From Verrucomicrobiia bacterium (GTDB taxonomy: Bacteria; Patescibacteriota; Saccharimonadia; Saccharimonadales; JAGQNK01), in contig DATHJY010000013.1 in the NCBI GenBank assembly GCA_035489575.1, positions 219,346 through 283,345 of the forward strand: 64,000 bases of DNA, written 5' to 3'. Both the position numbers and the translations under genes were made by a program. Numbering within the stretch: position 1 is the first letter of the stretch; every line of letters begins with the position of its first letter. The notes under the pieces are model-generated. The model was given only the letters and a program-made list of their open reading frames with translations. It had not been told where the DNA came from and did no database searches. Of the stretch, positions 1 to 64,000 are shown one piece after another.

Positions 1-228
1 GATGGTGTATTCGGCAGTTCTTTGGCCCTCAAACGGTACGCTGGACTCACTATGAGCTACTGCTCGGACAACTGCCGCTCCACCGACTATTCCAAGTGCT
101 GCAGCAGCGGCAGCTCCAGCGCCAACCGCAACCCTTCGCTTTCGGTATGTGCCAGGCGATGGACGTTGTTCTAGGCTTTGTTGTGGTGCGGTTACATCTG
201 CTGGGAGTGTTTGTTTTGGATGATCCAT
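1..228 (-). CDS. N-terminal part of a membrane-anchored protein that runs off the left edge (partial)
   Basis: My own translation. A minus-strand ATG at 228-226 opens a frame with no stop down to base 1 (MDHPKQTLPADVTAPQQSLEQRPSPGTYRKRRVAVGAGAAAAAALGIVGGAAVV...). A basic stretch is followed by an Ala/Gly-rich hydrophobic helix. It is absent from the ORF track because it has no stop inside the window. Confidence 0.3.
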   Translation of the reverse strand, partial: MDHPKQTLPADVTAPQQSLEQRPSPGTYRKRRVAVGAGAAAAAALGIVGGAAVVRAVAHSESSVPFEGQRTAEYTI

Positions 229-273
229 AGCTAGTACTATAGCATAAGCATTGTTTTTAGTCAATAATGTGTC

Positions 274-1551
274 TTACGACTGCCTGATATCCTTGATACG
301 GTTTGCAAACCATTTGGCGCTGGGACGAATGGTGCGCTTCATACCCCGCTCGCGGTCAACAGCCACCAGCCCAAACTTGGGCCACCAGCCAAACTTCCAT
401 TCAAAATTGTCCAAGAGGCTCCAGTGAAAATAACCCCTCAGGTCCACTCCCTCACTGAGAGCCCGTTGCATAGCAACAATCGTCTCCTCTATCCACCAGC
501 GGCGGTATTCGTCTGCCTCATCTGCCAGGCCGTTCTCTGTCACATAAATAGGCTTCTTAAAATGCTTCCAGGTACGCAGCAACAGTGGGTACAAACCCTC
601 CGGCTCCATATACCACCCTTGGTCACTCAGTGGCACCCGTGGATTATCCTTCTTAAACAGGCCCGTGTAGTAATCCGAGAAGTAAAAATTCACCCCTACA
701 AAGTCTTGATGACTCCGTATCCTTTTCAGAAACCACCAGTTCCAAAAGTACCGCATGCGCTGCGTCGAAAACTGGTCAAACAGACTATGCGGATGCTTGG
801 CCTGAATATTGGCAAGCTGCTGCGCCACGCCAACCTGCAACATGGGCTTTTCCTTTTTCAGAATGCGATAAGCGCGCTTATGAGCCCGCACCAAGTTCCG
901 GTACACCTTTAGGGCCAAGAAAATATTTTTCTGCTGCGGGGGCCACTCACCAATGATAAAGCCAAAGGTTACATACACATTGGGCTCATTAATCGTGATG
1001 ATATAAGTCAGGTCTTCGGCAAGTTCGTCGCTAATCTTTTGGACAAAACGCTCAAAGTACGCGACATTGCTGCGCTTCTGAAAACCACCTTTTTTGTCGA
1101 ACCACACCGGGTATGTCCAGTGCCACAGGTTAGCGAATGGCTCGATGTGCCGGCTGCGCAATTCGCGAATGTATCTGCGGTAGTGTTCGATCGCTTCTTC
1201 GTTCCACTTACCTTCTTCTGGCTCGATCCGAGACCATTCAATACCGAACCGATAGGCATTCATGTTGAGTTTTCCCAGCAGATCAAAATCTTCTTTGTAC
1301 TGTTTGTAGTGACCAACGCCCTTGCCCGAGATGTAGTTAGCCGGATCTTCGGCCCTGTTCTTTACCTCGTTCCACGATGGCACCTCCGTCAGGCGCTGGT
1401 GCGCCGACTGAGCCAACTCTTTGGCGTTCTCGCGCTCCCACACCGACCACTGATTTTCTAGCCCACCTTCTACCTGGTGCGCTGCAGTACTCGCTCCCCA
1501 AAAAAAAGATTTCGGAAAAATTTTGTCATTCTCATTATTATCATTCTTCAT
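274..1551 (-). CDS. Glycoside hydrolase family 1 beta-glucosidase
   Basis: 425-aa ORF with GH1 signatures: FPKSFFWGASTAAHQVEGG at the N-terminus, acid/base ITINEPNVY, and nucleophile YVTENGLAD. Confidence 0.9.
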   Translation of the reverse strand: MKNDNNENDKIFPKSFFWGASTAAHQVEGGLENQWSVWERENAKELAQSAHQRLTEVPSWNEVKNRAEDPANYISGKGVGHYKQYKEDFDLLGKLNMNAYRFGIEWSRIEPEEGKWNEEAIEHYRRYIRELRSRHIEPFANLWHWTYPVWFDKKGGFQKRSNVAYFERFVQKISDELAEDLTYIITINEPNVYVTFGFIIGEWPPQQKNIFLALKVYRNLVRAHKRAYRILKKEKPMLQVGVAQQLANIQAKHPHSLFDQFSTQRMRYFWNWWFLKRIRSHQDFVGVNFYFSDYYTGLFKKDNPRVPLSDQGWYMEPEGLYPLLLRTWKHFKKPIYVTENGLADEADEYRRWWIEETIVAMQRALSEGVDLRGYFHWSLLDNFEWKFGWWPKFGLVAVDRERGMKRTIRPSAKWFANRIKDIRQS

Positions 1552-1686
1552 CTTAAGCGTGATTATACCACTGGCGGTTTTGCTTTTATTTTTATGTGCA
1601 AAATTTAGTCCGAATTTACTTCGGCTAAATTTTATCTGCTTTCAGGAAGGAGCAGCCGGAGAAAATGGAGCACATTTTCGCCGCGC

Positions 1687-1716
1687 GATGAGGAAACCTA
1701 TCCCGGTTTCCTCATC
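1687..1716 (-). terminator. Perfect 12-bp hairpin overlapping the stop codon of the 1712-2440 gene
   Basis: gatgaggaaacc (1687-1698) and ggtttcctcatc (1705-1716) are exact reverse complements around a 6-nt loop. No clear U-tract follows, so a terminator role is tentative. Confidence 0.3.
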
Positions 1717-2440
1717 TGTATTCCGGATTCTCGAAATCGAAGCGAGTACCAGCGTCCCACTTTTTCCTTTGGTTGCCATAGCCTGGTACTCCGCCGGCGT
1801 CTTTGAGTAGCTTGCTCATATGCAAAAGATTCCAGGTCATAAAAGTGGTGTTGCGGTTAGTGAAATCGTTGTCTAACCCAGCCCTAGTTCCATCCTCTAG
1901 CTTGTCGCCATAGCTAGGTCCCGGCCCGGCTTCGCCTATCCAGCCAGCATCGGCATTGGGCGGAACAGTAAAGCCAATGTGCTGCAAACTATAGAGGATA
2001 TTCATGGCACAGTGCTTTATGCCGTCTTCATTACCCGTGATAATGGCGCCGCCTACCTTGCCATAAAACCTGTACTGACCCTTCTCGTTCAGCTCGCCCG
2101 AGTGGGCGTACAGCCGCTCGATGATTCTCTTGGTAACCGAACTGTTGTCACCAAGCCAGATCGGTCCAGCCACCACGACAATGTCTGCAGCCATGACCTT
2201 GGGGGATATATCAGTCCACTCGTCTGCTTTCCAGCCATGCTCGCGCATGTCAGGATACACACCGGTAGCAATGTTGTGGTCTATGGGCCGAATCAGTTCG
2301 GTCTTAACGCCATGTTTTTCCATGATCTTGCGGCTAGCGTCTATAAGCAATTCGGTGTGGCTTTTTTCTGGTGATTTTTTGAGTGTGCAATTAAAGAACA
2401 GTGCTTTTGTACCCGAGAAGTCTAGAGTCTTTTCTGTCAT
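1712..2440 (-). CDS. Flavodoxin-fold NAD(P)H-dependent FMN reductase-like protein
   Basis: 242-aa ORF. ALFFNCTLKKSP near the N-terminus and VVVAGPIWLGDNSS are the usual pattern of flavodoxin-like NAD(P)H:FMN oxidoreductases. Assigned by eye. Confidence 0.65.
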   Translation of the reverse strand: MTEKTLDFSGTKALFFNCTLKKSPEKSHTELLIDASRKIMEKHGVKTELIRPIDHNIATGVYPDMREHGWKADEWTDISPKVMAADIVVVAGPIWLGDNSSVTKRIIERLYAHSGELNEKGQYRFYGKVGGAIITGNEDGIKHCAMNILYSLQHIGFTVPPNADAGWIGEAGPGPSYGDKLEDGTRAGLDNDFTNRNTTFMTWNLLHMSKLLKDAGGVPGYGNQRKKWDAGTRFDFENPEYR

Positions 2441-2441
2441 A

Positions 2442-2861
2442 TCAGAATCCTATAATTCCTATAACTAACCCCATAATCATGATGGCCACAAATTCATGGG
2501 CAACGGTCAGTGCCATCAGTTTTTTACGGCGGCGCTCGAATAACCCGTGCATGATAACCGTCGGCACCATAATACCAACCCACAGCAAAAAAGCTGCCCG
2601 CAGAGCCGAGGAAAAGAAAGTGTCCAAATAGAAATGCTGCAGCAAAATCGCCACATAATACAGGGTAGTCGCTGTTACCAGCGCCAACAAAAAAGCGCCG
2701 ACCAATGCAACAGTCGCACCCTGCTGTGCCTTGTCTTTGTCTAGTTTGACCATCTTCATCCAAGCGTCACCAAACACTGGGCCAGCGTACCACCCCGCCC
2801 CGATAATCATGCTGGATATGGCTGCCAATAGAACCGCCAGATAGTTTATCTGAACATCCAT
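2442..2861 (-). CDS. DUF1761-type small integral membrane protein
   Basis: 139 aa with about 4 hydrophobic helices. The N-terminus INYLAVLLAAISSMIIGAGWYAGPVFGDAWMK matches the DUF1761 pattern as I remember it. There is a 1-nt gap to the downstream gene. Confidence 0.6.
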   Translation of the reverse strand: MDVQINYLAVLLAAISSMIIGAGWYAGPVFGDAWMKMVKLDKDKAQQGATVALVGAFLLALVTATTLYYVAILLQHFYLDTFFSSALRAAFLLWVGIMVPTVIMHGLFERRRKKLMALTVAHEFVAIMIMGLVIGIIGF

Positions 2862-2926
2862 TATTCCCTCCTGCTTTAGCGAACCCCCCAGGGCTCATTC
2901 ATAAGCATTATGCGCTGACGCTAGGC

Positions 2927-3796
2927 TCAAGACAAGCGCTTCAGGCCTTTTTGCAGGCGATCTTTCACATACCAGCCGACCATATTCCTGCGATTCATGA
3001 CACTACTTCCGTCACTTAGGCCATCGAGCAGTTTCATGTCACTGGTCGTCAGCTCAAAGTCAAAAATCTGAAAATTTTCCTGGATACGTTTGGGCCGAGA
3101 CGATCTGGGGGTAGGCACAGCACCATGCTGCAGACTCCAGCGCAGCATAACCTGAGCAGGAGTTTTGCCAACACGGGCTGCGACTTCTTTTAGTACCGGA
3201 TCTTCTAGGCGACGAGCTTGAGCCAGTGGGCTATAAGCCTCTAGGACAATGCCCTGCTCTTTGCAGAAATCTAGTATAGGTTTTTGCTGGGCATAATTGA
3301 AAGGATGGAGCTCTATCTGATTAACAGCAGGCGGGATACTGGTTTTTAACACTTCTTTCAGCTGCGAAACGTCGTAGTTAGAGACCCCGATAGCCCGCGC
3401 CTTTCCGGTGCCGTGTATGTCCGTCAATGCCTGCCAACTCTCGCCCCGTCTCTGCAGGTCGTCGCCCGGCCAGTGAACCAAGTATAAGTCTATATACTCA
3501 AGACCTAGTTTTTCTAGCGACCCCGCAAATGCCTTGAGCGCCGATTCATACCCTTGGTCGCTATTCCATAATTTCGTCGTGACAAAGATATCTTCGCGGG
3601 CCACCGGACTTTCGTGTATAGCCCGTCCCACGCTGGCTTCGTTACCATAAATTTTGGCAGTATCTATCAACCGATAGCCAGTATCCAATGCCACCCTTAC
3701 CGCACGCAGTGTCTCGGAGCCATCGGCCAGCTGCCATGTACCAAAACCAAGAGTCGGTATAGCATTGCCGGCGTTCAAACGGAGTGTCTTTTTCAC
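2927..3796 (-). CDS. Aldo/keto reductase (2,5-diketo-D-gluconate reductase-like)
   Basis: 289 aa with LGFGTWQL, DTAKIYGNE, LYLVHWP and PRSSRPKRIQENF, all AKR-superfamily motifs. Confidence 0.9.
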   Translation of the reverse strand: MKKTLRLNAGNAIPTLGFGTWQLADGSETLRAVRVALDTGYRLIDTAKIYGNEASVGRAIHESPVAREDIFVTTKLWNSDQGYESALKAFAGSLEKLGLEYIDLYLVHWPGDDLQRRGESWQALTDIHGTGKARAIGVSNYDVSQLKEVLKTSIPPAVNQIELHPFNYAQQKPILDFCKEQGIVLEAYSPLAQARRLEDPVLKEVAARVGKTPAQVMLRWSLQHGAVPTPRSSRPKRIQENFQIFDFELTTSDMKLLDGLSDGSSVMNRRNMVGWYVKDRLQKGLKRLS

Positions 3797-3881
3797 GAAA
3801 GCCTTTATTTACTTTGCCCCATGAGTGTACACCCATGCGCCCTGTCAAAAACGCAAGATACTTTACAGACACACCGTAGAA

Positions 3882-5405
3882 CTATTTGCGGAACTTTATA
3901 TCGTCGCCGTAGTGTTTTTTTAGTCGAGCGCGAATAGACCCTGGGTGTCGGCCGAACAACTCCGTCAGCTCTTTGACACCCTTGCCATCATCGTAGAGTT
4001 TCTGCAGCTTATCATCGTCTTCTTGTACCCAGGGTGTATAGGCATTTGGATACTCTTCGCGCATTTTTGCTAGGCGTTCTCCCCACTCACCCTTTGGAGC
4101 TTTCTTGGGTTTTGGGTTCTTGGCCCGCTTGGCAGCATTTTCACGCAAGTGCTCAAACTGCTGAGCCGCTTCGGTAGCCCGATTCCGCAAAGTAGCTTCA
4201 ATATCTCTCGCCAGTGGGCTGACTTGCAGCGCCATGCGATTAATCCCCATAAGACTAAGGTCGTCTAGACGACGTACACGAGACAAGGCAACATACCCCA
4301 TGCCCTCTACAAAGGCCTTGCGCAGGTCAACCCGGGCAGCGTCTAGTGTCATGCCCTGGCTTTTATGAACGGTAATAGCCCAGGCTAGACGCAGCGGAAT
4401 TTGTGTCAAAGAAGCACGCTTTTTGTCACCGTCACGTAGCTCCCAGGTCTCTGTTGTCATGGTCACTTCTTTGCCGCTATGCAGCTGTACAACTGGAAAA
4501 CCACCAATTTCCTCGAACCCAACCACCATACCGAGCGACCCGTTCACGTAACGTTTTTCGGGGCTGTTGCGAATACACATAACCAACGCGCCTTCCTTTA
4601 GAACCAGCTGCTCTACGGCCAAGCAAGATCGTTTCAGTGTATCAACATAGTTTGCACTACCCGTGGTGTGCATTTCGAAAACATGTTCCTCGCCCTCCAG
4701 AGACCCCAGACGTCCTTCGTTTATAGTGTCGACGTCGACATTTACGGTGTGGAGCTCGGTAACCTCTATGTCCTCGGCCAGCTGCGCATCAACCCGCCCC
4801 AGCAGCTGTTCGGCATGTCTGCGACGCAGATCATTGGCCCGCATGGCATGTAAAATTTCCAGAAATGTATCGTCGTCCTGACGATGCTGCTCGGTCAAAT
4901 AGCACACAACCGGGTTTAGGTCGGTCCACGCCTGTGACTGCGTGACAAAGCTGCCCTGCTTTCCGTCACGCCTGTTAACGGGTGGCAACTGAAAAAAATC
5001 ACCACACAGAATAACCTGGATACCGCCAAATGGCTCGTCTTTGTTACGCACCTTGCGCGCAATGGCGTCAATCATGTCCAGCCGATAGTCGTGCAGCATA
5101 GACACTTCATCGATAATTAAAACGTCTGTTTTTTGGATAGTCTCTCGGCGACCTTTTGGCATGTGGTCCATAAAGCGAGGTGGTAGGTCATCCAACACAC
5201 CTATTCCGCTCCAGGAGTGGACAGTCGATCCGTTCAGGTGTGTTGCGGCCAGCCCCGTCGTTGCCGTAACGGCTACGTGCTTGCCGTCGTTTTTGGCCTC
5301 TTTTATAAAGCGATTCAGCACATATGTTTTGCCCGAACCAGCAGGACCGGTCAACAGTACACTGTTGCCAGCCAACATAATCTCGAGCGCCAAAACTTGA
5401 TCCAT
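3882..5405 (-). CDS. PIF1/RecD-like SF1 DNA helicase with a basic, HTH-like C-terminal tail
   Basis: 507 aa. Walker A LLTGPAGSGKTY, Walker B VLIIDEVSML, plus CGDFFQLPPV and TVHKSQGMT motifs. An extra C-terminal stretch of about 100 aa (KRAKNPKPKKAPK...GVKELTELFGRHPGSIRARLKKH) looks like a small DNA-binding helix-turn-helix. Confidence 0.85.
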   Translation of the reverse strand: MDQVLALEIMLAGNSVLLTGPAGSGKTYVLNRFIKEAKNDGKHVAVTATTGLAATHLNGSTVHSWSGIGVLDDLPPRFMDHMPKGRRETIQKTDVLIIDEVSMLHDYRLDMIDAIARKVRNKDEPFGGIQVILCGDFFQLPPVNRRDGKQGSFVTQSQAWTDLNPVVCYLTEQHRQDDDTFLEILHAMRANDLRRRHAEQLLGRVDAQLAEDIEVTELHTVNVDVDTINEGRLGSLEGEEHVFEMHTTGSANYVDTLKRSCLAVEQLVLKEGALVMCIRNSPEKRYVNGSLGMVVGFEEIGGFPVVQLHSGKEVTMTTETWELRDGDKKRASLTQIPLRLAWAITVHKSQGMTLDAARVDLRKAFVEGMGYVALSRVRRLDDLSLMGINRMALQVSPLARDIEATLRNRATEAAQQFEHLRENAAKRAKNPKPKKAPKGEWGERLAKMREEYPNAYTPWVQEDDDKLQKLYDDGKGVKELTELFGRHPGSIRARLKKHYGDDIKFRK

Positions 5406-5507
5406 AAGCCTCCGTAGTATACAGGGTTTAGCATGTGCGGTTTGTTGTAATTACGAGCCGCTCTTTTGCGACCATATAGTGTGCTTTCTGTTTAGGGAAA
5501 GCTACTG

Positions 5508-6098
5508 TCATGACTTTGGTCGAGGAGCGGGCCGATGCTTTTTGCGGTCGTGGTATGCCAGTTCTTTGCGGGACTGATCCAGCCGGTCTACGTAGGCGTC
5601 GAAGGTGTTGTACAGGTTAGAATAGTGCCCACTTGGTGCGAGCAGCTTCAGCAATTTACCTTCCTGCTCGAGGTATTCAACCAGACTATAAAAGTCACCG
5701 TCGCCAGAAACAATAATAGCCTTGTTGTAATGTGGCAGCTCTTTCATAGCCCACAGTACTAGGTCGGCATCTATGTTGCCTTTTGTTTTCTTATCCTCTT
5801 CTTTGTCGGGCCTGCCCTTAGAATCTGTTTTGTCGGACATCTCTGGGCGCGGACGAGTCATATCAAATGTAGGCTTCAGCACAATGGCATAGCCTGACTC
5901 GTGCAGCTGCACGTACATATCCTCGAACTCCGGAACATACCCGATGAACATCAGCGCCTTCGTCACGCCGTACTTCTCTGTCAAGTACACACGAAACTTA
6001 CGCCAGTCCATCTTCCAACCCAGTTTTTGCACACTGATATTTAGGTTTTGGCTATCTATAAAAGCAAATACTTGCTTTGGCTGAGTCTCTTTTCCCAT
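5508..6098 (-). CDS. NYN (LabA-like) domain protein, predicted nuclease
   Basis: 196 aa. The FAFIDSQNL start and IVSGDGDFYSLVEYLEQEGKLLKLL are the NYN/LabA acidic-residue motifs. A Lys/Asp/Glu-rich insert lies in the middle. It starts 12 nt after the upstream gene's stop. Confidence 0.8.
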   Translation of the reverse strand: MGKETQPKQVFAFIDSQNLNISVQKLGWKMDWRKFRVYLTEKYGVTKALMFIGYVPEFEDMYVQLHESGYAIVLKPTFDMTRPRPEMSDKTDSKGRPDKEEDKKTKGNIDADLVLWAMKELPHYNKAIIVSGDGDFYSLVEYLEQEGKLLKLLAPSGHYSNLYNTFDAYVDRLDQSRKELAYHDRKKHRPAPRPKS

Positions 6099-6110
6099 AT
6101 CCTAATGATA

Positions 6111-7127
6111 CTACATGACTTGCTTTAGTAAGTCTTCGTCATCGGGTGGCTTTAGCGGTCGCTTAGTCTTGATCTCGTAGCGTAGCCCCGTAACGGGTGA
6201 TTCCATGTAGTCATCGTTCAGGAGGTTAACAAATGTATTCAAATCTTTACCGTCCATAAGTATTATTGCCCCTGTATCGTCGGTCATGAGTGGAATTTCT
6301 ATCTCTTCTGCATGGTTCAGTAAATCTTCCTGTTTCATGGCCAGGGGGTCAATCTTTTGCAGCTTGTTTACCAGAGCTTTTTTGCCTTTTATCATTTCCT
6401 CGAACGAAGATTCGGCAAAACTCAGTTTGAAGTGCTCACCGATCAGCTTGATCTTGTCCAGGGCAATGCCGTACTTCTTGGCATTGTAGCCAAACAAAGA
6501 CTCTAGCTTGGCCTGATTAAATACGTACATATCTTGGTCTACCACCAGCAGTTGGTTGTCCTTGGGAATCTGCAATGATCCATCGGCATCAAACGGCACA
6601 AACCTGCCGCCACGCATCAGCCAGGCGGTGCTCCCTTTCATGACCATATTCGAAGACAAGGCTTTGATGATATAAAACGGCTTGGGTAAAGACGCGTGAG
6701 TACAGCGGGCCACTAAACCCTTGATACGCTTAAAGTCGTGTTCTTCCTCTACGAATGTTTCTATTTCGTGTTCTTGGGTTTTCAGCCAGTTCAGCGCCAT
6801 GCGAGCGTTTTCAACATTGCGGAGCTTGGTTCGTTGCAGAACGTTGCCTTCGGCCTCTCCCTCTTCGAACTCCCGAACTGTCAGGCCAGACTCAGCCCCC
6901 TCCAGCACAAACTCTAGCAGGTTGTCTACCAGCAGTGGTTCTAGCGATTTACGCAGGTCTTTGCTGACCGCCGCCCTGTACACGACATAGTTCTTGTTGA
7001 ATAGAAACAGCTCAATCACCAGCTCTTCCTTTATGGGCACGAGATTGTTGGCCCAGAGGAAAACGTCAGATTGCTCGTAGCTCTCGGCCGCTGGTGCAGC
7101 CGTTTCTTCGGTGGTAGGTTCTTCCAC
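6111..7127 (-). CDS. DUF4868-type (KwaB-like) protein, tentative
   Basis: 338 aa, soluble, with an acidic N-terminus. The central and C-terminal pattern (KRIKGLVARC...FYIIKALSSNMVMKG...RFVPFDADGSLQIPKDNQLLVVDQDMYVFNQAKLESLFGYN) resembles the DUF4868 family that includes Kiwa KwaB. This is by-eye recall and needs an HMM or structural check. Confidence 0.45.
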   Translation of the reverse strand: MEEPTTEETAAPAAESYEQSDVFLWANNLVPIKEELVIELFLFNKNYVVYRAAVSKDLRKSLEPLLVDNLLEFVLEGAESGLTVREFEEGEAEGNVLQRTKLRNVENARMALNWLKTQEHEIETFVEEEHDFKRIKGLVARCTHASLPKPFYIIKALSSNMVMKGSTAWLMRGGRFVPFDADGSLQIPKDNQLLVVDQDMYVFNQAKLESLFGYNAKKYGIALDKIKLIGEHFKLSFAESSFEEMIKGKKALVNKLQKIDPLAMKQEDLLNHAEEIEIPLMTDDTGAIILMDGKDLNTFVNLLNDDYMESPVTGLRYEIKTKRPLKPPDDEDLLKQVM

Positions 7128-7276
7128 GTATGCTCCGTATATTCTTTGGTTTTATGCTTGTCAGCCACCATTCTACCCGAAAACAGCAGACTTGCATGCT
7201 GTAAAATTGGAGCTCTTCCTATTCTCAAGCAGGATGAGACTAGGCTGAATTATTTGTTTATGGTAAAAAGTATTTT

Positions 7277-8401
7277 ATGACACACATAGAGGGAGAACCT
7301 CTTTTTTATTACGATCTGTTCGAAAATCGCATGCTTACGGGTGCTACTGCGTACGAGGACGCCCTGGCAGCCGGTAGTAACCCACATGATTTCATAGACC
7401 TGCGCGATGCGTTGCATGATCCTAAGCGTTACGCAGCACTTGTGACAAATGAGGTGCCTCGTCAGATTGAATTACCAGATCAAGAGGATTTAACAGCCCT
7501 TGCACAGTGGGTCGGTCATGAAATTCTGGGTGAACGGGTGCGCGTGGTTATTGGTCACTTTAAATTTTTACACAAGTTAAGCTTGGGCGCCTCTGAAAAA
7601 GGAATTGAGAAACTAGGAGGATTCTCCGCACTGTATGAGCGCGCCGAGCTTCCCAATGCCGTGAGATATGGCCTATACGATAGTTGGGATATCAATGATT
7701 TTGCTGACTATGTATACAAACAAGAGACGAACCCAGACCGCACAAAGTCACTCACCCAGACCCTGCGTGAAGCTAACCTAAGGGGCGAAGGGCCAGGCCT
7801 GAAAACAATAAACGAACGTACAAAAGGCGGCATGCGGCGCCTACTAACGCGACGTGGGCTATATATATTCTTTGGTGCAGACGAAGACTACTACGAAGAT
7901 TGGGGTGTGGACTTTATGTTTGCCAACAATGGCCGACCCGTCGACACCGGGGTGCTCAAGCTACTCTCGCCAAAACGACTGTCCCCTGGGGCAAAAACCA
8001 TTCACGCAAGATACGGCACCATCGAGAAATTTAACCTTAAAGTCGAAGACAAGTACTACGCAGAGGTAGATCGTATAACCATAAGAAACGCTCATAAATT
8101 TGCCGCCACTATGCAGGCCGTTAACGATGGAGATTTGCCCACTTCTATTATGGTGGGCTGCACCAATGAAGCAGAGCTGAGACATGTCGTTGGGAAGTAC
8201 CAATTACTTGAGGAACTTTGCCCCGCACTGGAGCCGGATCAGATTATAGAAATCGTACAAGGTACAACCAAGCAAGCGCTCTACGCCATTATGCGTCGGA
8301 ATCGTGATAAAACAGCTGCCCATATTGAGGTAGCTGCCGTCAGAATTGATGTCTTTGATGACGTCTGGCCGCCTACGCCCAAACTAGCGCTAAAGGTATA
8401 G
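7277..8401 (+). CDS. Hypothetical protein (orphan, no recognisable motif)
   Basis: 374-aa ORF divergent from the 6111-7127 gene, with codon usage like its neighbours. I recognise no family signature. Confidence 0.5.
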   Translation: MTHIEGEPLFYYDLFENRMLTGATAYEDALAAGSNPHDFIDLRDALHDPKRYAALVTNEVPRQIELPDQEDLTALAQWVGHEILGERVRVVIGHFKFLHKLSLGASEKGIEKLGGFSALYERAELPNAVRYGLYDSWDINDFADYVYKQETNPDRTKSLTQTLREANLRGEGPGLKTINERTKGGMRRLLTRRGLYIFFGADEDYYEDWGVDFMFANNGRPVDTGVLKLLSPKRLSPGAKTIHARYGTIEKFNLKVEDKYYAEVDRITIRNAHKFAATMQAVNDGDLPTSIMVGCTNEAELRHVVGKYQLLEELCPALEPDQIIEIVQGTTKQALYAIMRRNRDKTAAHIEVAAVRIDVFDDVWPPTPKLALKV

Positions 8402-8407
8402 GTCCGC

Positions 8408-8968
8408 CTACGACTGTTTTGCCAGGATTTTGCGTGCGCGCTTCATATACTCTGCGTAAGTTAGATATGTCGTACTGTCTACCACTCTGTCGACAAACAA
8501 TATGCCATTCAGGTGATCTGTCTCGTGCTGTATAACATGCGCCTGCAGTCCCTCATATATTTCATGGCGCAGTCTCCCCTGCTTGTCCCAAAACTTTACT
8601 TGTATCTTTTGGTAACGTGGCACCTTGGCAAATAGTGCCGCCTTGCCTGGCCCGCCGCTGATACAGCCTTCATATAATTGAATACGCCGGCCAAAAGTCT
8701 GGGTAATTTCAGGATTGATGAGTACTAGGTCAAATGGTTCTACTTGTTGCCGATGTGCCAGGGGCCGAATAGCGATAACCACCACTGCCACACTGTGGCC
8801 AACCTGGGGAGCTGCCAGACCAATACCCAGCTTCTTTTGTAATAACGTATGCCGCATGGCGGCGATCAGCTGCTGCAGGTCTGTTTCAATAATTTCACTC
8901 GGCTTAAGGCGTCGTGCCTGCTGGCGCAGAATAGGATTGCCAAATTGGGTACGCCTGAGAGCTTGCAT
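8408..8968 (-). CDS. def: Peptide deformylase
   Basis: GIGLAAPQVG, EGCIS and HVIQHETDHLNG are the three deformylase motifs. I trimmed the 259-aa track ORF to the internal ATG at 8968 (MQALRRTQFGNPILRQQA...). The upstream 73 codons lie in a stop-poor, high-GC region and look non-coding. Confidence 0.9.
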   Translation of the reverse strand: MQALRRTQFGNPILRQQARRLKPSEIIETDLQQLIAAMRHTLLQKKLGIGLAAPQVGHSVAVVVIAIRPLAHRQQVEPFDLVLINPEITQTFGRRIQLYEGCISGGPGKAALFAKVPRYQKIQVKFWDKQGRLRHEIYEGLQAHVIQHETDHLNGILFVDRVVDSTTYLTYAEYMKRARKILAKQS

Positions 8969-9077
8969 AAGATTCAATATAACATCGAAAGAGTTGTTAT
9001 GTGAGGTGAGAGGAGCTGAATTGGGGGGCAGAGCCGGAATCTCGACAAGTCGAGAAGAACATCCGGATGCCCCACGC

Positions 9078-9770
9078 TCAGTACAAAGCACAGCTGGGCA
9101 AGCCCAGGCCGTGTCTGTCGGACTCGATGAGGGCCAGCTCGGGGATGTACACGATGCTGCCACTCCGAAGGATGCCGTACCAGCCACCGCCGTAGCAGTT
9201 GACTTCGAGCATCGATTCGCCCGGGTTCAGCTGGGTACCAGCGACGGCACAGCCGAGATCGGCGCAGTTGGCTACCGGCCGGGTCGACAGGTAGGTCGCC
9301 GACTCGATGGTGACGTAGCGCTTCTCGACACCCAGTGGCTCCGTGGTGGGAGGCGCAGGTGGCGTCGATGGCTGGGTTGTGACGGTTGTCGGTGGCGCGG
9401 GGGGCGCTGTCGTGTCGGGGTCGTTGGTCTCGGATGTACTGGCCGGTCGCACGCTCTGGGCAGCAGCTTGCTGCACAGCCGGCGGCTGGACGGTGGTGGT
9501 CGTGGCGTCGGGTTGATCGGTTGCCGTTGTCGGCGTCCGATGTGATGCCGTCGTGGTCGACGTGGTCGTGGTAGCCGACGCTGCGGCTGCGGTCTCGGCT
9601 GGCTTGTCCTCCGAATTGTCCGGGGGATTCAACAGCACGAAACCCAACAGAGCCAAGGCCCCGAAGATGAGCACGACCAGAACGCGCGCGAGACGACGCT
9701 GACCCTGGGGAACTCCCTCGAGGAGTTTTTTCAACTTTCTCACCTCACAGTGAAAGGTTCTGTACTGCAC
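9078..9770 (-). CDS. Membrane-anchored protein with a Thr/Pro/Ala-rich linker and a C-terminal SH3b-like domain (very high GC3)
   Basis: 230-aa ORF. It has an N-terminal TM helix (VLVVLIFGALALLGFVLL), a linker of about 110 aa (ATTTTSTTTAS...PPAPPTTVTTQPSTPPAPPTT), and a C-terminal YVTIESATYLSTRP...GWYGILRSGSIVYIPELAL stretch resembling bacterial SH3. Almost every codon ends in G or C. A TTG at 9734 preceded by gaggtga may be the real start. Confidence 0.6.
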   Translation of the reverse strand: MQYRTFHCEVRKLKKLLEGVPQGQRRLARVLVVLIFGALALLGFVLLNPPDNSEDKPAETAAAASATTTTSTTTASHRTPTTATDQPDATTTTVQPPAVQQAAAQSVRPASTSETNDPDTTAPPAPPTTVTTQPSTPPAPPTTEPLGVEKRYVTIESATYLSTRPVANCADLGCAVAGTQLNPGESMLEVNCYGGGWYGILRSGSIVYIPELALIESDRHGLGLPSCALY

Positions 9771-9866
9771 GCCAATCGCGCAAGAACTGTCTATATTATA
9801 GCATAAAAACTAAACTTAAGCAATACCACCCCTGTCGGGCCATTGCGATACTGCTACTATTATCGT

Positions 9867-10271
9867 ATGAGTAAAAATCAGACCAATCCACGCGTAGACA
9901 GTTACATAAATTCCCTGCCCGACTGGCAGTAAGCCATCTGTAAAAAGGTCCGCGACCTGGTACACCAAGCCGACCCAGAGGTGCAGGAAGAGATCAAACG
10001 GCGCATTTACCCGTACTTTACGCTCCAGGGCAACATCATTGCCCTCATGGGCACCAAAGACCACGTAAACGTCTTTATTTACGACCCTATCGCACCGGAT
10101 CCACAGGGCATCATAAACGCCGGTCAGGGCAACAAAACCGGTCGAGGCATCCAGATCTACCAGGGCGACCCCATCAACGAGCCTGCCCTCCTAAACCTCC
10201 TCAAAGCCGTAATAGCCAACAACCGAGCCGGCGGCTGGCGCAAACTAAGTCATAATATGTATGGGAAGTAG
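9867..10271 (+). pseudogene. DUF1801 (YdhG-like) gene interrupted by an in-frame TAA
   Basis: The ATG at 9867 reads MSKNQTNPRVDSYINSLPDWQ, then TAA at 9930-9932. The same frame continues AICKKVRDLVHQADPEVQEEIKRR... into the 9981-10271 track ORF. The joined sequence matches the DUF1801 pattern across the stop. Confidence 0.55.
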
Positions 10272-10288
10272 TCCTTAACAACCGCTAT

Positions 10289-10591
10289 CTAACTTTTGAA
10301 ACTGAAGATAAAATTATCTGAAGCTACTTCAAGCCCATTTTCTTTAATGTAATCTATTTTCTTGCTCTTAGAAGCACCTCTCAACTCAATAGGAAGTCTA
10401 GAGTTTATGTAAAAGAAGAGGTCTAAACTCTCTTGCTCTCGATTATCATCAACAGGAATAAGCCCGATTCTATTCCACAAATCTAAGTCAATTTTTTCGT
10501 CTAAGCAAAAAATAAACTTACCATTAAAATACATGTCGCCATACTCTTCATTGGTAAGCTTATTCTTCAGTCTAAAATGAAATTTCGCCAT
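10289..10591 (-). CDS. Small protein encoded downstream of, and overlapping, the HipA-like kinase gene (possible partner or antitoxin)
   Basis: 100-aa ORF in the same AT-rich island. Its start overlaps the kinase stop by 20 nt. The stretch LFFYINSRLPIELRG loosely recalls the FFxNLLP motif of the HipA N-terminal subdomain, but the spacing differs. Weak. Confidence 0.45.
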   Translation of the reverse strand: MAKFHFRLKNKLTNEEYGDMYFNGKFIFCLDEKIDLDLWNRIGLIPVDDNREQESLDLFFYINSRLPIELRGASKSKKIDYIKENGLEVASDNFIFSFKS

Positions 10592-11519
10592 CTAAAATTC
10601 CCTCGAGAATTTGTTGTCTTGTTACTAGAGAATAATACAGTAATTCCCTTCTCTTGTCGCTGTAGTCAATTAAGGGGTGGTGAGGCATCTTGATTATTTC
10701 TGCAGCAATCGAAAGACATTGTAATCTACGCCCCCACTCGGTATTTCTCTCTATATGTGACCAAATAATCTCAAATATATTTTTATCTTCACCAGCAGAA
10801 TCCCTAATCAAGGTGTATTTTTTGCCTAGTATATATCTTTTCTTAAATTGCTGTCGATCTCCGAGGTAGCGCTCAATGTCATCATCACTAAGCTCGAATA
10901 ATAGACTGCTACCGTGATCATAGAGGGGCGAAAAATGTCGCTTACTTACTAGGACACTTGGGTCAATCGCACGCTGACCCTTACGTATGGTAAAATGCTC
11001 AGATACTCCCCAGTTCTCATGATGCCGGTCCATGTTACCAATCCAGGCGTCAAATACAATCATTTCCGCAAAACTATCTAATATATCTTCAGGCGAATAA
11101 TAACGTGCTCGTATGCGCTTTTCTATTTCCTCTAATGTGAGTGAATCGGATGGTGTATTTACAATCCTCTGGCCGTAAGTAATCTCATAGTCTTTCGGGA
11201 ATATATTTCTCGCAAGTGTGGCAATCGGTAATAATTCTTCCTTGTTGCCAAGGTGCTGCTTAACAACTTTTATGATATTGGGGGGTATCTCTTTTATAGT
11301 TACTTCTTGGCAACGAACTTTTGCGATCTGTGCCAGTTTAGACGCGATCAATTCGCTAAACACCTCGCGAGAGTTGTGCCGAGAGAACTTAAGTAGAAAT
11401 GTTTGATTAGTCCTCTCATGAACAACAGTAACACGTGGCCGTGAGCCACCTACAACTTGAATTTTTAAAACCGGCTTGAAGGGCGGAAAGCTAAGCTTCT
11501 TTATTAAGTAATGTTTCAT
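10572..11519 (-). CDS. HipA/HipT-like serine/threonine kinase core (lacks the HipA N-terminal subdomain)
   Basis: 315 aa. A Gly-rich loop VVGGSRPRV lies about 20 aa from the N-terminus. The catalytic motif FDAWIGNMDRHHENWGV and FSPLYDHGSSL fit the HipA-family kinase pattern. The gene is visibly AT-rich relative to its flanks. Its ATG lies 29 nt inside the 3' end of glyQS. Confidence 0.7.
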   Translation of the reverse strand: MKHYLIKKLSFPPFKPVLKIQVVGGSRPRVTVVHERTNQTFLLKFSRHNSREVFSELIASKLAQIAKVRCQEVTIKEIPPNIIKVVKQHLGNKEELLPIATLARNIFPKDYEITYGQRIVNTPSDSLTLEEIEKRIRARYYSPEDILDSFAEMIVFDAWIGNMDRHHENWGVSEHFTIRKGQRAIDPSVLVSKRHFSPLYDHGSSLLFELSDDDIERYLGDRQQFKKRYILGKKYTLIRDSAGEDKNIFEIIWSHIERNTEWGRRLQCLSIAAEIIKMPHHPLIDYSDKRRELLYYSLVTRQQILEGILDGEISF

Positions 11520-12846
11520 GTAGCTCGTTGTAGCTAATGCGCTCCTGCTTGGTGGTGTCGCGGTTGCGGACGGTTACGGTGTTGTCTTCTAGGGTGTCGA
11601 AGTCGATGGTTACACAGTATGGGGTGCCGATCTCGTCTTGGCGGCGATACCGTTTACCTATGTTGCCGTTGTCGTCCCACATGACGTTGCCGATTTCTTT
11701 CTTTAGGCTCTTGTAGACTTCCTGAGCTTTTTCTACCAGTTCTGGTTTGTTCTTTAGGAGTGGGCTGACTGCAACTTTGTAGGGGGCTAGCTTGGGATCT
11801 AGTTTGAGGACAATGCGCTTTTCGCCGTTAATTTCTTCTTCGTGATAGGCATCTACCAACACAGCCAGGAACATGCGCCCCACACCCACGGATGATTCGA
11901 TAACGTAAGGGGTAAAACGTTCCTTGGTCGCGTCGTCGAAATACTGCAAGTCTTTGCCGCTGACCCGCATGTGATTTCCTAGGTCAAAATCTGTACGGTT
12001 ATGGGTGCCCCACAGCTCTTTGAAGCCCTGCGGAAACTTAAAGTAAATGTCATGGGCCGCTGCGGCATAGTGAGCTCGTTCGTCCTCGCCGTGTTCATGC
12101 CAGTCCAGATTAGATTCTTCTATACCAAGTCGCTCTGTCAAAAACTTCCAGGCAAAATCACGCCACTGCTCGTAGACATCTTTTTGATCGGCAGGACGAA
12201 TGAAATACTGCATTTCCATTTGTTCGAGCTCGCGGACACGAAAGATAAAATCACGCGGGCTTATCTCGTTTCGGAAGGCCTTTCCAATTTGGGCCACACC
12301 AAACGGCAGCTTGGCGCGCATGGTCTCGCGTACGTTTTCGTAGTTGGTAAAAATCGAACCAGCCGTCTCCGGGCGCAAATAGGCTACTGATGAATCGTCC
12401 TCGATAGGACCTACCCACGTTTTCATCATCATGTTGTAGAAACGCGGCTCGGTCAGTTCCTTCTTTCCACAGGTTGGGCACGCCTTGTCTTTCAGCAGCT
12501 CTTTGAGTTCATCCAGGTTAGTAGAGTCTGTGCCAGCAAGATGATCAGCCCGGTGACGTGCACCACAGTTTTTACAGTCCACGAGCGGATCGGTAAATCC
12601 CGCGATGTGACCACTTGCCTCCCATAGCTTAGGGTTCTGGATAATCGCACCGTCCACACCAAATATGTTGTCGCTCTCGCGGACCATAGCGTTCCACCAC
12701 GCTTGCTTGATATTATTGGCCAACTCTACGCCCAAAGGCCCATAGTCCCAGAATCCAGCCAAACCACCATAAATTTCGCTGGCCTGAAATACAAACCCAC
12801 GCCGCTTACATAGCGAAACAATGTCATCCATTTTTACATCACTCAT
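11491..12846 (-). CDS. glyQS: Glycine--tRNA ligase (dimeric class II type)
   Basis: 451 aa. RRGFVFQASEIYGGLAGFWDYGPLGVEL, FRNEISPR and the ESSVGVGRMFLA class II motifs are typical GlyQS. Confidence 0.95.
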   Translation of the reverse strand: MSDVKMDDIVSLCKRRGFVFQASEIYGGLAGFWDYGPLGVELANNIKQAWWNAMVRESDNIFGVDGAIIQNPKLWEASGHIAGFTDPLVDCKNCGARHRADHLAGTDSTNLDELKELLKDKACPTCGKKELTEPRFYNMMMKTWVGPIEDDSSVAYLRPETAGSIFTNYENVRETMRAKLPFGVAQIGKAFRNEISPRDFIFRVRELEQMEMQYFIRPADQKDVYEQWRDFAWKFLTERLGIEESNLDWHEHGEDERAHYAAAAHDIYFKFPQGFKELWGTHNRTDFDLGNHMRVSGKDLQYFDDATKERFTPYVIESSVGVGRMFLAVLVDAYHEEEINGEKRIVLKLDPKLAPYKVAVSPLLKNKPELVEKAQEVYKSLKKEIGNVMWDDNGNIGKRYRRQDEIGTPYCVTIDFDTLEDNTVTVRNRDTTKQERISYNELHETLLNKEA

Positions 12847-12899
12847 ATTGATGGTGATTATATCTGATTGGATCAGAGGTGTACAGCTCGCGCCGAGGG

Positions 12900-13595
12900 C
12901 TATATTCGAATTTGCTGGCGGAGTAGATTCTGAGCCAGCTTGAGGTCATCAACCACACATTTCTGTGCGTCAGCCACCTGCCGCAGCACCAGTGGGTCTT
13001 CTGCGGCATACCCAAGTCGTAACAATTTTATGTGGTTGGCCGTGAATGGCCCGCCCTCCTGCTGGCGAAAGCTCATAGATTCAAAGTCGAACAAGTAAGC
13101 CTGGCCTGCCTCCAGCTGGCGACCACTTGAGTCAGTCTGCAGGTTGGGCATATGACCAGTAACGTTCAGTAGCTGCATACAAAACCACAGGTCCACCAGC
13201 TCAGGCGACAGGCCGGCGTCGTTCAGTCCAGCCAGGGTTCGCTGCAAGATCAAGAAATATTCTTCGCCTGCTGCGTCTTCTGTTACGCGGTTGATCCGGC
13301 GCAAAAAGTCATAGGCCAGCATGGTCCGGACAATGTCCTGCACGATAGCGCCGTAGTGCGTTATCAAGCGCGACGACACCAAACTACCGATCTCTCCCCT
13401 TCCCGGCAGTACGGTTATATCACTGACGCTCAAAAGCTCTATGCCGCCAGCCAGTTTTGACCGTGGACGTCGCACTCCCTTGGCAATGACTTTCAGCTTG
13501 CCGTGATCAGGACTCAGAATAGTTAAGATCCGATCAGCCTCCTGGAAGTCGGTTCGAGTAAGCACGATGCCGCTGGTGGTCAGTTGATTTTTCAT
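12900..13595 (-). CDS. recO: DNA repair protein RecO
   Basis: 231 aa. The N-terminal OB-fold pattern GIVLTRTDFQEADRILTILSPDHGKLKVIAKGVRRPRSKLAG is typical of RecO. Confidence 0.85.
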   Translation of the reverse strand: MKNQLTTSGIVLTRTDFQEADRILTILSPDHGKLKVIAKGVRRPRSKLAGGIELLSVSDITVLPGRGEIGSLVSSRLITHYGAIVQDIVRTMLAYDFLRRINRVTEDAAGEEYFLILQRTLAGLNDAGLSPELVDLWFCMQLLNVTGHMPNLQTDSSGRQLEAGQAYLFDFESMSFRQQEGGPFTANHIKLLRLGYAAEDPLVLRQVADAQKCVVDDLKLAQNLLRQQIRI

Positions 13596-13960
13596 GCGGT
13601 GCTGTTAACCGCTTGTACAAGTTCTCGCAGCGATGTGGCAGGTTTATACAAGTGCCGCGTTATGCCGAGCTGCCGAGCCACTGGCGCGTCCAAATCGAGG
13701 CCGCCCATTGGTACCCAGGTATGGGCTATGACGGGGATAGTTTGCCACTCTGGATAAGACCGATATTCGTATAAAAACTCGACGCCAGAATGCCCGGGCA
13801 GTTGCAGCTCCAGAATCACCGCCTGGGGCTGGAACTTATCGGCCGCAAAAATAGCCGCCTGTGCGCTGTGGCACCCCCGCACTACATGGCCAGCCGCTTC
13901 TAGCGCCGCCGTATATATGGTGGCTAGCACGGCGTCTGGCTCTAGCAGCAAAACTCTCAC
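13592..13960 (-). CDS. Stand-alone receiver (REC) domain protein with Glu at the phospho-acceptor position
   Basis: 122 aa with CheY-like topology. It has VLLLEPD (acidic pocket), AVILELQLPGHSG where DxxMPG is expected (Asp to Glu), PVIAHT (conserved Thr) and LYKP (conserved Lys). It overlaps both neighbouring genes by 4 nt. Confidence 0.7.
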   Translation of the reverse strand: MRVLLLEPDAVLATIYTAALEAAGHVVRGCHSAQAAIFAADKFQPQAVILELQLPGHSGVEFLYEYRSYPEWQTIPVIAHTWVPMGGLDLDAPVARQLGITRHLYKPATSLRELVQAVNSTA

Positions 13961-14643
13961 GATACCAGCTGCAGCTGGCTGCTAGGGTGCAAAGTCGCGG
14001 CCAGGCCCGTTAAGCTGTTGTGGCGCGCCACACGCAAAGGTGCCGACATAGACCGAAGCAAGGTGTCGGCAATAAAGATACCCGCGCCAGCACCACTGCT
14101 GGCACTAGGCAGCGGCTGACGCACGTCACCATACAGCGCCCGGCCCCACCGAAAGACATCAGTGCTCAGACCCGCCTGGTTGTCGAATACGCCCGTTACC
14201 AGGCCCGTGCTGCTTCTGTGGGCCGCCAGAATCACCTGGTGCCGTTTGTCCTGAGGAGTCTGTGCCTCAATAAGGCTGTACCCCAGCAGCAACAGTGCCG
14301 ACTGCAGACTTTCGTTGTGGGCCATGACCGGGCCGTACTTGCCGCTCAGCCGAACCTCGACATCGCAGTTGTGGTCCTTGGCAAACTGCTCCAGCTGGTG
14401 CGCCGTGTCGGTCAGCACCGAAGATACCGATACCGGCTCTAGTTTTAGCAACGCCTGGGTCTGTCGATCAGCGCTCAGCAAAAAGGCGTCGACATAAGAC
14501 AACGCTGTCTCCGCAACAAACTGAACATGCGACAAATGTGCGGCGTCAGCAGACGACACACCTAATTCTGCCCGGCGGGCGATTTGCAATAAGGGCACTT
14601 TCAGCTGTTCAGCCAGCGCCCTTAGTAAACGCTCATCTGCCAA
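13957..14643 (-). CDS. Cytoplasmic histidine-kinase-like protein with degenerate H-box and N-box
   Basis: 228 aa with no TM segment. LAEQLKVPL aligns with the SHELRTPL H-box, putting Glu in the His position. The downstream layout LEPVSVSSVL...VEV...VMAHNESLQSALLLLGYSLIEA...FDNQAGL...GAGAGIFIADTLL follows the DHp plus HATPase_c order, but the N-box Asn is not evident. Aligned by eye. Confidence 0.45.
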   Translation of the reverse strand: MADERLLRALAEQLKVPLLQIARRAELGVSSADAAHLSHVQFVAETALSYVDAFLLSADRQTQALLKLEPVSVSSVLTDTAHQLEQFAKDHNCDVEVRLSGKYGPVMAHNESLQSALLLLGYSLIEAQTPQDKRHQVILAAHRSSTGLVTGVFDNQAGLSTDVFRWGRALYGDVRQPLPSASSGAGAGIFIADTLLRSMSAPLRVARHNSLTGLAATLHPSSQLQLVS

Positions 14644-14693
14644 AGAATAAACCCTCCTTGAGTACTTTGGATTATATACCCAAAAGAGGTGTC

Positions 14694-14857
14694 TATAGCA
14701 ACCCCTGTCTAAAAATTACTTCCGGAACAGATGCCTCGGTGAGTCAGAATTTTCTAGACTGAGTGAGGCATATCCATAGATACGTTGAGCGAAGGCTGGG
14801 AGATTCTGGCCGCCGAGGCGCTGGACCGGGAGTGAGATTTGGACAGGGGTTGCTATA
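14694..14857. repeat. Perfect 16-bp inverted repeat closing a ~165-nt intergenic element (candidate structured RNA or MITE-like element)
   Basis: tatagcaacccctgtc (14694-14709) is the exact reverse complement of gacaggggttgctata (14842-14857). There is an inner hairpin, atgcctc (14731-14737) with gaggcat (14765-14771). The element sits between two minus-strand genes. Confidence 0.4.
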
Positions 14858-14858
14858 C

Positions 14859-15605
14859 TTATGGCACAAAGGACAAATTTGGCAAAATGATATTGTTAAA
14901 ATCATTTATAAATGTCTGTGACAGTGTAGAAACACGGATAGTCTTGTCGCGCAGCGGCAACAAAACGGCACTGCCATTCACGCCTTTCTCTATCTCGCCG
15001 TTCACCCGCGTGCCAAGAACACTCGGTACCTTGGCTAGCGAAAACGGCTGCACCTGCACGGTTCCCTTTTTTGCAGCAGAATCGTAGCCGTTCAAAACTC
15101 CGTTATAGGGCTGTTGCAATACCTCTAGCTTGAGAGCAAAGGCTGTGCCAGACGACAGGCCAGGCACGAAGTCTGGATGAAAATGGCCAACGATCAAACC
15201 CCCAGAACGACCCGCCTCGTCTATATAAGCCGCCCAGGTCTTGGGGTATAGCATTTCAACCGAGCCATAGACAGTAGGACCCTTGTAGTCCTTAAAGGGA
15301 TTCTTTTCACGCTCGGCAAATTCTTTTTCTTTGGTGGTTTCTACCTCTTTTTTGGCGATAGTCACTGCGGCAGCGGCTTTTTGGTCTGAATTATTTTTGT
15401 AGTCCAGTCTCTCGCTGGAAGCCCATATAGCAAATGCCCCGGTCCCACACGACAACAGGAAAAGCACCACAACAGGAATAATCAGCCAGTTAAAATGCCT
15501 TCGTCTTCGAGACGCGGCCATACCTGGCTGCTGGCCAGGATACGGCAGCTGGCCGCCACTAGGCGGTAACCCCGGCTGCTGCGGGTATGGAGACTGCGGA
15601 TTCAT
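14859..15605 (-). CDS. Single-pass membrane protein with a Pro/Gln-rich N-terminal tail (hypothetical)
   Basis: 248 aa. MNPQSPYPQQPGLPPSGGQLPYPGQQPG is followed by RRRRH, then the TM helix WLIIPVVVLFLLSCGTGAFAIW, then a domain of about 170 aa with no motif I recognise. Confidence 0.5.
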   Translation of the reverse strand: MNPQSPYPQQPGLPPSGGQLPYPGQQPGMAASRRRRHFNWLIIPVVVLFLLSCGTGAFAIWASSERLDYKNNSDQKAAAAVTIAKKEVETTKEKEFAEREKNPFKDYKGPTVYGSVEMLYPKTWAAYIDEAGRSGGLIVGHFHPDFVPGLSSGTAFALKLEVLQQPYNGVLNGYDSAAKKGTVQVQPFSLAKVPSVLGTRVNGEIEKGVNGSAVLLPLRDKTIRVSTLSQTFINDFNNIILPNLSFVP

Positions 15606-15634
15606 ATAACTAATGCTAACTCAGAACCCCTAGC

Positions 15635-16177
15635 CTACGCAAGCTGCTCTTTAGGGGTATTAGTGTTGTCGTAGATATACAGATACACCCCTTTTTTATC
15701 TTTTGTCGCTTCTTTGCCTGGTACCTTAAAAGTAAAGCTGGCAAGTTTGACTTGTTGTTCGGGATAGTTCTGAATAATCTTTTTATCCAACTTTTTCATA
15801 TATCTGTCTAACAGAAATACGTATATTCCGTCTGCCCGGGGCCACACATGGGACCAATAATTACCCCATATAATCTTTACATGACTGCGGTATTTGTAGG
15901 TACGAATATAACTGACCAATACCAGGAGCGGGTTAAGCTCGTAACCAATTACTCGCAGCCCTTGTTCGGCGGCGGCCAACAGCATAGTGCCATCACCGCT
16001 GCCTAGCTCTAGGAGCGTCTGGCCCTTTTCGAGCCCCAGGAGCTCTAGTGCCGCTTGTTTTTGCGGCTTGAGCGTAGGCAGATAAGGTGCCCCGAAAAAT
16101 ATAACAAACCCAAACAGTAATATGACCCATGCAACCACCAGATATAGCACCAACATCATACGCTTCCAGCCTCCCAA
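15635..16177 (-). CDS. Class I SAM-dependent methyltransferase with an N-terminal membrane anchor
   Basis: 180 aa with the TM helix MMLVLYLVVAWVILLFGFVIFFG and SAM motif I LLELGSGDGTMLLAAAEQGLRVIGYELNP. Confidence 0.7.
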   Translation of the reverse strand: MGGWKRMMLVLYLVVAWVILLFGFVIFFGAPYLPTLKPQKQAALELLGLEKGQTLLELGSGDGTMLLAAAEQGLRVIGYELNPLLVLVSYIRTYKYRSHVKIIWGNYWSHVWPRADGIYVFLLDRYMKKLDKKIIQNYPEQQVKLASFTFKVPGKEATKDKKGVYLYIYDNTNTPKEQLA

Positions 16178-16365
16178 TTGGCTTTTATTTTTGCCACCTT
16201 ATTTTCTGCTTGCTTCAGATATGTTTCTAGTTCTTTTGTAATCTTCATGCCACGCTCGTACAGAGCCACAGCCTCGTCAACGTCCAGACCGCCGGTCTGT
16301 AGCTTGGCCAGGGTATCTTCCAGCTCTATACTGAGCGCCTTGTAATCTATCTTAGCCTGTGCCAT
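16156..16365 (-). CDS. xseB: Exodeoxyribonuclease VII small subunit
   Basis: 69 aa. LEDTLAKLQTGGLDVDEAVALYERGMKITKELETYL is the XseB helical hairpin pattern. It lies directly downstream of xseA. Confidence 0.85.
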   Translation of the reverse strand: MAQAKIDYKALSIELEDTLAKLQTGGLDVDEAVALYERGMKITKELETYLKQAENKVAKIKANWEAGSV

Positions 16366-16384
16366 TTGTGCCTATTATAGCTCA

Positions 16385-17515
16385 TCATTCGAGGACTATG
16401 CTCGTTATAGTCGCCCCTGCCTGGCCATCTTTGAATTGCACAGAAACTGTTTGATCTTTTTTGAGCTGCTTAACAGAGCTAAGTGTTTTATTACCTACCC
16501 GCACCAGCACATACCCACGTTGCAGTGCAGCCATCGGGCTCAGCGCACTCAACACTTGCTGCCTGAGGGTAAGCAGCTGCCGCTCGTCAACCAAGAGCTG
16601 TCCGACAAGCGTAGTCAGGTTGCCCACGCTGTCCTTCAGAAGCTGCTGCGCATCACTGACGTTTCGCTGCAGATAAGTACCCAGCGTGACCTGTGCGTCG
16701 TTCAATTGCTGCAGCACGTGCCGCTTGTCTGGCACCAGCAATTGTGCCGCGTTGGATGGCGTACTTGCCCGCTGATCAGCCGCCAGCTCCGCCAGACTCA
16801 TGTCTACCTCGTGCCCAATGGCAACCAAGGTCACAACCCGGCTGCCGGCTACTGCCCGCGTAACCTGCTCTGTGCTAAATGCAGCTAGATCTTCTGCACT
16901 ACCGCCACCACGAGTGATCACTATCACGTCTGCCGGGTTCTCGTGTGTATTGAAGTAATCCAGTGCGGCAACGATCTGCCCAGGCGCCACTTCGCCCTGC
17001 ACCTGCACATCTGCCAGCTCTATATCTACCCCGCCCCAGCGTTCCTGCATGATCTTGATAAAGTCATGGTAGGCAGCGGATTCGCCAGAAGTTATCAGAC
17101 CGACCCGCTTTGGCGGATACGGTAGCGACCGCTTACGGCTGTCGTCAAACAAGCCTTCGGTTCGTAGCTTTGCTTCTAGTAAGGCTGCTGCCCGGCGCAG
17201 TGATCCCTCACCCACAGGCTGCAAGGATTGAACCGTAATGCTAAACCCATAAAGCGGATGGAGTCGAGGCGTGCCAGTTACCTGTATCATTAATCCATCC
17301 TCTAGCGGTCCTGACAGCTGGTACACCGTACCAAAAAATTTTACGTTGGCGTTCTCGTCTTTTAAGTCAAAATATACCCATCTGTTCTTACTGACGCGAA
17401 AGTTCGCCAGCTCGCCCACTATCGTAACTATCGGATAGGCATATTCAATCGTCTGGTTAAAGACAGCTACAAAATCCGAGACCGTCAGGACAAGGTCAGA
17501 GCTCATCAGTATCAC
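16385..17515 (-). CDS. xseA: Exodeoxyribonuclease VII large subunit
   Basis: 376 aa. It has an N-terminal OB fold (LTVSDFVAVFNQTIEYAYPIVTIVGELANFRVSKNRWVYFDLKD) and the catalytic region ITRGGGSAEDLAAF. Confidence 0.9.
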   Translation of the reverse strand: MILMSSDLVLTVSDFVAVFNQTIEYAYPIVTIVGELANFRVSKNRWVYFDLKDENANVKFFGTVYQLSGPLEDGLMIQVTGTPRLHPLYGFSITVQSLQPVGEGSLRRAAALLEAKLRTEGLFDDSRKRSLPYPPKRVGLITSGESAAYHDFIKIMQERWGGVDIELADVQVQGEVAPGQIVAALDYFNTHENPADVIVITRGGGSAEDLAAFSTEQVTRAVAGSRVVTLVAIGHEVDMSLAELAADQRASTPSNAAQLLVPDKRHVLQQLNDAQVTLGTYLQRNVSDAQQLLKDSVGNLTTLVGQLLVDERQLLTLRQQVLSALSPMAALQRGYVLVRVGNKTLSSVKQLKKDQTVSVQFKDGQAGATITSIVLE

Positions 17516-18566
17516 GCTCTAAATGGTCTTCTATCTGGGGCTGAGCGTGCAAGGTGCGATGATAAAAGAAATAGCCGGGAATCAGCTGTACGGCCATGCT
17601 GAGAATACGGTACATCACCGTCACTGGCAGGCTTAAGGCTGCCGGTATACCACCCGCTGCCAACACCGCAGTCATGAGTGCCTCATATATACCAATGCCG
17701 CCAGGCAATATAGAAATAAGTCCAGCAAAATTGGCCACAGCGTAGGCCAAAATAACCGCTCCGATATTCACCCACTGGCCAAAGGCAACGTACACGGCGT
17801 AAATGGTCATAAGCTCTGCCACAACGCTCAGGAGCGCCCACCACAAAGGCCGGTTGAGGGCCGTAATATCACGCCTAATTTGCATGTAGTTCTCGTGCAG
17901 CTCGGTAAAGGCTTTTTTAGCCCGCGTCACACTGATGGTTTCGGGGTGCTTTGGCCGAAAGATATGAATAACGCCGTTAATAAGTTTTGTCAGAAAAACA
18001 AAAAACGTATTGATACGTGACTTACTGCCAACAATAAAAGCGGCCACAAAAGTCAGCACCAAGATAAGCGTACTGAGAATGCCGGCTATCAAAATAGCAA
18101 AGTCGTTGGCCTTGCCGCCTATAGCCAGTGCGCATAGCCCCACAAACAACAATATTTGCACCGAGACAAATATCAGAATAAAACGGAATATCTGCACCAG
18201 CGTGGCCTTGGCTGTCGATATATTTTCATCACGCAGCCGTATATTGATATACGAAAAGCCACTTACGCCCCCACTGGGAAAGACGGTGTTTACAAAGTTC
18301 AGTTCCAGCGCCAAGCGCATCATAGAGCGCGTACGAAACCTGGTGCCAACAGCCCGAAACAGCCCTTGGTACAGTTTTGCCTGCGCAAAGTAGTTGAGTG
18401 TCTGCGTGAGCGGTATGAGCAGAAGATACCACAGCTCTACCTCACCAAAATTTTTATAGGTCTCGGCAAGTTGGCGCCGAACCGCGTAAGTGAGTCCCAC
18501 GAGCGCCACTATAGTAAAGATATTTAACGCGGTTTTCCATCTCCGCGAACGAAGTTTATCGGTCAT
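17496..18566 (-). CDS. Lysylphosphatidylglycerol-synthase TM-region / flippase-like (UPF0104) membrane protein
   Basis: 356 aa with about 8 TM helices. The RRWKTALNIFTIVALVGLTY start and the SILPGGIGIYEALM motif are typical of this family. Confidence 0.7.
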   Translation of the reverse strand: MTDKLRSRRWKTALNIFTIVALVGLTYAVRRQLAETYKNFGEVELWYLLLIPLTQTLNYFAQAKLYQGLFRAVGTRFRTRSMMRLALELNFVNTVFPSGGVSGFSYINIRLRDENISTAKATLVQIFRFILIFVSVQILLFVGLCALAIGGKANDFAILIAGILSTLILVLTFVAAFIVGSKSRINTFFVFLTKLINGVIHIFRPKHPETISVTRAKKAFTELHENYMQIRRDITALNRPLWWALLSVVAELMTIYAVYVAFGQWVNIGAVILAYAVANFAGLISILPGGIGIYEALMTAVLAAGGIPAALSLPVTVMYRILSMAVQLIPGYFFYHRTLHAQPQIEDHLERDTDEL

Positions 18567-18642
18567 TCGATAGTATTATAGCGGATCATCGCATAGAGTG
18601 CCCGCGTGCATAGCATTGTTGGTTCATCTATACTTATAACTT

Positions 18643-19863
18643 ATGAGTGATACCGTAGCCATTTTGGGGCGCCAGCCCACCCTTGGTCTTGCCGAGTTAG
18701 AGAGTATCTGCGGGGCAGACAAGATTCAGCCCCTGCCAGGTGCAGCACTTGTTGGCATTGAGCCAGCAGATTTCCCCATGAGCCGGCTGGGAGGCACTAT
18801 GAAGGCCGCCAAGCTCCTTACCTTTCTTCCCTTTACAGACTGGGAAAAGATAGAGGCGTACTTGGTGATGGCCCTGCCCAAACATGTACCCGTGATCCCC
18901 GAAGGAAAGATTCGCCTGGGACTGAGTAGCTATGGCTTCAAAGTATCTATCAAGCGCCAAAACGCCACTGGCCTGACACTTAAAAAAGTCGTGAAACAGG
19001 CGGGACGATCAGTTCGTGTCGTTCCCAATGTCATGAACGAGCTCAATAGTGCCCAGGTACTCCACAATCAGCTGACAGGCCCCACTGGCATAGAACTGGT
19101 ACTTATAAAAGACGGCGACCAGACTGTTTTGGCCCAAACTTTTGCAGTTCAGGATATCGAAGCCTACGCTGCCCGCGATCAGGCCCGTCCCAAGCGTGAC
19201 GCAAGAGTGGGCATGCTACCGCCCAAGCTGGCACAGATTATCATAAATCTTGCAGATAACCGCGGTGGACAGCCGTGGGGCGAAGAACACCAGCAATACG
19301 TGCAAAAATCCTATGGCATAGCCGTGCTTGACCCCTTCTGCGGGACTGGCGTAATACTCCAAGAGGCTCTGCTTGCAGGGTACGATGCCTATGGCACAGA
19401 TCTAGATAGCCGAATGGTCGCCTATTCTAAAGAGAATCTTGAGTGGCTCTTTGACAAATTTGCGGACAACCTAGAGGAGCGTGCGTACCATCTGGAAGTA
19501 GCAGATGCAGCACAAGACACATGGCAAGGGTTCGACACCATAGCCTGCGAGACGTATTTGGGCCGACCATTTTCCGGACCACCGAAGCCCTCGACACTCA
19601 AAGAAGTCATGCAAGACGTAGATACTATCCATAAAAAGTTTCTCAAAAATGTAGCCAGTCAAACCAAACCAGGCTTTCGCATGTGTATTGCCGTCCCCGC
19701 CTGGAAAACTAGGTCGGGCTTTCAGCACCTGCCAATACTTGATTCTCTCGAGAGATTAGGGTATACTCGTGTAAGTTTTGCTCATGTGAGTAGCAAGGAT
19801 CTCCTCTACTATCGTGACGATCAGATCGTTGCCCGTGAGCTTGTAGTACTAATAAGGAAGTAA
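18643..19863 (+). CDS. Putative SAM-dependent RNA methyltransferase (Trm11/UPF0020-like)
   Basis: 406 aa. SAM motif I VLDPFCGTGVILQEALLAGYDAYGTDLD follows a long N-terminal substrate-binding-like region. Substrate unknown. Confidence 0.55.
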   Translation: MSDTVAILGRQPTLGLAELESICGADKIQPLPGAALVGIEPADFPMSRLGGTMKAAKLLTFLPFTDWEKIEAYLVMALPKHVPVIPEGKIRLGLSSYGFKVSIKRQNATGLTLKKVVKQAGRSVRVVPNVMNELNSAQVLHNQLTGPTGIELVLIKDGDQTVLAQTFAVQDIEAYAARDQARPKRDARVGMLPPKLAQIIINLADNRGGQPWGEEHQQYVQKSYGIAVLDPFCGTGVILQEALLAGYDAYGTDLDSRMVAYSKENLEWLFDKFADNLEERAYHLEVADAAQDTWQGFDTIACETYLGRPFSGPPKPSTLKEVMQDVDTIHKKFLKNVASQTKPGFRMCIAVPAWKTRSGFQHLPILDSLERLGYTRVSFAHVSSKDLLYYRDDQIVARELVVLIRK

Positions 19864-19865
19864 TT

Positions 19866-20138
19866 ATGTCAAAAGTTAAAGCTGGTGGTAGTTCAAAGAA
19901 TGTACACGACAGTCCTGGGCAACGCCTTGGCGTTAAGCTCTTTGGTGGCCAAAAGGTAAAAACTGGTCAGGTTATTGTTCGCCAAACCGGTCTTTCTAAG
20001 CGCGCCGGTAAAGGTGCTTTTGTCAGCCGCAATTACACTATCCACGCGGCCAAAGATGGCATCATAAAATTTCAGTCGCGCCGTGTCCGCCTCTTTAGCG
20101 GCCGCTCCGTTAAGCGCACTGAAGTCACCGTCGAATAA
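19866..20138 (+). CDS. rpmA: 50S ribosomal protein L27
   Basis: 90 aa. KAGGSSKNVHDSPGQRLGVKLFGGQKVKTGQVIVRQTG matches the L27 N-terminal signature. Confidence 0.9.
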   Translation: MSKVKAGGSSKNVHDSPGQRLGVKLFGGQKVKTGQVIVRQTGLSKRAGKGAFVSRNYTIHAAKDGIIKFQSRRVRLFSGRSVKRTEVTVE

Positions 20139-21206
20139 TTAGTAATCGTCCGGAACGTCACTTGCCGTCAACATGTAACTGTCATCTATTGTTGACCTGC
20201 TCTTGCTGACTACTACATTCAATTCATCGGCATATCGATACCCGTGCATAAACTCGCGTGCAAACGCACCTGCGATAGCATTCTGTAGTTCTTCGCCGTC
20301 CTCGCCGTAATCCTGCGGGAAAAAGATTGCAAGTTGTGCCGTCCGGCGATCGCGCTCTATGTCATACTTGGCATCGACCTTCAGCCGCTTGCCATTCCAC
20401 TCAATGTCGCAATACCCGCCTTCGTTTGCCTGAATAGCCTCATATATATACATATGAAGGTTAACTCTTGCCTGGACCGCATCGATAGCTAAGCGCTTTT
20501 CTGGGATATAAGCCCCCGCATTCTTGTCCAATACCCATGCTTCTTCAACCTCAAACCCCCGAACCACGCCGCGAAGCACATTGGCCTCCGAGTAAGCCCT
20601 GTCTGGCACTTCGTCGCTGGCCAGCCACGTCGTGTCAATTTTCACGTCCAATACTGGATCGCGCGCCTCTACCCTTTCGCGAGCTGGGGACCTGCGAGCC
20701 ATATCAGTCAAAAAGACTTCTTGAAAACCAGCAGCAGTTGCCTTCTCTTTCAGGCCACCTATCCAGGTGGTCGAACTGTCGTATCTTTGGTCTCGGACCG
20801 CATCGACGCGCAGATCAAAACCACCGTCCTCTCTTTTGACAGCCCAGCCTTTTGCTTTCACAGTTTCAGTGGTCAGACCATGTTTATTAGCAAAGTCAAT
20901 TAGCTCCGGGTAGTGATACCGCTCGTCATAGCTCCTCATCTCATCCATAAGTGAGTGATGACCTCCCACGGTTGCGCCATAAGAGCGAAGATCCCTAGGT
21001 GAAACTACCACTATAGGATCCCCTTCAACTAGATGTATTTCGGTATATGGCCCTGCGCCAGCAGGCGCATCACGAAATCGATCTAAAGCCTGGTGTATCA
21101 GTCCTACTTCGCTAGCGGAATCGGGCAAAGCTTCGTCATCCCAGGCAGGCGTAAACTGTGACTCGTCGCCGGATACTACTGTTTCATTTAAGGTGTTTGT
21201 TGTCAT
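20139..21206 (-). CDS. Hypothetical acidic protein (orphan)
   Basis: 355-aa ORF, Asp/Glu-rich, with no TM segment and no motif I recognise. Its stop codon abuts the rpmA stop codon with no spacer (taa/tta at 20136-20141). Confidence 0.5.
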   Translation of the reverse strand: MTTNTLNETVVSGDESQFTPAWDDEALPDSASEVGLIHQALDRFRDAPAGAGPYTEIHLVEGDPIVVVSPRDLRSYGATVGGHHSLMDEMRSYDERYHYPELIDFANKHGLTTETVKAKGWAVKREDGGFDLRVDAVRDQRYDSSTTWIGGLKEKATAAGFQEVFLTDMARRSPARERVEARDPVLDVKIDTTWLASDEVPDRAYSEANVLRGVVRGFEVEEAWVLDKNAGAYIPEKRLAIDAVQARVNLHMYIYEAIQANEGGYCDIEWNGKRLKVDAKYDIERDRRTAQLAIFFPQDYGEDGEELQNAIAGAFAREFMHGYRYADELNVVVSKSRSTIDDSYMLTASDVPDDY

Positions 21207-21261
21207 ATTATATAATACAACAATAGCATATTTCTAGAAAATAATCAATGCCTGACTACTG

Positions 21262-21687
21262 TTATACCGGGATACCAAGATGGTGCTTTATGCGTGCCAC
21301 CACGTCGGCAATAACAACTTGAGATTTTACCAGATAGTCATCTACGCCCATGCCTTCTGCACGCTGGCGGTCAGACTCCTGGCTGAGTGCGGTGAGCATG
21401 ATGACCTTGATATTGGTGGTCTCTGGGGTATTGCGCAGGATATCTAATACGTCAAAGCCGCTGACTTTGGGCATCATAACATCTAGAATGATCAAGTCTG
21501 GCTTGTAATCCAGAGCGGCAGCCAGCGCTTCTTCGCCATTGGGGACACGACGGGTGTCAAAACCTTCTGATTCAAGACGAACTTTATAAACTTTTGCAAG
21601 CGTGTCGTCATCCTCGACAAGCAAAATCTTTTTAGGATGAGCCGGGGCTGGTGCGGGTGCTGAGGTTTGTTGATCCATATCGCTCAT
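21262..21687 (-). CDS. Single-domain response regulator (CheY-like, canonical Asp)
   Basis: 141 aa with KKILLVEDDD, DLIILDVMMPKVSGFDVL, IMLTA and DDYLVKS, all canonical receiver motifs. There is no output domain. Confidence 0.85.
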   Translation of the reverse strand: MSDMDQQTSAPAPAPAHPKKILLVEDDDTLAKVYKVRLESEGFDTRRVPNGEEALAAALDYKPDLIILDVMMPKVSGFDVLDILRNTPETTNIKVIMLTALSQESDRQRAEGMGVDDYLVKSQVVIADVVARIKHHLGIPV

Positions 21688-21699
21688 GCTACCCCTTAA

Positions 21700-23310
21700 C
21701 TATGCCTTTTTCAAGGTTGCTTTTATAAAACCATCGAACATTGGGTGGGCCCGATTGGGGCGAGATTTGAATTCTGGGTGAAACTGACTAGCCATCAGGA
21801 ACGGGTGGTCTACGCCCTCTATTATTTCTACCAGGTCATTCTGAGGATTGATACCCACTGGCTTAATCCCCCAGCTTTCATACTGATCACGATAGGCATT
21901 GTTGGCCTCGTAACGATGACGGTGACGCTCCACGATCTTGGTTGTCCCGTATGCTTTAGCGGCCAAACTACCGGGTTTGATCTCGCAGTCATAGTTACCA
22001 AGCCGCATAGTGCCCCCGGTATTCTCCAGGCCTTCCTGCCCGGCCATAGTATGTATAACCAGGTTGGTGCTGTCCGAGTCTAATTCGGCAGAAGATGCAT
22101 CATGAAGACCCGCGTTGCGGGCCGCTGCTACAACTGCCATCTGCATTCCTAGGCAAAGCCCTAGGTAAGGTATTTTGGATTTCAGGGCATACTGAGCTGC
22201 CTTTATCTTGCCTTCTAGCCCACGGATGCCAAATCCGCCCGGCACGACAATGCCGTCCAGGTCATGTAAGGCTGCCGCCATATCAACAGTTGAATCCTGC
22301 AGGGCTTCGGCGTCGACCCACTTGATATGAATATTGGTGTCATTCCACCATGCAGCCGAACGCAATGCCTCAAAAACCGACATGTAGGTATCGGTATTGT
22401 CCATGTACTTTGCCACCACTCCGACTGTCACGTGTTTGTCGAACTTGGCAGTTGTTCGTTTTACCATATCACGCCAGTCTTTCAGATCTGGTTTCGAGAC
22501 CCTTAGGCCCAGCCTGTCCGCAATAACATCTGCAATGCCCGTATCTTCAAGCTCTATCGGTACCCCATAAATGCTGGGGGCGTTTGGAAGAAGCGCAATT
22601 GCTTCTTTGCCTACTCCACAGAATAAACTCAGTTTGTTTTTCACGTTCTCTGGAGATGGATTTTCACTGCGCGCTACCAGAATGTCCGGTGCAATACCTA
22701 GCCCTCTCAGATCCCGCACAGAGTTCTGCGCAGGCTTAGTCTTGAACTCATTGCTAGCCCCAAGGTACGGCATATAGACCACGTGTACATACAGGCAGTT
22801 CTCCTGACCAGCACGTATGCCAAACTCGCGAATAGCTTCTATGAAACTGAGGGATTCGTAGTCTCCAACTGTACCGCCAATCTCTACAATATGCACATCA
22901 AAGTCTTCGCCCGCCTTGTCAATATAATCCTGGATAGCGCCGGTTAGGTGAGGAATGATTTGCACGTCCTCGCCCTCGTACTTGCCGGCTCGCTCGTCCT
23001 GAATAACCTTTAGCAAGACTTTGCCGCTCATAAGGCTACTCGTCGTCGACAGCTCTTCGTCAATAAATCGTTCGTAGTGCCCTAGGTCTAGGTCAGTTTC
23101 TGCGCCGTCTTTTGTTACAAAACATTCCCCATGTTCACGCGGATTTAAAGTACCCGCATCTACATTCAGATACGGGTCGCATTTTTGGAGATTTACACTG
23201 AGTCCACGAGCCTTCAGGAGATTGCCGATTGAGGCGGCGGTTATGCCCTTGCCGAGTCCGGAAAGAACACCACCTGTTACAAATACGAACTTAGTCGCTT
23301 TTTTTGTCAT
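21700..23310 (-). CDS. pyrG: CTP synthase
   Basis: KFVFVTGGVLSGLGKG, and the glutamine amidotransferase motifs GLCLGMQ and HRHRYE. I placed the start at the ATG at 23310 (MTKKATKFVFVTGG), which has a GGAG about 11 nt upstream. The track ORF extends 14 codons further. Confidence 0.95.
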   Translation of the reverse strand: MTKKATKFVFVTGGVLSGLGKGITAASIGNLLKARGLSVNLQKCDPYLNVDAGTLNPREHGECFVTKDGAETDLDLGHYERFIDEELSTTSSLMSGKVLLKVIQDERAGKYEGEDVQIIPHLTGAIQDYIDKAGEDFDVHIVEIGGTVGDYESLSFIEAIREFGIRAGQENCLYVHVVYMPYLGASNEFKTKPAQNSVRDLRGLGIAPDILVARSENPSPENVKNKLSLFCGVGKEAIALLPNAPSIYGVPIELEDTGIADVIADRLGLRVSKPDLKDWRDMVKRTTAKFDKHVTVGVVAKYMDNTDTYMSVFEALRSAAWWNDTNIHIKWVDAEALQDSTVDMAAALHDLDGIVVPGGFGIRGLEGKIKAAQYALKSKIPYLGLCLGMQMAVVAAARNAGLHDASSAELDSDSTNLVIHTMAGQEGLENTGGTMRLGNYDCEIKPGSLAAKAYGTTKIVERHRHRYEANNAYRDQYESWGIKPVGINPQNDLVEIIEGVDHPFLMASQFHPEFKSRPNRAHPMFDGFIKATLKKA

Positions 23311-23392
23311 ACCTATAACGACTCCCTGTTTGTTATTTCTTGATACTACCACAAGCGTCTACAAAAGAATACAAATGATGTACAAACTACTT

Positions 23393-24616
23393 CTAACGCC
23401 GTAGAGAATTCAGGGCGGCATCTTTCTGAGGGTCTTTGCCGGCCTTGACGTCATCCGCTGTGCGTTCTACTTTTTGGTCTGGTTCAATACCCTCTTTGTC
23501 GATGTTTTTGCCGCCAGGAGTATACCAGCGAGCAATAGTAACTTTTAGCACACCGCCATCGCGCAGATGCTCCAGCTGCTGCACCGAACCTTTGCCAAAT
23601 GACTTTGTACCCATCAAGGTTGCCGCACCGTTGTCTTTTAGGGCACCAGCCAAGATCTCGCTTGCGCTCGCACTTCCCTCATCGATCAACACCACGGTCG
23701 GTACACCCTGAAGCATTGCGTACCCCTTGGACTTGTAGTCGCGAATAGTAACGCCGTCCCGCTTTTCTTGCAATACTGTCTTGCCCTTGGGCAGCCATTG
23801 ACTGGCCACTTCCACTGAGGCGTCAAGCAGTCCACCAGGATCGCTACGCAGGTCTACAATCACGCCCTTTACATTCTTCTGCTTAAACTCTGTAGCGGCT
23901 TGCTGCGCGAGCTCGTCCGTATCATCCGCGAACCGGCTGATCTTCATGTAGCCGATATTTCCTTCTTGCACGCTAAATTCTATGCTTGGAACAGTGATTG
24001 TCTGACGGGTGATATCAAAACTCAGCTCTTGGCTATTCTCGCGAATAATCTTTAGCTTTACGTTTGTACCAGCTGGCCCACGTATTTTGTTGACCGCCTC
24101 GCTGACACCAATATCATAGGCTGACTCACCATTTATTTCGGCAATAATGTCCTTGGGCTTTAGGCCAGCTTTTTCTGCTGGGTAGCCAGCGATTGGCGCG
24201 ACAATGACAACGGCGTTCTTGTCCTTGCTCAGTTCTGCACCAATACCACTGAAGTTGCCATTTAGGTCCTCGTCGAATTCCTTTGCTTCTTCGGCATTCA
24301 GATATTCGGTGTATTTATCGCCGCTGGCTTTCGCCATTCCCTGCAGAAGGCCGTCCACCAGCTTGTCGGAGTCTAGCTGACCATCAAACTCTTTCCGCAG
24401 AACATCATACATTTGTTCCACGCTGCTATAGTCAAGGTCAGCGGGCAATCCCTTGGAGACACTCTTCCGAAACAGTCTGTCACTGCCAAAAGCAATAGTG
24501 CCGCTACCGACTCCAATTCCGATATAAAAAGCAACGACAACTATGAGCAAAATTGCCAGTGTTCTCGCAAAGAGCATTTTCTTATTTTTTACATGCTCTA
24601 TAGTATTCTGTCTCAA
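23393..24616 (-). CDS. S41 family C-terminal processing peptidase with PDZ domain
   Basis: 407 aa. It has an N-terminal TM helix, a PDZ-like region (GYPAEKAGLKPKDIIAEING), and the S41 motifs VIVDLRSDPGGLL and VLIDEGSASASEILAGALKD. Confidence 0.9.
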   Translation of the reverse strand: MRQNTIEHVKNKKMLFARTLAILLIVVVAFYIGIGVGSGTIAFGSDRLFRKSVSKGLPADLDYSSVEQMYDVLRKEFDGQLDSDKLVDGLLQGMAKASGDKYTEYLNAEEAKEFDEDLNGNFSGIGAELSKDKNAVVIVAPIAGYPAEKAGLKPKDIIAEINGESAYDIGVSEAVNKIRGPAGTNVKLKIIRENSQELSFDITRQTITVPSIEFSVQEGNIGYMKISRFADDTDELAQQAATEFKQKNVKGVIVDLRSDPGGLLDASVEVASQWLPKGKTVLQEKRDGVTIRDYKSKGYAMLQGVPTVVLIDEGSASASEILAGALKDNGAATLMGTKSFGKGSVQQLEHLRDGGVLKVTIARWYTPGGKNIDKEGIEPDQKVERTADDVKAGKDPQKDAALNSLRR

Positions 24617-24696
24617 AGATCCCCTCCAGATAAATTCACTTTACCTCATTATCTCACAAGTCTAGGAACTTCGGCTGAGAATACCCTTAGACTCTT

Positions 24697-25887
24697 TTAG
24701 AAGTGAATAAAGACGAGGCCATTGGCCGAGATACGAGCCTCTGAATAATAGCCGTCGAGGCCTGCGTTGTACTGGCTAACGTAGATAGTACCATCGCCAT
24801 AGACGTGCTCGACATACATAGCATGGCCGTAGGTGCCACGGTTGCTAATAGCGACATCACCGGCTCGAGCACTGCTGTCCGCTGGTATACCGGCGTTTCG
24901 AGCGTTCTCGTCCCATTGGTTCGCATTGCCAATTCCGCCCCAGTATGGCATGTATCGTCCAGTGCTCCAGACTTTCCAGGCGGTATAACTGACACATTCG
25001 CGGTTATACATACCCCAAGAATCTACAATGGAGTCGATCGGTGCAAAGGCCCAGCCGCCGGGATAGCCACCGCCGCCGGGAATACCGGTTGGCACACGTC
25101 CGCCAAAGAGACGAGCGTTTTCAACGCCCTGCTGCTTACGTAGCTCTGCAACCTGTGCATTATTGTTCTTAATCTGTGCGTTCAGCTCGGCCTGCTGGCC
25201 TTGGTTTAGCCCAAGCAAACGATTTTGCTCGGCCTGCTGAGCAGCTACTTTGGACTGCATGACCTTCTGGTCGCCGATCATCTGCTCTAGGGTTTCGCGC
25301 TGGCTCTTCAGCTGCAGTTTGAGTGCGTTTACTTTATCAAGGGTGTCTTTTATCTTGTCTTTGACGCTATTGCGATACTGCTCTTTGTCGACAAACTCGC
25401 TCAAATCCTTGCTGGAAGCTAGCATTTCTAGCGTAGTGATGTCGCCTTCTAGATACATCGCCTTGATATTTTCGCCCAATAAGTTCTTTTGTTTGGCTAG
25501 CTCTGCCTCGGCAGTAACGATCTGTTTTTGCAGCTCGTCGCTCTTGCGCTGGTTCTCGTTTATCTGAGCTTGCAGGCTGTTGATTTCGCCCTGCATTCGA
25601 TTAATAACGTCCTGTAGGGTCGCTGCCTCAGCTCCCAGCTGCGCCCGAGACTGTACCCGTGTGGCAGAGTCTTGGCTAAGTGATCTAATCTGTTCGTCGA
25701 ATCGATCGGCAGTCACTAAAGGTGTCAACAAAAAACTGGCACCAAATACCAGCATACAGACTGCCGCAATAAGACGATGCCTATGACTTATGGTACTAGA
25801 ACTTATTCTGAGATGAGTTCCGGTATTTTTGATTTTTTGTTTTATCATTGTCAGATTTATCATACCATACCTGGTTAATAATTTCAA
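24697..25887 (-). CDS. PcsB-like peptidoglycan hydrolase: coiled-coil N-terminal half plus C-terminal CHAP domain
   Basis: 396 aa. It has a signal/anchor, a long heptad-rich region (QINENQRKSDELQKQIVTAEAELAKQKN...), and a CHAP domain with the catalytic Cys in NRECVSYTAWKV and His in GHAMYVEHV. It lies directly downstream of ftsEX. Confidence 0.8.
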   Translation of the reverse strand: MKLLTRYGMINLTMIKQKIKNTGTHLRISSSTISHRHRLIAAVCMLVFGASFLLTPLVTADRFDEQIRSLSQDSATRVQSRAQLGAEAATLQDVINRMQGEINSLQAQINENQRKSDELQKQIVTAEAELAKQKNLLGENIKAMYLEGDITTLEMLASSKDLSEFVDKEQYRNSVKDKIKDTLDKVNALKLQLKSQRETLEQMIGDQKVMQSKVAAQQAEQNRLLGLNQGQQAELNAQIKNNNAQVAELRKQQGVENARLFGGRVPTGIPGGGGYPGGWAFAPIDSIVDSWGMYNRECVSYTAWKVWSTGRYMPYWGGIGNANQWDENARNAGIPADSSARAGDVAISNRGTYGHAMYVEHVYGDGTIYVSQYNAGLDGYYSEARISANGLVFIHF

Positions 25888-25983
25888 CCCGCTTATCCTT
25901 AGAGAGCCTGGCGCAACACGGATGTGTCAGCGCAAACTTCTACCCTCTTTGTTAGATGTTAATGCATTTCAAAGTACTGTTTT

Positions 25984-26928
25984 TTATTTCGAAGTCTTGA
26001 ACTTCAGATAGCGCCGCGTAGCAATAACTGATGAAGCGGCACCGATAAGTATACCAATGCCAAGCTGTAGGGTCAAAATGATCCAGAACCTGTCGGCAAA
26101 GTAGTCGCTCGCATACCTGATATCTAATACGCCCAAAGAGCTAGCTTCGAATGCCGACGACGAGATGACAAATATGGAGTTACAAATAACTACAGATATG
26201 ATTGCCGAGAAAATACCATACAACACGGTCTCTACCACAAATGGGCCACGTATAAACCAAGTGCTAGCACCAAGCAGACGCATAATCTGCAGTTCGTCGC
26301 GGCGGTTAAAGATAGCCATGCGTATTGTATTAAAGATAATCAGAATGGACACCACCGTAAAGACAATGATGCTGGCAACACCCGCTTGTCGCAAGAACCG
26401 TGTAGCGCTGGATATTTTGTCTATAGCCTCCTTGCGGTCGCCCGAATAAGATGTTTCGTCCGATTGCAGCTCTTTTATATCTGGCTTTTCCAGGTATGTC
26501 TTGATGTCTTCTATCTTGTTGGGGTCTCTCGGTTTGACCTGTAGGCTAGCTGGCAGCGGGTTGTCGGTCTGAGAGATTGCTAGTAGCAAATCTATATTCT
26601 CTTTGTTGGCCGCCTTGTAGACTTCCAGTGCCTGTTCTTTTGAAACGTAGGTAACTTCACGGACGTTCTGGAAAGCCTTGATGTCACTGATCAGCTTGTT
26701 GCGCTGATCGGCCGTAACAGAGTCTTTCAGATATACAGATATGTCTATTTTGTCGGTGATTTGCTGGATGGTATTGCTGAAAGTAGCGTTGGCAATGATC
26801 GAAAATAAAATAATAGTCAGCGTAATGACCATGACCGCCATAGCGGCAATAGCAAGTGTGGCATTGCGTACAAAGTTCTGCAAACCGGCCTTGATGATAC
26901 GGAACTGAGTGAACATCCAGTGGTTCAT
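25984..26928 (-). CDS. ftsX: Cell division permease-like protein FtsX
   Basis: 314 aa with 4 TM helices and a large first extracellular loop. The RNATLAIAAMAVMVITL start and its position after ftsE support the call. Confidence 0.9.
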   Translation of the reverse strand: MNHWMFTQFRIIKAGLQNFVRNATLAIAAMAVMVITLTIILFSIIANATFSNTIQQITDKIDISVYLKDSVTADQRNKLISDIKAFQNVREVTYVSKEQALEVYKAANKENIDLLLAISQTDNPLPASLQVKPRDPNKIEDIKTYLEKPDIKELQSDETSYSGDRKEAIDKISSATRFLRQAGVASIIVFTVVSILIIFNTIRMAIFNRRDELQIMRLLGASTWFIRGPFVVETVLYGIFSAIISVVICNSIFVISSSAFEASSLGVLDIRYASDYFADRFWIILTLQLGIGILIGAASSVIATRRYLKFKTSK

Positions 26929-26941
26929 TTCTACCCTACCC

Positions 26942-27634
26942 TCACTGTGTCAATCCTTTGTTGTACTCGGCGTTAGCACGGTCGCTGACAATACGACCGT
27001 CTTTTATAGTCACCACACGACGCTTGAGTTTGTTCACGATATCTTGGTTGTGGGTGGTCAGCAGCACGGTCGTGCCGTAACGGTTAATCTTTTCCAGGAC
27101 TTTTATAACGTCCCAGGCGTGCTTGGGGTCGAGGTTGCCAGTAGGCTCGTCTGCAATCAGAATCTTGGGTTGCCGGACAATGGCCCGCGCGATAGCAACA
27201 CGCTGGCGCTCACCACCCGAAAGTTCGGCTGGCATACGCTGCTCTTTGCCCTTTAAGCCCACAATATCTAGCACTCTGGGTACAGTGTGGTTTATCTCTT
27301 TGTTACCAAAGCCTACTATTTCTAGTGCAAAGGCCACGTTCTCGAATACGGTCTTATTTGGCAGTAGCTTGAAGTCCTGAAACACCACGCCAATCTTGCG
27401 GCGCAGCAATGGTATGTCTCTGTCTTTGAGCTTGTCGTAATCCAGCCCACCGATGACAATCTTGCCACTGGTTGGTTTTTCTTCTCTGGTCAGGAGCTTG
27501 AGAAGTGTAGACTTCCCCGCTCCCGAGGTCCCAATAATAATAACGAACTCTTTAGGCTCGACATGCAGCGAGATACGGTCGAGTGCGGTGTTACTACGGT
27601 TATATACCTTGGTTACCCTATCAAGAAGAATCAT
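26942..27634 (-). CDS. ftsE: Cell division ATP-binding protein FtsE
   Basis: 230 aa. Walker A GTSGAGKST, ABC signature LSGGERQRVAIARA, and Walker B ILIADEPTGNLD. Confidence 0.95.
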   Translation of the reverse strand: MILLDRVTKVYNRSNTALDRISLHVEPKEFVIIIGTSGAGKSTLLKLLTREEKPTSGKIVIGGLDYDKLKDRDIPLLRRKIGVVFQDFKLLPNKTVFENVAFALEIVGFGNKEINHTVPRVLDIVGLKGKEQRMPAELSGGERQRVAIARAIVRQPKILIADEPTGNLDPKHAWDVIKVLEKINRYGTTVLLTTHNQDIVNKLKRRVVTIKDGRIVSDRANAEYNKGLTQ

Positions 27635-27763
27635 TTGCTTACACAGTATAACAGACAGAGCTATGGCTTTGTACCTGCTTGTGCTTTTTATATTTTCGTT
27701 CTATAATATGTTCGTCGATTTCTCAACCGAGAGTCGTTCCTGAGGTGATCGAAAGGTAGCACC

Positions 27764-27961
27764 ATGGGTGTTTTGTTGTTTTTGGCAATCTTCGCCTTGA
27801 TGTGGTTCTGCGTCGCGAAGGCCGTCAACGAGCTGGGCGTGTGGGACATTCCCGGTCTCTCCAAGGAGGCGACCACCATCGAAGCCAGCAAGTCAGTGAC
27901 CCTGAAGTACGCGGCGGGCGCCGTCGCCTGCTTCATCGTGGTCCTCATCATGCTGGCGTAG
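27764..27961 (+). CDS. Small two-helix membrane protein with high-GC3 codon usage (hypothetical)
   Basis: 65 aa. MGVLLFLAIFALMWFCVAKAV and AAGAVACFIVVLIMLA flank a polar loop. In this frame the third codon positions are overwhelmingly G or C, which supports the plus strand over the overlapping 110-aa minus-strand ORF. Confidence 0.45.
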   Translation: MGVLLFLAIFALMWFCVAKAVNELGVWDIPGLSKEATTIEASKSVTLKYAAGAVACFIVVLIMLA

Positions 27962-28080
27962 ACACCGCCCGCTCTCGCCACAACCCCGTGTAGTACCCAG
28001 AACAACCAGGGTGCCGTCAAGGTAAAGAGGTGGTCTCTTAACCGAACCAGCCCTTTTCGGCACTAAAAAGCCTCAGGATC

Positions 28081-28155
28081 AGCGATGCATTTGTATATGG
28101 ACGGTCGGCTAGACCACCCCACTCCCCTCTATACAGGTATATGCATCGCTTTTTC
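28081..28155. terminator. Long imperfect hairpin plus T-run between the convergent small gene and prfB
   Basis: agcgatgcat (28081-28090) pairs perfectly with atgcatcgct (28141-28150). An inner stem pairs tgtata (28092-28097) with tataca (28130-28135). A ttttc run follows. The ~30-nt apical loop is atypical for an intrinsic terminator. Confidence 0.3.
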
Positions 28156-28156
28156 T

Positions 28157-29251
28157 TTATGAAGATTTAGCACCTAGTTGGTGTTCGAGGTAGGTGTCGA
28201 TGAACGAGTCTAGCTTACCATCCAGCACTGCGTCCGGATCGCTGGTCTCGTGCCGAGTCCGCAAGTCTTTTACTTGTTTGTACGGGTGCAATACGTAGCT
28301 TCGGATCTGGTTACCCCACTCGGCTGACTGGTTAGGACCTTTTAATTCACTCAGCTTTTCGGCGTGTTGCTCCATTTTCAGGTGTGCCAAGCGCGAACGT
28401 AAGATTGTCATAGCCGTCTCTTTGTTCTGCAACTGAGAACGTTCGTTTTGGATCACCACTACAATGTTCGTCGGTATGTGAGTAATGCGCACCGCCGAAT
28501 CAGTGGTGTTAACGCTCTGGCCACCGTGACCACCGCTGCGAAAAACGTCTATTTTTAGCTCTTTCTCATCTATGTGAACATCGTCGGGTCGGTCTATTTC
28601 CGGCAGTATTTCCACTTTGGCAAAACTAGTCTGTCGCAAGTTGTCTGCGTTAAAGGGGCTCAGGCGCACCAGACGGTGCACGCCGTGCTCTCCTTTGAGC
28701 CGTCCATACACAAAGTCACCGGTGATTTCCAGGGTAGTACTTTTTATACCTGCTTCGTCACCAGCCGACTCATCAATAACTTGGACCCCATAGTCATGCC
28801 CCTCGGCCCACCGAACATACATGCGCAGCAACATCTGCGCCCAATCTTGGGCGTCGGTACCGCCTGCCCCGGCATGAATACTCAGCAGTGCATTATTGCC
28901 ATCAAACACTCCCGAAAATCTAAGCTGCTTTTTCAGTGCGCCAAAAGTACGCCCCGCCTCTTCAAATTGTTTCTGGATATCCGGTGTTAAGCTTTCGTCT
29001 TTTAGGTTCAGCAAATCAACCAAGTCATCTACTAGTTGGCGCAGTTCAAGCCATGGCTTGGTACGATTCTCTAACCCAGCAATCTGCTTCATGATATCTT
29101 GCGCCTGCGCACTGTCTGCCCAGAAGTCAGGAGTGCTAGCCCTTTCCTGAAGCTTGGCGAGTTCGACAGCTTGTTCAGAGATACGAAGCTTCTGACAGGC
29201 AGTACGAATGTCTGCCTGTAATTCTTTGGAGTGCTTTAGTAACTGCTCCAT
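28157..29251 (-). CDS. prfB: Peptide chain release factor 2 (uninterrupted, no programmed frameshift)
   Basis: 364 aa. It has the RF2 tripeptide SPF (RLVRLSPFNADN) and the GGQ motif ([20 protein letters not shown]). The ORF is continuous from its N-terminal Met. Confidence 0.95.
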   Translation of the reverse strand: MEQLLKHSKELQADIRTACQKLRISEQAVELAKLQERASTPDFWADSAQAQDIMKQIAGLENRTKPWLELRQLVDDLVDLLNLKDESLTPDIQKQFEEAGRTFGALKKQLRFSGVFDGNNALLSIHAGAGGTDAQDWAQMLLRMYVRWAEGHDYGVQVIDESAGDEAGIKSTTLEITGDFVYGRLKGEHGVHRLVRLSPFNADNLRQTSFAKVEILPEIDRPDDVHIDEKELKIDVFRSGGHGGQSVNTTDSAVRITHIPTNIVVVIQNERSQLQNKETAMTILRSRLAHLKMEQHAEKLSELKGPNQSAEWGNQIRSYVLHPYKQVKDLRTRHETSDPDAVLDGKLDSFIDTYLEHQLGAKSS

Positions 29252-29261
29252 GGCAGAAGCA

Positions 29262-30566
29262 TTACACTTTTACTTTCGGCTGCTGCCACAACGGGCGTAC
29301 CTGCTGCTGCAGTGTCTGCGCAAAATCTTCGCCGCAACTGCCGAGCGCGCCCATACCCCATACTTTTTCGTCAAACATCTGACGCGAAACCTGTACTATG
29401 CGTTCTTTGGTAACAGCTTCTATGCGTTCTGGTATTTTGTAGTAATCGTCTACGGCTTCATCGAAGAAGTAACGCCCGCTGTAACCACCAGCGGTACCCC
29501 CAACAGTCTGGCCGCTTCGTTGGTAGCGTCCAAGAGCATATTGCTTGGCGCTCGTAACGTCTTTGTCGGCGACCTGTGCCTCAAACACTAACTGCAGTTC
29601 ACGCTCGATGATATCAAATAGGGCTGTAGCGTTCTTGGGCATAACCTGCGCGCCAAACCACCAGTTGCTGCTGTCTTTTGTTTGGCCGAATCCCGAACTC
29701 ATGCCGTACACCAAACCTCGCTCTCGGGCCGTGCCTAAGATTCTCGAATACAGTGTCTCGGTCAGCATCATGTTGATAAGGCTCAGTGCATCTACCTCGG
29801 TCTCTTCCATCCGTCGCTGCATAAAGGTGTCTACATAGAAATAGACATTTTCGACAGTATCATTATGAATATACAACGGCTTTTTGAGGGTTACAGGCTG
29901 TTCGTGCGGCAGCTCAAGTCGGGCATCTCCCAGGGGCAGTTCAACATTTTCTAGAAGCGTCTGCAAGAGCTTGCGTCGGTCTGGCGGCAGGTTGCCTGCT
30001 ATCACAAAGCGCAGATTCTTGGAAGTGTGCGTGTTGTAGTAGTGGCGACGAATATCATCAATCTTGACATTTTCCATGAGCTGCAGGCGCTGTTGGTCGG
30101 TCATAACCTTAAAGCCATAGGCCTGCCGAAGCCCGAGACTGAGGTGTCGGAAGTGGTTGTTTGATCGGGCCGTCAGCTCCTCGCGTACATTACCAAACTC
30201 AGCTTCGAACTCTTCCTCTAGGAATAGTGGTTTGGTAATCGCAATCAGCAGCAAATCGACAATCCGATCCCACTCAAAGTCTGCACATTCGGCCTCGTAG
30301 GTTATGTCATAGCTACCGGTACTGGCATTGTTGTAGGCACCATTTTTCTCGAACTCTGCCTGGAACAAACGTGATTTTGGAAGCAGTTCATTTGCGCCCA
30401 GCAGTACATGCTCCATGAGGTGAGGCGTTTCCCACTTTTCCTTTTTTACCAGGTATTCACCAGCCCTGAAATTTAACTCGAAGGACATCACACTGGCATC
30501 TGGACAATGGATAAATAAGCCCTTAATGCCATTTAGTAGACTTATCTCATGTACGGTGTGCTTCAA
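29262..30566 (-). CDS. M16 (pitrilysin/insulinase) family zinc peptidase
   Basis: 434 aa with the inverted zinc motif HxxEH in TPHLMEHVLLG. It is packed between secA (2-nt gap) and prfB (10-nt gap). Confidence 0.85.
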   Translation of the reverse strand: MKHTVHEISLLNGIKGLFIHCPDASVMSFELNFRAGEYLVKKEKWETPHLMEHVLLGANELLPKSRLFQAEFEKNGAYNNASTGSYDITYEAECADFEWDRIVDLLLIAITKPLFLEEEFEAEFGNVREELTARSNNHFRHLSLGLRQAYGFKVMTDQQRLQLMENVKIDDIRRHYYNTHTSKNLRFVIAGNLPPDRRKLLQTLLENVELPLGDARLELPHEQPVTLKKPLYIHNDTVENVYFYVDTFMQRRMEETEVDALSLINMMLTETLYSRILGTARERGLVYGMSSGFGQTKDSSNWWFGAQVMPKNATALFDIIERELQLVFEAQVADKDVTSAKQYALGRYQRSGQTVGGTAGGYSGRYFFDEAVDDYYKIPERIEAVTKERIVQVSRQMFDEKVWGMGALGSCGEDFAQTLQQQVRPLWQQPKVKV

Positions 30567-30568
30567 TT

Positions 30569-33169
30569 CTATTTACGCTTTCGGCTTTTAGCTTTTGTTT
30601 TACGCTGTCGTTCGGCCTTTCGGGCCTTTTTGCGTTTCACGGTGGTTTGTTTCTGAGCTTCTAGCTCGGCTTTGTGCGGGACAAAGTCAGCCTCTACGTA
30701 TTCTTCGGCCTTTAGGATTTTGTCGGCATTATCAACCGATCCGCGGGCTGCTTTGGTGAGCTCGGTCTCGATAGCCCTGTCTAGTTCGGCTGGTTCGGCA
30801 TGGAACAAGGCCCTGAGGACATCATGACGCAGGGTCTGTTGCATTTCTTCGAACATGCGCTGAGCCTGACGACGATACTCCACCAACGGGTCACGCTGTC
30901 CCACACTGATCCAGTGAATTCCCTCACGCAAGTGGTCCATGCTTTCGAGGTGCTGCATCCATAGGTTATCCAGTACTTGTAGATAGATGTCACGCTCAAC
31001 CTTGCGCATGATCTCGTCGGTAAATGCAGTCTCGCGTCCTTCGTACAGTTCGAGTGCTTTTGCCTGCAGCACCTTGCCAAACTGGTCAGATGGCGCGTCA
31101 AACAGTGTGTCTAGCGTCTTCTCGTCGAGTGGGAATACCTCGGTAACAAGCGTCTCGAAGGTATCACTCAGCAGCATAGGTGAACCCGCCAAAGCCTTGG
31201 CCTCTTCCTCTATGAACACCCTGATACGCTTCTTGACGTCGGCTTGCTTTAGGATCTCCCGGCGCATGATATAGGTAGCTTTGCGGTGACGGTTCATGAC
31301 ATCGTCGTACTGCACCACATTTTTGCGGGCGTCGAAGTTGTACCCCTCTACCTTCTTCTGGGCTCCTTCAAGACTCTTGCTGATCACCCTGTTTTCTATA
31401 GGTGTCTCGTCGTCGACTCCCAGCCGATTCATGATGCCAGCAATGCGCTCACCACCAAAGATACGCATGAGGTCGTCCTCTGTACTCACAAAAAATTGGC
31501 TCGCTCCCGGATCACCCTGGCGCCCGGCTCGGCCACGTAGCTGGTTATCGACACGGCGGGACTCGTTACGCTCGGTACCAATTACGAACAGTCCACCAAG
31601 GTCTTTTACACCCTCGCCCAGAACAATGTCAGTACCACGTCCAGCAATGTTGGTTGCCAATGTAACGGCGCCCTTCTGGCCGGCCTTTGCAACAATAGCA
31701 GCTTCGCGCTCGTTGTTCTTGGCGTTCAGCATCTGGTGCGGAATCTTAGCTTTGGTTAGCGCCTGCTCGAGGGCTTCGTTCTTTTCGATGGTGGCAGTAC
31801 CAACTAAGACGGGTTGTCCTTTTTCGTGTAGTTCTGCAATGTGACCTACGATAGCGCTGAACTTGCCAGCTTCTGATCGGTAAATACGATCAATAAGATC
31901 CTTGCGTACCACTGGCTGGTTAGACGGTATCTCTACTACATCAAGCTTGTAGATCTGATGAAACTCTTCTGCTTCTGTTAGGGCTGTACCGGTCATGCCA
32001 GACAGTTTTTCATATAGACGGAAATAGTTCTGGAAAGAAATAGTAGCAAGTGTCATGGACTCTTCCTGTACTTCTACGCCCTCCTTGGCTTCGATTGCCT
32101 GGTGCAGCCCTTCGTTATATCGACGTCCTTTTAGCAGACGACCAGTGAACTCGTCGACGATAACTACTTCGCCGTCGCTCGATACCACGTAATCTTTGTC
32201 ACGCTTAAAGAGCGCTTGGGCTCGCAGCGCCTGGTCTAGGTGATAAATTGTACGAATGTTGTCAGTACCGTAAAGATTTTTGACACCTAAGATTTTCTCT
32301 ACGTGGTCGATTCCCTCGTCGGTTAATGCCAGCTGTTTGTGCTTTTCGTCAACTTCGTAATCTTCGTCACGCTTGAGCTGACGAACAACTTTAGAGAACT
32401 GCGCATAAGAACTACCGCTGGTTACAGATGGAGCAGATATGATCAGTGGCGTACGAGCCTCATCAATAAGGATCGAATCTGCCTCGTCAACGATTGCAAA
32501 ATGAAGGTCACGTTGGCGCAGCTGGTCGACTTCGCGGACCATGTTGTCACGCAGATAATCAAATCCATATTCGTTATTGGTACCGTACGTGATGTCGGCG
32601 GCGTAAGCCTCCTGACGCGTGCATGGCTTGAGGTGGCGGAAGCGTTCGTCGTCATGCTCGTTATCAGTAAAGTTGGGGTCATATATGTAGGACTGGTCAG
32701 GGATAATGACGCCGACGCTCATGCCCAGAAAACCATAGACTGGGCCCATCCATCCTGCACCTATTCGGGCTAGATAGTCGTTAACGGTTACAAGGTGAGC
32801 GCCCTTACCCGCCAGGGCATTTAAATATAATGGCAGGGTCGCGACAAGCGTCTTGCCCTCACCTGTCTTCATTTCCGCAATACTGCCTTCGTGCAGCGCC
32901 ATGCCACCAATCAGCTGCACATCAAAATGACGCTGACCGAGCGTACGGCCAGCTGCCTCGCGGACAGCCGCAAAGGCTTCTGGTAATAATTTGTCGAGCG
33001 ATTCCTTGGCGAGTCGCTTTTTATACTTATCGGTTTGCGCCTTTAGCTGAGCATCCGACATTTTTTTGTACGTGTCAGTCAACGCGTTTATTTCGTGGAC
33101 GCGCTTCTTTAACCGCTTCAGTGTTCGCACTTGTGGGTCACCAAGAACCCGCTTGAGGACTTTCTTCAC
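30569..33169 (-). CDS. secA: Preprotein translocase ATPase SecA (basic C-terminal tail, no zinc-finger motif)
   Basis: 866 aa. MKTGEGKTLVATLP (Walker A), DEADSILIDEARTPLIIS (DEAD), and TNIAGRGTDI. The C-terminus is KRKKARKAERQRKTKAKSRKRK, with none of the Cys/His residues of the usual SecB-binding zinc site. Confidence 0.97.
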   Translation of the reverse strand: MKKVLKRVLGDPQVRTLKRLKKRVHEINALTDTYKKMSDAQLKAQTDKYKKRLAKESLDKLLPEAFAAVREAAGRTLGQRHFDVQLIGGMALHEGSIAEMKTGEGKTLVATLPLYLNALAGKGAHLVTVNDYLARIGAGWMGPVYGFLGMSVGVIIPDQSYIYDPNFTDNEHDDERFRHLKPCTRQEAYAADITYGTNNEYGFDYLRDNMVREVDQLRQRDLHFAIVDEADSILIDEARTPLIISAPSVTSGSSYAQFSKVVRQLKRDEDYEVDEKHKQLALTDEGIDHVEKILGVKNLYGTDNIRTIYHLDQALRAQALFKRDKDYVVSSDGEVVIVDEFTGRLLKGRRYNEGLHQAIEAKEGVEVQEESMTLATISFQNYFRLYEKLSGMTGTALTEAEEFHQIYKLDVVEIPSNQPVVRKDLIDRIYRSEAGKFSAIVGHIAELHEKGQPVLVGTATIEKNEALEQALTKAKIPHQMLNAKNNEREAAIVAKAGQKGAVTLATNIAGRGTDIVLGEGVKDLGGLFVIGTERNESRRVDNQLRGRAGRQGDPGASQFFVSTEDDLMRIFGGERIAGIMNRLGVDDETPIENRVISKSLEGAQKKVEGYNFDARKNVVQYDDVMNRHRKATYIMRREILKQADVKKRIRVFIEEEAKALAGSPMLLSDTFETLVTEVFPLDEKTLDTLFDAPSDQFGKVLQAKALELYEGRETAFTDEIMRKVERDIYLQVLDNLWMQHLESMDHLREGIHWISVGQRDPLVEYRRQAQRMFEEMQQTLRHDVLRALFHAEPAELDRAIETELTKAARGSVDNADKILKAEEYVEADFVPHKAELEAQKQTTVKRKKARKAERQRKTKAKSRKRK

Positions 33170-33329
33170 TTAAACCTCCCTCTCTGATTTTCGGCCGTTG
33201 CAGGATGAATCCATCTCATGTTTTCTACAGCCTCGTGCCACCGTTGAACAGAGCAAGACAAAAAATGGATTCAATGGCACTATTGTACAGCACAAGGGGT
33301 GGCTCATGCCATGTCTTTTTATGCGTATT

Positions 33330-33701
33330 CTAAAGTGAATTCTGGGGTGCCCGACGCAGCCTTGCAAGGACGCGCCTGTGGATGCGTAAATTACTTCGGG
33401 TTTCTTTGTATTTTTTGAGCTGATTCTTCAATTTGGCCTCTACGATATCAACTGCCGCAAAAATGTTCATGGTTGTTTCTTTTGTGGCCAGCGTATCTTT
33501 AGGCAGGTGCAGCACCACTTCGCAGGTCAGCTCTTTTTTGGTCTTGATCTTGGCCTCTTTTAGAAACACTTCTGCGTGTGCGCTTTCTCGGACATGACGC
33601 GACATATAGTGGTCAAGTTTACCGATTTTCTTGGTGACATAGTCGTGCAGTTTCTTGTCCACGTCCATATGAACGCCGGTAATTTCGAGCTTCTGAATCA
33701 T
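33330..33701 (-). CDS. hpf: Ribosome hibernation promoting factor (short HPF/RaiA type)
   Basis: 123 aa. ITGVHMDVDKKLHDYVTKKIGKLDHY...NIFAAVDIVEAKLKNQLKKYKE is the sigma-54 modulation/S30EA family pattern. Confidence 0.9.
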   Translation of the reverse strand: MIQKLEITGVHMDVDKKLHDYVTKKIGKLDHYMSRHVRESAHAEVFLKEAKIKTKKELTCEVVLHLPKDTLATKETTMNIFAAVDIVEAKLKNQLKKYKETRSNLRIHRRVLARLRRAPQNSL

Positions 33702-33739
33702 GTCGCCTCCTCACTTTTTTGAATGTTCTTCAGGGGAAC

Positions 33740-35035
33740 CTAGATAACCTCTCTTCCGCCCATGTAAGGCCTAAGTACCTCTGGTACTAGTATACTCCCA
33801 TCTTGCTGCTGGTTATTTTCGAGAATGGCAATAAGCGGCCGCTGCGAGAATACGGTTGCATCATTGGTGTGGACTAGTTCCACTGTGCCATCTTGACGAC
33901 GGACTCGTGTCTTCATGGCCCTTGCCTGATAGTCGGTTATATAGTCGGCTGTGTGAGTTTCGCGGTATGCGTTTTGGCCAGGTAGCCAGGCCTCGATATC
34001 TACACCCTTGGCATTCGGACGACCGATATCGGCAGTACACTTCTCTAGCACGTGATACGGCAGCCCCAACTGCGCCATAAGATATTCCTGGATAGCCACC
34101 ATAAACAAATGTTCATCCAGTGATGTCTCGGCCGTGGTGAAGCTCTCCATCTCTAGCTTATTGAATTGGTGTAGCCTGAAGATGCCTTCCGTATCTTTGC
34201 CATACGTGCCAGATTCCCTACGGAAAGCGGTCGTATACCCAACATATCGAATAGGCAGCTCTGCTTCAAGCAAAACCTCGTTTAGGTACATGGGCGAGAT
34301 AGTATGTTCAGCGCTTGCATTGAGCCACAGATCTTCGTCTTCTATTTTGTATGTCTGCTCTTCTCGGTTGAGCCGTCCCGTAGCCTCAAACACCGACTTC
34401 TTGGCAACTGCCGGGGGCAAAACTGGGATAAATGGTTTGGTGCTAACAGTGAGGTCATTGTCTTTTGCTATCTGCTGCAAGATCTCTTCGTTGCCTAGCA
34501 CATCCATACCAAATTGCCATAGGGCAAACTCTAATCGCACCAGGTCACCTTTGGTATACACAAAACGGGCCCCAGCAATCTTTGCAGCTCTTTCTTTATC
34601 GAGCCACCCCTTGGCTTCGGCGATTTGTGCATGGTTTTTTGGCTCAAATTCAAAGTGAGGTGGTTCACCTACAACCTTAGTTACTACATTTTCTTCTTCT
34701 GTAGCTCCAACCGGTACAGTATCGAGTGGCATATTTGGCACCGCTTTAAGCAGTACAAAAAACTCTTCTTCTACGGCATGTAGCTGATGCTCTAGGTCGG
34801 TTAGTTGGTCCCTCACGGCCTTGCCTTCGGCAATCTGCGTATCGGATGGACGCTGACCTTTTGTACTTTCCGACAGCTCATTGCGACGATGGCGAAGATC
34901 TTCTACTTGCTGCAGTAGTTCTCTGCGGCTCTTATCAAACCCCAGCAGTTGCTGGACGTCGATGTCATAGCCTTTTTGCTTGGACTTCTCTTGGACAAGT
35001 TCAGCATTGTCCCGGATAAACTGTATATCTAGCAT
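33740..35035 (-). CDS. serS: Serine--tRNA ligase
   Basis: The start MLDIQFIRDNAELV is the canonical SerRS N-terminus (ATG at 35035). It has a coiled-coil arm and the class II motifs FRRESGTYGKDTEGIFRLHQF and TLNATA-like NDATVFSQRPLIAILEN. The track ORF has 31 extra upstream codons. Confidence 0.95.
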   Translation of the reverse strand: MLDIQFIRDNAELVQEKSKQKGYDIDVQQLLGFDKSRRELLQQVEDLRHRRNELSESTKGQRPSDTQIAEGKAVRDQLTDLEHQLHAVEEEFFVLLKAVPNMPLDTVPVGATEEENVVTKVVGEPPHFEFEPKNHAQIAEAKGWLDKERAAKIAGARFVYTKGDLVRLEFALWQFGMDVLGNEEILQQIAKDNDLTVSTKPFIPVLPPAVAKKSVFEATGRLNREEQTYKIEDEDLWLNASAEHTISPMYLNEVLLEAELPIRYVGYTTAFRRESGTYGKDTEGIFRLHQFNKLEMESFTTAETSLDEHLFMVAIQEYLMAQLGLPYHVLEKCTADIGRPNAKGVDIEAWLPGQNAYRETHTADYITDYQARAMKTRVRRQDGTVELVHTNDATVFSQRPLIAILENNQQQDGSILVPEVLRPYMGGREVI

Positions 35036-35151
35036 GTCGCCTATTATATAGGACTTTCGCATTTTCCTATTGATGCCAGCTTGCAATCTGAGTACACGTA
35101 GCCCACCCCAAAGCTCACTCTTATCCATGTTTTATTTCTGTTTATGGTTTA

Positions 35152-35553
35152 ATGGAGAGGTATCTTATGAACCCTAATGAACCACAAAACCAGCAGGCTC
35201 CGCAGACGCCGCCGGCCGCAATTCCTGTCCACGACGCTCCTGCGCCAGAGCCTATTCAGCCCCGGCCACTTCTATCAAACCCGCCAACAGAAGCGCTTGT
35301 TCCCTCTGTACCCCCAGCCAATCCAACGCCAGTTGTTACCCCGCAACCAGCCGCACCACCTCCGATAAATGCAGTGTATTCAATGGGCTCGATAGAGGCG
35401 AAGCAGGCCAATCATCGCACTCGTCAGTTAATAGCACTTGCAGTAATCACCGTTGCTCTGGCGCTTATTGGAGGCGGTGTCATTTTGATGCTCCAAATGA
35501 ATAATCATTCCCCAGAAAATCACACCCCCACCCAGCACGAAGCAATGCCCTGA
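35152..35553 (+). CDS. Pro-rich, C-terminally anchored small membrane protein (hypothetical)
   Basis: 133 aa with a low-complexity PQ/PA-rich N-terminal 75 aa and one TM helix (LIALAVITVALALIGGGVILML). It is divergent from serS. Confidence 0.4.
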   Translation: MERYLMNPNEPQNQQAPQTPPAAIPVHDAPAPEPIQPRPLLSNPPTEALVPSVPPANPTPVVTPQPAAPPPINAVYSMGSIEAKQANHRTRQLIALAVITVALALIGGGVILMLQMNNHSPENHTPTQHEAMP

Positions 35554-35566
35554 CCCGTTACCGGGA

Positions 35567-36349
35567 CTATTTCTTCTGACGCTGCTTGATAGCCGCTAGT
35601 GTCAGTTGCGCACGAGCGCGGGCATAGGCGCAGTAGTCACACTCGCCACCCATCGCGGCCGATCCTACGGGCGGCATGTCGCCCTCCATGCACTGTTTCA
35701 TCTTCTCGAGCGTGGGCTCAACCCACGCGGCGTTCCCGATATAGGGAATGATTTTTGTCTTGAATTCTACCTTGTCATAAAATCCGTCCAGATCTATTCG
35801 TCCGTTTGCGTAGACAAAGTATCCGGTATCGTTTACCTCGAAGCCGTTTTGGCGCAGCAGCCATTGGTAGACCTCTAGTTGACGCTTGTAGCTTATCTGC
35901 CAATCAGAATCTATGCTCACTTCCCTGTCTTTGGCGGTCGCCTTGTAGTCGACAACTATCAGTTTTCCCTCGTCATCTACCCACGCGTCATCAATAGCCC
36001 CAAACACATGCAGGTTAGTCGGCTCATGGATCGAAACCACCCCCACAAAATTTTCCCGCCATTGATCTAGGTTGTCGTGCGTAAATGGTACTGCCTTGAC
36101 CCCGAACTCGACCATTATTGGATGCGGCTCACTTTTAGTGCGATAGCTGTCGAATTCTTTTTTGAGCAGCTCATCTATGGCTTTGTTGATATTGAACGGC
36201 GGGGTGTTGGGGCGGGTTATTTTGAGCCGTGTATCCAGCCAGAAACAGCGTGGACACTGCATATAGAGCTCAATCTTGCTGCGACTGACCTTGAATGGTG
36301 TTTTCTGGCCAGGCCGATATGGCTGGCTACGTTCCCTCCAGTAATTCAT
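35567..36349 (-). CDS. PD-(D/E)XK nuclease family protein with Cys clusters (Cas4/AddB-nuclease-like)
   Basis: 260 aa. CPRCFW lies near the N-terminus, IVVDYKATAK...YKRQLEVYQWLL forms the D..(D/E)xK..Q..Y core, and CMEGD...GGECDYCAY lies at the C-terminus. Four or more Cys are positioned as in Fe-S-binding Cas4-type nucleases. Confidence 0.65.
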   Translation of the reverse strand: MNYWRERSQPYRPGQKTPFKVSRSKIELYMQCPRCFWLDTRLKITRPNTPPFNINKAIDELLKKEFDSYRTKSEPHPIMVEFGVKAVPFTHDNLDQWRENFVGVVSIHEPTNLHVFGAIDDAWVDDEGKLIVVDYKATAKDREVSIDSDWQISYKRQLEVYQWLLRQNGFEVNDTGYFVYANGRIDLDGFYDKVEFKTKIIPYIGNAAWVEPTLEKMKQCMEGDMPPVGSAAMGGECDYCAYARARAQLTLAAIKQRQKK

Positions 36350-36356
36350 CAGAACT

Positions 36357-37055
36357 TTATTGTAGCAGTTTTCTGGCCAACGCGAGGCCTGCGGCTTCTG
36401 GCGAAAGGGCGTTTTCAGATACCATTAAATGCCTGAGGTTTTTCTGCGCAAAAAGTTGTTTCTCGGCGTCCGACCACCCGCCCTCGGGCGCTATCAAGAC
36501 ACCACAGCGGCTGGCGAGTTTTTGGGGCGTGCCCTCCGACTGTTCCGGCTTATACATATACAGCTCTACTTTATCCCCTAGCTGGTCCAGGGCGGTTGCA
36601 ACACGCATAGGTTCACGCACCGTAGGTACATCGCTTCGCCCAGATGCTTCGGCTTCACGCCGTACACTCTTCATTGCTTCTTGGTGGCTAAAGTCGACTT
36701 TTTCCGCCCCGCCTACTAGCAACGGCACGAAGTGACTCACTCCCAGGGCAGTAGCCTTGCGAAGCAGTTCATCGTTTCTCTTGCTGTCTCGTAGTGACCA
36801 CAGCAGATACACCTGCCGCTTAGGCAGCCTACGCTCAAAGTCAGTTACATACAGAAGGCGCGCTTCTGTTTTTTCTAGCTTTTCGATGCGATATAAACGC
36901 TCATGTTGCTGTCCATCGAACAGAATAACCTGCTCGCCAGCCTTAATTTCAGCAGCATGCCATCGCTCCAACAAATCCTGATCATGTAACCAGAAATCAT
37001 GCTTGAGTTCGACATTCTGTACGTAGAAACGGTGTAATGTATCTGCCTCTGGCAT
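36357..37055 (-). CDS. rsmE: 16S rRNA (uracil1498-N3)-methyltransferase RsmE family
   Basis: 232 aa. It has the HRFYV start and the C-terminal VLIAPEGGWSDAEKQLF motif of the RsmE SPOUT methyltransferases. Confidence 0.85.
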   Translation of the reverse strand: MPEADTLHRFYVQNVELKHDFWLHDQDLLERWHAAEIKAGEQVILFDGQQHERLYRIEKLEKTEARLLYVTDFERRLPKRQVYLLWSLRDSKRNDELLRKATALGVSHFVPLLVGGAEKVDFSHQEAMKSVRREAEASGRSDVPTVREPMRVATALDQLGDKVELYMYKPEQSEGTPQKLASRCGVLIAPEGGWSDAEKQLFAQKNLRHLMVSENALSPEAAGLALARKLLQ

Positions 37056-37079
37056 AGCGAGCCTGCGACCGTTGACCGA

Positions 37080-38024
37080 CTAGCGAATACCGGCTATCAA
37101 GATTGCAGCAAAAGCTACCTTTGTCAGCACACCTATGACGGCGTAGTTGCGCTCTACTACCGTGTAGCTGGCGCTTGTACCACTCTTCTTGAATTGTTGG
37201 CGTTGATTCCAGGCAATAAGACTAAACCCAGCCAAGCTTGAGGCATAGAGAGCGTATACGTACCATGGCGAGCGAACAGCTCCATAGACTACGGTCGACA
37301 CAGCATAAGCTGCCAGCAGCACCCAAGGCAATACCCCGCTGAACAAACTCACCGCGTAAGCACTCCAAACAGGCCTATCGCTGGCATTATTTTGGCGCTC
37401 TGCAACCAGACCAAGCAAACAAGTTACGAGCATCAGACCGCCCATAAGCTTCAGTACGAATAGATCCTGAACGCCACTCAAAAGCGCAATAGTCTCTACC
37501 ATCAGGGCCGCCGTAACACCTAGATCCAGCCATCGGTATGGAACCATCCGCGTATTACGCACGTAGGTGCTGTAGGCTTGCTCCAGTTTTGTGATATACA
37601 GCAGAGGCAACACAGCAGATACCAGCATGGTTGCGACTACGAGCCATCGCACCTCGATGTCGTATAGCACGTGCACGGCTGGTGCGAATACAGTAGTGTC
37701 TATGCTTGCCAGATCGTCACGAGCCCAGAGACCAACAGTAGTTTGGTAACTGCTTGAACCCATCATAACTCCCGCCAGTAGGGCAAGCAGTACAAACGCA
37801 ACTGCTGATACAATATGCCATTTGCGTAGACTCAGCATACTTGGCGCTGATTTTGAGGTTGTTGTTACCACGCTTGCGGATACTGACCTTGTAGCTTTCT
37901 TTGTTGCGGGCTTTTTAGTCGCTGCAGCTTTGGTAGTTTTGGTTTTTGCCTTGGTAGATTTCTTTGTAGTTGTAGCCATGTAAAGGAGTATACCAGAATT
38001 TTGAGAGGGAATATCCCCTCTCAA
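37080..38024 (-). CDS. Heliorhodopsin-like 7-TM protein with a Lys/Thr/Ala-rich N-terminal tail
   Basis: 314-aa ORF (an alternative ATG at 37979 gives MATTTKKSTKAKTKTTKAAATKKPATKKA...). I count seven hydrophobic helices, a long TM1-TM2 loop, YRWLDLGVTAALMVETIALLSG in TM3 (compare the RWVEY region of heliorhodopsin 48C12 as I recall it), and a Lys in mid-TM7 (ERNYAVIGVLTKVAFAA), where the retinal Schiff-base Lys sits. Aligned from memory. Confidence 0.55.
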   Translation of the reverse strand: MRGDIPSQNSGILLYMATTTKKSTKAKTKTTKAAATKKPATKKATRSVSASVVTTTSKSAPSMLSLRKWHIVSAVAFVLLALLAGVMMGSSSYQTTVGLWARDDLASIDTTVFAPAVHVLYDIEVRWLVVATMLVSAVLPLLYITKLEQAYSTYVRNTRMVPYRWLDLGVTAALMVETIALLSGVQDLFVLKLMGGLMLVTCLLGLVAERQNNASDRPVWSAYAVSLFSGVLPWVLLAAYAVSTVVYGAVRSPWYVYALYASSLAGFSLIAWNQRQQFKKSGTSASYTVVERNYAVIGVLTKVAFAAILIAGIR

Positions 38025-38070
38025 CGCGCGGCGCTCGAAATAAATTCAAGCTCCGGCTGCTCTCCCCTGG

Positions 38071-38553
38071 CTACGACAGGGCCTTATAGGGTACGTGGCA
38101 CATGCCGTGCCCTGTTTTCTCGGCAAACTTTTGGTGATATTCCTCTGCTGGATAGAATTCTGAGGCGGCTGTTATTTCGGTCACGATGGGCTTGTCGAAC
38201 GCCCGCCCTGACTCGTCACGAAGGACTGTGGCTATGGTCCGCTGGTGGTCATCCATGACAAAAAGAGCACTACGATAACTATCACCAATGTCTGGCCCTT
38301 GCCTATTTAGTTGCGTGGGATCGTGCATGTAGAAGAACTGCCTTACGAGCGTCTCATAACTTACCACCTTCGGGTCAAACTCAATCAATACCGCTTCTGC
38401 GTGGCCCGTTGTATGTGTGAGGACCTGCTCGTAAGCAGGGTTTTTGGTATTCCCACCCGTATAGCCAGCTGTAGTTTTTACGACGCCTGGTACCTGGTCA
38501 AAATAGTATTGCACACCCCAGAAGCAACCAGCCGCAAATAATGCCTGTTCCAT
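38071..38553 (-). CDS. msrA: Peptide methionine (S)-sulfoxide reductase MsrA
   Basis: 160 aa. The active-site GCFWG motif (LFAAGCFWGVQYYF) and the GYTGG and HAEAV motifs are present. Confidence 0.95.
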   Translation of the reverse strand: MEQALFAAGCFWGVQYYFDQVPGVVKTTAGYTGGNTKNPAYEQVLTHTTGHAEAVLIEFDPKVVSYETLVRQFFYMHDPTQLNRQGPDIGDSYRSALFVMDDHQRTIATVLRDESGRAFDKPIVTEITAASEFYPAEEYHQKFAEKTGHGMCHVPYKALS

Positions 38554-38646
38554 AGTACCTTAGTATAATGCAGGATTTAACCTTGTGCTTTTAATGCTTT
38601 ATGATAATAATTAATCACCAAATCAAATATAAGGAGGGTTATCCAT

Positions 38647-39132
38647 ATGAAGCAAGGACTAAAAGTAGCAGCACTTGTTGCAGTAAGTCTTGGAATTATC
38701 GCCGGGCCCATGACGTACAAAGCCAACGCAGCCTCTACTACGTATGTTGTAGATCCTGCCTTCGAGGCCTGCACACAGAAAGTTCTCGTTGAACAGCGAC
38801 GTCCCTTCAAGAAAGACAACTGCGCAGAACGCGTTCAGCGATTTTTGAACCAGTATAAATTCCTGATGGGTGCAAATGGCGATAGCAACAAGGTGCCTCG
38901 CGCATGGACGACATTAGCAATTGATAAAAAGTATGGACCCCTCACCCGCAAAACCGTGCAAGAATACCAGCGACTCAAGCAAAACGACTCAGACCCCAGC
39001 GCCCACTCCGGACCAGTAGACGGCAAAGTTGGTAAGCTTACCTGGGCAAGCATCAGAAGAGACTGCGTTGATACTTGGGCAGCACGCAACTTCCGCTCTA
39101 ATGTCTGCTACAAACGTGTTACCAATCGCTAA
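38647..39132 (+). CDS. Secreted protein with a peptidoglycan-binding (PG_binding_1-like) repeat
   Basis: 161 aa. It has a signal peptide MKQGLKVAALVAVSLGIIAGPMTYKANA, and IDKKYGPLTRKTVQEYQ...VDGKVGKLTWASI resembles the PGRP-type peptidoglycan-binding helical repeat. Confidence 0.6.
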   Translation: MKQGLKVAALVAVSLGIIAGPMTYKANAASTTYVVDPAFEACTQKVLVEQRRPFKKDNCAERVQRFLNQYKFLMGANGDSNKVPRAWTTLAIDKKYGPLTRKTVQEYQRLKQNDSDPSAHSGPVDGKVGKLTWASIRRDCVDTWAARNFRSNVCYKRVTNR

Positions 39133-39337
39133 GAACCTGTTCAAGATCTCGCTTTTGATTCCAAGCTCGTCCTATTTCGAGTGACAATTCGTTCTGGATT
39201 GTCTTTCCCCCATGAAACAGGTTTCGCAGGGACCCCGTCTGGCGTAACCGTAGTTACGTTACGGCTGACGAGCCAGAGCGAATTGGCGCCGGAAGGGGTG
39301 GGTTTGAGGCAAAATTGGAAACCTTGACAGGCTCTAA

Positions 39338-39796
39338 CTAGGCAATGTCTACAATCTTGTAAAAGGCTGTTTCGGCAGGGGTTTTGATCTCTACTTCTTC
39401 ACCTTCTTTTTTGCCCAGTAGGGCACGACCGATAGGTGACTCGTCTGATATCTTCCCATTCAAAGGATCGGCTTCTACTGTTCCAACCACTTGGAACTCT
39501 TTGGTGCGACCATTGCTGGCAAGCTGAACCATTGAACCCAGCTGGACTTTGCTGTCCCCTTTGGGTTTTTTAATGATTTCTACATTTTGCAAAATATTCT
39601 CAACCTCGGCAATTCTGCTCTCTACTCGTTCTTGCTCTTGTCTAGCAGAACTATACTCGGCATTTTCGCTCAGGTCACCAAACTCTCGGGCAGTTTTGAT
39701 ACGTTCGGCAATAGGACCACGCTGAGCGGTTAATTCCGCTAGCTCGGCCTGTAGTTCAGTTACGCCCTCGTTGGTTAGGTAAAATTGTTTTTTCAT
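39338..39796 (-). CDS. greA: Transcription elongation factor GreA
   Basis: 152 aa. It has the coiled-coil N-terminus with DLSENAEYSSARQEQ and a C-terminal FKBP-like domain ending in ESPIGRALLGKKEGEEV. Confidence 0.95.
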   Translation of the reverse strand: MKKQFYLTNEGVTELQAELAELTAQRGPIAERIKTAREFGDLSENAEYSSARQEQERVESRIAEVENILQNVEIIKKPKGDSKVQLGSMVQLASNGRTKEFQVVGTVEADPLNGKISDESPIGRALLGKKEGEEVEIKTPAETAFYKIVDIA

Positions 39797-39863
39797 ACTA
39801 AGATGCTCTCCTTTCAGATGGTCTGATTCTCTGTCCCACGGTTAATATTATTGTAACAAATAA

Positions 39864-41570
39864 TTACTTCTTGGTCAGCGCCTGGACCAGTTCATCGATA
39901 CCCATAGTGCGTGCGTGTTCTTCAGTACGCGCTTTGAGTTCGTGCTGGCTGGCTTCTACCGTTTTCTTACTGACCACTATCCTATATGGGATGCCCATCA
40001 GGTCTGCATCTGCAAATTTCTCGCCCGGACGCATGTCGCGGTCATCATATAGTACCGCAACCCTGGCCTCAGTCAAGCGATTATATATCTCATCCGCTGT
40101 CTTTACGACATCTGCCTCATTTCCAATGCGAACGATGGATACCCTTGCAGGAGCGACATTTTCCGGCCATATAAGCCCTCTTTCATCAGAAAACTTCTCT
40201 GCCACAACCCCCATGAGTCGTGAGACACCAATGCCATAGGAACCCAGGTGCACGAATTGCTTCTCGCCTGCCTCGTTAGTGAAGGTAAAATTCATGTCTT
40301 CGCTTTTTTGGGTACCAAAGTTGAAGATATTACCCACCTCTGCAGTCTTCTGTACAGAATACACCTCTCCGGTATCTGGATGCCTATCACCCTGACGAGC
40401 CACCTTGATGTCATGGTAGGTGTCTGGCTCGGGCAGATCACGTCCCCAGTTCACGTTGATACTGTGATGGTGCGTGTGGTTTGCCCCCATCTCGAAATTA
40501 GCCCTATCCTGACACGACTCATCTACAACGATCTGCACATCCCCTGACAGCCCAAGCAGACCAGCATAGCCCACTTCGGCTCCAGTGACTCGCTTCACGG
40601 TTGCCTCGTCCGCAAGCGCAATACTGGCCGCACCCACCACCGCCTTTAACTTGTCTTCGTTGATGTCATAGCCGCCACGCACTGCTGCGGCTACCACTTT
40701 GCCGGCATCGGTTACATAGAGCATGGTCTTTGTGGTTTTTTCTACTGGGATCTTCAGAAACTTGGCGAGTGGCTCAACCCCAATGAGGTCTTTGCCCTCG
40801 ACCTCTTCCATAGGCAGAGGAATTTCGTCAGATTTTACGGCCGGTGCTTGCGCAGGAGCGATTTCTTGGTTAAACGCCTCGCCTGTTGAGGGGATCTGGA
40901 AGATATAATCTTCACCGGCGTCACAGACGGTCTGGAACTCGTGGCTAAACTGCGTAAAAGCTCCGCCGCTGGCAAAAGTGATATGTGTGTCATCTTTAAG
41001 CCCGAGCCTTTCATAGACGCGCATATAGGCTTCTATGGAGGCCTGGTAGAACTTTTCGTGGTGCTCTGCGTCAACACTACACGAGTACATATCTTTCATG
41101 AGGAATTCGCGACCACGCATGACACCACTCTTGGCGCGCAGCTCATTGCGCAACTTGGTTTGGAATTGATAGACAGTAATGGGCAGGTCCCGATAGCTGC
41201 CAAGATGCTGCTTGATCATCTCTATAATGGGCTCTTCGTGTGACCACCCAAACCCAACTTCGCTCCCATCCTTCAGCTTAGATTTAAACCAAATATCAAC
41301 AATCTCGTCATTCCAGCGATCAGTCACTTCCCAGGTCGCCTTCGGCTGTAAGCTGGTCATGAGTAGCTCCTGCCCTCCTATGACGTCCATCTCTTCGCGT
41401 ACGATCTGTTTGATATTCTCGATAACCATCAAACCAAGTGGCAAGTAACTGTACGCTCCAGCCATTTCTTTGTGGATATAACCAGCCCGGATAAGCAGTT
41501 GGGCATTTTTAGCCTTCTCATCTGCCGGGACGTTTTTGCGCGTCTTGGTAAATAACACTGATAGTCTCAT
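39864..41570 (-). CDS. proS: Proline--tRNA ligase (bacterial type with editing insertion)
   Basis: 568 aa. MRLSVLFTKTRKNVPADEKAKNAQLLIRAGYI, class II motifs (FRNELRAKSGVMRGREF) and the GSYGIGVSRLMG motif. Confidence 0.95.
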   Translation of the reverse strand: MRLSVLFTKTRKNVPADEKAKNAQLLIRAGYIHKEMAGAYSYLPLGLMVIENIKQIVREEMDVIGGQELLMTSLQPKATWEVTDRWNDEIVDIWFKSKLKDGSEVGFGWSHEEPIIEMIKQHLGSYRDLPITVYQFQTKLRNELRAKSGVMRGREFLMKDMYSCSVDAEHHEKFYQASIEAYMRVYERLGLKDDTHITFASGGAFTQFSHEFQTVCDAGEDYIFQIPSTGEAFNQEIAPAQAPAVKSDEIPLPMEEVEGKDLIGVEPLAKFLKIPVEKTTKTMLYVTDAGKVVAAAVRGGYDINEDKLKAVVGAASIALADEATVKRVTGAEVGYAGLLGLSGDVQIVVDESCQDRANFEMGANHTHHHSINVNWGRDLPEPDTYHDIKVARQGDRHPDTGEVYSVQKTAEVGNIFNFGTQKSEDMNFTFTNEAGEKQFVHLGSYGIGVSRLMGVVAEKFSDERGLIWPENVAPARVSIVRIGNEADVVKTADEIYNRLTEARVAVLYDDRDMRPGEKFADADLMGIPYRIVVSKKTVEASQHELKARTEEHARTMGIDELVQALTKK

Positions 41571-41604
41571 CTATTCATCTCCCTGTTAAACACTATAAAA
41601 TCTG

Positions 41605-41634
41605 AGCAAAGAAAATTTACGGCCGAGGGGCCGG
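41605..41634 (-). terminator. Intrinsic-terminator-like GC hairpin plus U-tract between the CPBP gene and proS
   Basis: Read on the minus strand: cggcc-cctc-ggccg (41633-41620), followed by taaattttctttgc. Confidence 0.4.
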
Positions 41635-41712
41635 CATGGGGCACTGATAAGTACAGAGGAGGTGCTGTTTGTGCATGTTGACGACATTGTAGCAAAAAAG
41701 TCCACCCTTGTC

Positions 41713-42495
41713 CTAGCTAACATGGAAGATAAACAGCACCGAGAAGGCTGCTAGGTTCTTGAACATATGGATATAAATAGCCGGCCACAGGCTGCCAGCC
41801 TTTTGGCGCACATACACCAAGACCAGCGACAAGACGAGCGTATCCGCGGCTGCGATCCACAGCAGCTGGCTGCCGGTACCAAACTGCAGGTGGGCCGCGG
41901 CAAAGAGAATACTGGTTATGAGCGCCGCAATAGCCAAGGGCAAACGAGATCGTAAGCCGGTGTAGAGGAACCCCCTGCAGATTATTTCTTCAACCAGCGG
42001 CGGCAAGATAACCAAACTGATAAATATCAGCCCCAGCTCGGGCAGCGTATTACCCGCCTTGCCAAAGCCTATTTGCTGCTCCTGCCCCACGTCCACCGCA
42101 TTCACGAACCGCTCGAAGAACATACTCAGGCCCAAGAAACAGACAAAATAGAACACATATCCCTTGGCAGCCGTCCAGACATCTTGCGCCCGAGGACGAA
42201 TAAGCCCGATATCAGCCCAACCGGACTTGCGGCTTTTCAGAAACTTCCAGATAAGCCACACGCTGACAGCTTCTGTAATAACCACAGCTATAAATTGTGC
42301 ATCTACAGAATTAGTAACCCACTGGTCCCGCTGTGCCGCCGTCCACCCCCGCATGCCTGGGTATAGTGCAATAAAGACTCCGGCGCAGATTTGGGCCGCG
42401 AAATAGACAGCCACTGTCACAAACACAGCGGCTATAGGACCCCAATGAACCCTTCGGCCTGGGTCGCCCGGTTGCTTTTCTGTCACCTGCTCCAT
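41713..42495 (-). CDS. CPBP family intramembrane glutamic endopeptidase (CAAX/Abi-type)
   Basis: 260 aa, multi-TM. PPLVEEIICRGFLY (EExxxR motif) and ILFAAAHL (FxxxH motif). Confidence 0.85.
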   Translation of the reverse strand: MEQVTEKQPGDPGRRVHWGPIAAVFVTVAVYFAAQICAGVFIALYPGMRGWTAAQRDQWVTNSVDAQFIAVVITEAVSVWLIWKFLKSRKSGWADIGLIRPRAQDVWTAAKGYVFYFVCFLGLSMFFERFVNAVDVGQEQQIGFGKAGNTLPELGLIFISLVILPPLVEEIICRGFLYTGLRSRLPLAIAALITSILFAAAHLQFGTGSQLLWIAAADTLVLSLVLVYVRQKAGSLWPAIYIHMFKNLAAFSVLFIFHVS

Positions 42496-42497
42496 AC

Positions 42498-43622
42498 CTA
42501 GAAGAACCGTTTTACGTCGACAACCGTGATCAGCAAGAATAAGAGCATGAGGACCGCAAATCCCGTGCCATGGATAAAGTCTTCGGTTCGCTGCGACAGC
42601 GGCTTACGCAAGCCGTGATATATCAACGTCACAAAGAGCCGTCCGCCATCTAGGGCCGGTATGGGTAGGATATTCATAATTGCGAGCGTCAGCGAGATGA
42701 TAGCGATAATGAGCAGCACAAATTGATATCCCATAAGACTGCCGTTACGCAATATAAAGAAAATGCCGACCGGGCCGCTCACTTGCTCGCTTGCCTTGCC
42801 GGTCTCTCCCTTAAAGAGGTTGCCCAAGGCACTGCCCAGGCCCTTGAAGGTTTCTACGGTAAATTGTTTTATCAATCCCCCGGCTACAATTGGTGCCGAC
42901 CATGTTGACCGCCGCAAGACGTATTCCGAAGGTGACACGCCCAGGTATCCTTTGGGTTCGTCTGATTTCTTGCTCGACTCTACCTCGTCTTTTGTCCGCA
43001 AGACCGTGGATGCAGTGGTTGTCTTGCCGTCCCTGACATAGGTAATCTGCACTTCTTTACCTGCAAATTGCTGAGTCAGATCAGGCAAGGGTTCTCCTGA
43101 CGAAAGCTCTCGGACGGTGTCACCCTGACGGATAAATAAGAGCTGATCCCTCTCCTGCAAGCCCGCCTTTTGGGCCGGTGAGTCGGCTTCGACAGTAGCC
43201 ACAAGCAGCTTTTGTTGGGTGACCTTAGTGTCACGCGCCACGGTGAATTGGTTATCGAGCAGTTGCGGCATGCCAGCGACCGCCACAATAGTCAGCACTA
43301 CAAAGGCGGTTGCCAAATTCATGACCACCCCTGCTACCATAATATATATCTTGGTATTTAGACGAGCTGCACCAAAACTACCCGGCTCTTTATCGGCATC
43401 ATGCTCGCCCTTCAGGCGCACAAATCCGCCCAAGGGCAGCCAGTTGAGCGTATATTCGGTACCGTGCTTTTTGGTCAGTACTTTGGCGCGCGGCGGAAAG
43501 CCAATGCCAAATTCTTCCACCTTAACCCCGCCACGGCGGGCCATCACAAAGTGACCGATCTCATGAATTACCACCAGCCCAACAAACAGGAACAACCCAA
43601 TTACAAGTAAGAATATAGACAT
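42498..43622 (-). CDS. rseP: RIP metalloprotease RseP (M50 site-2 protease) with PDZ domain
   Basis: 374 aa with HEIGHFVMAR (HExxH in TM1), a PDZ-like SPAQKAGLQERDQLL stretch, and the NILPIPALDGG motif. Confidence 0.9.
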   Translation of the reverse strand: MSIFLLVIGLFLFVGLVVIHEIGHFVMARRGGVKVEEFGIGFPPRAKVLTKKHGTEYTLNWLPLGGFVRLKGEHDADKEPGSFGAARLNTKIYIMVAGVVMNLATAFVVLTIVAVAGMPQLLDNQFTVARDTKVTQQKLLVATVEADSPAQKAGLQERDQLLFIRQGDTVRELSSGEPLPDLTQQFAGKEVQITYVRDGKTTTASTVLRTKDEVESSKKSDEPKGYLGVSPSEYVLRRSTWSAPIVAGGLIKQFTVETFKGLGSALGNLFKGETGKASEQVSGPVGIFFILRNGSLMGYQFVLLIIAIISLTLAIMNILPIPALDGGRLFVTLIYHGLRKPLSQRTEDFIHGTGFAVLMLLFLLITVVDVKRFF

Positions 43623-43656
43623 GTGTGACTAGTATATAGTTTTTTGCCTTATGCTT

Positions 43657-44361
43657 CTAGCGTCCGATGCGTCGTTCGCGGTCGCTATATTCGGCCAGAA
43701 CCCTATCCAGATCTTGTTCGCTAAAGTCTGGCCAAAATTTGTCGACAAAGCAAAGCTCGGCATAAGCCGACCGATACAACATAAAACCACTCAATCGTTG
43801 CTCGCCAGACGTACGAATCAGCAGGTCAACCGGAGGGACGGCTGGAGCGTAGAGTGCCTGCTCAAAAACCTCCTTGGTAATCTCTTCTGCTTTTTTGCCC
43901 GCTGTTATCAAAGCACGGGTAGCATCCAAGATTTCTTGCTGGCCTCCATAATTAAAGCAGAGCGCCAGTGTACCCCCGGTATTATCCTGTGTTTCGCGTA
44001 CGGCCTTCTGAATACCGTTCAGTAGTTTTTTACCAATGCGATCTTTGCTGCCAAGCCAGGCTAGCCGAATATTTTCTTTTTGGAGGTCTTTCAGGTCCCT
44101 ATCCAAGAAATGGGATGCCAATCCCATCAAGTGCTCGACCTCATCGGCAGTGCGGTGCCAATTTTCCGTAGAGAATACAAAAACCGAGACATACTTTACG
44201 CCCCTATCGAACGCAGCCTTCGAAATAGCTTTTAGGGCTGTGTGGCCTCTTCTGTGCCCTTCGAGTACTGGTAGGCCGTTTTCCTTAGCCCATCGACGAT
44301 TGCCGTCCAATACAAACCCAACGTGATTTGGTATGTAACTTGGGTTAGTCATATGTGTCAA
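43657..44361 (-). CDS. uppS: Isoprenyl transferase (undecaprenyl diphosphate synthase)
   Basis: 234 aa with HVGFVLDGNRRWAKENGLP, FSTENWHR and IRTSGEQRLSGFMLYRSAYAEL motifs. Confidence 0.95.
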   Translation of the reverse strand: MTHMTNPSYIPNHVGFVLDGNRRWAKENGLPVLEGHRRGHTALKAISKAAFDRGVKYVSVFVFSTENWHRTADEVEHLMGLASHFLDRDLKDLQKENIRLAWLGSKDRIGKKLLNGIQKAVRETQDNTGGTLALCFNYGGQQEILDATRALITAGKKAEEITKEVFEQALYAPAVPPVDLLIRTSGEQRLSGFMLYRSAYAELCFVDKFWPDFSEQDLDRVLAEYSDRERRIGR

Positions 44362-44370
44362 ATTGGCTTT

Positions 44371-44934
44371 TTAAACCGTCATGATATCCGATTCTTTGGC
44401 TTTGGCGGCCACTTCGGCATCTGACTTAGCTTTGTTCATGGCATCGTCCACCTGTTTTTCCAGGCGCTTTGCCTCGTCTTCGCTCACGTCTTTGTCTTTC
44501 TTGGCCTGATCAATGGTGCGAATAGCCTCATGCCGCACATTGCGCAAAGCCACCATGCAGTCCTCTACCTTGCCGCCTAGCAGCTTGGCGTATTCGCGAC
44601 GACGATCCTCTGTGAGGGGAGGAATAGGAACGCGAACGACTCGACCATCATCCATCGGATTCATGCCCAGCGACGGATTGTCACGAATGGCACTGGAAAT
44701 TGCCTGCAGGTTATTAGGGTCAAAAGGAGTAATCTGAAGCAGCTGCGCCTCGGGAGCTGTGACATTAGCTACTTGCACTAAGGGCATTGGCGTACCATAT
44801 GCCTGGATAGTGACACCATCGAGCATGCTCGGATGGGCCCGCCCTGTTCTGACTTTCTTAAGTTCTTCCTGGAAGTGGCTCACCGCCGTGTGGAACTTTT
44901 GTGTTGCGGTGGCAACAATTTGGTCTGGATTCAT
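44371..44934 (-). CDS. frr: Ribosome recycling factor
   Basis: 187 aa. VRTGRAHPSMLDGVTIQAYGTPMPL and IPPLTEDRRREYAK are typical RRF. Confidence 0.95.
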   Translation of the reverse strand: MNPDQIVATATQKFHTAVSHFQEELKKVRTGRAHPSMLDGVTIQAYGTPMPLVQVANVTAPEAQLLQITPFDPNNLQAISSAIRDNPSLGMNPMDDGRVVRVPIPPLTEDRRREYAKLLGGKVEDCMVALRNVRHEAIRTIDQAKKDKDVSEDEAKRLEKQVDDAMNKAKSDAEVAAKAKESDIMTV

Positions 44935-44964
44935 CTAAGAGGCTCCTTGACTTACGCTTCTATT

Positions 44965-45567
44965 CTACTCAGAAACTTCGCCTAACGCCATTCGGCTAAA
45001 CCGTCGGATAATAATATTCTCACCAAGCTTAGCAATATGTTCTTTGACGTAGTCGCCAACGGACTGATCCGGATTCTTAACATAAGGCTGATCAAGCAAA
45101 CAGCGCTCGGCAAAGTGTTTCTTCAGCATACCTTCTACGATGTTATCGATCATATTTTCTGGCTTGCCTTCTGCTTTTGCCTTTTCGGTGAATTCGGCAC
45201 GCTTAGAGTCTTTGGCACCAGCCGACACACTATCTGCGCTTACAAATTCAGGGCTGCTAGCAGCAATATGCATGGCTAGGTCTTTTACTAGAGTAGTAAA
45301 GAGCTCGTTGCGAGCAACGAAGTCTGTTTCGCAATTTACCTCAAGAAGCACTCCTATGCGGCTGTCGTGGTTATAGGTACCGATAATACCGGCGCGCGCT
45401 TCTCTTTCGCCACGCTTTTCCGCCTTGGTAAGTCCCTTTTTGCGCATTGCCGCAAGTGCGGCGTCAAAATTACCGTCCACCTCGACCAATGCAGCTTTTG
45501 CGTCAGTGATCCCTACGCCAGTAAGCTCGCGTAATCTTTTGATTTCATCGATTGTAATGTCTGCCAT
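44965..45567 (-). CDS. tsf: Translation elongation factor Ts (short form)
   Basis: 200 aa with the UBA-like N-terminus IKRLRELTGVGITDAKAALVEVDGNFDAALAAMRKKG and the core NCETDFVARNELF. Confidence 0.9.
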   Translation of the reverse strand: MADITIDEIKRLRELTGVGITDAKAALVEVDGNFDAALAAMRKKGLTKAEKRGEREARAGIIGTYNHDSRIGVLLEVNCETDFVARNELFTTLVKDLAMHIAASSPEFVSADSVSAGAKDSKRAEFTEKAKAEGKPENMIDNIVEGMLKKHFAERCLLDQPYVKNPDQSVGDYVKEHIAKLGENIIIRRFSRMALGEVSE

Positions 45568-46307
45568 TATTTTTCAACGCTCTCTTTATCAGCTGCCTTC
45601 TCGGCTTTGTTCGCATGTGCGGATTTGCCGGCCTCCAGAGCAGCCTGCACATAATCAGCAATCAACTGAATTGTCTTTATGGCGTCGTCGTTGCACGGTA
45701 TGGCGTAGTCCGCAAGACTTGGATCAGCATTGGTGTCCACCAACGCAATTACAGGAACGTTAAGCTTGCGGGCTTCACGAACAGCGTTCATGTCGTGAGT
45801 TACATCAGTTACAAAAACAGCGCCTAATCGAGCAGCAAGATTCTTGATACCACCGTACATGTGGTTCATTTCATCGATCTCTTCCTGGAAACGCTGAATC
45901 TCGAGCTTGTTATACTTGGCAGCCAACTGGCCACTTTCCATCTTTGCTTCAAGGTCCTTCAGGTGTTTGACCCGGCCACCAATGGTATTACGGTTAGTCA
46001 GCATGCCACCCAGCCAACGCTCTACAACAAAAGGTTGGTTGGTGTCTTCGGCCAGCTTCTTAACAATATCGTGGGCCTGGCGCTTGGTACCAACGAGCAA
46101 GACCTGCTTGCCTTCTGATGCCAGCTTTTCAATAAATGCCAGAGCCTCTTCGAGCGCACTAACTGTTTGCGTCAGGTCAATAATGTGCGTACCCCCACGC
46201 TTACTGTGAATATAAGGCGCCATCTTGGGGTGCCAGCGGCTAGACTTGTGCCCAAAATGCGCACCTGCCTCTAAAAGTTTTTTAATGTCTACATCAACCG
46301 TAGCCAT
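45567..46307 (-). CDS. rpsB: 30S ribosomal protein S2
   Basis: 246 aa with LLEAGAHFGHKSSRWHPKM and VDTNADPS motifs. The A of its TAA stop (45567) is shared with the tsf ATG. Confidence 0.95.
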   Translation of the reverse strand: MATVDVDIKKLLEAGAHFGHKSSRWHPKMAPYIHSKRGGTHIIDLTQTVSALEEALAFIEKLASEGKQVLLVGTKRQAHDIVKKLAEDTNQPFVVERWLGGMLTNRNTIGGRVKHLKDLEAKMESGQLAAKYNKLEIQRFQEEIDEMNHMYGGIKNLAARLGAVFVTDVTHDMNAVREARKLNVPVIALVDTNADPSLADYAIPCNDDAIKTIQLIADYVQAALEAGKSAHANKAEKAADKESVEK

Positions 46308-46437
46308 GATAGGTATCTCCTTATCCTTTATCCTCGTCTGGGTGCCCGTGCGGTCCTCACAAGGTGTCGCACAGGAGGATGATCTCCCAGACTGTTTGAT
46401 TTAATATCAGGATCAATGATAACAGATACGTAACAGA

Positions 46438-46466
46438 TTGACAATACTTCCCATTTGCGATAAAGT
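46438..46466 (+). promoter_or_regulatory. Sigma-70-like promoter candidate for rpmE
   Basis: TTGACA (46438-46443), a 17-nt spacer, then TAAAGT (46461-46466), about 80 nt upstream of the rpmE ATG. A GGAG lies before the ATG. Confidence 0.35.
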
Positions 46467-46543
46467 AATCACGTTTAATGCTGACTGCAGCCCCGGCTCG
46501 CTGCTAACCAGCCACACCCACTAAGGAGCTAAGGAAAATTATT

Positions 46544-46897
46544 ATGAAAAAAGATCTACATCCAGCAAACTACCGCTTCGTAGTTTTCCAAGACCTTAAC
46601 AACAGCACGACTTTCCTAACCAAGTCGACTGTTGCTACCGACGAAACCATCAAACTTGATGGGATCGAATATCCACTTGTCAAAGTGCATATCTCTAGCG
46701 CTTCTCACCCCTTCTTTACTGGCCAAGAGAAGCTGGTAGATATCGAAGGTCGCGTAGACAAATTCAAGGCACGCCAAGAGGCCGCCAAAGCCCGCGCAGA
46801 TGCAATGAAGAAAGCTGCTGGCAAGTCGCGTGCTAAAACGCCAAAGGCCGACGAGACTCAAAAAATCGGCACCCTGAAGCGCAAAACCAGCAAGTAA
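46544..46897 (+). CDS. rpmE: 50S ribosomal protein L31, type B (no zinc ribbon) with a Lys/Ala-rich C-terminal extension
   Basis: 117 aa with [17 protein letters not shown]...[20 protein letters not shown] and no CxxC pairs. The last ~45 aa are basic low complexity ([27 protein letters not shown]...). Confidence 0.9.
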
Positions 46898-47044
46898 CGC
46901 TGCCCCGTAACCACCTTCTAGTGTTTCTGGAGGGTAGTTTTACAATTTTGCGGTCAGCAAAAGTGTATACAGAGCCAAAGAAATCCAATCTTATAGGATG
47001 AAAGATTTCTTTGCGCGAAGTAATATATATACTAAGGATGTCTC

Positions 47045-48100
47045 ATGGAAGAAAAAGAACTGCATTTGCGAGAAGAACTGCAAAGCCTGCAAGCAAAATT
47101 GCAGGATCCTGCTATCTTTTCTTCGAAAGAATACCCCAAGCTTGCAAAGCGGCAGGCCGAGCTGGAGCGTATCACTGGCCTCTTTGATGAACGAAAGAAG
47201 TTAGAAGCAGCCCACAAGCAAGCGTCTGAGTTAATCAACGGCGATGACGAACTAGCAGAGCTTGCGCAAGAAGAGCTCCAGAGCACCGAAGCTGCTCTGG
47301 TCGTTAACGAGACCCGTCTCACGGAAGCCCTCACCCCCAAAGACCCTAACGATCAGCGGGACGTTATAGTAGAGATCCGGGCTGCCGCAGGTGGCGATGA
47401 GTCCAGCCTGTTCGCAGGTGAGTTGTATCGCATGTATATGCGGTGGTGCGAGACGCGCAAATATAAAACAGACCTACTGAGTGACAGCCCAAATGAAGTC
47501 GGCGGCTTCAAAGAGATAATCTTTGCAGTTCGTGGCACAGATGCCTACCGCAACCTGAAGTTTGAAGCTGGCGTTCACAGAGTGCAGCGTGTTCCGACCA
47601 CAGAATCCCAGGGACGCATTCATACCAGCACCGTCACAGTCTCGGTCCTGCCAGAGGCCGAAGAAACAGACATAGAAATCAGCCCTGGTGACTTGCGTAT
47701 TGATGTGTATCGCAGCAGTGGACATGGCGGGCAGAGCGTAAATACCACCGACTCAGCGGTCCGCATTACTCACCTGCCAACCGGGCTGGTAGTGACCTGC
47801 CAGGACGAGAAGTCCCAGATCAAGAATAAAGAAAAAGCCCTGGGGGTATTGCGCGCCCGACTACTGCAAATGAAAATCGAAGATGAGCAAAAAGAATTAT
47901 CGGATGCACGCAAAAAACTGATCGGGTCCGGGGATCGTTCGGAGAAGATTCGTACCTATAACTTTCCCCAAGATCGCATTACTGACCACCGTATAGGCTA
48001 CTCTCGTAGCAATATACCAGGTGCTCTGAGCGGCGATATCGACGACATCATCGCACAACTTCATGACTACGAACGCCAGCTTATTAACAGTGAAAGTTAA
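47045..48100 (+). CDS. prfA: Peptide chain release factor 1
   Basis: 351 aa with the PxT anticodon-like tripeptide ([17 protein letters not shown]) and the GGQ motif ([20 protein letters not shown]). Confidence 0.95.
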
Positions 48101-48145
48101 GTATATGTGCTACACTAATCTTCAACAATTTGGGGTAAAAAATAA

Positions 48146-49024
48146 ATGACCACTGCCATTTGGCTCCACTACGCAATAGAAAAGCTTGAAACCGCCGGCA
48201 TCACGACAGCCCGACTTGATAGCCAAGTACTTCTAGCTGATGAGATGAAACAAAACAGAGCCTGGGTACTGGCGCATATGGATGTCCCCGTCACCGAAGA
48301 AACACAAAAGCGGCTCGAGAAGCTTGTCGGTGAACGGGCCAACCATGTACCGCTCGCTTATATTCGCGGCAAAACAGAGTTTTACGGACGAGAATTTTTG
48401 ATTGACCGCCGAGTACTAGAGCCCCGACCCGAATCAGAAACCATGATTGACGTCCTTAAAAAGCTACCTATTGGCGATAATCCTCTGCAAATTGTAGACG
48501 TTGGCACGGGCTCTGGGGCGCTTGCTATCACCGCCAAGCTGGAACTCCCTAAAGCCACCGTAACAGCCATAGATATTGACCCCGGCTGTCTTGTGGTTGC
48601 CCAAGCCAACGCCGACAAGTACCGGGTAGACATAGACTTCAGGCAAGGCGACTTACTGCAACCACTGGGAACTGAAATACGAGAACTGGTAATAACCCTC
48701 GCCAATCTTCCCTATGTACCTGACAGTCATCAGGTTAACCAGGCGGCTATGCACGAGCCCAAACTGGCCATCTTCGGAGGACCTGACGGGCTGGACCCAT
48801 ACCGAAAGCTATTTGAACAAGCCGCAGAACTTTCACAAAGACCAGCATACATTCTTACTGAGTCACTGCCACCCCAACACAGACAGCTAGCCCTTATTGG
48901 TGCGCGGTTTGGATTCCGCCAAACGATCGAAGATGATTTTATTCAAGTGTTTGAGGGCGGCCATCGACAAGGCGTAGCATACTCTCCGGACGCCCCTACT
49001 GTTGCGGGGCAGCCTCCAGCGTAA
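48146..49024 (+). CDS. prmC: Release factor glutamine N5-methyltransferase PrmC (HemK)
   Basis: 292 aa. SAM motif IVDVGTGSGALAI and a catalytic NxPY variant (ANLPYVP). It lies directly downstream of prfA. Its 3' end overlaps the convergent htrA-like gene by 29 nt. Confidence 0.85.
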   Translation: MTTAIWLHYAIEKLETAGITTARLDSQVLLADEMKQNRAWVLAHMDVPVTEETQKRLEKLVGERANHVPLAYIRGKTEFYGREFLIDRRVLEPRPESETMIDVLKKLPIGDNPLQIVDVGTGSGALAITAKLELPKATVTAIDIDPGCLVVAQANADKYRVDIDFRQGDLLQPLGTEIRELVITLANLPYVPDSHQVNQAAMHEPKLAIFGGPDGLDPYRKLFEQAAELSQRPAYILTESLPPQHRQLALIGARFGFRQTIEDDFIQVFEGGHRQGVAYSPDAPTVAGQPPA

Positions 49025-50186
49025 CCTTTATTTGCTGATCTTTGCCGTCCCGGAAAATATTCAGTGTGACTTCATCACCCACTTTATGCTTACCAACTAA
49101 TGATGTCAGGCTATTTTTCTCGTTTACGTCTTCGCCGTTAACCTTGGTAATAACATCTTTTTCTTTCAAGCCAGCTTTTGATGCTGGACTGTCTGGCAAG
49201 ATAGATGTCTCGCCGTCACTATTGGGGGCAACGTATGCGCCTCTTTTGACGGGTAGGCTAAACTCGTATGCGTAATCGTCGGTCAGCGATATATAGCGAA
49301 CGCCTATATAAGGACGCTCCAGTTTGCCCTTTGCTAGTACGCTATCTATGAGTGCAGATACATCGTTGATAGGGATAGCAAACCCAATGTTCTCCGCCCC
49401 TTCGCCAGCTATAGCAGTATTGATGCCAATCACCTCACCGCTTACGTTCACCAGCGGCCCACCGGAGTTACCCTGGTTAATTGCAGCGTCTGTTTGGAAT
49501 AAGTTCTGCAGGGTTTCTGTGCTCGAGCCCGTCTCGTCACCGGCCACCACACTGCGTCCGTAGCCAGAGATAATGCCCGTGGTAACACTATTTTGGAACT
49601 GTCCAAGTGCGTTCCCAATAGCAACCACTTTACCACCTACTTCCATCTTGCTTGAATCGCCTCGTTTTAGGGGTTTGAGGGTCTTGCCTTTGGTATCTTT
49701 TACCCGTAAAAAGGCAACATCGAGTGGGTCGCCTTGGCTTGTCCGCCCGATAACCTCTACCTCGGTCAGCTCCGTTCCGTCGTCGAGCGTTACACTTACT
49801 TGTCCATTAACATCGCTCACCACATGACGATTCGTCACGATAACATCACCACTTACGATAAATCCAGTGCCTGCACTTTGCCGTTCAACGGATTGTATTC
49901 CAAAGAAACTTTGGCGATTTGCCTTGCCCATTACATTTACCGATACAACGCTTGGTCCGGCGTCTTTGGCAATGCTGCTAATAAGCTCGCTCTCGCTCGA
50001 GATGATCTGCTTGCTCGTCGAGGTGTCAAAACTGCCTTTTTGGTTGGCCCGCGACCCGGCCCAGCCACCAACAAACCCGGCGGCAGCACTTACAAGGATC
50101 AGGAACACGGTGCCGAGGGCAGCGACCCTCGTTCGGGCCTCAGTGAGCACTGAAAAATTAGGACGCTTCATATTGATATTCATCAT
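48996..50186 (-). CDS. HtrA/DegP-type S1C serine protease with PDZ domain
   Basis: 396 aa with an N-terminal TM anchor, the catalytic motifs TNRHVV, DVAFLRV and GNSGGPLVN, and a C-terminal PDZ (SPASKAGLKEKDVITKVNG). Confidence 0.9.
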   Translation of the reverse strand: MMNINMKRPNFSVLTEARTRVAALGTVFLILVSAAAGFVGGWAGSRANQKGSFDTSTSKQIISSESELISSIAKDAGPSVVSVNVMGKANRQSFFGIQSVERQSAGTGFIVSGDVIVTNRHVVSDVNGQVSVTLDDGTELTEVEVIGRTSQGDPLDVAFLRVKDTKGKTLKPLKRGDSSKMEVGGKVVAIGNALGQFQNSVTTGIISGYGRSVVAGDETGSSTETLQNLFQTDAAINQGNSGGPLVNVSGEVIGINTAIAGEGAENIGFAIPINDVSALIDSVLAKGKLERPYIGVRYISLTDDYAYEFSLPVKRGAYVAPNSDGETSILPDSPASKAGLKEKDVITKVNGEDVNEKNSLTSLVGKHKVGDEVTLNIFRDGKDQQIKVTLEAAPQQ

Positions 50187-50219
50187 AACCCCCTTTTCTG
50201 ATAATTAGCTGAGTGTAAG

Positions 50220-50975
50220 CTAGATCGCCTTGTCACCCCAGTCAGAGAAGATGAGCACGATAACAACGATAGCCACCATGATAAAGACAAACTGCCTTCT
50301 GAGTAGAATACTCAGACGATCATTCTGCTCCAAGTAGTATAGCGTAGCCAATCCATACCCAATAACTGTCAGTAGGAGGGATACCTGTGATAGTACTCCG
50401 TAAAACAGCAACCAGTGGCTCAGCACCCAGGTTAGCGCAGCGGCAAAATATGCCCAGGTATGAGCGTAGAGCGCACTATACGGTTCATCAAAACTGGTGA
50501 AGAAGTGCCGAGCGCAGAGATAGCAGATGAGCCAGCTCACGAGAACTAATATATAAGCTGCCGCATCACCCCAAGTCAGGAACAACGCCATCAGCCCTAC
50601 AAGCTGGGCAACCGTGGCCTGGAATGACACGCGAAGTGTCGTAGATCCTGGTTTGAGAAATATCAGCCACCCACCGTATGCAACCGCCCACAACAGCTGC
50701 CACAAACCAACAGAGGTCGCAGCCATAAATGCCACTATGGACAATCCAACCATAATATCTACACCGTTAGCACGAATATTTGCAGGCCAGTAACGAGGCC
50801 TCACCGCAAACATACGCCACTTACTTAAGATAATCAGCACGGCGGCTAATAGTGCAAAATCAATACGCACCAAAATATAAATAAGCAACGGCAAGAGTAT
50901 CGTGAGTCCCAGGTGAGCGAGATGTGAAAACCCGCTCTTTGGCCTCAGGGTTTTGGGCGAAAAATACCTCAGCAT
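50220..50975 (-). CDS. Polytopic integral membrane protein (hypothetical)
   Basis: 251 aa with about 7 hydrophobic helices, rich in Trp and Tyr. I recognise no family motif. Confidence 0.5.
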   Translation of the reverse strand: MLRYFSPKTLRPKSGFSHLAHLGLTILLPLLIYILVRIDFALLAAVLIILSKWRMFAVRPRYWPANIRANGVDIMVGLSIVAFMAATSVGLWQLLWAVAYGGWLIFLKPGSTTLRVSFQATVAQLVGLMALFLTWGDAAAYILVLVSWLICYLCARHFFTSFDEPYSALYAHTWAYFAAALTWVLSHWLLFYGVLSQVSLLLTVIGYGLATLYYLEQNDRLSILLRRQFVFIMVAIVVIVLIFSDWGDKAI

Positions 50976-50985
50976 ATATGTCTAT

Positions 50986-52698
50986 CTAGTTTCCCAAACG
51001 GGTTTGTTCGTTCTGACCCAGTATTATAACAAAGTCTGCGGTACCAGGGTTAATATTAGGATCGGGCAAGCTGCCAACTGCGGTGACTCCGAATCGTTTT
51101 TCCAGGTAGTTTTTGGTGTACTTTTTGGCTCCGTTACGCAGATCTACGATCACCGTCTTCTGGTAGTCATGGGTGGGCGCATCGGCTGCTTGAGTGATGT
51201 TGTAGCCATACGACTTCAGGTCATCAGAGGTACGGGTCGCTAAACCAGAGATATTTGTGCCGTTCAGCACGACAACACTGGCGTTTTCGCTTGCCAGGTA
51301 ACTGTCTTTGAGGCGATTCCTTACATATGCTTGGATCTCTTTGTAGTTGTCTACGCCTGCTCGCGGGATAACAACCGACAGCCCGTTAACCATAGACGTA
51401 GTCACGTAGTTATTGGGTGGATCAGCCAGACCCACAGAGGAGACCTTGCCGGAGTCTACGGTGTTACCGATCTCATACAGACGCTTAACTTCATTGGTGT
51501 TCATATTGACTTGGATATGGTTGCCAAAGTCACTGAGGAGCTGATTTATCTTCAGGGGGTTTCCAAATGTGCCGAGACTAAAAACTTTGTTTTTGAGCGC
51601 CAACAGTATCAAACGTTGCCGCTCCGAGCGCGAAAAGTCACCCCGAGCGCTCGTATAACGAGAGCGCGAATAGGCCAAGGCACGCAGGCCATCAAAGTGC
51701 TGATTGCCCTGCTGTACATTTAGCACATAGGTCTTGCCATCGATCCTCATGGTCTCTTTGACGGTATTGTCAGCGCTGATGGTTGCATCGACGCCCCCTA
51801 CAGTATCAATCGCCTTCTTGAAGCCTTCAAAATCCACCATTGCATGGTAATGGATAGGAATGCCCATGCTTGCCACAACGACATCTTCGACTGCCTTGAA
51901 TCCAGCGTCATCGGCTAGCTGATTCCGATTGGGCGTATTGCTGCTGGTGCTGGCAAGCGACTTACTCTTGCCATTGGCAAAGACGGCGTTAATCTTTGTG
52001 TGCCCACCACCGGATTTCACATATAGGTCGCGGGGAATACTAAGAAGCGCTGCTTCTTTTTGGATAGGATCAATACTGGCCACAATGATGGTGTCAGTTA
52101 GATCAGCGCCCTCATGCCCCACGCCACCACGGCCTAGCATCAATATATTGACACGTCCATCACCCTCACCCTTCAGGCGCGAAGGATCCACATCTTCTTG
52201 CAGCGCCGCAGCGCCACCACCACCTCTGAATATCTGACGAGCCTTCAGGTAGGCCTTTCCGCCTAGATAGCCGCCGACCATAAGAACCAGGACCATCATA
52301 AACCCAGCAGTTTTTAGAACTTGTCGTTTATTCCAGTTCTCGCGCTTGAAGGGGTTCAGGGATCGCAGTCGCCCGCGCTTTTTACCCGATTTTGCATGGG
52401 ACTTCTTGCGTTGGTCTAGTTGAATATTACCGGCTGTATCGCGCATAGGCTGTCTCCCGTGGTGGCGTGGTTCAGAGAGTGACATTTCTGGAGTCTGTTT
52501 GTCAGCACCTCCGGCAGTTCGGGTCGTATGAAAGCCGTCCGGTACCTTAAAGTTACCCACCCTTTTTGTGTTGGGCTGATAGGCGGTCGATCGGCGAAAA
52601 TTCGGAGGTGTTGGATCGCCACCTCTTGGTGAGCCAACGAAGCCATCGGTAGATCCGGGGCGTCTAGATCCAGGATTGTAGCGTTTAAAATTGTCCAT
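50986..52698 (-). CDS. LCP (LytR-CpsA-Psr) family cell-envelope phosphotransferase with a LytR_C-like C-terminal domain
   Basis: 570 aa. It has a basic disordered N-terminus, a TM helix, the LCP core (VNILMLGRGGVGHEGADLTDTIIVASIDPIQKEAALLSIPRDLYV), and a C-terminal VVVLNGTNISGLA region. Confidence 0.85.
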   Translation of the reverse strand: MDNFKRYNPGSRRPGSTDGFVGSPRGGDPTPPNFRRSTAYQPNTKRVGNFKVPDGFHTTRTAGGADKQTPEMSLSEPRHHGRQPMRDTAGNIQLDQRKKSHAKSGKKRGRLRSLNPFKRENWNKRQVLKTAGFMMVLVLMVGGYLGGKAYLKARQIFRGGGGAAALQEDVDPSRLKGEGDGRVNILMLGRGGVGHEGADLTDTIIVASIDPIQKEAALLSIPRDLYVKSGGGHTKINAVFANGKSKSLASTSSNTPNRNQLADDAGFKAVEDVVVASMGIPIHYHAMVDFEGFKKAIDTVGGVDATISADNTVKETMRIDGKTYVLNVQQGNQHFDGLRALAYSRSRYTSARGDFSRSERQRLILLALKNKVFSLGTFGNPLKINQLLSDFGNHIQVNMNTNEVKRLYEIGNTVDSGKVSSVGLADPPNNYVTTSMVNGLSVVIPRAGVDNYKEIQAYVRNRLKDSYLASENASVVVLNGTNISGLATRTSDDLKSYGYNITQAADAPTHDYQKTVIVDLRNGAKKYTKNYLEKRFGVTAVGSLPDPNINPGTADFVIILGQNEQTRLGN

Positions 52699-52809
52699 TT
52701 TATGTACGTTACCTAAGTATACCTCTTACGTTTATACTATGTAACCCCAAGCTATATGCACTCTAGGATCGTTACTGTGTAGCATTCGATATTTGCTGCA
52801 ATATAGCCA

Positions 52810-53490
52810 ATGAGCTATAGTTTAGATCTGAATATGCAGCAAGATTCTACTATATCACAGCGCCCAGACCCTGAGTATAGCGCCACTCCAAGCGGTCCTA
52901 GTTCATCACAAAAAAAGGACAACTGGAAGAGCGCACTGTCTACCATTCTTATACTTATTGCCGCCCCTCTGGTAGCCATATTCTTGACCAGTTTTGTCTT
53001 CCAGTCTTATGAGGTAGATGGTCCAAGCATGCAGAACACCCTAGAGAATCAAGACAGACTGATTGTCTGGAAAGTATCTCGTACCTTTGCTCGTATCAAG
53101 AACTCACACTATATACCAGCCCGGGGTGATGTCATCGTCTTCGTCAAGAGAGGTATAGCTGACGCCGGGGATCAGTCCGACAAGCAGCTTATTAAACGTG
53201 TTATTGCACTGCCGGGAGAGCGTGTAGTGGTTAATAACAATGTCATTACAGTATACAACCAGGAGCATCCGGACGGGTTTAACCCAGATGTAACAGTCGG
53301 CTATAGTACCGAGCCAAAACTCACACCTGGCAACGTAGATCTTGTTGTCCGTGAAGGTGAAGTGTTTATATGTGGCGACAACCGCACAAACTCCCTTGAT
53401 TCTCGGTCTTTTGGGGCAATCTCATCTAATGATATTGTCGGCAAGCTCGCTGCTAGAATTTACCCCTTCAATAAAGCCAAAGTTTTCTAA
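52810..53490 (+). CDS. lepB: Signal peptidase I
   Basis: 226 aa with the catalytic Ser box VDGPSMQNTL, Lys box KRVIALPGE, and GDNRTNSLDSR. Confidence 0.9.
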   Translation: MSYSLDLNMQQDSTISQRPDPEYSATPSGPSSSQKKDNWKSALSTILILIAAPLVAIFLTSFVFQSYEVDGPSMQNTLENQDRLIVWKVSRTFARIKNSHYIPARGDVIVFVKRGIADAGDQSDKQLIKRVIALPGERVVVNNNVITVYNQEHPDGFNPDVTVGYSTEPKLTPGNVDLVVREGEVFICGDNRTNSLDSRSFGAISSNDIVGKLAARIYPFNKAKVF

Positions 53491-53497
53491 AGCCGCT

Positions 53498-54358
53498 TCA
53501 GGAATGGTTCAGGCGGCCAATCAGATTCTGCAGTTCGTCATCTGATTTATAGTGGATCTCGAGTCGCCCACCCTTGGCTGTGCGGCGTACCGTTACCTTT
53601 GTCTTGAGGGTCTTGCCGAGACTCTTTGTCTCTGGCGTCTCACTCACCGTAGCACGCACCGCTTGCTTGGCAGAGTCTGCACCTTTTTTTACGCTCGTGA
53701 CGAATTGCTCTGCCTGTCGCACCGACCAATGATTCTTTATTATTAGAGTAAGCAGTTCCGTCTGCTTGGCCGGGTCGTCTTTTAGTGCCAGAACCGAGCG
53801 CGCATGTCCTTCAGTAATATGGTTGTTCTGCAGTGCTTCGCGTGCATCTTTGGGCAGTTGTAATAGTCGCACAATATTATGAACAGTCGGCAGTGCTTTA
53901 CCGAGTCGATTGGCAATTTCTTGATACGTCACGTTGAACTGCTGATGCAGTCGCTCAATAGACACTGCTTGCTCGAGCGGAGCCAAGTCTTCACGCTGAA
54001 CGTTTTCTATCAACGCAACTTCGAGTTGTTCTAACTCCTCACGTGCCTTGACGATTGCTGGAACATCGCGCAGTCCGGCAATCTGTGCCGCACGCCACCT
54101 TCGCTCACCAGCGACTATGACATACTTATTCTTTTGTTTAGGAGACACAATTAGAGGCTGCAGTACTCCATGCCTTTTGATAGATGCCGCTAGGCCTGCC
54201 AGGGCTTCTTCGTCAAACTTACGCCGAGGCTGATCCGGGTTTGGCTCGACATCCTCAATGAGTAATTTTTGTACCCGGTCATTAACATCGGTCAGAATGA
54301 CATTATCGAAGTCAGTAGGTATAAGTACATCGAACCCTTTGCCAAGCCCTTTACTCAT
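53498..54358 (-). CDS. parB: Chromosome partitioning protein ParB
   Basis: GLGKGFDVLIP, GVLQPLIV and IVAGERRWRAAQIAG (ParB box) plus an HTH (TYQEIANRLGKALPTVHNIVRLL). I placed the start at the ATG at 54358, which forms an ATGA overlap with the parA stop. The track ORF has 18 extra codons. Confidence 0.9.
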   Translation of the reverse strand: MSKGLGKGFDVLIPTDFDNVILTDVNDRVQKLLIEDVEPNPDQPRRKFDEEALAGLAASIKRHGVLQPLIVSPKQKNKYVIVAGERRWRAAQIAGLRDVPAIVKAREELEQLEVALIENVQREDLAPLEQAVSIERLHQQFNVTYQEIANRLGKALPTVHNIVRLLQLPKDAREALQNNHITEGHARSVLALKDDPAKQTELLTLIIKNHWSVRQAEQFVTSVKKGADSAKQAVRATVSETPETKSLGKTLKTKVTVRRTAKGGRLEIHYKSDDELQNLIGRLNHS

Positions 54359-55128
54359 CTTGCCATCACCTCCTTGGCTAATTGTTTGTATGCTCGCGCT
54401 CCCTTTGACCATTTATCATGCTCGGAGACGGGTCGGCCATAACTTGGCGCTTCTGCAAGTCGCACATTTCGTGGAATAATTGTCTTGAAGAGTTTTTCGC
54501 CAAAGTACTTCTGCAGCTCTTTGTACACTTGGTCCGATAAACTTGTTCGGCTGTCATACATAGTAACGACGACACCCATAAGTTCAAGCTTTGTGTTCAG
54601 CCCCTGGCGAACACGTTGCATAACAGTGAGTAATTGGCTGAGTCCCTCCAACGCATAATATTCTGCCTGAACCGGAATGAGCAATTCATTGGCCGCACTC
54701 AATGCATTCACAGTCAGTAGCCCAAGTGCGGGTGGACAATCGATCAAAACAAAATCAAAGTCTAGATTTGCTAGGGCTTTGCGCAACATCAGCTCGCGCT
54801 CGGGCTTATCAACCAACTCAACTTCTGCCGAGGCCAAGCCTGCGTTGGTCGCGATCAAACTGAGGTTTGGAGTTTTGGTTTCCTGAATAGCCGTCACAAT
54901 CTCACCGGGGCGAAACAAAATATCATAGCTACTGGTTTCAATATTTTCTTTTGCAAAACCAAGTCCGCTGGTAGCATTTCCTTGTGGGTCAAAATCTACT
55001 ACCAGAACCTTCTTACCAGCCTTGGCAAGGTACGCGCCCAAGTTAATAGCAGTGGTGGTTTTACCAACCCCGCCTTTCTGGTTGAGCACTGCTATAATCT
55101 TCCCCATGACTCTCTGTTTTTCCCTCAA
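54355..55128 (-). CDS. parA: Chromosome partitioning ATPase ParA (Soj)
   Basis: Deviant Walker A KIIAVLNQKGGVGKTT, plus VLVVDFDPQGNAT and VLIDCPPALG. The real start may be the ATG at 55107 (MGKIIAV...). Confidence 0.9.
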   Translation of the reverse strand: MREKQRVMGKIIAVLNQKGGVGKTTTAINLGAYLAKAGKKVLVVDFDPQGNATSGLGFAKENIETSSYDILFRPGEIVTAIQETKTPNLSLIATNAGLASAEVELVDKPERELMLRKALANLDFDFVLIDCPPALGLLTVNALSAANELLIPVQAEYYALEGLSQLLTVMQRVRQGLNTKLELMGVVVTMYDSRTSLSDQVYKELQKYFGEKLFKTIIPRNVRLAEAPSYGRPVSEHDKWSKGARAYKQLAKEVMAR

Positions 55129-55347
55129 ATCACTATACCTTAGGGTACCATTTCAGGCAGGTTCCGTAAACGCTCTAATCTGTTAAAACCATACTATACG
55201 GGTCTCGGACCAGGCGCCTTCGGTATGGATCAACGTCCAAATAGCCATGTCGCACAATATGGACGCCTGAGCAGCAGAAACTTTCAACTTCTTTGTGCCA
55301 GAGGTACAACCATATGTCGGATAAGACTAGCCGTATAGTACTAGTGG

Positions 55348-56145
55348 TTATTCTGAGGGATTCAGCTGGTTTATATACATTTGCCACTCGTCGTTATCCA
55401 GCGGCTTGTTTGACCGCACGAAGACCAGGACCTCGTCTGTTGCAAATATAGCAGTCTGTACTTTTGTCTTTTCGTCGCTGGCTATATAGGCGGTGCCCTT
55501 TTGAGTATCTAGGTGGGTCGTGGCCTTGAAAGACTCAGCCACGGACATCAGCTTGGCGGGATTGCTTTTGAAATCACCCGGAGCCGGTTGCTGACTTATC
55601 GTCAGGCTAGCGCCGTTAAACTCAGCTACATAGCCAAGAACTTTTTTCTCTTTGTCGTATTTAAAATCAGGTCTTGATTGTTGGCCGTTTGCGTCAGTAA
55701 GATTCTCCAATGGGACCAGAGGGTTAAAATCGGTTTCGGCCTGTTGTTGGGCGGTGACTACCGGGCCGCCACCTTGGCCGGCCTGATCACCCCCCTTCAG
55801 CAAGTTGAGTACCCCGAATCCACCCATGAGACAGACGAGCGCAACCCCCGCCATCACCGCCCGCTTGTTTCGAGCACGCATAAGCAACCAGCTTTTGCGC
55901 AGCTGCCTAAACCGTTGCTTGATCCCCAGCAGCTTGAACCGAGGCATCCTGAGCTGGAGGTTTACCACCACCTGCTTCTCTGCCACCTGCCTCGTAATTT
56001 CGGCGCGAGGCTCTTCTCTGGGCAAGCGCAGCTTAGGCTGTGGGCGAGCTTGTTGCTTTAGCTTCTTTGGCACAGGACGCTTCTCCGCCCTGCGTCGTAA
56101 TATCTCCCATTCAGGGTCGTCTAGCCAAAAGTCTTTCTTTGCCAT
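55348..56145 (-). CDS. Single-pass membrane protein with a basic N-terminal region (hypothetical), last gene of the giant-protein operon
   Basis: 265 aa with an Arg/Lys-rich first 90 aa, the TM helix AVMAGVALVCLMGGFGVLNLL, and a domain of about 150 aa without recognisable motifs. It starts 19 nt after the 1830-aa gene. Confidence 0.5.
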   Translation of the reverse strand: MAKKDFWLDDPEWEILRRRAEKRPVPKKLKQQARPQPKLRLPREEPRAEITRQVAEKQVVVNLQLRMPRFKLLGIKQRFRQLRKSWLLMRARNKRAVMAGVALVCLMGGFGVLNLLKGGDQAGQGGGPVVTAQQQAETDFNPLVPLENLTDANGQQSRPDFKYDKEKKVLGYVAEFNGASLTISQQPAPGDFKSNPAKLMSVAESFKATTHLDTQKGTAYIASDEKTKVQTAIFATDEVLVFVRSNKPLDNDEWQMYINQLNPSE

Positions 56146-56164
56146 GTGTTCTTATCCTAACACC

Positions 56165-59100
56165 TTAAGGAAGAGGACAGTTAAAGTTAGGGTCGCCCGC
56201 CACAGCGCTGCCTTTCCTACAAGGGGTGTCGAGGGGCTGCTGTTCACCACCAGTGAATGTCTTGCCGTGACGCAGTCGCTTACTGGGGTCACTCGTAAAG
56301 AAGAGCGATATGTCGTTCACTGTTGGACCCCTGTTTACATCCTCTGGATATCCGAAAGTTTTGGAGGCGTCGATGCTCACAAAGAAGTAGTAGTATCTTG
56401 CACAGTTAATATTGCCTCCGCCACTCTCTTTCGGAATGTACTGTTCCACATTGCCCAATGTTACATTACCGAAGACTGTCTCCTGCCCCCAGGTGGTCAT
56501 TTGGGACATGGCTAACGACGTACCACAATCTTCGGTCGGGTTGATGTATGGCGCCGCGTCCAAGTCATGCATACTGCGATAGCGCATATTCCAGCGAGCA
56601 CCTATAGAGTTGTCGATACCATTCATCAGCCATGAATTGGGGAAGACATCAGTGTCGGTATCTATCATTCTTGAATACATGGCAACCTGTGGCTGCGATT
56701 TAGCAGTCGAGTAGTAGTTTCGGTTGCCCGAGCCAACAACCGCCGAACAGCCTCCTCCCATGGTAAAGATCCTCCCCTTATCCATGGCTACAGCCGCTCC
56801 GTATCTGTCGCCAGTGTATCTGACATTAGTCTCGTACCATTCCCCGATGCCCGTGGGATTATTGCCCGTAGGAATAGTAGTGTTAGCACTTACTGGTGTT
56901 ATAAGCGTGTTTGGAGCGCAAGTGGTTGCAGCCGATCTCCCACCAATAACATAGATATACCCATTCGCCGACAGAGCTTGGCCATCTCTCAGTGGTCCCG
57001 GCAAGCTAGTCGTATACGTCCAGCTGCCGACGTTTCCAGTAGCCCCGTCAATCTTAGAAAACTGGGCATCGCTCAAGTAGTTCGTACCGTCAAACCCACC
57101 GAATAGATAGAGGTTGTTGGCATAGGCCGTCACGGCCGCGCCCGTTCGGGCCACGTTGAATGCAGTGGAGCCCGTAGACCATGCAGATGTAATATTGCCC
57201 CCTGAGTTAAGTACTGGGCTCACATACACGGTACTCGTAGCTGCAGCACTGTCGTTGAACCCACCAACTACGTACAATCTGTTGTTCCATACCGCAGCGC
57301 CATGCTGCGTCCTATCCCCCGGCAAACCCTGGGTTGCCTGTAACCAAGAAGCTACATTACCACTGGCAGTGACACCGTAGTAGACCTCTAGCTTCTCATC
57401 GCCTGCGCCATCCTGGCCGCCCATATAATAAAGCGTACCTCCGGCCGCCTCTAACTTACCCCAAGCTCGAGCCGCAGGCATAGTGGTGTCCGTAGTACTA
57501 GCCCAGGTGCCAACCGTTCCATCAGAAGCACTGATTGAGGCAACTTGCACATCATCCGTCACGGTGCCACAAGCAACAGCGGTGCAGCCACCGGCCACAT
57601 AGAGCCGCCCATCAAGGACAGCAGCGGCTGAGCCTATTCTGTCAGCTACCGTAGAGAAATCTTGATCCGACTGAAGGGTATAGTTATTAACTGCTCCGCT
57701 ATCGTTGTTGTACAGCTGGAATGTTTGGACGGCGGGCTCGAAACTCGTACAGCTACTGGGGCTTGCTCCTGCGTCACACCCGCCCAGCACGTACGCATAC
57801 GAATTAGAAACAGCCATACTAAGACCCCACCTCTGGTTAATAACCACTGTGGAGGTCTCGAAGGAATCAATGGTTCCATCGCTTACATTCATTTTGGCCC
57901 ATTCAATAAAGGGAATAACTCCGGAACCTTCGTCATACCCACCCACCGAGTAAATGTGTCCGTTATACCCAAAACTAAAGCCACGCCGACGCCCAACAGA
58001 CAGCTTATTCGGCGAGATGTCCCATATATTATCGGTCACCGTTTCGCCATCGGCATCAACAACGTTATTACTATTGTCGAACTTGGCGATCATCACATCG
58101 TCTTTGTCAGCCTCGAGGTCGCTATATCCACCGATAAGGTAGATGTAGTTTGCGTTGACAGTACCAGAGTGAATACCCAGCCCCTGGTTGCCTCCAGTTC
58201 CTGGCTCGGAATCAATCTGCAACTGTCCAGTTGTTGTGCAGCCTGACACACTTCCGGTAGTAGTGATATTACACTTGTAGACCTCGCTTTCATATCTATC
58301 CGTTCCGGCCACCGCCTCACAGCTAAGCCCTGCCCCAATACCATTTCCACAACCACCGAAGATGAACAGATTACCCGGGTTAGTACCGGCAGAGCCAGGG
58401 TTGGCTCGTGCGTAGACATAGGTATATGCCACGTCCTCTGCGATACCAGCTGTTGTCATATCTACAGATTCCCAGGCACCATCCAGACTGCCGTCGGCAT
58501 TGACGGCGTTGTGGTAGATGTTTGTAGATGTATCAGCTCCGGTGAGGCCGCCCACTATATATATGCGGCCGTTAAAGGTTGTGACTCCAGCCGCTGCCAC
58601 ACCCGTTGTACCATTTACTCTATTTGTTGAGTCAATACACCAAGCCCCATAGCTTGAACCGGCACACGAACCGGGAGCGCTGAGCTGTCCGTTCGAATTG
58701 ATGGCAACATACGATATGTTACCACTGGCATCGGAGTCGTCACCATCACCATGGTCATCACTCACTCCGGAGCAGTCTAGGTCAATACACCCCCCGATGT
58801 TATAGAGATATCCGTTGAGGATCACACTCATAGAGAGTAGCTCTCCCCCTTCATCGGGATCGTCCCCCGGATCTGGAAGGTTACAGTTATACGGCGTGCC
58901 TCCGGCACAAGTACCTGCCCCGGCTGCAGCTGACAGGTTCACGGTTGAAACCTCTCCGGCTGGATTTATCACACCGTAATCGACATCGGCAAGCGTCACT
59001 GTACATTCACCCGTAGAGGCATTCTGGGTTATACAGCCCCCTAGCCTGTATAGTCCGTTTTGCCATGCGACTAGACTGAAGCCCGTTCTCTGGTTATGGA

Positions 59101-61657
59101 GGTTGGTTATACTGCCCCACTCAGAAAGTGATCCGTCGGCATTGATGCTTGCAAGCTGAGTATCACTAGCCACGGCGTTGCAGTAATAGTTAGAAGCGCC
59201 CGTTGTAGCCGTACAACCCCCGGCAATATATATGTAGCCGCCCCATATAGTCGAGAAGCTGCCGCCCCAGGTACTCCGGGCAGTCGTAAAGCCAGAGGTT
59301 GAAACCCAGCTATTCATACTGCCATTACTGTTTAGCTTGCTATAGTGCACCGTACTTTGTTGGGTTCCGCCACTATCCCCACCGATCAGATAGAGCACAT
59401 CATTATATATGTGCGCCGTGTGCCTATAACGAGCCGACGGCAAGGCAGTACCGCTCGACCAGCTACCAAGTGTACCGGTGGGATTGATGTCGGCATACTC
59501 CATTGTCGTCGTTCCGGTCGCAGCAGCGCCAGTCGCCCCACCAACGATATACATGCGGTTGTTATACGCTACTGCGGCAAGGTATGACCTGCCTGTGCCA
59601 CTGCTCAATCCGGTGTCTGAGTACCAGTAGGCTGCCGTACCTCCGGACGGATGCCATAGTTGGGGTTCGCCATTTGCGCCTATCTTTGCAATCAACACTG
59701 TGGCTTCACGGTTACCGCTGCCATCGATTCCGCCGATGACATAGAGATAGCCATTGTAGGCAACCATAGAAAATCCTCGACGTGCCTCTGGTAGATCATA
59801 GGCACTGTTAGTACACCATTCAGAACATACTCCATTGCCAGGGTTGGGACTTTCGATAGCGAGTGTTGACGAATTAAACTTTGCCCAGTAAACGCTACTC
59901 TGGGTAGCGGGCGTAACTGTAGTCGGATTGATAGCCACCGAGAGTGCACCATAGGTGCCGTTCATGGAAGTATCAGCAGTAGCCGCTGCACCAGTAGAGA
60001 CACCGCTAGCCGGTGGTACGTTAAGGCTGGCAGCCGCAAAGCCACAACTCTCCGCATCAGCGCTACTGGTACCAGAGTATATTTTGGTATGAGCGCTGGG
60101 AACCCATCCTCTGGTACTAGGCGGGTCGTCATCAACGCCCGCTCCCCTGATAACAAGGGTGGCATTATTGTCTGGGGTTGTAGCCGGGAAAGACACCGCG
60201 CCACTGGTATTAGTTGTCCCTGGAGTACCCGCAATAGGATCCCCTGAGTTAAAGCCTTTCACTCGCATAATTACCCCGGTCCATTGCTCGGTAATGCCGG
60301 TCCAGTTATACGAGGCCGCCTCATTGCCACCCCCTTGGTCGGTACCAATCCTATACCAGCCGCCAAACTCGTCTGTATCGGTGGCGCTAAAGGCGGTCCA
60401 ACCGGCCGGCGCCGTAGGGGATCCGGTGCCGTCGTGGCAAAGCATAGCTACGTACAGATCACCCGCCGGGCGGACAGAGGGCATATTCATCGTAAACGTT
60501 GCGCTATTCGTAGCCTGGGTAGAAGACTGGCTACTAACTATCCAAGGCTTTGTTACTCCCGTTCTGCCACCAGCACGATAGATATATCCACCTGCCGCGG
60601 CTGTGCCACTATCCCAGTTGCCTTCCGTCATGTCCAGGTTTTCCTCCCAGGCATCGATGCGCGCACCAGTTGTTTGGCTCTTCTGGATGAGCTCTTTGTC
60701 TATATCAAAGTCGACGTTTGTTTCGTTATTACCCTTCATCAACTTAGCTGCGGTCTCTATATAGACGCTCGGGTCAATCGTGAGCGGATAGGTCGCATCC
60801 GTGAGTCCCGTAGCATGCACCGTGAGTTCCTTCCCCTCCAGCGTAAACCAAGCTTTCTTGTCGCTCACCACTCGCTCGCCAGCTTCCTTGATATATGGTG
60901 CTGGAAATGTAAATAACAGATTGCGCTTCACGGCATTTTGTCGAGCCTTGTCCAGTAATTGCTTATCGCTGTCGCTTCCCACGCTCACATCACCCAGCAG
61001 GTTATAATCAGCCCCATAAACAGCTAGCGATCCGTTTGACTCCAGTCGTAACTCCGTTCCATCTGGCAGCTCTAGGTCATACTTGAACTCCAGCGTATCG
61101 CCCTGAAACTTGTTGATAATGATATCTTCCTTGAAGCCAACCGTCTTCAGGGAGACGACCTTAGTAGCGTTCTTGGCTGTGAGTGGATATATCAGTCTGT
61201 TTTGATCTTGCTTCGGCTGGAGCATGCCAAACTTGGGTTTGAAGGTAACAGAGGTCCGTGTAACGGGGTCGCTTACCGTAGTACCTTTACTGGGATCAAG
61301 ATTAAACGTCGCACTAAATCTGGGAGAACCATTGGTCCCACCAAGTTCACCGGGTTTATAGCCTTGGTTATATTCGTAGGTACCCTGCTTGGCGTCAATC
61401 TTCAGGCTGTCTCCCAGGGGTGCATATGGATTGCCGACTAATGCAGCAGCTTTTGGTGATAATTCGTAGCTTCCCGACTCAATAAATACCTGGATGGTCC
61501 GCAAAAACACCATTCCCGCAAAGAAGACGGCGAGGGACAAACTACCAGCACGGGATAAAACCTTGCGGTCATGCAGCCAGACACCTAAACGAAGATGCTT
61601 AGGCGCGCGCTTAGCCAAGCGACGGCGTCTGGATTTGGCGCTTTTTATATTCCTCAT
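56165..61657 (-). CDS. Giant (1830 aa) membrane-anchored surface protein with ~18 Kelch-type beta-propeller blades
   Basis: It has an N-terminal basic segment and a TM anchor (LSLAVFFAGMVFL). I count 18 copies of the Kelch signature hydrophobic-Y/F-x-x-GG (YRAGG, YVIGG, YIVGG, YLIGG, YIAGG, YRLGG, YNIGG, YIVGG, FIFGG, YLIGG, YSVGG, YVLGG, YVAGG, YYMGG, YVVGG, YLFGG, YVIGG, FTMGG). Each is followed about 25-35 aa later by a W-containing strand. Many blades carry Cys right after GG. Confidence 0.8.
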   Translation of the reverse strand: MRNIKSAKSRRRRLAKRAPKHLRLGVWLHDRKVLSRAGSLSLAVFFAGMVFLRTIQVFIESGSYELSPKAAALVGNPYAPLGDSLKIDAKQGTYEYNQGYKPGELGGTNGSPRFSATFNLDPSKGTTVSDPVTRTSVTFKPKFGMLQPKQDQNRLIYPLTAKNATKVVSLKTVGFKEDIIINKFQGDTLEFKYDLELPDGTELRLESNGSLAVYGADYNLLGDVSVGSDSDKQLLDKARQNAVKRNLLFTFPAPYIKEAGERVVSDKKAWFTLEGKELTVHATGLTDATYPLTIDPSVYIETAAKLMKGNNETNVDFDIDKELIQKSQTTGARIDAWEENLDMTEGNWDSGTAAAGGYIYRAGGRTGVTKPWIVSSQSSTQATNSATFTMNMPSVRPAGDLYVAMLCHDGTGSPTAPAGWTAFSATDTDEFGGWYRIGTDQGGGNEAASYNWTGITEQWTGVIMRVKGFNSGDPIAGTPGTTNTSGAVSFPATTPDNNATLVIRGAGVDDDPPSTRGWVPSAHTKIYSGTSSADAESCGFAAASLNVPPASGVSTGAAATADTSMNGTYGALSVAINPTTVTPATQSSVYWAKFNSSTLAIESPNPGNGVCSEWCTNSAYDLPEARRGFSMVAYNGYLYVIGGIDGSGNREATVLIAKIGANGEPQLWHPSGGTAAYWYSDTGLSSGTGRSYLAAVAYNNRMYIVGGATGAAATGTTTMEYADINPTGTLGSWSSGTALPSARYRHTAHIYNDVLYLIGGDSGGTQQSTVHYSKLNSNGSMNSWVSTSGFTTARSTWGGSFSTIWGGYIYIAGGCTATTGASNYYCNAVASDTQLASINADGSLSEWGSITNLHNQRTGFSLVAWQNGLYRLGGCITQNASTGECTVTLADVDYGVINPAGEVSTVNLSAAAGAGTCAGGTPYNCNLPDPGDDPDEGGELLSMSVILNGYLYNIGGCIDLDCSGVSDDHGDGDDSDASGNISYVAINSNGQLSAPGSCAGSSYGAWCIDSTNRVNGTTGVAAAGVTTFNGRIYIVGGLTGADTSTNIYHNAVNADGSLDGAWESVDMTTAGIAEDVAYTYVYARANPGSAGTNPGNLFIFGGCGNGIGAGLSCEAVAGTDRYESEVYKCNITTTGSVSGCTTTGQLQIDSEPGTGGNQGLGIHSGTVNANYIYLIGGYSDLEADKDDVMIAKFDNSNNVVDADGETVTDNIWDISPNKLSVGRRRGFSFGYNGHIYSVGGYDEGSGVIPFIEWAKMNVSDGTIDSFETSTVVINQRWGLSMAVSNSYAYVLGGCDAGASPSSCTSFEPAVQTFQLYNNDSGAVNNYTLQSDQDFSTVADRIGSAAAVLDGRLYVAGGCTAVACGTVTDDVQVASISASDGTVGTWASTTDTTMPAARAWGKLEAAGGTLYYMGGQDGAGDEKLEVYYGVTASGNVASWLQATQGLPGDRTQHGAAVWNNRLYVVGGFNDSAAATSTVYVSPVLNSGGNITSAWSTGSTAFNVARTGAAVTAYANNLYLFGGFDGTNYLSDAQFSKIDGATGNVGSWTYTTSLPGPLRDGQALSANGYIYVIGGRSAATTCAPNTLITPVSANTTIPTGNNPTGIGEWYETNVRYTGDRYGAAVAMDKGRIFTMGGGCSAVVGSGNRNYYSTAKSQPQVAMYSRMIDTDTDVFPNSWLMNGIDNSIGARWNMRYRSMHDLDAAPYINPTEDCGTSLAMSQMTTWGQETVFGNVTLGNVEQYIPKESGGGNINCARYYYFFVSIDASKTFGYPEDVNRGPTVNDISLFFTSDPSKRLRHGKTFTGGEQQPLDTPCRKGSAVAGDPNFNCPLP

Positions 61658-61743
61658 CCCCTCTTGGAAACCCTTATTCCTAATGGTTATAATTGTACGC
61701 TAAACCACCCCTGATTTAAAGGAATAAGAATCTTTTGAACTAG

Positions 61744-64000
61744 CTACTGGTTGTAGTAGGTAAAGTCGAGATTCTCGATGTAGACATTGGCATTACTTTT
61801 GGCCATGGTGCTTACTTTAAAGATAACGTAGTCACCTCCAACCCAGCCGCATGTTGTCTCGCCAGCCCCCCCCAAAGTTGTCGTGTTCCAGGCGCTCGTC
61901 CCTGTCGTTACAGTGGTCGTACCACCGCACTGGCTAATAGAACCGCCAGATACATTCTTTCTGTACACCTCAAGGCTCGCCTGCGCGTTAGTGGCATGGT
62001 CTTTATATGCGGTAAGTCGAATAGTACTATCACTCGCAAATGTCTTGAAGGTTGTTGGTAGCTTGTACGTTACGTAGATACTATAAGTCTGATCGGTTGC
62101 CTGCGGACTTGTCCAACGGTAGTAGTTGCGCGCTTCACCAGAGGCACAGAAGCTAGTATTGGCGCTCAGGCCACCGCCATTACCGCAGAAGTCAGCCGTC
62201 ATAGTACCGATGCCAGACCCGTTCAGTACGGCACCGGTATACTCTGGCGTCAGGGTAACGATGTTGTCTGGGGCCGAACCGCAAGCACCCCACCCATCAG
62301 ATTCGTAACACTGGATACGTCCGGTTGTCGTGTCATAGTACATAGACCCAAGGTAGGTTGTATCACCATTCGCCACAGGTGGCGCCGTAGAACGATCAAG
62401 CGTGAAGAGCGTAACCTGACCACCGTTAATTCCGCCGCCAATCTGTACATTAGATGGTTGGGTGGTGCCGTCATTGCGCATAAAGCTAAGGTTATCAATC
62501 CAGAAAGTCCTACCAATTCCATCTGTTTGCCTGATGATGAGGTCGGGGTTTATTGCGGTTGTGCCATCAGTGGTAATCGTGCAAGTAATCTTTGTCCACA
62601 CAGAGGTAGAGAGTGTCTGTGTGCTATAGCTCGTACATGGTTCCAGATCGGTCCCGCCATCTCGAGAGTATTGAACGTCTAGAGTCGTAAATGTTCCTGA
62701 TGATAGTTTTGCCGTAAACGAAACTTGATAGGTAGTACCGGCTACAGGGTTTGCGCTCAAGTTGTTACGAACACCATGATTTGTAGTGGTGGTGACCACC
62801 TGCATGCCCGCCAAGCCGGTGACAAACTGGCCAGCAGTAGTCGTTCGCGTTACAGTGCCACCAGCCGGAGCAGCCGTCCAGTTTGTTCCAAAGGTACCCA
62901 AGGTCTCGGAACCACCGTTAGCCGCAAGTTCGGTACCAAAGTTATTAACACTGAAAAGGTTAGTTCCGATCGATGATTGTACCTCGAATATTCCACCGCT
63001 GATAGGACTCGTGGCATTGTTGCGTATCGTCAAGCCGTCAGCACTGCCCCCTGGAGCATTCAGCACCAGCTCGGCTCCACCCGCAGAGGTCAAAGTATTG
63101 TTGTAGGCAGACTGAAGGTCGGTGGAGCTTGAGGCGCCCGCAGCAGTCCAGTCTGAACCATTCCAGATCATAGTAGCGGTAGTATTGGGCTTCATAGCTA
63201 TGGTATTGCCAGTACCCCCGCCGTTGACGGAGAGAGTGAAGTCATTTGCGCCCACATTCGTCACGTACATTATGCGGCCTGCCGTAGTTATGGTTGGGTC
63301 ACCAAGCGTAGCTGTCAAACCTGGATTGGTCGCGTTTATTAATACCGCACCATTGCCGTCAACGTTAGCCTGGGTAACTGCACAGTTGCTCGAGCAGTTC
63401 TGTGCACTCGCAGTACTGATGGTTGGTGTATCTATTACAACGAGTCCTTTAACCCCTGTACCAAAGCCTGTGCCACCATTCAAAATCAAGTTACCGCCGT
63501 TAGCGTTGCCTACGGTTGCGTTGCCGCCCTGAAGCGTTAAGGCTCCGCCGGCGACAGCTGTGGTCGAGCTACCTGTACCGCGGATAGCAAACGCGTTAGG
63601 TGCAGCAGCAGTCACCCCGTTACCCATGTATAAATTATTACTCGTATCAAAGGTAGCACGAGTCGTACCGCCCGTATTAATGATCGCACCGCCCGTTCCG
63701 CCTTGAATAGTGGTAGCCGATGTCCCGGTAGTCGACCCAAGAGTTGTACTATGATCCGTGCCATTATTACCTATGCCGCAAGTACCCGTTCCGCAAATGA
63801 TAGAGACCGACGTATTACCGGTATTGTTACCGATAGTAACCGACTTGGCATTTCCACCTGTACCTACGTTGACAGCCCCTGTCGTACCCGAGTCTAACGT
63901 CATGGCAGTTGTAGTTGCACTTGTTACCGACAGAGCCCCCACCGTATTGGTTATGGTACCACTCTGTACGTCAAGCGTACCGTCAAGCCGGGTTATTCCA
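61744..64000 (-). CDS. Large Gly/Thr/Asn-rich beta-helix-like surface protein with a C-terminal jelly-roll (CBM-like) region; 5' end beyond the window (partial)
   Basis: The track ORF starts at a GTG (63942), but my translation shows the frame stays open to base 64000. It contains degenerate repeats (GGTGGAIINTGGTT, LQGGNATVGNANGGNLILNGGTGFGTG) and a C-terminal segment (NWTAAPAGGTVTRTT...YQVSFTAKLSSGTFTTLDVQYS...FWIDNLSFMRN) that resembles carbohydrate-binding jelly-roll modules. Confidence 0.7.
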   Translation of the reverse strand, partial: GITRLDGTLDVQSGTITNTVGALSVTSATTTAMTLDSGTTGAVNVGTGGNAKSVTIGNNTGNTSVSIICGTGTCGIGNNGTDHSTTLGSTTGTSATTIQGGTGGAIINTGGTTRATFDTSNNLYMGNGVTAAAPNAFAIRGTGSSTTAVAGGALTLQGGNATVGNANGGNLILNGGTGFGTGVKGLVVIDTPTISTASAQNCSSNCAVTQANVDGNGAVLINATNPGLTATLGDPTITTAGRIMYVTNVGANDFTLSVNGGGTGNTIAMKPNTTATMIWNGSDWTAAGASSSTDLQSAYNNTLTSAGGAELVLNAPGGSADGLTIRNNATSPISGGIFEVQSSIGTNLFSVNNFGTELAANGGSETLGTFGTNWTAAPAGGTVTRTTTAGQFVTGLAGMQVVTTTTNHGVRNNLSANPVAGTTYQVSFTAKLSSGTFTTLDVQYSRDGGTDLEPCTSYSTQTLSTSVWTKITCTITTDGTTAINPDLIIRQTDGIGRTFWIDNLSFMRNDGTTQPSNVQIGGGINGGQVTLFTLDRSTAPPVANGDTTYLGSMYYDTTTGRIQCYESDGWGACGSAPDNIVTLTPEYTGAVLNGSGIGTMTADFCGNGGGLSANTSFCASGEARNYYRWTSPQATDQTYSIYVTYKLPTTFKTFASDSTIRLTAYKDHATNAQASLEVYRKNVSGGSISQCGGTTTVTTGTSAWNTTTLGGAGETTCGWVGGDYVIFKVSTMAKSNANVYIENLDFTYYNQ

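Follow-up and report, generated by a model that had tools for sequence, protein, structure and literature searches.

Does a kinase-receiver pair that appears unable to carry out phosphotransfer still have a function, and is that function connected with recO, the recombination gene directly behind it? The question is raised by three adjacent genes in a 64,000-nt stretch of DNA, called the window here. A preliminary description of this stretch had read the first two genes, named pHK and pRR below, as a histidine kinase-like protein and a receiver with Glu at both phospho-sites, tightly coupled to recO and signalling independently of phosphorylation.

Organization of the pHK-pRR-recO unit

Coordinates are positions within the window, and pHK, pRR and recO all lie on the minus strand. 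Both ORFs of the pair are present exactly where the preliminary description had placed them, and the 4-nt overlaps that it claimed at both junctions are found in the sequence as GTGA and ATGA. The features of the locus are as follows.

13957-14643, minus strand: pHK, putative pseudo-histidine kinase, 228 aa, TTG start (ORF, fold, Foldseek, CpxA profile match)
13592-13960, minus strand: pRR, predicted single-domain pseudo-receiver, 122 aa, GTG start (ORF, Pfam Response_reg)
12900-13595, minus strand: recO, third gene of the unit (TIGR00613, RecO_N and RecO_C)
14461-14640, minus strand: DHp-like helical hairpin of pHK, residues 2-61 (model helices 2-30 and 34-61)
14608-14610, minus strand: Glu12 codon GAA of pHK, in the phospho-His column (CpxA alignment, 'SHELRTPL')
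13960-14448, minus strand: CA-like (Bergerat-fold-like) domain of pHK, residues 66-228 (CpxA alignment, column statistics)
13808-13810, minus strand: Glu51 codon GAG of pRR, in the phospho-Asp column (aligned to RR468 Asp53 and CheY Asp57)
13937-13942, minus strand: Glu7-Pro8 codons of pRR, replacing the Mg2+-binding Asp-Asp (RR468 and MAFFT alignments)
13957-13960, minus strand: GTGA, 4-nt overlap of pHK stop and pRR start (sequence)
13592-13595, minus strand: ATGA, 4-nt overlap of pRR stop and recO start (sequence)
14652-14659, minus strand: Shine-Dalgarno (SD)-like AAGGAGGG, 8 nt before the TTG start of pHK (read from sequence)
14671-14701, minus strand: promoter-like TTGCTA, 17-19 nt spacer and TATA(TA)AT upstream of pHK (spotted by eye)

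pHK is the first gene of the unit, and its product is without a sensor or transmembrane region. Public records label the gene just "hypothetical protein" and pRR just "response regulator". The recO product matched the TIGR00613 equivalog with 80.9 bits (cut-off 48.7) and the Pfam families RecO_N (1.9e-18) and RecO_C (2.2e-5). As read from the sequence, AAGGAGGG is the sole strong SD of the unit. SD-like motifs were also used as a test of coupling across the loci, where they were rare before all genes (1-12% for 5-mers), so that their absence before pRR and recO is uninformative. The consensus promoter scan called no site at 14671-14701, and the promoter and terminator consensus scans gave counts not above those of shuffles. 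An Rfam scan of positions 10000-18000 returned one sub-threshold miRNA match only.

Several candidates around the pair were rejected. The closest relative and most loci lack the hairpin upstream of pHK, a 162-nt insertion, and it was not retained as a conserved regulatory RNA; its arm sequence gave single scattered metagenome matches. The upstream gene up248, encoding a membrane-anchored PsbP-like protein, was rejected as a sensor partner, as a gap always precedes pHK and no link was seen. A known defence system was likewise set aside: PADLOC had no match for pHK, and pRR matched just the receiver-like N-terminus of an SduA model. A conserved gene for a small SAM-methyltransferase lies two genes upstream of pHK, with one gene and a never-overlapping gap between them.

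Kinase and receiver ancestry and the phosphotransfer residues

pHK of the window matched 0 Pfam families, thus no HisKA or HATPase_c above gathering score. Among its relatives, HisKA was matched weakly in 6 of 30 (best E 0.064) and HATPase_c in none, and the NCBIfam kinase models gave 14-15 bits against cut-offs above 330. The family is nevertheless large: pHK has 541 close relatives, with no Pfam domain among the 120 matches listed, and, when clustered at 50% identity, 825 representatives. A profile built from 30 pHK sequences matched CpxA with an E value of 9.5e-5, placing 'LAEQLKxPL' on 'ISHELRTPL'; the best-scoring CpxA chain, 4biz, itself shows E and not H at the His column in the printed alignment. 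Pro17 of pHK is invariant and stands in register with the HisKA Pro position in this alignment.

The AlphaFold model of pHK (mean pLDDT 75.8) consists of a two-helix hairpin (2-61) followed by an alpha/beta domain, with pLDDT below 50 in residues 172-184, roughly where the ATP lid is expected. In a Foldseek search the best 50 PDB matches were all of histidine-kinase type, from ZraS (2e-11) to CpxA (8e-9), and HK853, DivL, RetS and GacS were also matched. The DHp plus HATPase_c layout proposed earlier for the 228-aa protein is thus borne out by the hairpin and CA-like fold of the model, and profile and structure comparison agree that the protein is kinase-like. We conclude that pHK probably descends from a HisKA-type kinase reduced to a DHp hairpin and a CA domain.

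DHp helix 1 is the most conserved segment of pHK (0.70 versus 0.60 overall) and carries a degenerate H-box, A11-E12-Q13-L14-K15-x-P17-L18. Because the profile aligns this stretch with 'ISHELRTPL', Glu12 falls on the phospho-His of CpxA, as the preliminary description had supposed; Q13 occupies the acid column and V/L16 the T/N column. On this alignment the phospho-His, the acid next to it and the phosphatase motif would all be missing from pHK, H-E-x-x-T/N having become E-Q-L-K-V/L. The His column is E in 79 of 80 loci. Over 151 cluster representatives it is E in 121, Q in 10, D in 9, H in 3, L in 2, A in 1 and R in 1, and because these other residues also occur, the Glu has no obligatory chemical role. 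In the members that retain His, the partner receiver still has Glu and the location is still before recO.

The missing N-box Asn noticed earlier also held up: the column contains S, A, V, T or G, and no Asn is conserved across helix 110-126. The N-box Asn on which Mg-ATP depends therefore seems to be gone from pHK. At the G1 Asp position most representatives have S, G, T or A, and the CA-like domain has a variable G1 and a partial G2 ('GAGxFxAD'). Judged by these motifs, its ATP-binding motifs are degenerate. With the kinase architecture kept and the catalytic functions apparently lost, pHK fits the definition of a pseudo-histidine kinase.

pRR is a predicted genuine receiver. It matched Pfam Response_reg (PF00072) with 39.9 bits (cut-off 30.2) over profile positions 1-110 of 111. 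Its best PDB relative is RR468 (3dge_C); phmmer (E 6.9e-9) aligned Glu51 of 'ILELQLP' with Asp53 of 'IVLDIMMP', and Glu7-Pro8 with Asp9-Asp10. A MAFFT alignment with CheY, Spo0F and PhoB gave the same assignments, with T87 and K109 kept. The Pfam, RR468 and MAFFT alignments therefore agree with the earlier reading of a 122-aa receiver that keeps Thr and Lys and has Glu for Asp; that reading had overlooked that the acidic Mg pocket is gone as well (DD to EP).

Glu51 is found in 74/74 loci and 120/121 database relatives, which answers the earlier call for a conservation check on this residue. The EP motif is present in 73/74 loci, with Pro at the second position of the Mg pair, which is Asp in CheY, Spo0F and PhoB; this Pro is kept in 118/121 relatives. 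Both switch residues are complete (T/S81 and K106, each 74/74), and the position of CheY Y106 is Y in 54/74 loci. In pRR, therefore, Glu appears to have taken the place of the phospho-Asp, and Pro that of one of the two Asp residues that bind Mg, with the Thr/Ser, the aromatic residue and the Lys kept. A canonical receiver (DD, D, T, K) is encoded in the same genome at 21262-21687, which shows that the substitutions are peculiar to this family. All of the 120 pRR relatives listed are single-domain proteins of 114-168 aa, and pRR fits the definition of an aspartate-less pseudo-receiver.

Conservation in pRR is concentrated in the active-site loops, the beta3-alpha3 loop and the alpha3 helix. 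H57, G59, E61, E65, R67, S68, Y69 and W72 are invariant, and the invariant alpha3 signature HxGxEFLYExRSYxxW is the family's own. Alpha1, the main docking helix of canonical pairs, shows average conservation (0.50).

In the window proteins, then, profile alignment places Glu at both phospho-sites and neither His nor Asp. The claim that Glu marks both sites of the family needs a correction: the receiver Glu is near universal, and the kinase Glu varies (E in 121/151) and is not family-defining. At the level of sequence and fold, neither protein is predicted to be capable of His-to-Asp phosphotransfer. A phosphorylation-independent module, as suggested in the preliminary description, is the natural reading because both proteins lack the residues for this reaction.

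The pair might instead still signal through other sites, by binding a ligand or by being covalently modified. Candidates are a transition-metal site built from pRR E7, D9, E51 and H57, maybe bridged to pHK E12; phosphorylation of pHK H142 or H208; or Glu methylation. H57 (invariant in 120/121) together with E7, D9 and E51 would surround the former Mg site. Close relatives keep H142 and H208 at about 90%, and a SAM-methyltransferase gene is part of the conserved neighbourhood. However, divergent members have Y, F or R in place of H142 and H208, the ATP-binding Asn is absent from pHK, E12 can be replaced by L, A or R, and the methyltransferase gene is kept apart from pHK by one gene and a gap. 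We consider this explanation very unlikely.

Conservation of the unit and its overlap with recO

The order pHK, pRR, recO is invariant in about 80 Saccharibacteria genomes, and the synteny with recO, for which a check had been proposed earlier, is therefore general in this sample. recO lies directly downstream in every locus having both genes and was never split from the pair (69-72 loci). Mean identity to the window protein, over about 70-80 genomes, is 48% for pHK, 48% for pRR and 49% for RecO. As these levels match, pHK and pRR are not decaying relics. That they are remnants of a two-component system without current function could be argued from the loss of all catalytic residues, but the ORFs are intact in all loci examined, many non-catalytic residues are invariant, and the family has 825 cluster representatives. 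The pair is moreover kept in Saccharibacteria, a phylum known for strong genome reduction. The conservation data effectively refute the remnant reading, to which we give almost no credence.

The unit is embedded in a phylum-wide syntenic block of LPG synthase, xseA, xseB, methyltransferase, membrane protein, pHK, pRR, recO and glyS. As the whole block is syntenic across the phylum, gene order by itself is weak evidence for a link to RecO. The junctions differ, however. The ATGA-type 4-nt overlap of pRR and recO is present in 59 of 72 loci (82%), down to about 40% protein identity, against 0-23% for 4-nt overlaps at the other junctions of the block. The tight coupling to recO reported earlier is thus a common property of these loci. 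The pHK/pRR junction is mostly between -4 and +6 (median +1). At the up248/pHK junction a gap was found in 74/74 loci (0 overlaps, median 108 nt), and the median gap between recO and glyS is 501 nt. Within the conserved gene organization, it is just the overlap that singles out recO.

These data bear on a rival that is possible and that we rate clearly below the reading preferred here. The pair may be a real phosphorylation-independent module whose placement before recO reflects no more than the packaging of operons in a compact, highly syntenic genome, with its function elsewhere, for example in cell-envelope, cell-cycle or host-interaction signalling. The order of the LPG synthase/xseA/xseB-to-glyS block is kept phylum-wide, so that adjacency is the norm; stop and start codons overlap at unrelated junctions too, for instance at xseB/methyltransferase (23%); and the Pfam, NCBIfam and PADLOC searches found no RecO-related motif in pHK or pRR. 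Packaging accounts less well for a pRR/recO overlap far more frequent than at every other junction examined, for the gaps that bound the three-gene unit at both ends, and for a recO that never parts from the pair. Because it is conserved with recO as a coupled three-gene unit, we regard the pair as a real, uncharacterised module that probably acts independently of phosphorylation.

Proposed mode of action and comparison with known systems

We think it fairly probable, and the best explanation of the data, that pHK and pRR are a dead pair still acting by binding and forming a three-gene unit with recO across Saccharibacteria. In this scheme a pHK dimer formed through the DHp hairpin would dock pRR in a complex of the kinase-receiver type. 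The carboxylate of Glu51, held by Thr/Ser81 and Lys106, might keep pRR in an active-like state, and the pair would work through binding instead of phosphorylation. pRR and RecO would be made from one message by way of the conserved stop/start overlap. The weakest step is the last, in which the overlap would set the pRR:RecO ratio and the module would act with or on RecO-dependent recombination. It is the gene organization that points to this functional link. APC-corrected mutual information over 74 paired pHK-pRR sequences, a small sample in which helix 1 is near-invariant, gave scattered top pairs, none of them at the DHp-helix-1/receiver-alpha-1 interface.

A stronger form of the proposal seems improbable to us. 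Here the pair would be a dedicated RecO partner, a two-component scaffold repurposed without phosphorylation to control or assist RecA loading, for example in transformation or repair, with either the invariant alpha3 surface or the E7/D9/E51/H57 metal site as the interface. If true, no two-component-derived module before it would have been connected directly to a recombination mediator.

The canonical minimal pair HK853-RR468 of Thermotoga maritima provides matches to both proteins: RR468 is also a single-domain protein of 122 residues, and chains of HK853 rank near the top of the structural matches to pHK. In addition, HK853 carries a sensor part anchored in the membrane. HK853 and RR468 keep all catalytic residues and perform phosphotransfer, of which pHK and pRR are predicted to be incapable. 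DivL of Caulobacter, in which the core is joined to PAS sensor domains and a membrane anchor, is likewise among the Foldseek matches (chain 4q20_B, E 7.8e-10). By the account given in PMC4211667, DivL reuses a pseudo-kinase DHp-CA core for binding a single-domain receiver, DivK, as we propose for pHK; in that account the His site is occupied by Tyr, and what DivL senses is whether a normal Asp receiver is phosphorylated. A pHK-pRR complex could not report a phospho-state, because pRR is predicted not to accept a phosphoryl group.

The histidine pseudokinase PsmA of Streptomyces venezuelae resembles pHK in its motifs. It has a HisKA-like H-box with Glu for His, a residue that varies among orthologues (D, Q, V, Y), followed by conserved residues; its ATP-binding motifs are degenerate and a D/E-x-x-T/N phosphatase motif is missing (PMC12963549). 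PsmA works by protein binding, its partner at hyphal tips being DivIVA, and is confined to Streptomycetaceae (PMC12963549). Unlike pHK, it is a large hybrid whose own receiver domain keeps its Asp (residue 1276) (PMC12963549), whereas pHK is a bare 228-aa DHp-CA core whose co-degenerate receiver is a separate protein and whose partner gene is recO.

Glu is the commonest residue replacing Asp in aspartate-less receivers, and Glu-type pseudo-receivers include the plant PRR/TOC1 clock proteins and Ascomycete Rim15p, which like pRR are recognised as PF00072 with Asp replaced by Glu (PMC12632262). Those receivers are eukaryotic and fused to output domains; pRR stands alone beside a matching pseudo-kinase. 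The possibility that Glu at this site is a partial phosphomimetic and interacts with T and K has been discussed, and a phosphomimetic role has been disproved for some pseudo-receivers (PMC12632262). Characterised bacterial atypical regulators are mostly orphans, only CmrT and FrzS being exceptions among the 20 reviewed (PMC12632262). Glu-type pseudo-receivers, and pseudo-kinases in which Glu occupies the His site, are therefore kinds already known. In the literature on Saccharibacteria, recO and receivers or kinases we found nothing on a pHK-pRR module, and a minimal pair that is co-degenerate, co-operonic and locked to recO appears to be new.

Pseudo-receivers and pseudo-kinases are common and their workings poorly understood; the mechanisms activating bacterial pseudo-receivers "remain a mystery" according to a 2025 review (PMC12632262). 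pHK-pRR is a natural minimal system of 228 aa and 122 aa in which both partners seem dead together. The pair is kept across the sampled Saccharibacteria lineages, whose genomes are very small and whose retained genes are usually needed, and RecO is a defined candidate output. For these reasons the pair is a tractable model in which to study the role of a kinase-receiver interface once phosphorylation is gone, and it may point to an unrecognised control layer of recombination in Patescibacteria.

Gene order and junctions of the pHK-pRR-recO unit

Three ORFs abut on the minus strand and encode a pseudo-histidine kinase (pHK), a pseudo-receiver (pRR) and RecO.

Genes of the unit
13957-14643 (-): pHK, 228 aa, TTG start
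13592-13960 (-): pRR, 122 aa, GTG start
12900-13595 (-): recO, 231 aa, ATG start

The two 4-nt overlaps given in the preliminary description were found again: the pHK stop and the pRR start share 4 nt (GTGA), as do the pRR stop and the recO start (ATGA). The sequence AAGGAGGG is located 8 nt 5' of the pHK TTG, and direct reading revealed no similar motif before pRR or recO. RecO is standard (TIGR00613 80.9 bits, cut-off 48.7; RecO_N and RecO_C domains present). Downstream of recO lies the glycyl-tRNA synthetase gene (glyS, assigned from the Pfam match of its homologue in related loci). Upstream of pHK, a 215-nt gap is followed by genes for the membrane protein up248, a small methyltransferase, xseB and xseA.

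The up248 product (14859-15605, -) starts with a disordered stretch rich in Pro and Gln, continues in a long helix (residues 42-101) that looks membrane-spanning in its N-terminal part, and ends in an alpha/beta domain with PsbP/CyanoP as nearest folds (Foldseek E 4e-4). The protein, which matches no Pfam domain, has about 190 relatives and never fuses or overlaps with pHK. Immediately after its stop codon is a 162-nt palindromic insertion (14697-14858; arms 14694-14730 and 14821-14857), which reaches into the promoter-like region of pHK and whose right end contributes a -35-box-like TTGCTA. Its ends are perfect 16-nt inverted repeats (TATAGCAACCCCTGTC), and its predicted fold is one extended hairpin (MFE -84 kcal/mol, z = -6.4). 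The insertion occurs once in the window and 16-mer matches in metagenomes are single and scattered, so a repeated MITE is not evident; the closest relative, L192 (pHK 96% identical), is cleanly without the insertion.

Gene order was compared by tblastn of nine local window proteins against 80 pHK loci retrieved from a species-representative genome set, labelled nearly all Saccharibacteria, Saccharimonadia or Saccharimonadales. The order xseA, xseB, methyltransferase, up248, pHK, pRR, recO, glyS was kept almost everywhere, and the synteny with recO held across relatives, pHK, pRR and recO being consecutive in all loci of sufficient length.

Junctions between neighbouring genes (loci; 4-nt overlaps; median gap)
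xseA / xseB: 65; 6 (9%); 4 nt
xseB / methyltransferase: 57; 13 (23%); 0 nt
methyltransferase / up248: 55; 1 (2%); 44 nt
up248 / pHK: 74; 0; 108 nt
pHK / pRR: 77; 14 (18%); +1 nt
pRR / recO: 72; 59 (82%); -4 nt
recO / glyS: 64; 0; 501 nt

At pRR/recO there were four 1-nt overlaps besides, and pHK/pRR spacing was -4 to +6 in most loci. From these statistics the conserved expression unit is pHK, pRR and recO, with pRR/recO as its tightest joint. The pRR-recO gap is 106-152 nt in L003, L012 and L040, and 581 nt separate pHK from pRR in L032, with the order intact; these four loci would be natural test cases for the importance of coupling.

That pHK and pRR are decaying genes is ruled out, since they diverge from the window proteins at the same rate as RecO (mean identity 48% and 48% vs 49%). 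Strong purifying selection is focused in pHK on helix 1 of the DHp hairpin, which carries the H-box (conservation 0.70 vs 0.60 overall), and in pRR on alpha3 and the active-site loops (0.79-0.84 vs 0.58 overall).

Several other features of the window were recorded. Immediately after glyS is a HipA-like kinase gene (10572-11519, -; PADLOC candidate defence family PDC-M03A, E 3e-30), whose start, as called, overlaps the glyS end by 29 nt and which is accompanied by a small ORF (10289-10591, -). Clustered at 3882-7127 (-) are genes for a PIF1-like helicase (3882-5405), for a protein with an NYN domain (5508-6098) and for one resembling KwaB (6111-7127; Pfam KwaB 2e-11, PADLOC KwaB 9.5e-14); no KwaA was recognised, and the cluster may be a defence islet. 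There is a heliorhodopsin gene (37080-38024, -; Pfam 5e-31), and a 1830-aa Kelch-repeat protein (56165-61657, -) adjoins a 732-aa CBM_4_9 carbohydrate-binding-domain protein (61744-63942, -), both probably surface proteins. Window ORF products are found, 100% identical, in NCBI as 'MAG TPA: Verrucomicrobiae bacterium' (locus tags VK694_). Because gene content and nearly all relatives point to Saccharibacteria, the label in the public record probably reflects a mistake in binning or taxonomy.

The receiver-like protein pRR

pRR matched Pfam Response_reg at 39.9 bits (threshold 30.2), and its closest solved relative was RR468 of Thermotoga, a single-domain receiver (E 6.9e-9). Glu51 is placed in the phospho-Asp column because 'AVILELQLPG' aligns on 'LIVLDIMMPV', and Glu7-Pro8 replace the Mg-binding Asp-Asp pair because 'LLLEPDAV' aligns on 'LLVDDSAV'. 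A separate MAFFT alignment with CheY, Spo0F and PhoB gave identical assignments. The Asp-to-Glu change and the retained Thr and Lys of the preliminary description were thus both confirmed.

Active-site columns in 74 pRR orthologues drawn from genome loci
CheY D57: Glu, 74/74
CheY D12-D13: Glu-Pro, 73/74
CheY T87: Thr or Ser, 74/74
CheY K109: Lys, 74/74
CheY Y106: Tyr, 54/74

Glu51 was also present in 120 of 121 sequences (window pRR plus the 120 database relatives listed), so that conservation of the receiver Glu is borne out in both samples. The family has a private signature of (near-)invariant residues in the beta3-alpha3 loop and alpha3 (H57, G59, E61, E65, R67, S68, Y69, W72). Since the window also encodes a canonical single-domain receiver (21262-21687, -; DDD, D, T, K; Pfam 7e-24), the pRR substitutions are family-specific and not genome-wide drift. 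A 355-aa ORF without Pfam match (20139-21206, -) comes after the canonical receiver.

The kinase-like protein pHK

HisKA and HATPase_c had no match among the window proteins scanned, and window pHK matched no Pfam family. When 30 pHK relatives were scanned singly, HisKA was weakly matched in six (best E 0.064) and HATPase_c in none. A profile built from 30 relatives matched the CpxA kinase (E 9.5e-5) with the H-box in register, 'ALAEQLKLPL' lying on 'DISHELRTPL'. Glu12 falls on the phospho-His, and Gln13, Lys15 and Pro17 match the catalytic acid, the Arg and the HisKA Pro, respectively. As the top-scoring CpxA chain has E for H in the printed alignment, this register is confirmed.

The column of the N-box Asn in this CpxA alignment holds S/A/V/T/G, and 'DNQxG' is aligned on CpxA 'DDGPG'. 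Family alignments contained no conserved Asn at any position of the helix matching the N-box helix. The G1 Asp column is for the most part S/G/T/A in wider representatives, and a partial G2 box is left ('GAGxFxAD'). The alignment-based AlphaFold model (mean pLDDT 75.8) has helices at 2-30 and 34-61, then a mixed alpha/beta domain; residues 172-184, roughly at the ATP-lid location, are low-confidence. The best 50 Foldseek matches in PDB were exclusively histidine-kinase-type chains (ZraS 2e-11 to CpxA 8e-9), including HK853, CpxA, GacS and the non-canonical DivL and RetS. Judged by profile and predicted structure, pHK is kinase-like in fold and descent, and it lacks every catalytic hallmark readable from sequence. 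The DHp plus HATPase_c layout, the Glu in the His position and the lack of an evident N-box Asn, all read earlier from the sequence, agree with these results.

A collection of 5.8 billion proteins held 541 pHK relatives. The 120 matches listed are 221-262 aa long, lack Pfam domains and, where named, are called 'hypothetical protein', except one 'K+-sensing histidine kinase KdpD'. An exhaustive profile search gave 825 cluster representatives at E <= 1e-3, 253 of them below 1e-30. Of 80 close relatives, 79 have Glu12; among the best 150 of the 825 representatives plus window pHK, the His column holds E 121, Q 10, D 9, H 3, L 2, and single A and R. The three His-bearing members have a near-canonical H-box ('AHDLRLPL') and a CA (catalytic/ATP-binding) domain likewise without Asn. 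Their partner receivers keep Glu-Pro and Glu, and the 4-nt overlap with recO is kept in both contigs long enough to tell. What is fixed is therefore the receiver Glu; the pHK-side residue has simply drifted after function was lost. As a family trait, the same Glu at both phospho-sites stands for the receiver and not for pHK, whose residue varies (E, Q, D, H, L, A, R).

Proposed mode of action and relation to known systems

As far as alignments and model can show, pHK and pRR are without the residues that autophosphorylation, phosphotransfer and phosphatase activity require, and without those for Mg-dependent phosphorylation of Asp. The two would still dock in the manner of a kinase and a receiver, and Glu51, together with Thr/Ser81 and Lys106, may stabilise an active-like state of pRR. 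Such a state has been discussed for Glu-type pseudo-receivers, failing cases also being noted (PMC12632262). The module might work with RecO, which we infer less firmly than docking, and a RecO-dedicated, phosphorylation-free two-component scaffold seems to us improbable. The proposal of a phosphorylation-independent module tied to RecO is thus supported in part, by the absent phospho-residues and the conserved pRR/recO joint; a function with RecO is conjectural.

Both pseudo-kinases and pseudo-receivers are well known: His is missing from about 0.9% of HisKA domains and Asp from about 2% of receivers, with Glu as the commonest substitute (PMC12632262). The DivK receiver is bound by the DHp-CA core of DivL (PMC4211667). 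In PsmA, as in pHK, Glu occupies the His site; PsmA lacks ATP-binding motifs and acts through DivIVA binding, and its orthologues drift at the His site in a pattern like that in pHK (PMC12963549). Of 20 characterised bacterial atypical regulators, only 2 are non-orphans (PMC12632262). In the literature we found no description of a pseudo-kinase reduced to its DHp-CA core whose gene is paired with that of a separate pseudo-receiver, both inactive, of conservation of such a pair across the sampled Saccharibacteria lineages, or of a translational joint, itself conserved, between the pair and a recombination mediator.

Follow-up and report, generated by a model that had tools for sequence, protein, structure and literature searches.

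The function of heliorhodopsins (HeRs) is largely open, with a few cases of partner regulation and one viral proton transporter known. The described partners are a glutamine synthetase for AbHeR, a photolyase for TfHeR and an ABC transporter for OcHeR (PMC9529153, PMC9769723, PMC11109279), and binding between HeR and partner occurs via cationic cytoplasmic residues (PMC9529153, PMC9769723). Bulzu et al. (2021) described Znf-HeR and MORN-HeR fusions, as well as N-terminal extensions that were left uninterpreted, ntv1-ntv10 (PMC8612252). For Saccharimonadia, Chiriac et al. (2022) screened by SxxxK, reported 80 HeRs with the motifs SLVAK, SLIAK and SFVAK, and suggested a role in mitigating oxidative stress (PMC9166423); SxxxK in TM7 has been the criterion for “bona fide” HeRs (PMC8612252, PMC9166423). 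The best match in sequence and fold to the protein analyzed here is TaHeR from a Thermoplasmatales archaeon (6IS6, 7U55; E108D mutant 7CLJ), and 48C12 (6SU3, 6UH3) has the same fold. TaHeR lacks an N-terminal tail and 48C12 lacks a cationic one, unlike the present HeR, which by its sequence belongs to a distinct tail-bearing subfamily of Saccharimonadia (Saccharibacteria/TM7, CPR) that has been little noticed so far.

The gene was found in a stretch of 64,000 nucleotides (hereafter the window), and an earlier note made from the letters alone had read its product as heliorhodopsin-like, with seven helices, a long TM1-TM2 loop and a cytoplasmic N-terminus. By family and fold, the product is a genuine heliorhodopsin. 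In an HMM search of the kind proposed by that note, it matched the Pfam profile Heliorhodopsin PF18761 with 108.2 bits (E=5e-31; cutoff 26.7 bits), covering 240 of 242 profile positions, and the NCBIfam HeR profile NF038020 with 112.4 bits, over the curated cutoff of 100 bits. Phmmer against the PDB returned TaHeR at E=9e-21 and 48C12 at E=1.5e-11, with 7CLJ as the top match. The AF2 model (pLDDT 82.9) contains both the seven helices and the long loop, which carries beta-hairpin strands at residues 77-87 and 98-109. Based on this model, Foldseek and topology, the seven-helix core is located at 37080..37838 on the minus strand and includes the extracellular beta-hairpin loop (residues 74-109). 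The best ten Foldseek matches are all HeRs (TM 0.84-0.92), with TM 0.89-0.92 and an rmsd of 2.1 A to TaHeR (6IS6/7U55) and TM 0.84-0.87 to 48C12, whereas type-1 rhodopsins reach TM of only about 0.5-0.6. The N-terminus together with ICL1-3 contains 22 K+R versus 3 in the extracellular segments, and thus the N-terminus is predicted to be cytoplasmic (inverted topology), as the note had assumed.

The HeR gene occupies 37080..37979 on the minus strand and encodes 299 aa from an ATG at 37979, as delimited by family profiles, structures and the N-termini of homologues. The earlier note had described a 314-aa ORF; an ORF of this length is present mechanically (37080-38024, minus strand, TTG start at 38024), but the protein is almost certainly the 299-aa product, because the N-terminus reads MAT(T)(T)K in 99 of 120 homologues and the ATG is closely preceded by a -10 box. 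This extended -10 element, TGgTATACT (37987..37995, minus strand), ends 7 nt before the ATG, and no Shine-Dalgarno sequence precedes the ATG, so that the mRNA is probably leaderless. The layout of a -10 element next to the start was observed in 20 of 23 tail-bearing HeR genes, with TGn in 16 of those. Initiation at the internal Met48 (JGI gene call P0002, 252 aa) was ruled out by dN/dS, motif conservation and promoter position.

Codons 1-47 (37839..37979, minus strand) encode a disordered cationic K/T/A/S tail, as judged from pLDDT, composition, homologues and dN/dS. The 47 residues comprise 13 Thr, 11 Lys, 9 Ala and 7 Ser (28%, 23%, 19% and 15%), with neither Asp nor Glu (pI 11.6), and the pLDDT in the AF2 model is below 50. 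The tail opens with the conserved N-terminal motif MATTTKKSTKAKTKT; the subfamily motif at this end is MAT(T)(T)KKS.KAKTKT. The tail, of which the earlier note knew no example among characterized HeRs, is real and is absent in solved or characterized HeRs, whose alignments begin at about residue 10-15. Of 121 homologues, 111 carry it, and all attributable ones are Saccharimonadia; the homologous tails have a median length of 59 aa and a median net charge of +16. Among 17 GTDB loci, 13 are labeled Saccharibacteria, Saccharimonadales or Saccharimonas, and 4 only “Patescibacteria group bacterium” or “bacterium.” Compared with a 92%-identical relative, the full set of 47 codons gives a dN/dS of 0.07, and among homologues the amino acids are conserved despite frequent synonymous codon changes. 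Selection would thus act on the peptide, and the tail is, as far as substitution patterns tell, translated and under purifying selection.

The tail is the sole K/T/A-rich segment in the 64-kb window, and across 1.05 Mb of related Saccharimonadia loci it is confined to the HeR. In Pfam and NCBIfam no match to the tail was found at E<=1 beyond noise, a tail-only search of a word index of 5.8 billion proteins gave 4 candidates of which none scored, and an exhaustive HMMER search with a profile built from the first 36 residues of 48 tails, a motif whose shortness and compositional bias make it ill-suited to such a search, gave 0 hits at E<=0.001. Lysine-rich histone-H1-like tails exist on bacterial nucleoid proteins, e.g., the HU extensions in Deinococcus and mycobacteria. 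Their K/A/T/S/P-rich, acid-free and disordered composition is shared by the HeR tail, but no homology is detectable, and the HeR tail is richer in Thr and sits on a membrane photoreceptor rather than on a DNA-binding fold. The Znf-HeR and MORN-HeR proteins likewise bear a cytoplasmic N-terminal add-on, with a proposed signaling output (PMC8612252); however, those add-ons are folded (zinc ribbon, MORN repeats) and occur in Thermoplasmatales and Firmicutes, whereas the Saccharimonadia tail is disordered and of low complexity. We found no published description of the tail for HeRs of Saccharimonadia or CPR, and it might correspond to one of the ntv extensions that were left uninterpreted.

Alignment to 48C12 and TaHeR supports both retinal-site residues picked out in the earlier note. 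The Asp of YRWLDL, read there as replacing the Glu counter-ion, is D152 (RWLD; codon at 37524..37526, minus strand) in the column of TaHeR E108 and 48C12 E107, and the TM7 Lys of VLTKVA, read as the Schiff-base lysine, is K287 (GVLTK; codon at 37119..37121, minus strand) in the column of TaHeR K238 and 48C12 K241. Across 121 sequences, the counter-ion column contains D in 94, E in 13 and other residues in 14, and the Schiff-base column contains K in 98, R in 19 and Q in 4. At ~26% identity, TaHeR and the window HeR share the Schiff-base Lys, the R-W motif, the E227-equivalent and the ECL1 beta-hairpin; the 48C12 residues S76, Y92, R104, W105, E149, W173, Q213, Y226, E230 and K241 are all kept. 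The natural Asp equals the engineered E108D of TaHeR. In the E107D mutant of 48C12 as in E108D of TaHeR, pigment still forms and the spectrum stays the same (bioRxiv 10.1101/2020.06.24.168591).

The surroundings of the Schiff base are altered. The SxxxK motif is absent from the window HeR, which reads GVLTK with Gly283 in the Ser237 column; in the subfamily this column holds S (50), N (33), G (26) or T (8). A His pair near the Schiff base (H23/H80 in 48C12) is a hallmark of HeRs, and it is also absent, with L65 or V63, and P125, in its place (L in 102/121 and P in 106/121 of the subfamily). In full, the changes from TaHeR are H23 to L, H82 to P, S234 to G and S112 to T, and those from 48C12 are E107 to D, H23 to V or L, H80 to P, S237 to G, Y108 to L and N101 to M. 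With L/V and P in place of the His pair and Gly in place of the Ser of SxxxK, the photochemistry of the window HeR may differ from that of characterized HeRs.

The TM7 pattern of the subfamily is [S/N/G]xx[T/A]K. The HeRs of Chiriac et al. come from the same organismal group, and the tail-bearing subfamily differs from them in this pattern, in the Asp, in the long tail and in having members that lack the lysine. With such a motif and Lys-less members, the subfamily would partially fail an SxxxK screen, and published screens that require SxxxK thus miss part of HeR diversity. The Schiff-base lysine was lost at least 5 times independently within the subfamily, by K to R or K to Q changes.

The earlier note had seen no retinal-biosynthesis gene in the window, and indeed a Pfam scan of window ORFs of >=150 aa found no carotenoid- or retinal-synthesis family. 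Saccharibacteria are reduced epibionts and are reported to be unable to make retinal. They nevertheless keep a HeR gene within a core housekeeping neighborhood. Since neither the group nor the window provides for synthesis, all-trans-retinal would be scavenged from the environment or a host and then bound by the HeR; uptake of external retinal by Saccharibacterial rhodopsins has been described (PMC9296517).

Taken jointly, these observations are best explained by a tail-bearing Saccharimonadia HeR that acts as a retinal-binding, non-pumping sensor or regulator, with the tail as cytoplasmic output or tether and msrA, the gene next to it, as an incidental neighbor; we regard this explanation as having an even chance of being right. 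By analogy to characterized bacterial HeRs, the protein would pump no ions and would serve as a slow-cycling sensor or regulator. The AbHeR, TfHeR and OcHeR pairs are likewise non-pumping with cationic contacts, and the Lys pair of ICL3 is retained in the window HeR. The output would lie at the cytoplasmic face, and our best guess is that the tail works there as an output module or tether that binds a polyanion or a partner. Electrostatic attraction could hold it to a polyanion or acidic partner, be it nucleic acid, a surface of acidic lipids or an acidic protein. The conserved MATTTKKSTKAKTKT end would then make the specific contact, and the remaining tail would serve as a flexible cationic linker. 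Since neither a homologue nor a domain match was detected for the tail, the binding partner is purely inferred.

Retinal might be dispensable or vestigial, in which case the protein would be mainly a light-independent membrane protein with a structural or tethering role, e.g., a nucleoid or RNA anchor or a membrane domain. The losses of the Schiff-base lysine bear on this directly. Lys-less relatives account for 23 of the 121 sequences (about 19%) and form persistent clades of 3-11 members that retain the tail, which suggests that the subfamily may not depend on retinal or light for its core function. The D/E partner is kept in 19/19 K to R variants and was lost in 4/4 K to Q variants. Degenerate HeR-like ORFs with V, A, I or L at the Lys position occur in the same genomic slot, and in one genome (L006) a canonical tail-less HeR lies beside a tail-bearing Lys-less one. 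The lack of detected retinal-synthesis genes in the window fits as well. However, K and D are both present in the window HeR and in 82 of 121 relatives, and most of the checked key residues of 48C12 are kept as well, which argues for maintained retinal binding. We consider a mainly light-independent protein unlikely.

In a more specific form, the HeR scaffold would have been repurposed as a membrane anchor, with the tail binding a polyanion (nucleoid DNA, RNA/ribosomes or an acidic partner) and carrying a light-independent primary function, and with retinal acting as an optional modulator. We see this as an unlikely proposal. If true, it would explain why the tail was kept while the lysine was lost, why K to R variants keep Asp/Glu (possibly as a salt bridge mimicking the protonated Schiff base), and why a tail-less canonical HeR can stand beside a tail-bearing Lys-less one. 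By combining a conserved cytoplasmic, output-like appendage with natural retinal-free variants, the subfamily offers a direct experimental handle on what the tail binds and on whether light affects that binding.

The tail could instead have no partner and serve biogenesis only, either as a topogenic signal for an N-in orientation or as an A/C-rich unstructured 5′ region that aids leaderless translation. The leaderless layout in tail-bearing genes, the A/C-rich and G-poor first tail codons, and the extreme charge bias are compatible with this, but the peptide is conserved in spite of synonymous changes across all 47 codons. Furthermore, in other Saccharimonadia canonical HeRs occupy the same slot and reach the same topology without a tail, a tail of 40-93 aa far exceeds the needs of topology, and no tail of this kind occurs on the other window genes of leaderless type. 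A role in biogenesis alone is therefore quite unlikely, and the output or tether function proposed above is preferred.

The HeR gene is flanked by msrA (peptide-methionine (S)-S-oxide reductase; 38071..38553, minus strand; PF01625 203.7 bits, TIGR00401 190.7 bits) and, downstream, by an rsmE-family 16S rRNA methyltransferase gene (36357..37055, minus strand; TIGR00046 71.8 bits) that belongs to the syntenic housekeeping genes. The earlier note had identified these flanks correctly; the coordinates it gave, 37080-38553, cover both the HeR gene and msrA. From this adjacency it had also proposed a light-sensing link to oxidative-damage repair. A HeR that binds MsrA and raises its activity in light would resemble the AbHeR and TfHeR pairs, HeRs in general have been connected with oxidative stress in earlier proposals (PMC8612252, PMC9166423), and the cationic ICL3 residues are kept. 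Among GTDB loci with sequence upstream of the HeR, msrA is immediately upstream in 14/16, and in 6 of these 14 it is inverted and only ~40-47% identical to the window MsrA. Nevertheless, of 29 metagenomic loci picked via a cas4-like anchor, independently of the HeR, 8 contained both genes and 6 neither of them, while 7 had the HeR without msrA and 8 had msrA without the HeR (odds ratio 0.86, P = 1.0, Fisher’s exact test), and co-occurrence as a sign of coupling was thus ruled out. Close relatives without a HeR still carry msrA in the slot. The high adjacency in HeR-selected GTDB loci is therefore explained by msrA occupying this position with or without the HeR, and looks like an effect of lineage or synteny.

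The partners of AbHeR, TfHeR and OcHeR share an operon with the HeR and the pairing recurs from genome to genome, whereas msrA, which lies 91 nt from the HeR gene on the same strand, has its own -10 element (TATACT, 8 nt before its ATG) and thus appears to be transcribed separately, with a putative hairpin between the two genes. Saccharimonadia genomes share, as a conserved backbone, the order proS-greA-...-msrA-HeR-(rsmE)-cas4like-serS. We found no paper linking heliorhodopsin with MsrA, and msrA is outside the HeR neighbor classes given in PMC11109279 and in the main text of PMC8612252. Regulation of MsrA by the HeR is accordingly very improbable; the adjacency of msrA and rsmE looks like conserved housekeeping gene order rather than a functional module, and in the highly syntenic CPR genomes adjacency as such is weak functional evidence. 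Least probable of all is a light-driven or light-gated proton transporter like the viral V2HeR3 (PMC9448325), a member of the same family: with Asp as the counter-ion and the His pair missing, the altered Schiff-base surroundings could handle protons differently, but the bacterial and archaeal HeRs tested to date show no transport (PMC9769723, PMC9529153), no conduction pathway is specifically indicated in the sequence, and the Lys-less relatives cannot be light-driven.

Other recurrent neighbors, read from sequence with one representative per cluster, are an rRNA methyltransferase-like 450-aa protein, a HAD-like protein, lysyl-tRNA synthetases, greA, rsmE, cas4-like and serS. All of them look like housekeeping genes and were rejected as HeR partners; neither in the window nor around the HeR of related loci was a histidine kinase, response regulator or other regulator seen, which speaks against the sensor reading. 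A perfect palindrome, TTGAGAGGGGATATTCCCTCTCAA (38001..38024, minus strand), separates the stop codon of msrA from the HeR promoter. Folded as RNA, it reaches -41.7 kcal/mol (z=-4.2), and it is a probable hairpin that insulates from, or terminates, msrA transcription. The palindrome was also considered as a conserved operator, which was ruled out: it lies within a segment of ~78 nt that is missing in the closely related locus L099, the 92%-identical relative, and it occurs as a single copy in the window.

The protein encoded at 37080-38024 on the minus strand (314 aa when the ORF is counted from a TTG) is a heliorhodopsin (HeR) family member by profile, fold, and the position of its lysine and counter-ion. 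Profile searches, proposed in the earlier note as a check on its identification of a HeR, gave scores above both cutoffs: Pfam PF18761 (Heliorhodopsin) matches the ORF end to end (108 bits, cutoff 26.7, E=5e-31), and the NCBIfam HeR equivalog model reaches 112.4 bits (cutoff 100). The matches in a PDB sequence search were all heliorhodopsins, with E ~1e-20 for TaHeR (6IS6/7CLJ) and E=1.5e-11 for 48C12, two characterised HeRs. The AlphaFold2 model (42 homologues as input; pLDDT 82.9, pTM 0.76) contains the seven helices and the long TM1-TM2 loop that had been described, with a beta-hairpin (77-87, 98-109) within this first extracellular loop. It superposes on TaHeR with a TM of 0.89-0.92 and an rmsd of 2.1 Å, and on type-1 rhodopsins with a TM of only ~0.5-0.6. 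These profile, PDB and fold matches confirm the core observation of the earlier note, far beyond chance.

Residues are numbered on the 299-aa protein and were mapped through PDB alignments and direct translation. Asp152 (RWLD) lies at the Glu counter-ion column (TaHeR E108, 48C12 E107) and Lys287 (GVLTK) at the Schiff-base lysine column, so the Asp-for-Glu replacement and the role of the TM7 lysine were both read correctly from the sequence. Among the 48C12 residues, S76, Y92, R104, W105, E149, W173, Q213, Y226 and E230 are kept, whereas the His pair H23/H80 is replaced by V/L and P, Y108 by L, N101 by M, and S237 by G, which turns SxxxK into GxxxK. The protein thus lacks two features used or considered typical of HeRs, the SxxxK serine and the His pair. 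Across 121 sequences, the counter-ion column holds D in 94 and E in 13, the His-pair columns hold L in 102 and P in 106, and the Ser column of SxxxK is divided among S (50), N (33) and G (26); the changed residues are traits of the subfamily, not peculiarities of one protein. When the counter-ion Glu of 48C12 or TaHeR is replaced by Asp through mutagenesis, pigment still forms and the spectra do not change (bioRxiv 10.1101/2020.06.24.168591; PDB 7CLJ), so an Asp counter-ion is compatible with retinal binding. The scanned window ORFs of at least 150 aa include no family of carotenoid or retinal biosynthesis, as the earlier note had stated for retinal. In agreement with this absence, Saccharibacteria have been reported to be without a retinal pathway of their own and to supply their rhodopsins with retinal from outside (PMC9296517).

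The N-terminal tail (residues 1-47) consists of T13 K11 A9 S7 V3 P2 M1 R1, with no acidic residue and a pI of 11.6, and is disordered in the model (pLDDT <50). The positive-inside count (22 K+R inside, 3 outside) predicts that it is cytoplasmic, in the N-in topology expected for a HeR and proposed earlier. An equivalent tail is present in 111/121 homologues (median 59 aa, range 40-93; K 24%, T 23%, A 17%, S 11%; median net charge +16 and median acidic residues 1). The first ~15 residues are conserved as MAT(T)(T)KKS(T)KAKTKT, and beyond them only composition is conserved. The few tail-less database entries are mostly internal-Met gene calls or truncated contigs; P0002, for example, is 100% identical to the window protein, yet its gene was called from Met48. 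The tail codons vary synonymously across homologues while the peptide is preserved, and against the 92%-identical relative L099 the tail carries 14 synonymous and 4 non-synonymous differences (dN/dS 0.07, similar to 0.045 for the membrane core). This pattern of codon variation shows a tail that is translated and constrained. No other segment of this kind occurs in the 64-kb window, and in ~1.05 Mb of related Saccharimonadia DNA the 21 ORFs with such a K/T/A-rich stretch are all HeRs.

Translation almost certainly begins at the ATG at 37979 and yields a protein of 299 aa; 99 of the 120 best homologues begin with MAT(T)(T)K. An extended -10 element, TGgTATACT (37987-37995, minus strand), ends 7 nt before this ATG, which has no Shine-Dalgarno sequence ahead of it; together these form a leaderless-mRNA signature. 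In other genomes, 20/23 tail-bearing HeR genes have a TAnnnT box with its end 6-7 nt ahead of the ATG, mostly with TGn; the boxes are mostly TGnTATAGT or TGnTATACT, again with no Shine-Dalgarno sequence. The promoter-at-start loci comprise the window, L001-L007, L010-L014, L017, L025, L036, L037, L043, L069 and L096. The mRNAs of tail-bearing HeR genes, including this one, are probably leaderless. Several other window genes have a similar geometry, among them those at 274-1551, 11491-12846, 17496-18566 and 42498-43622, and msrA.

We give an even chance to a model in which the protein would take up scavenged all-trans-retinal and work as a sensor or regulator that does not pump. In this model the tail would carry or assist the cytoplasmic output by binding an acidic partner or polyanion electrostatically. 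As a precedent, characterised HeRs contact their partners by way of cationic residues on the cytoplasmic side (PMC9529153, PMC9769723), and the window protein keeps the Lys pair of ICL3.

The Schiff-base column holds R in 19 and Q in 4 of the 121 sequences (P0036, P0044, P0046, P0053, P0055, P0058, P0060, P0068, P0071, P0074, P0079, P0083-P0086, P0089, P0091, P0093, P0095, P0097, P0105, P0113 and P0116; loci listed for the loss are L006, L009, L012, L013, L017, L025, L028, L034, L043 and L096). More divergent HeR-like ORFs in the same genomic slot carry V, A, I or L there. On a neighbour-joining tree, at least five changes are needed, and Lys-less clades have up to 11 members, so these are maintained genes. 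The counter-ion D/E is kept in 19/19 Arg variants and lost in 4/4 Gln variants, and Lys-less members retain the tail. Some members of the family therefore function without covalently bound retinal. The same losses favor a mainly light-independent tethering or structural role for the HeR, an explanation that we consider unlikely, with an appreciable minority chance. Alternatively, the tail could serve topology or leaderless translation only. This is improbable, as the constraint acts on the peptide and canonical HeRs of the same lineage are tail-less. In L006, from a Saccharibacteria genome, a canonical tail-less HeR (6961-7770; RWIE, SLVAK) is directly followed downstream by a tail-bearing Lys-less one (7824-8750; RWLD, SLVIR), and this tandem suggests that the tail-bearing lineage represents a paralogue with a distinct function.

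That HeRs are common in Saccharimonadia had been established before (80 occurrences; PMC9166423), and N-terminal additions have been reported as Zn-ribbon and MORN fusions and ten uninterpreted extension classes (PMC8612252), one of which may be the present tail. Our literature search found no description of, or functional proposal for, a cationic HeR tail, and neither of these for Lys-less HeRs in this lineage. A subfamily that bears a tail and is in part free of retinal offers a useful lead on HeR function, and one open to testing.

The earlier note also linked the HeR to the adjoining msrA. The adjacency stands, being usual in HeR-selected GTDB loci with upstream sequence (14/16; in 6 of the 14, msrA is inverted and only ~40-47% identical to the window MsrA); the proposed light-sensing repair link is not supported. 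The region proS-greA-...-msrA-HeR-(rsmE)-cas4like-serS is syntenic as a whole. To avoid bias, we used a HeR-independent sample of 80 metagenomic loci fetched through the Cas4-like gene, with HeR detected by HMM and msrA by tblastn. In the 29 loci spanning the slot, both genes were present in 8, HeR only in 7, msrA only in 8 and neither in 6 (odds ratio 0.86, Fisher p=1.0), and in the closest relatives by Cas4-like identity the slot holds msrA with or without HeR. The two window genes have separate predicted promoters and are divided by a stable predicted intergenic hairpin, the perfect palindrome TTGAGAGGGGATATTCCCTCTCAA (38001-38024; 10-bp stem, RNA fold z=-4.2), which occurs once in the window and is not conserved, lying within a ~78-nt segment missing in L099. 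Given this independence, the separate promoters and the hairpin, inheritance of an ancestral gene order, ordinary synteny, is the best reading of the adjacency. Furthermore, msrA is outside the ten published HeR-neighbour classes (PMC11109279), is unmentioned in the context analysis of PMC8612252, and was paired with HeR in no paper found by our search. Regulation of MsrA by the HeR is thus quite improbable, and proton transport is hardly credible.

HeR-related GTDB loci belong to the Saccharibacteria lineage: of 17 loci in species representatives, 13 are labelled Saccharibacteria, Saccharimonadales or Saccharimonas, and the remaining 4/17 just "Patescibacteria group bacterium" or "bacterium." The window is a housekeeping stretch with genes for translation and the ribosome (rpsB, tsf, frr, prfA, prmC, prfB, proS, serS, rsmE), for envelope and secretion (uppS, M50 protease, CAAX protease, secA, ftsE, ftsX), and greA, msrA, HeR, a Cas4-like nuclease, pyrG and parAB. 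Judged by reading one representative sequence per neighbour cluster, recurrent HeR neighbours other than msrA are apparently housekeeping, with no histidine kinase or regulator among them. The Cas4-like PD-(D/E)XK nuclease (35567-36349, minus strand; C-terminal Cys cluster) is 56-80% identical across Saccharimonadia. In all loci reaching far enough, serS comes next downstream of it, either directly or after a short insert. Its behaviour is that of a core housekeeping gene rather than of a CRISPR component, and it is a good synteny anchor. Beside it, a 133-aa proline-rich ORF (35152-35553, plus strand) matches no family and has a hydrophobic segment at the C-terminal side; a gene of 128-132 aa is called at its position in the two closest relatives, L098 and L099. 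A small secreted-looking PG_binding_1 protein (38647-39132, plus strand) adjoins msrA divergently and is confined to the closest relatives L036, L098 and L099. The greA-msrA interval holds 2-5 kb of different genes in other Saccharimonadia and is therefore a variable spot within an otherwise syntenic region.

Elsewhere, a minus-strand cluster (3882-7127) encodes a PIF1/RecD-like helicase (3882-5405), an NYN-domain protein (5508-6098) and a KwaB-like DUF4868 protein (6111-7127; PADLOC KwaB, 49 bits). No KwaA was recognisable for this cluster, which may be a defence island or Kiwa variant. A HipA-like kinase gene (10572-11519, minus strand) matches the PADLOC candidate system PDC-M03A (103.6 bits) and overlaps the 3' end of a class-II aminoacyl-tRNA synthetase gene (11491-12846). 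An 1830-aa Kelch-repeat beta-propeller protein (56165-61657, minus strand) precedes one of 732 aa that carries a CBM_4_9 carbohydrate-binding domain (61744-63942, minus strand); both may belong to the giant surface proteins with which epibiotic CPR bacteria are suspected to attach to their hosts.
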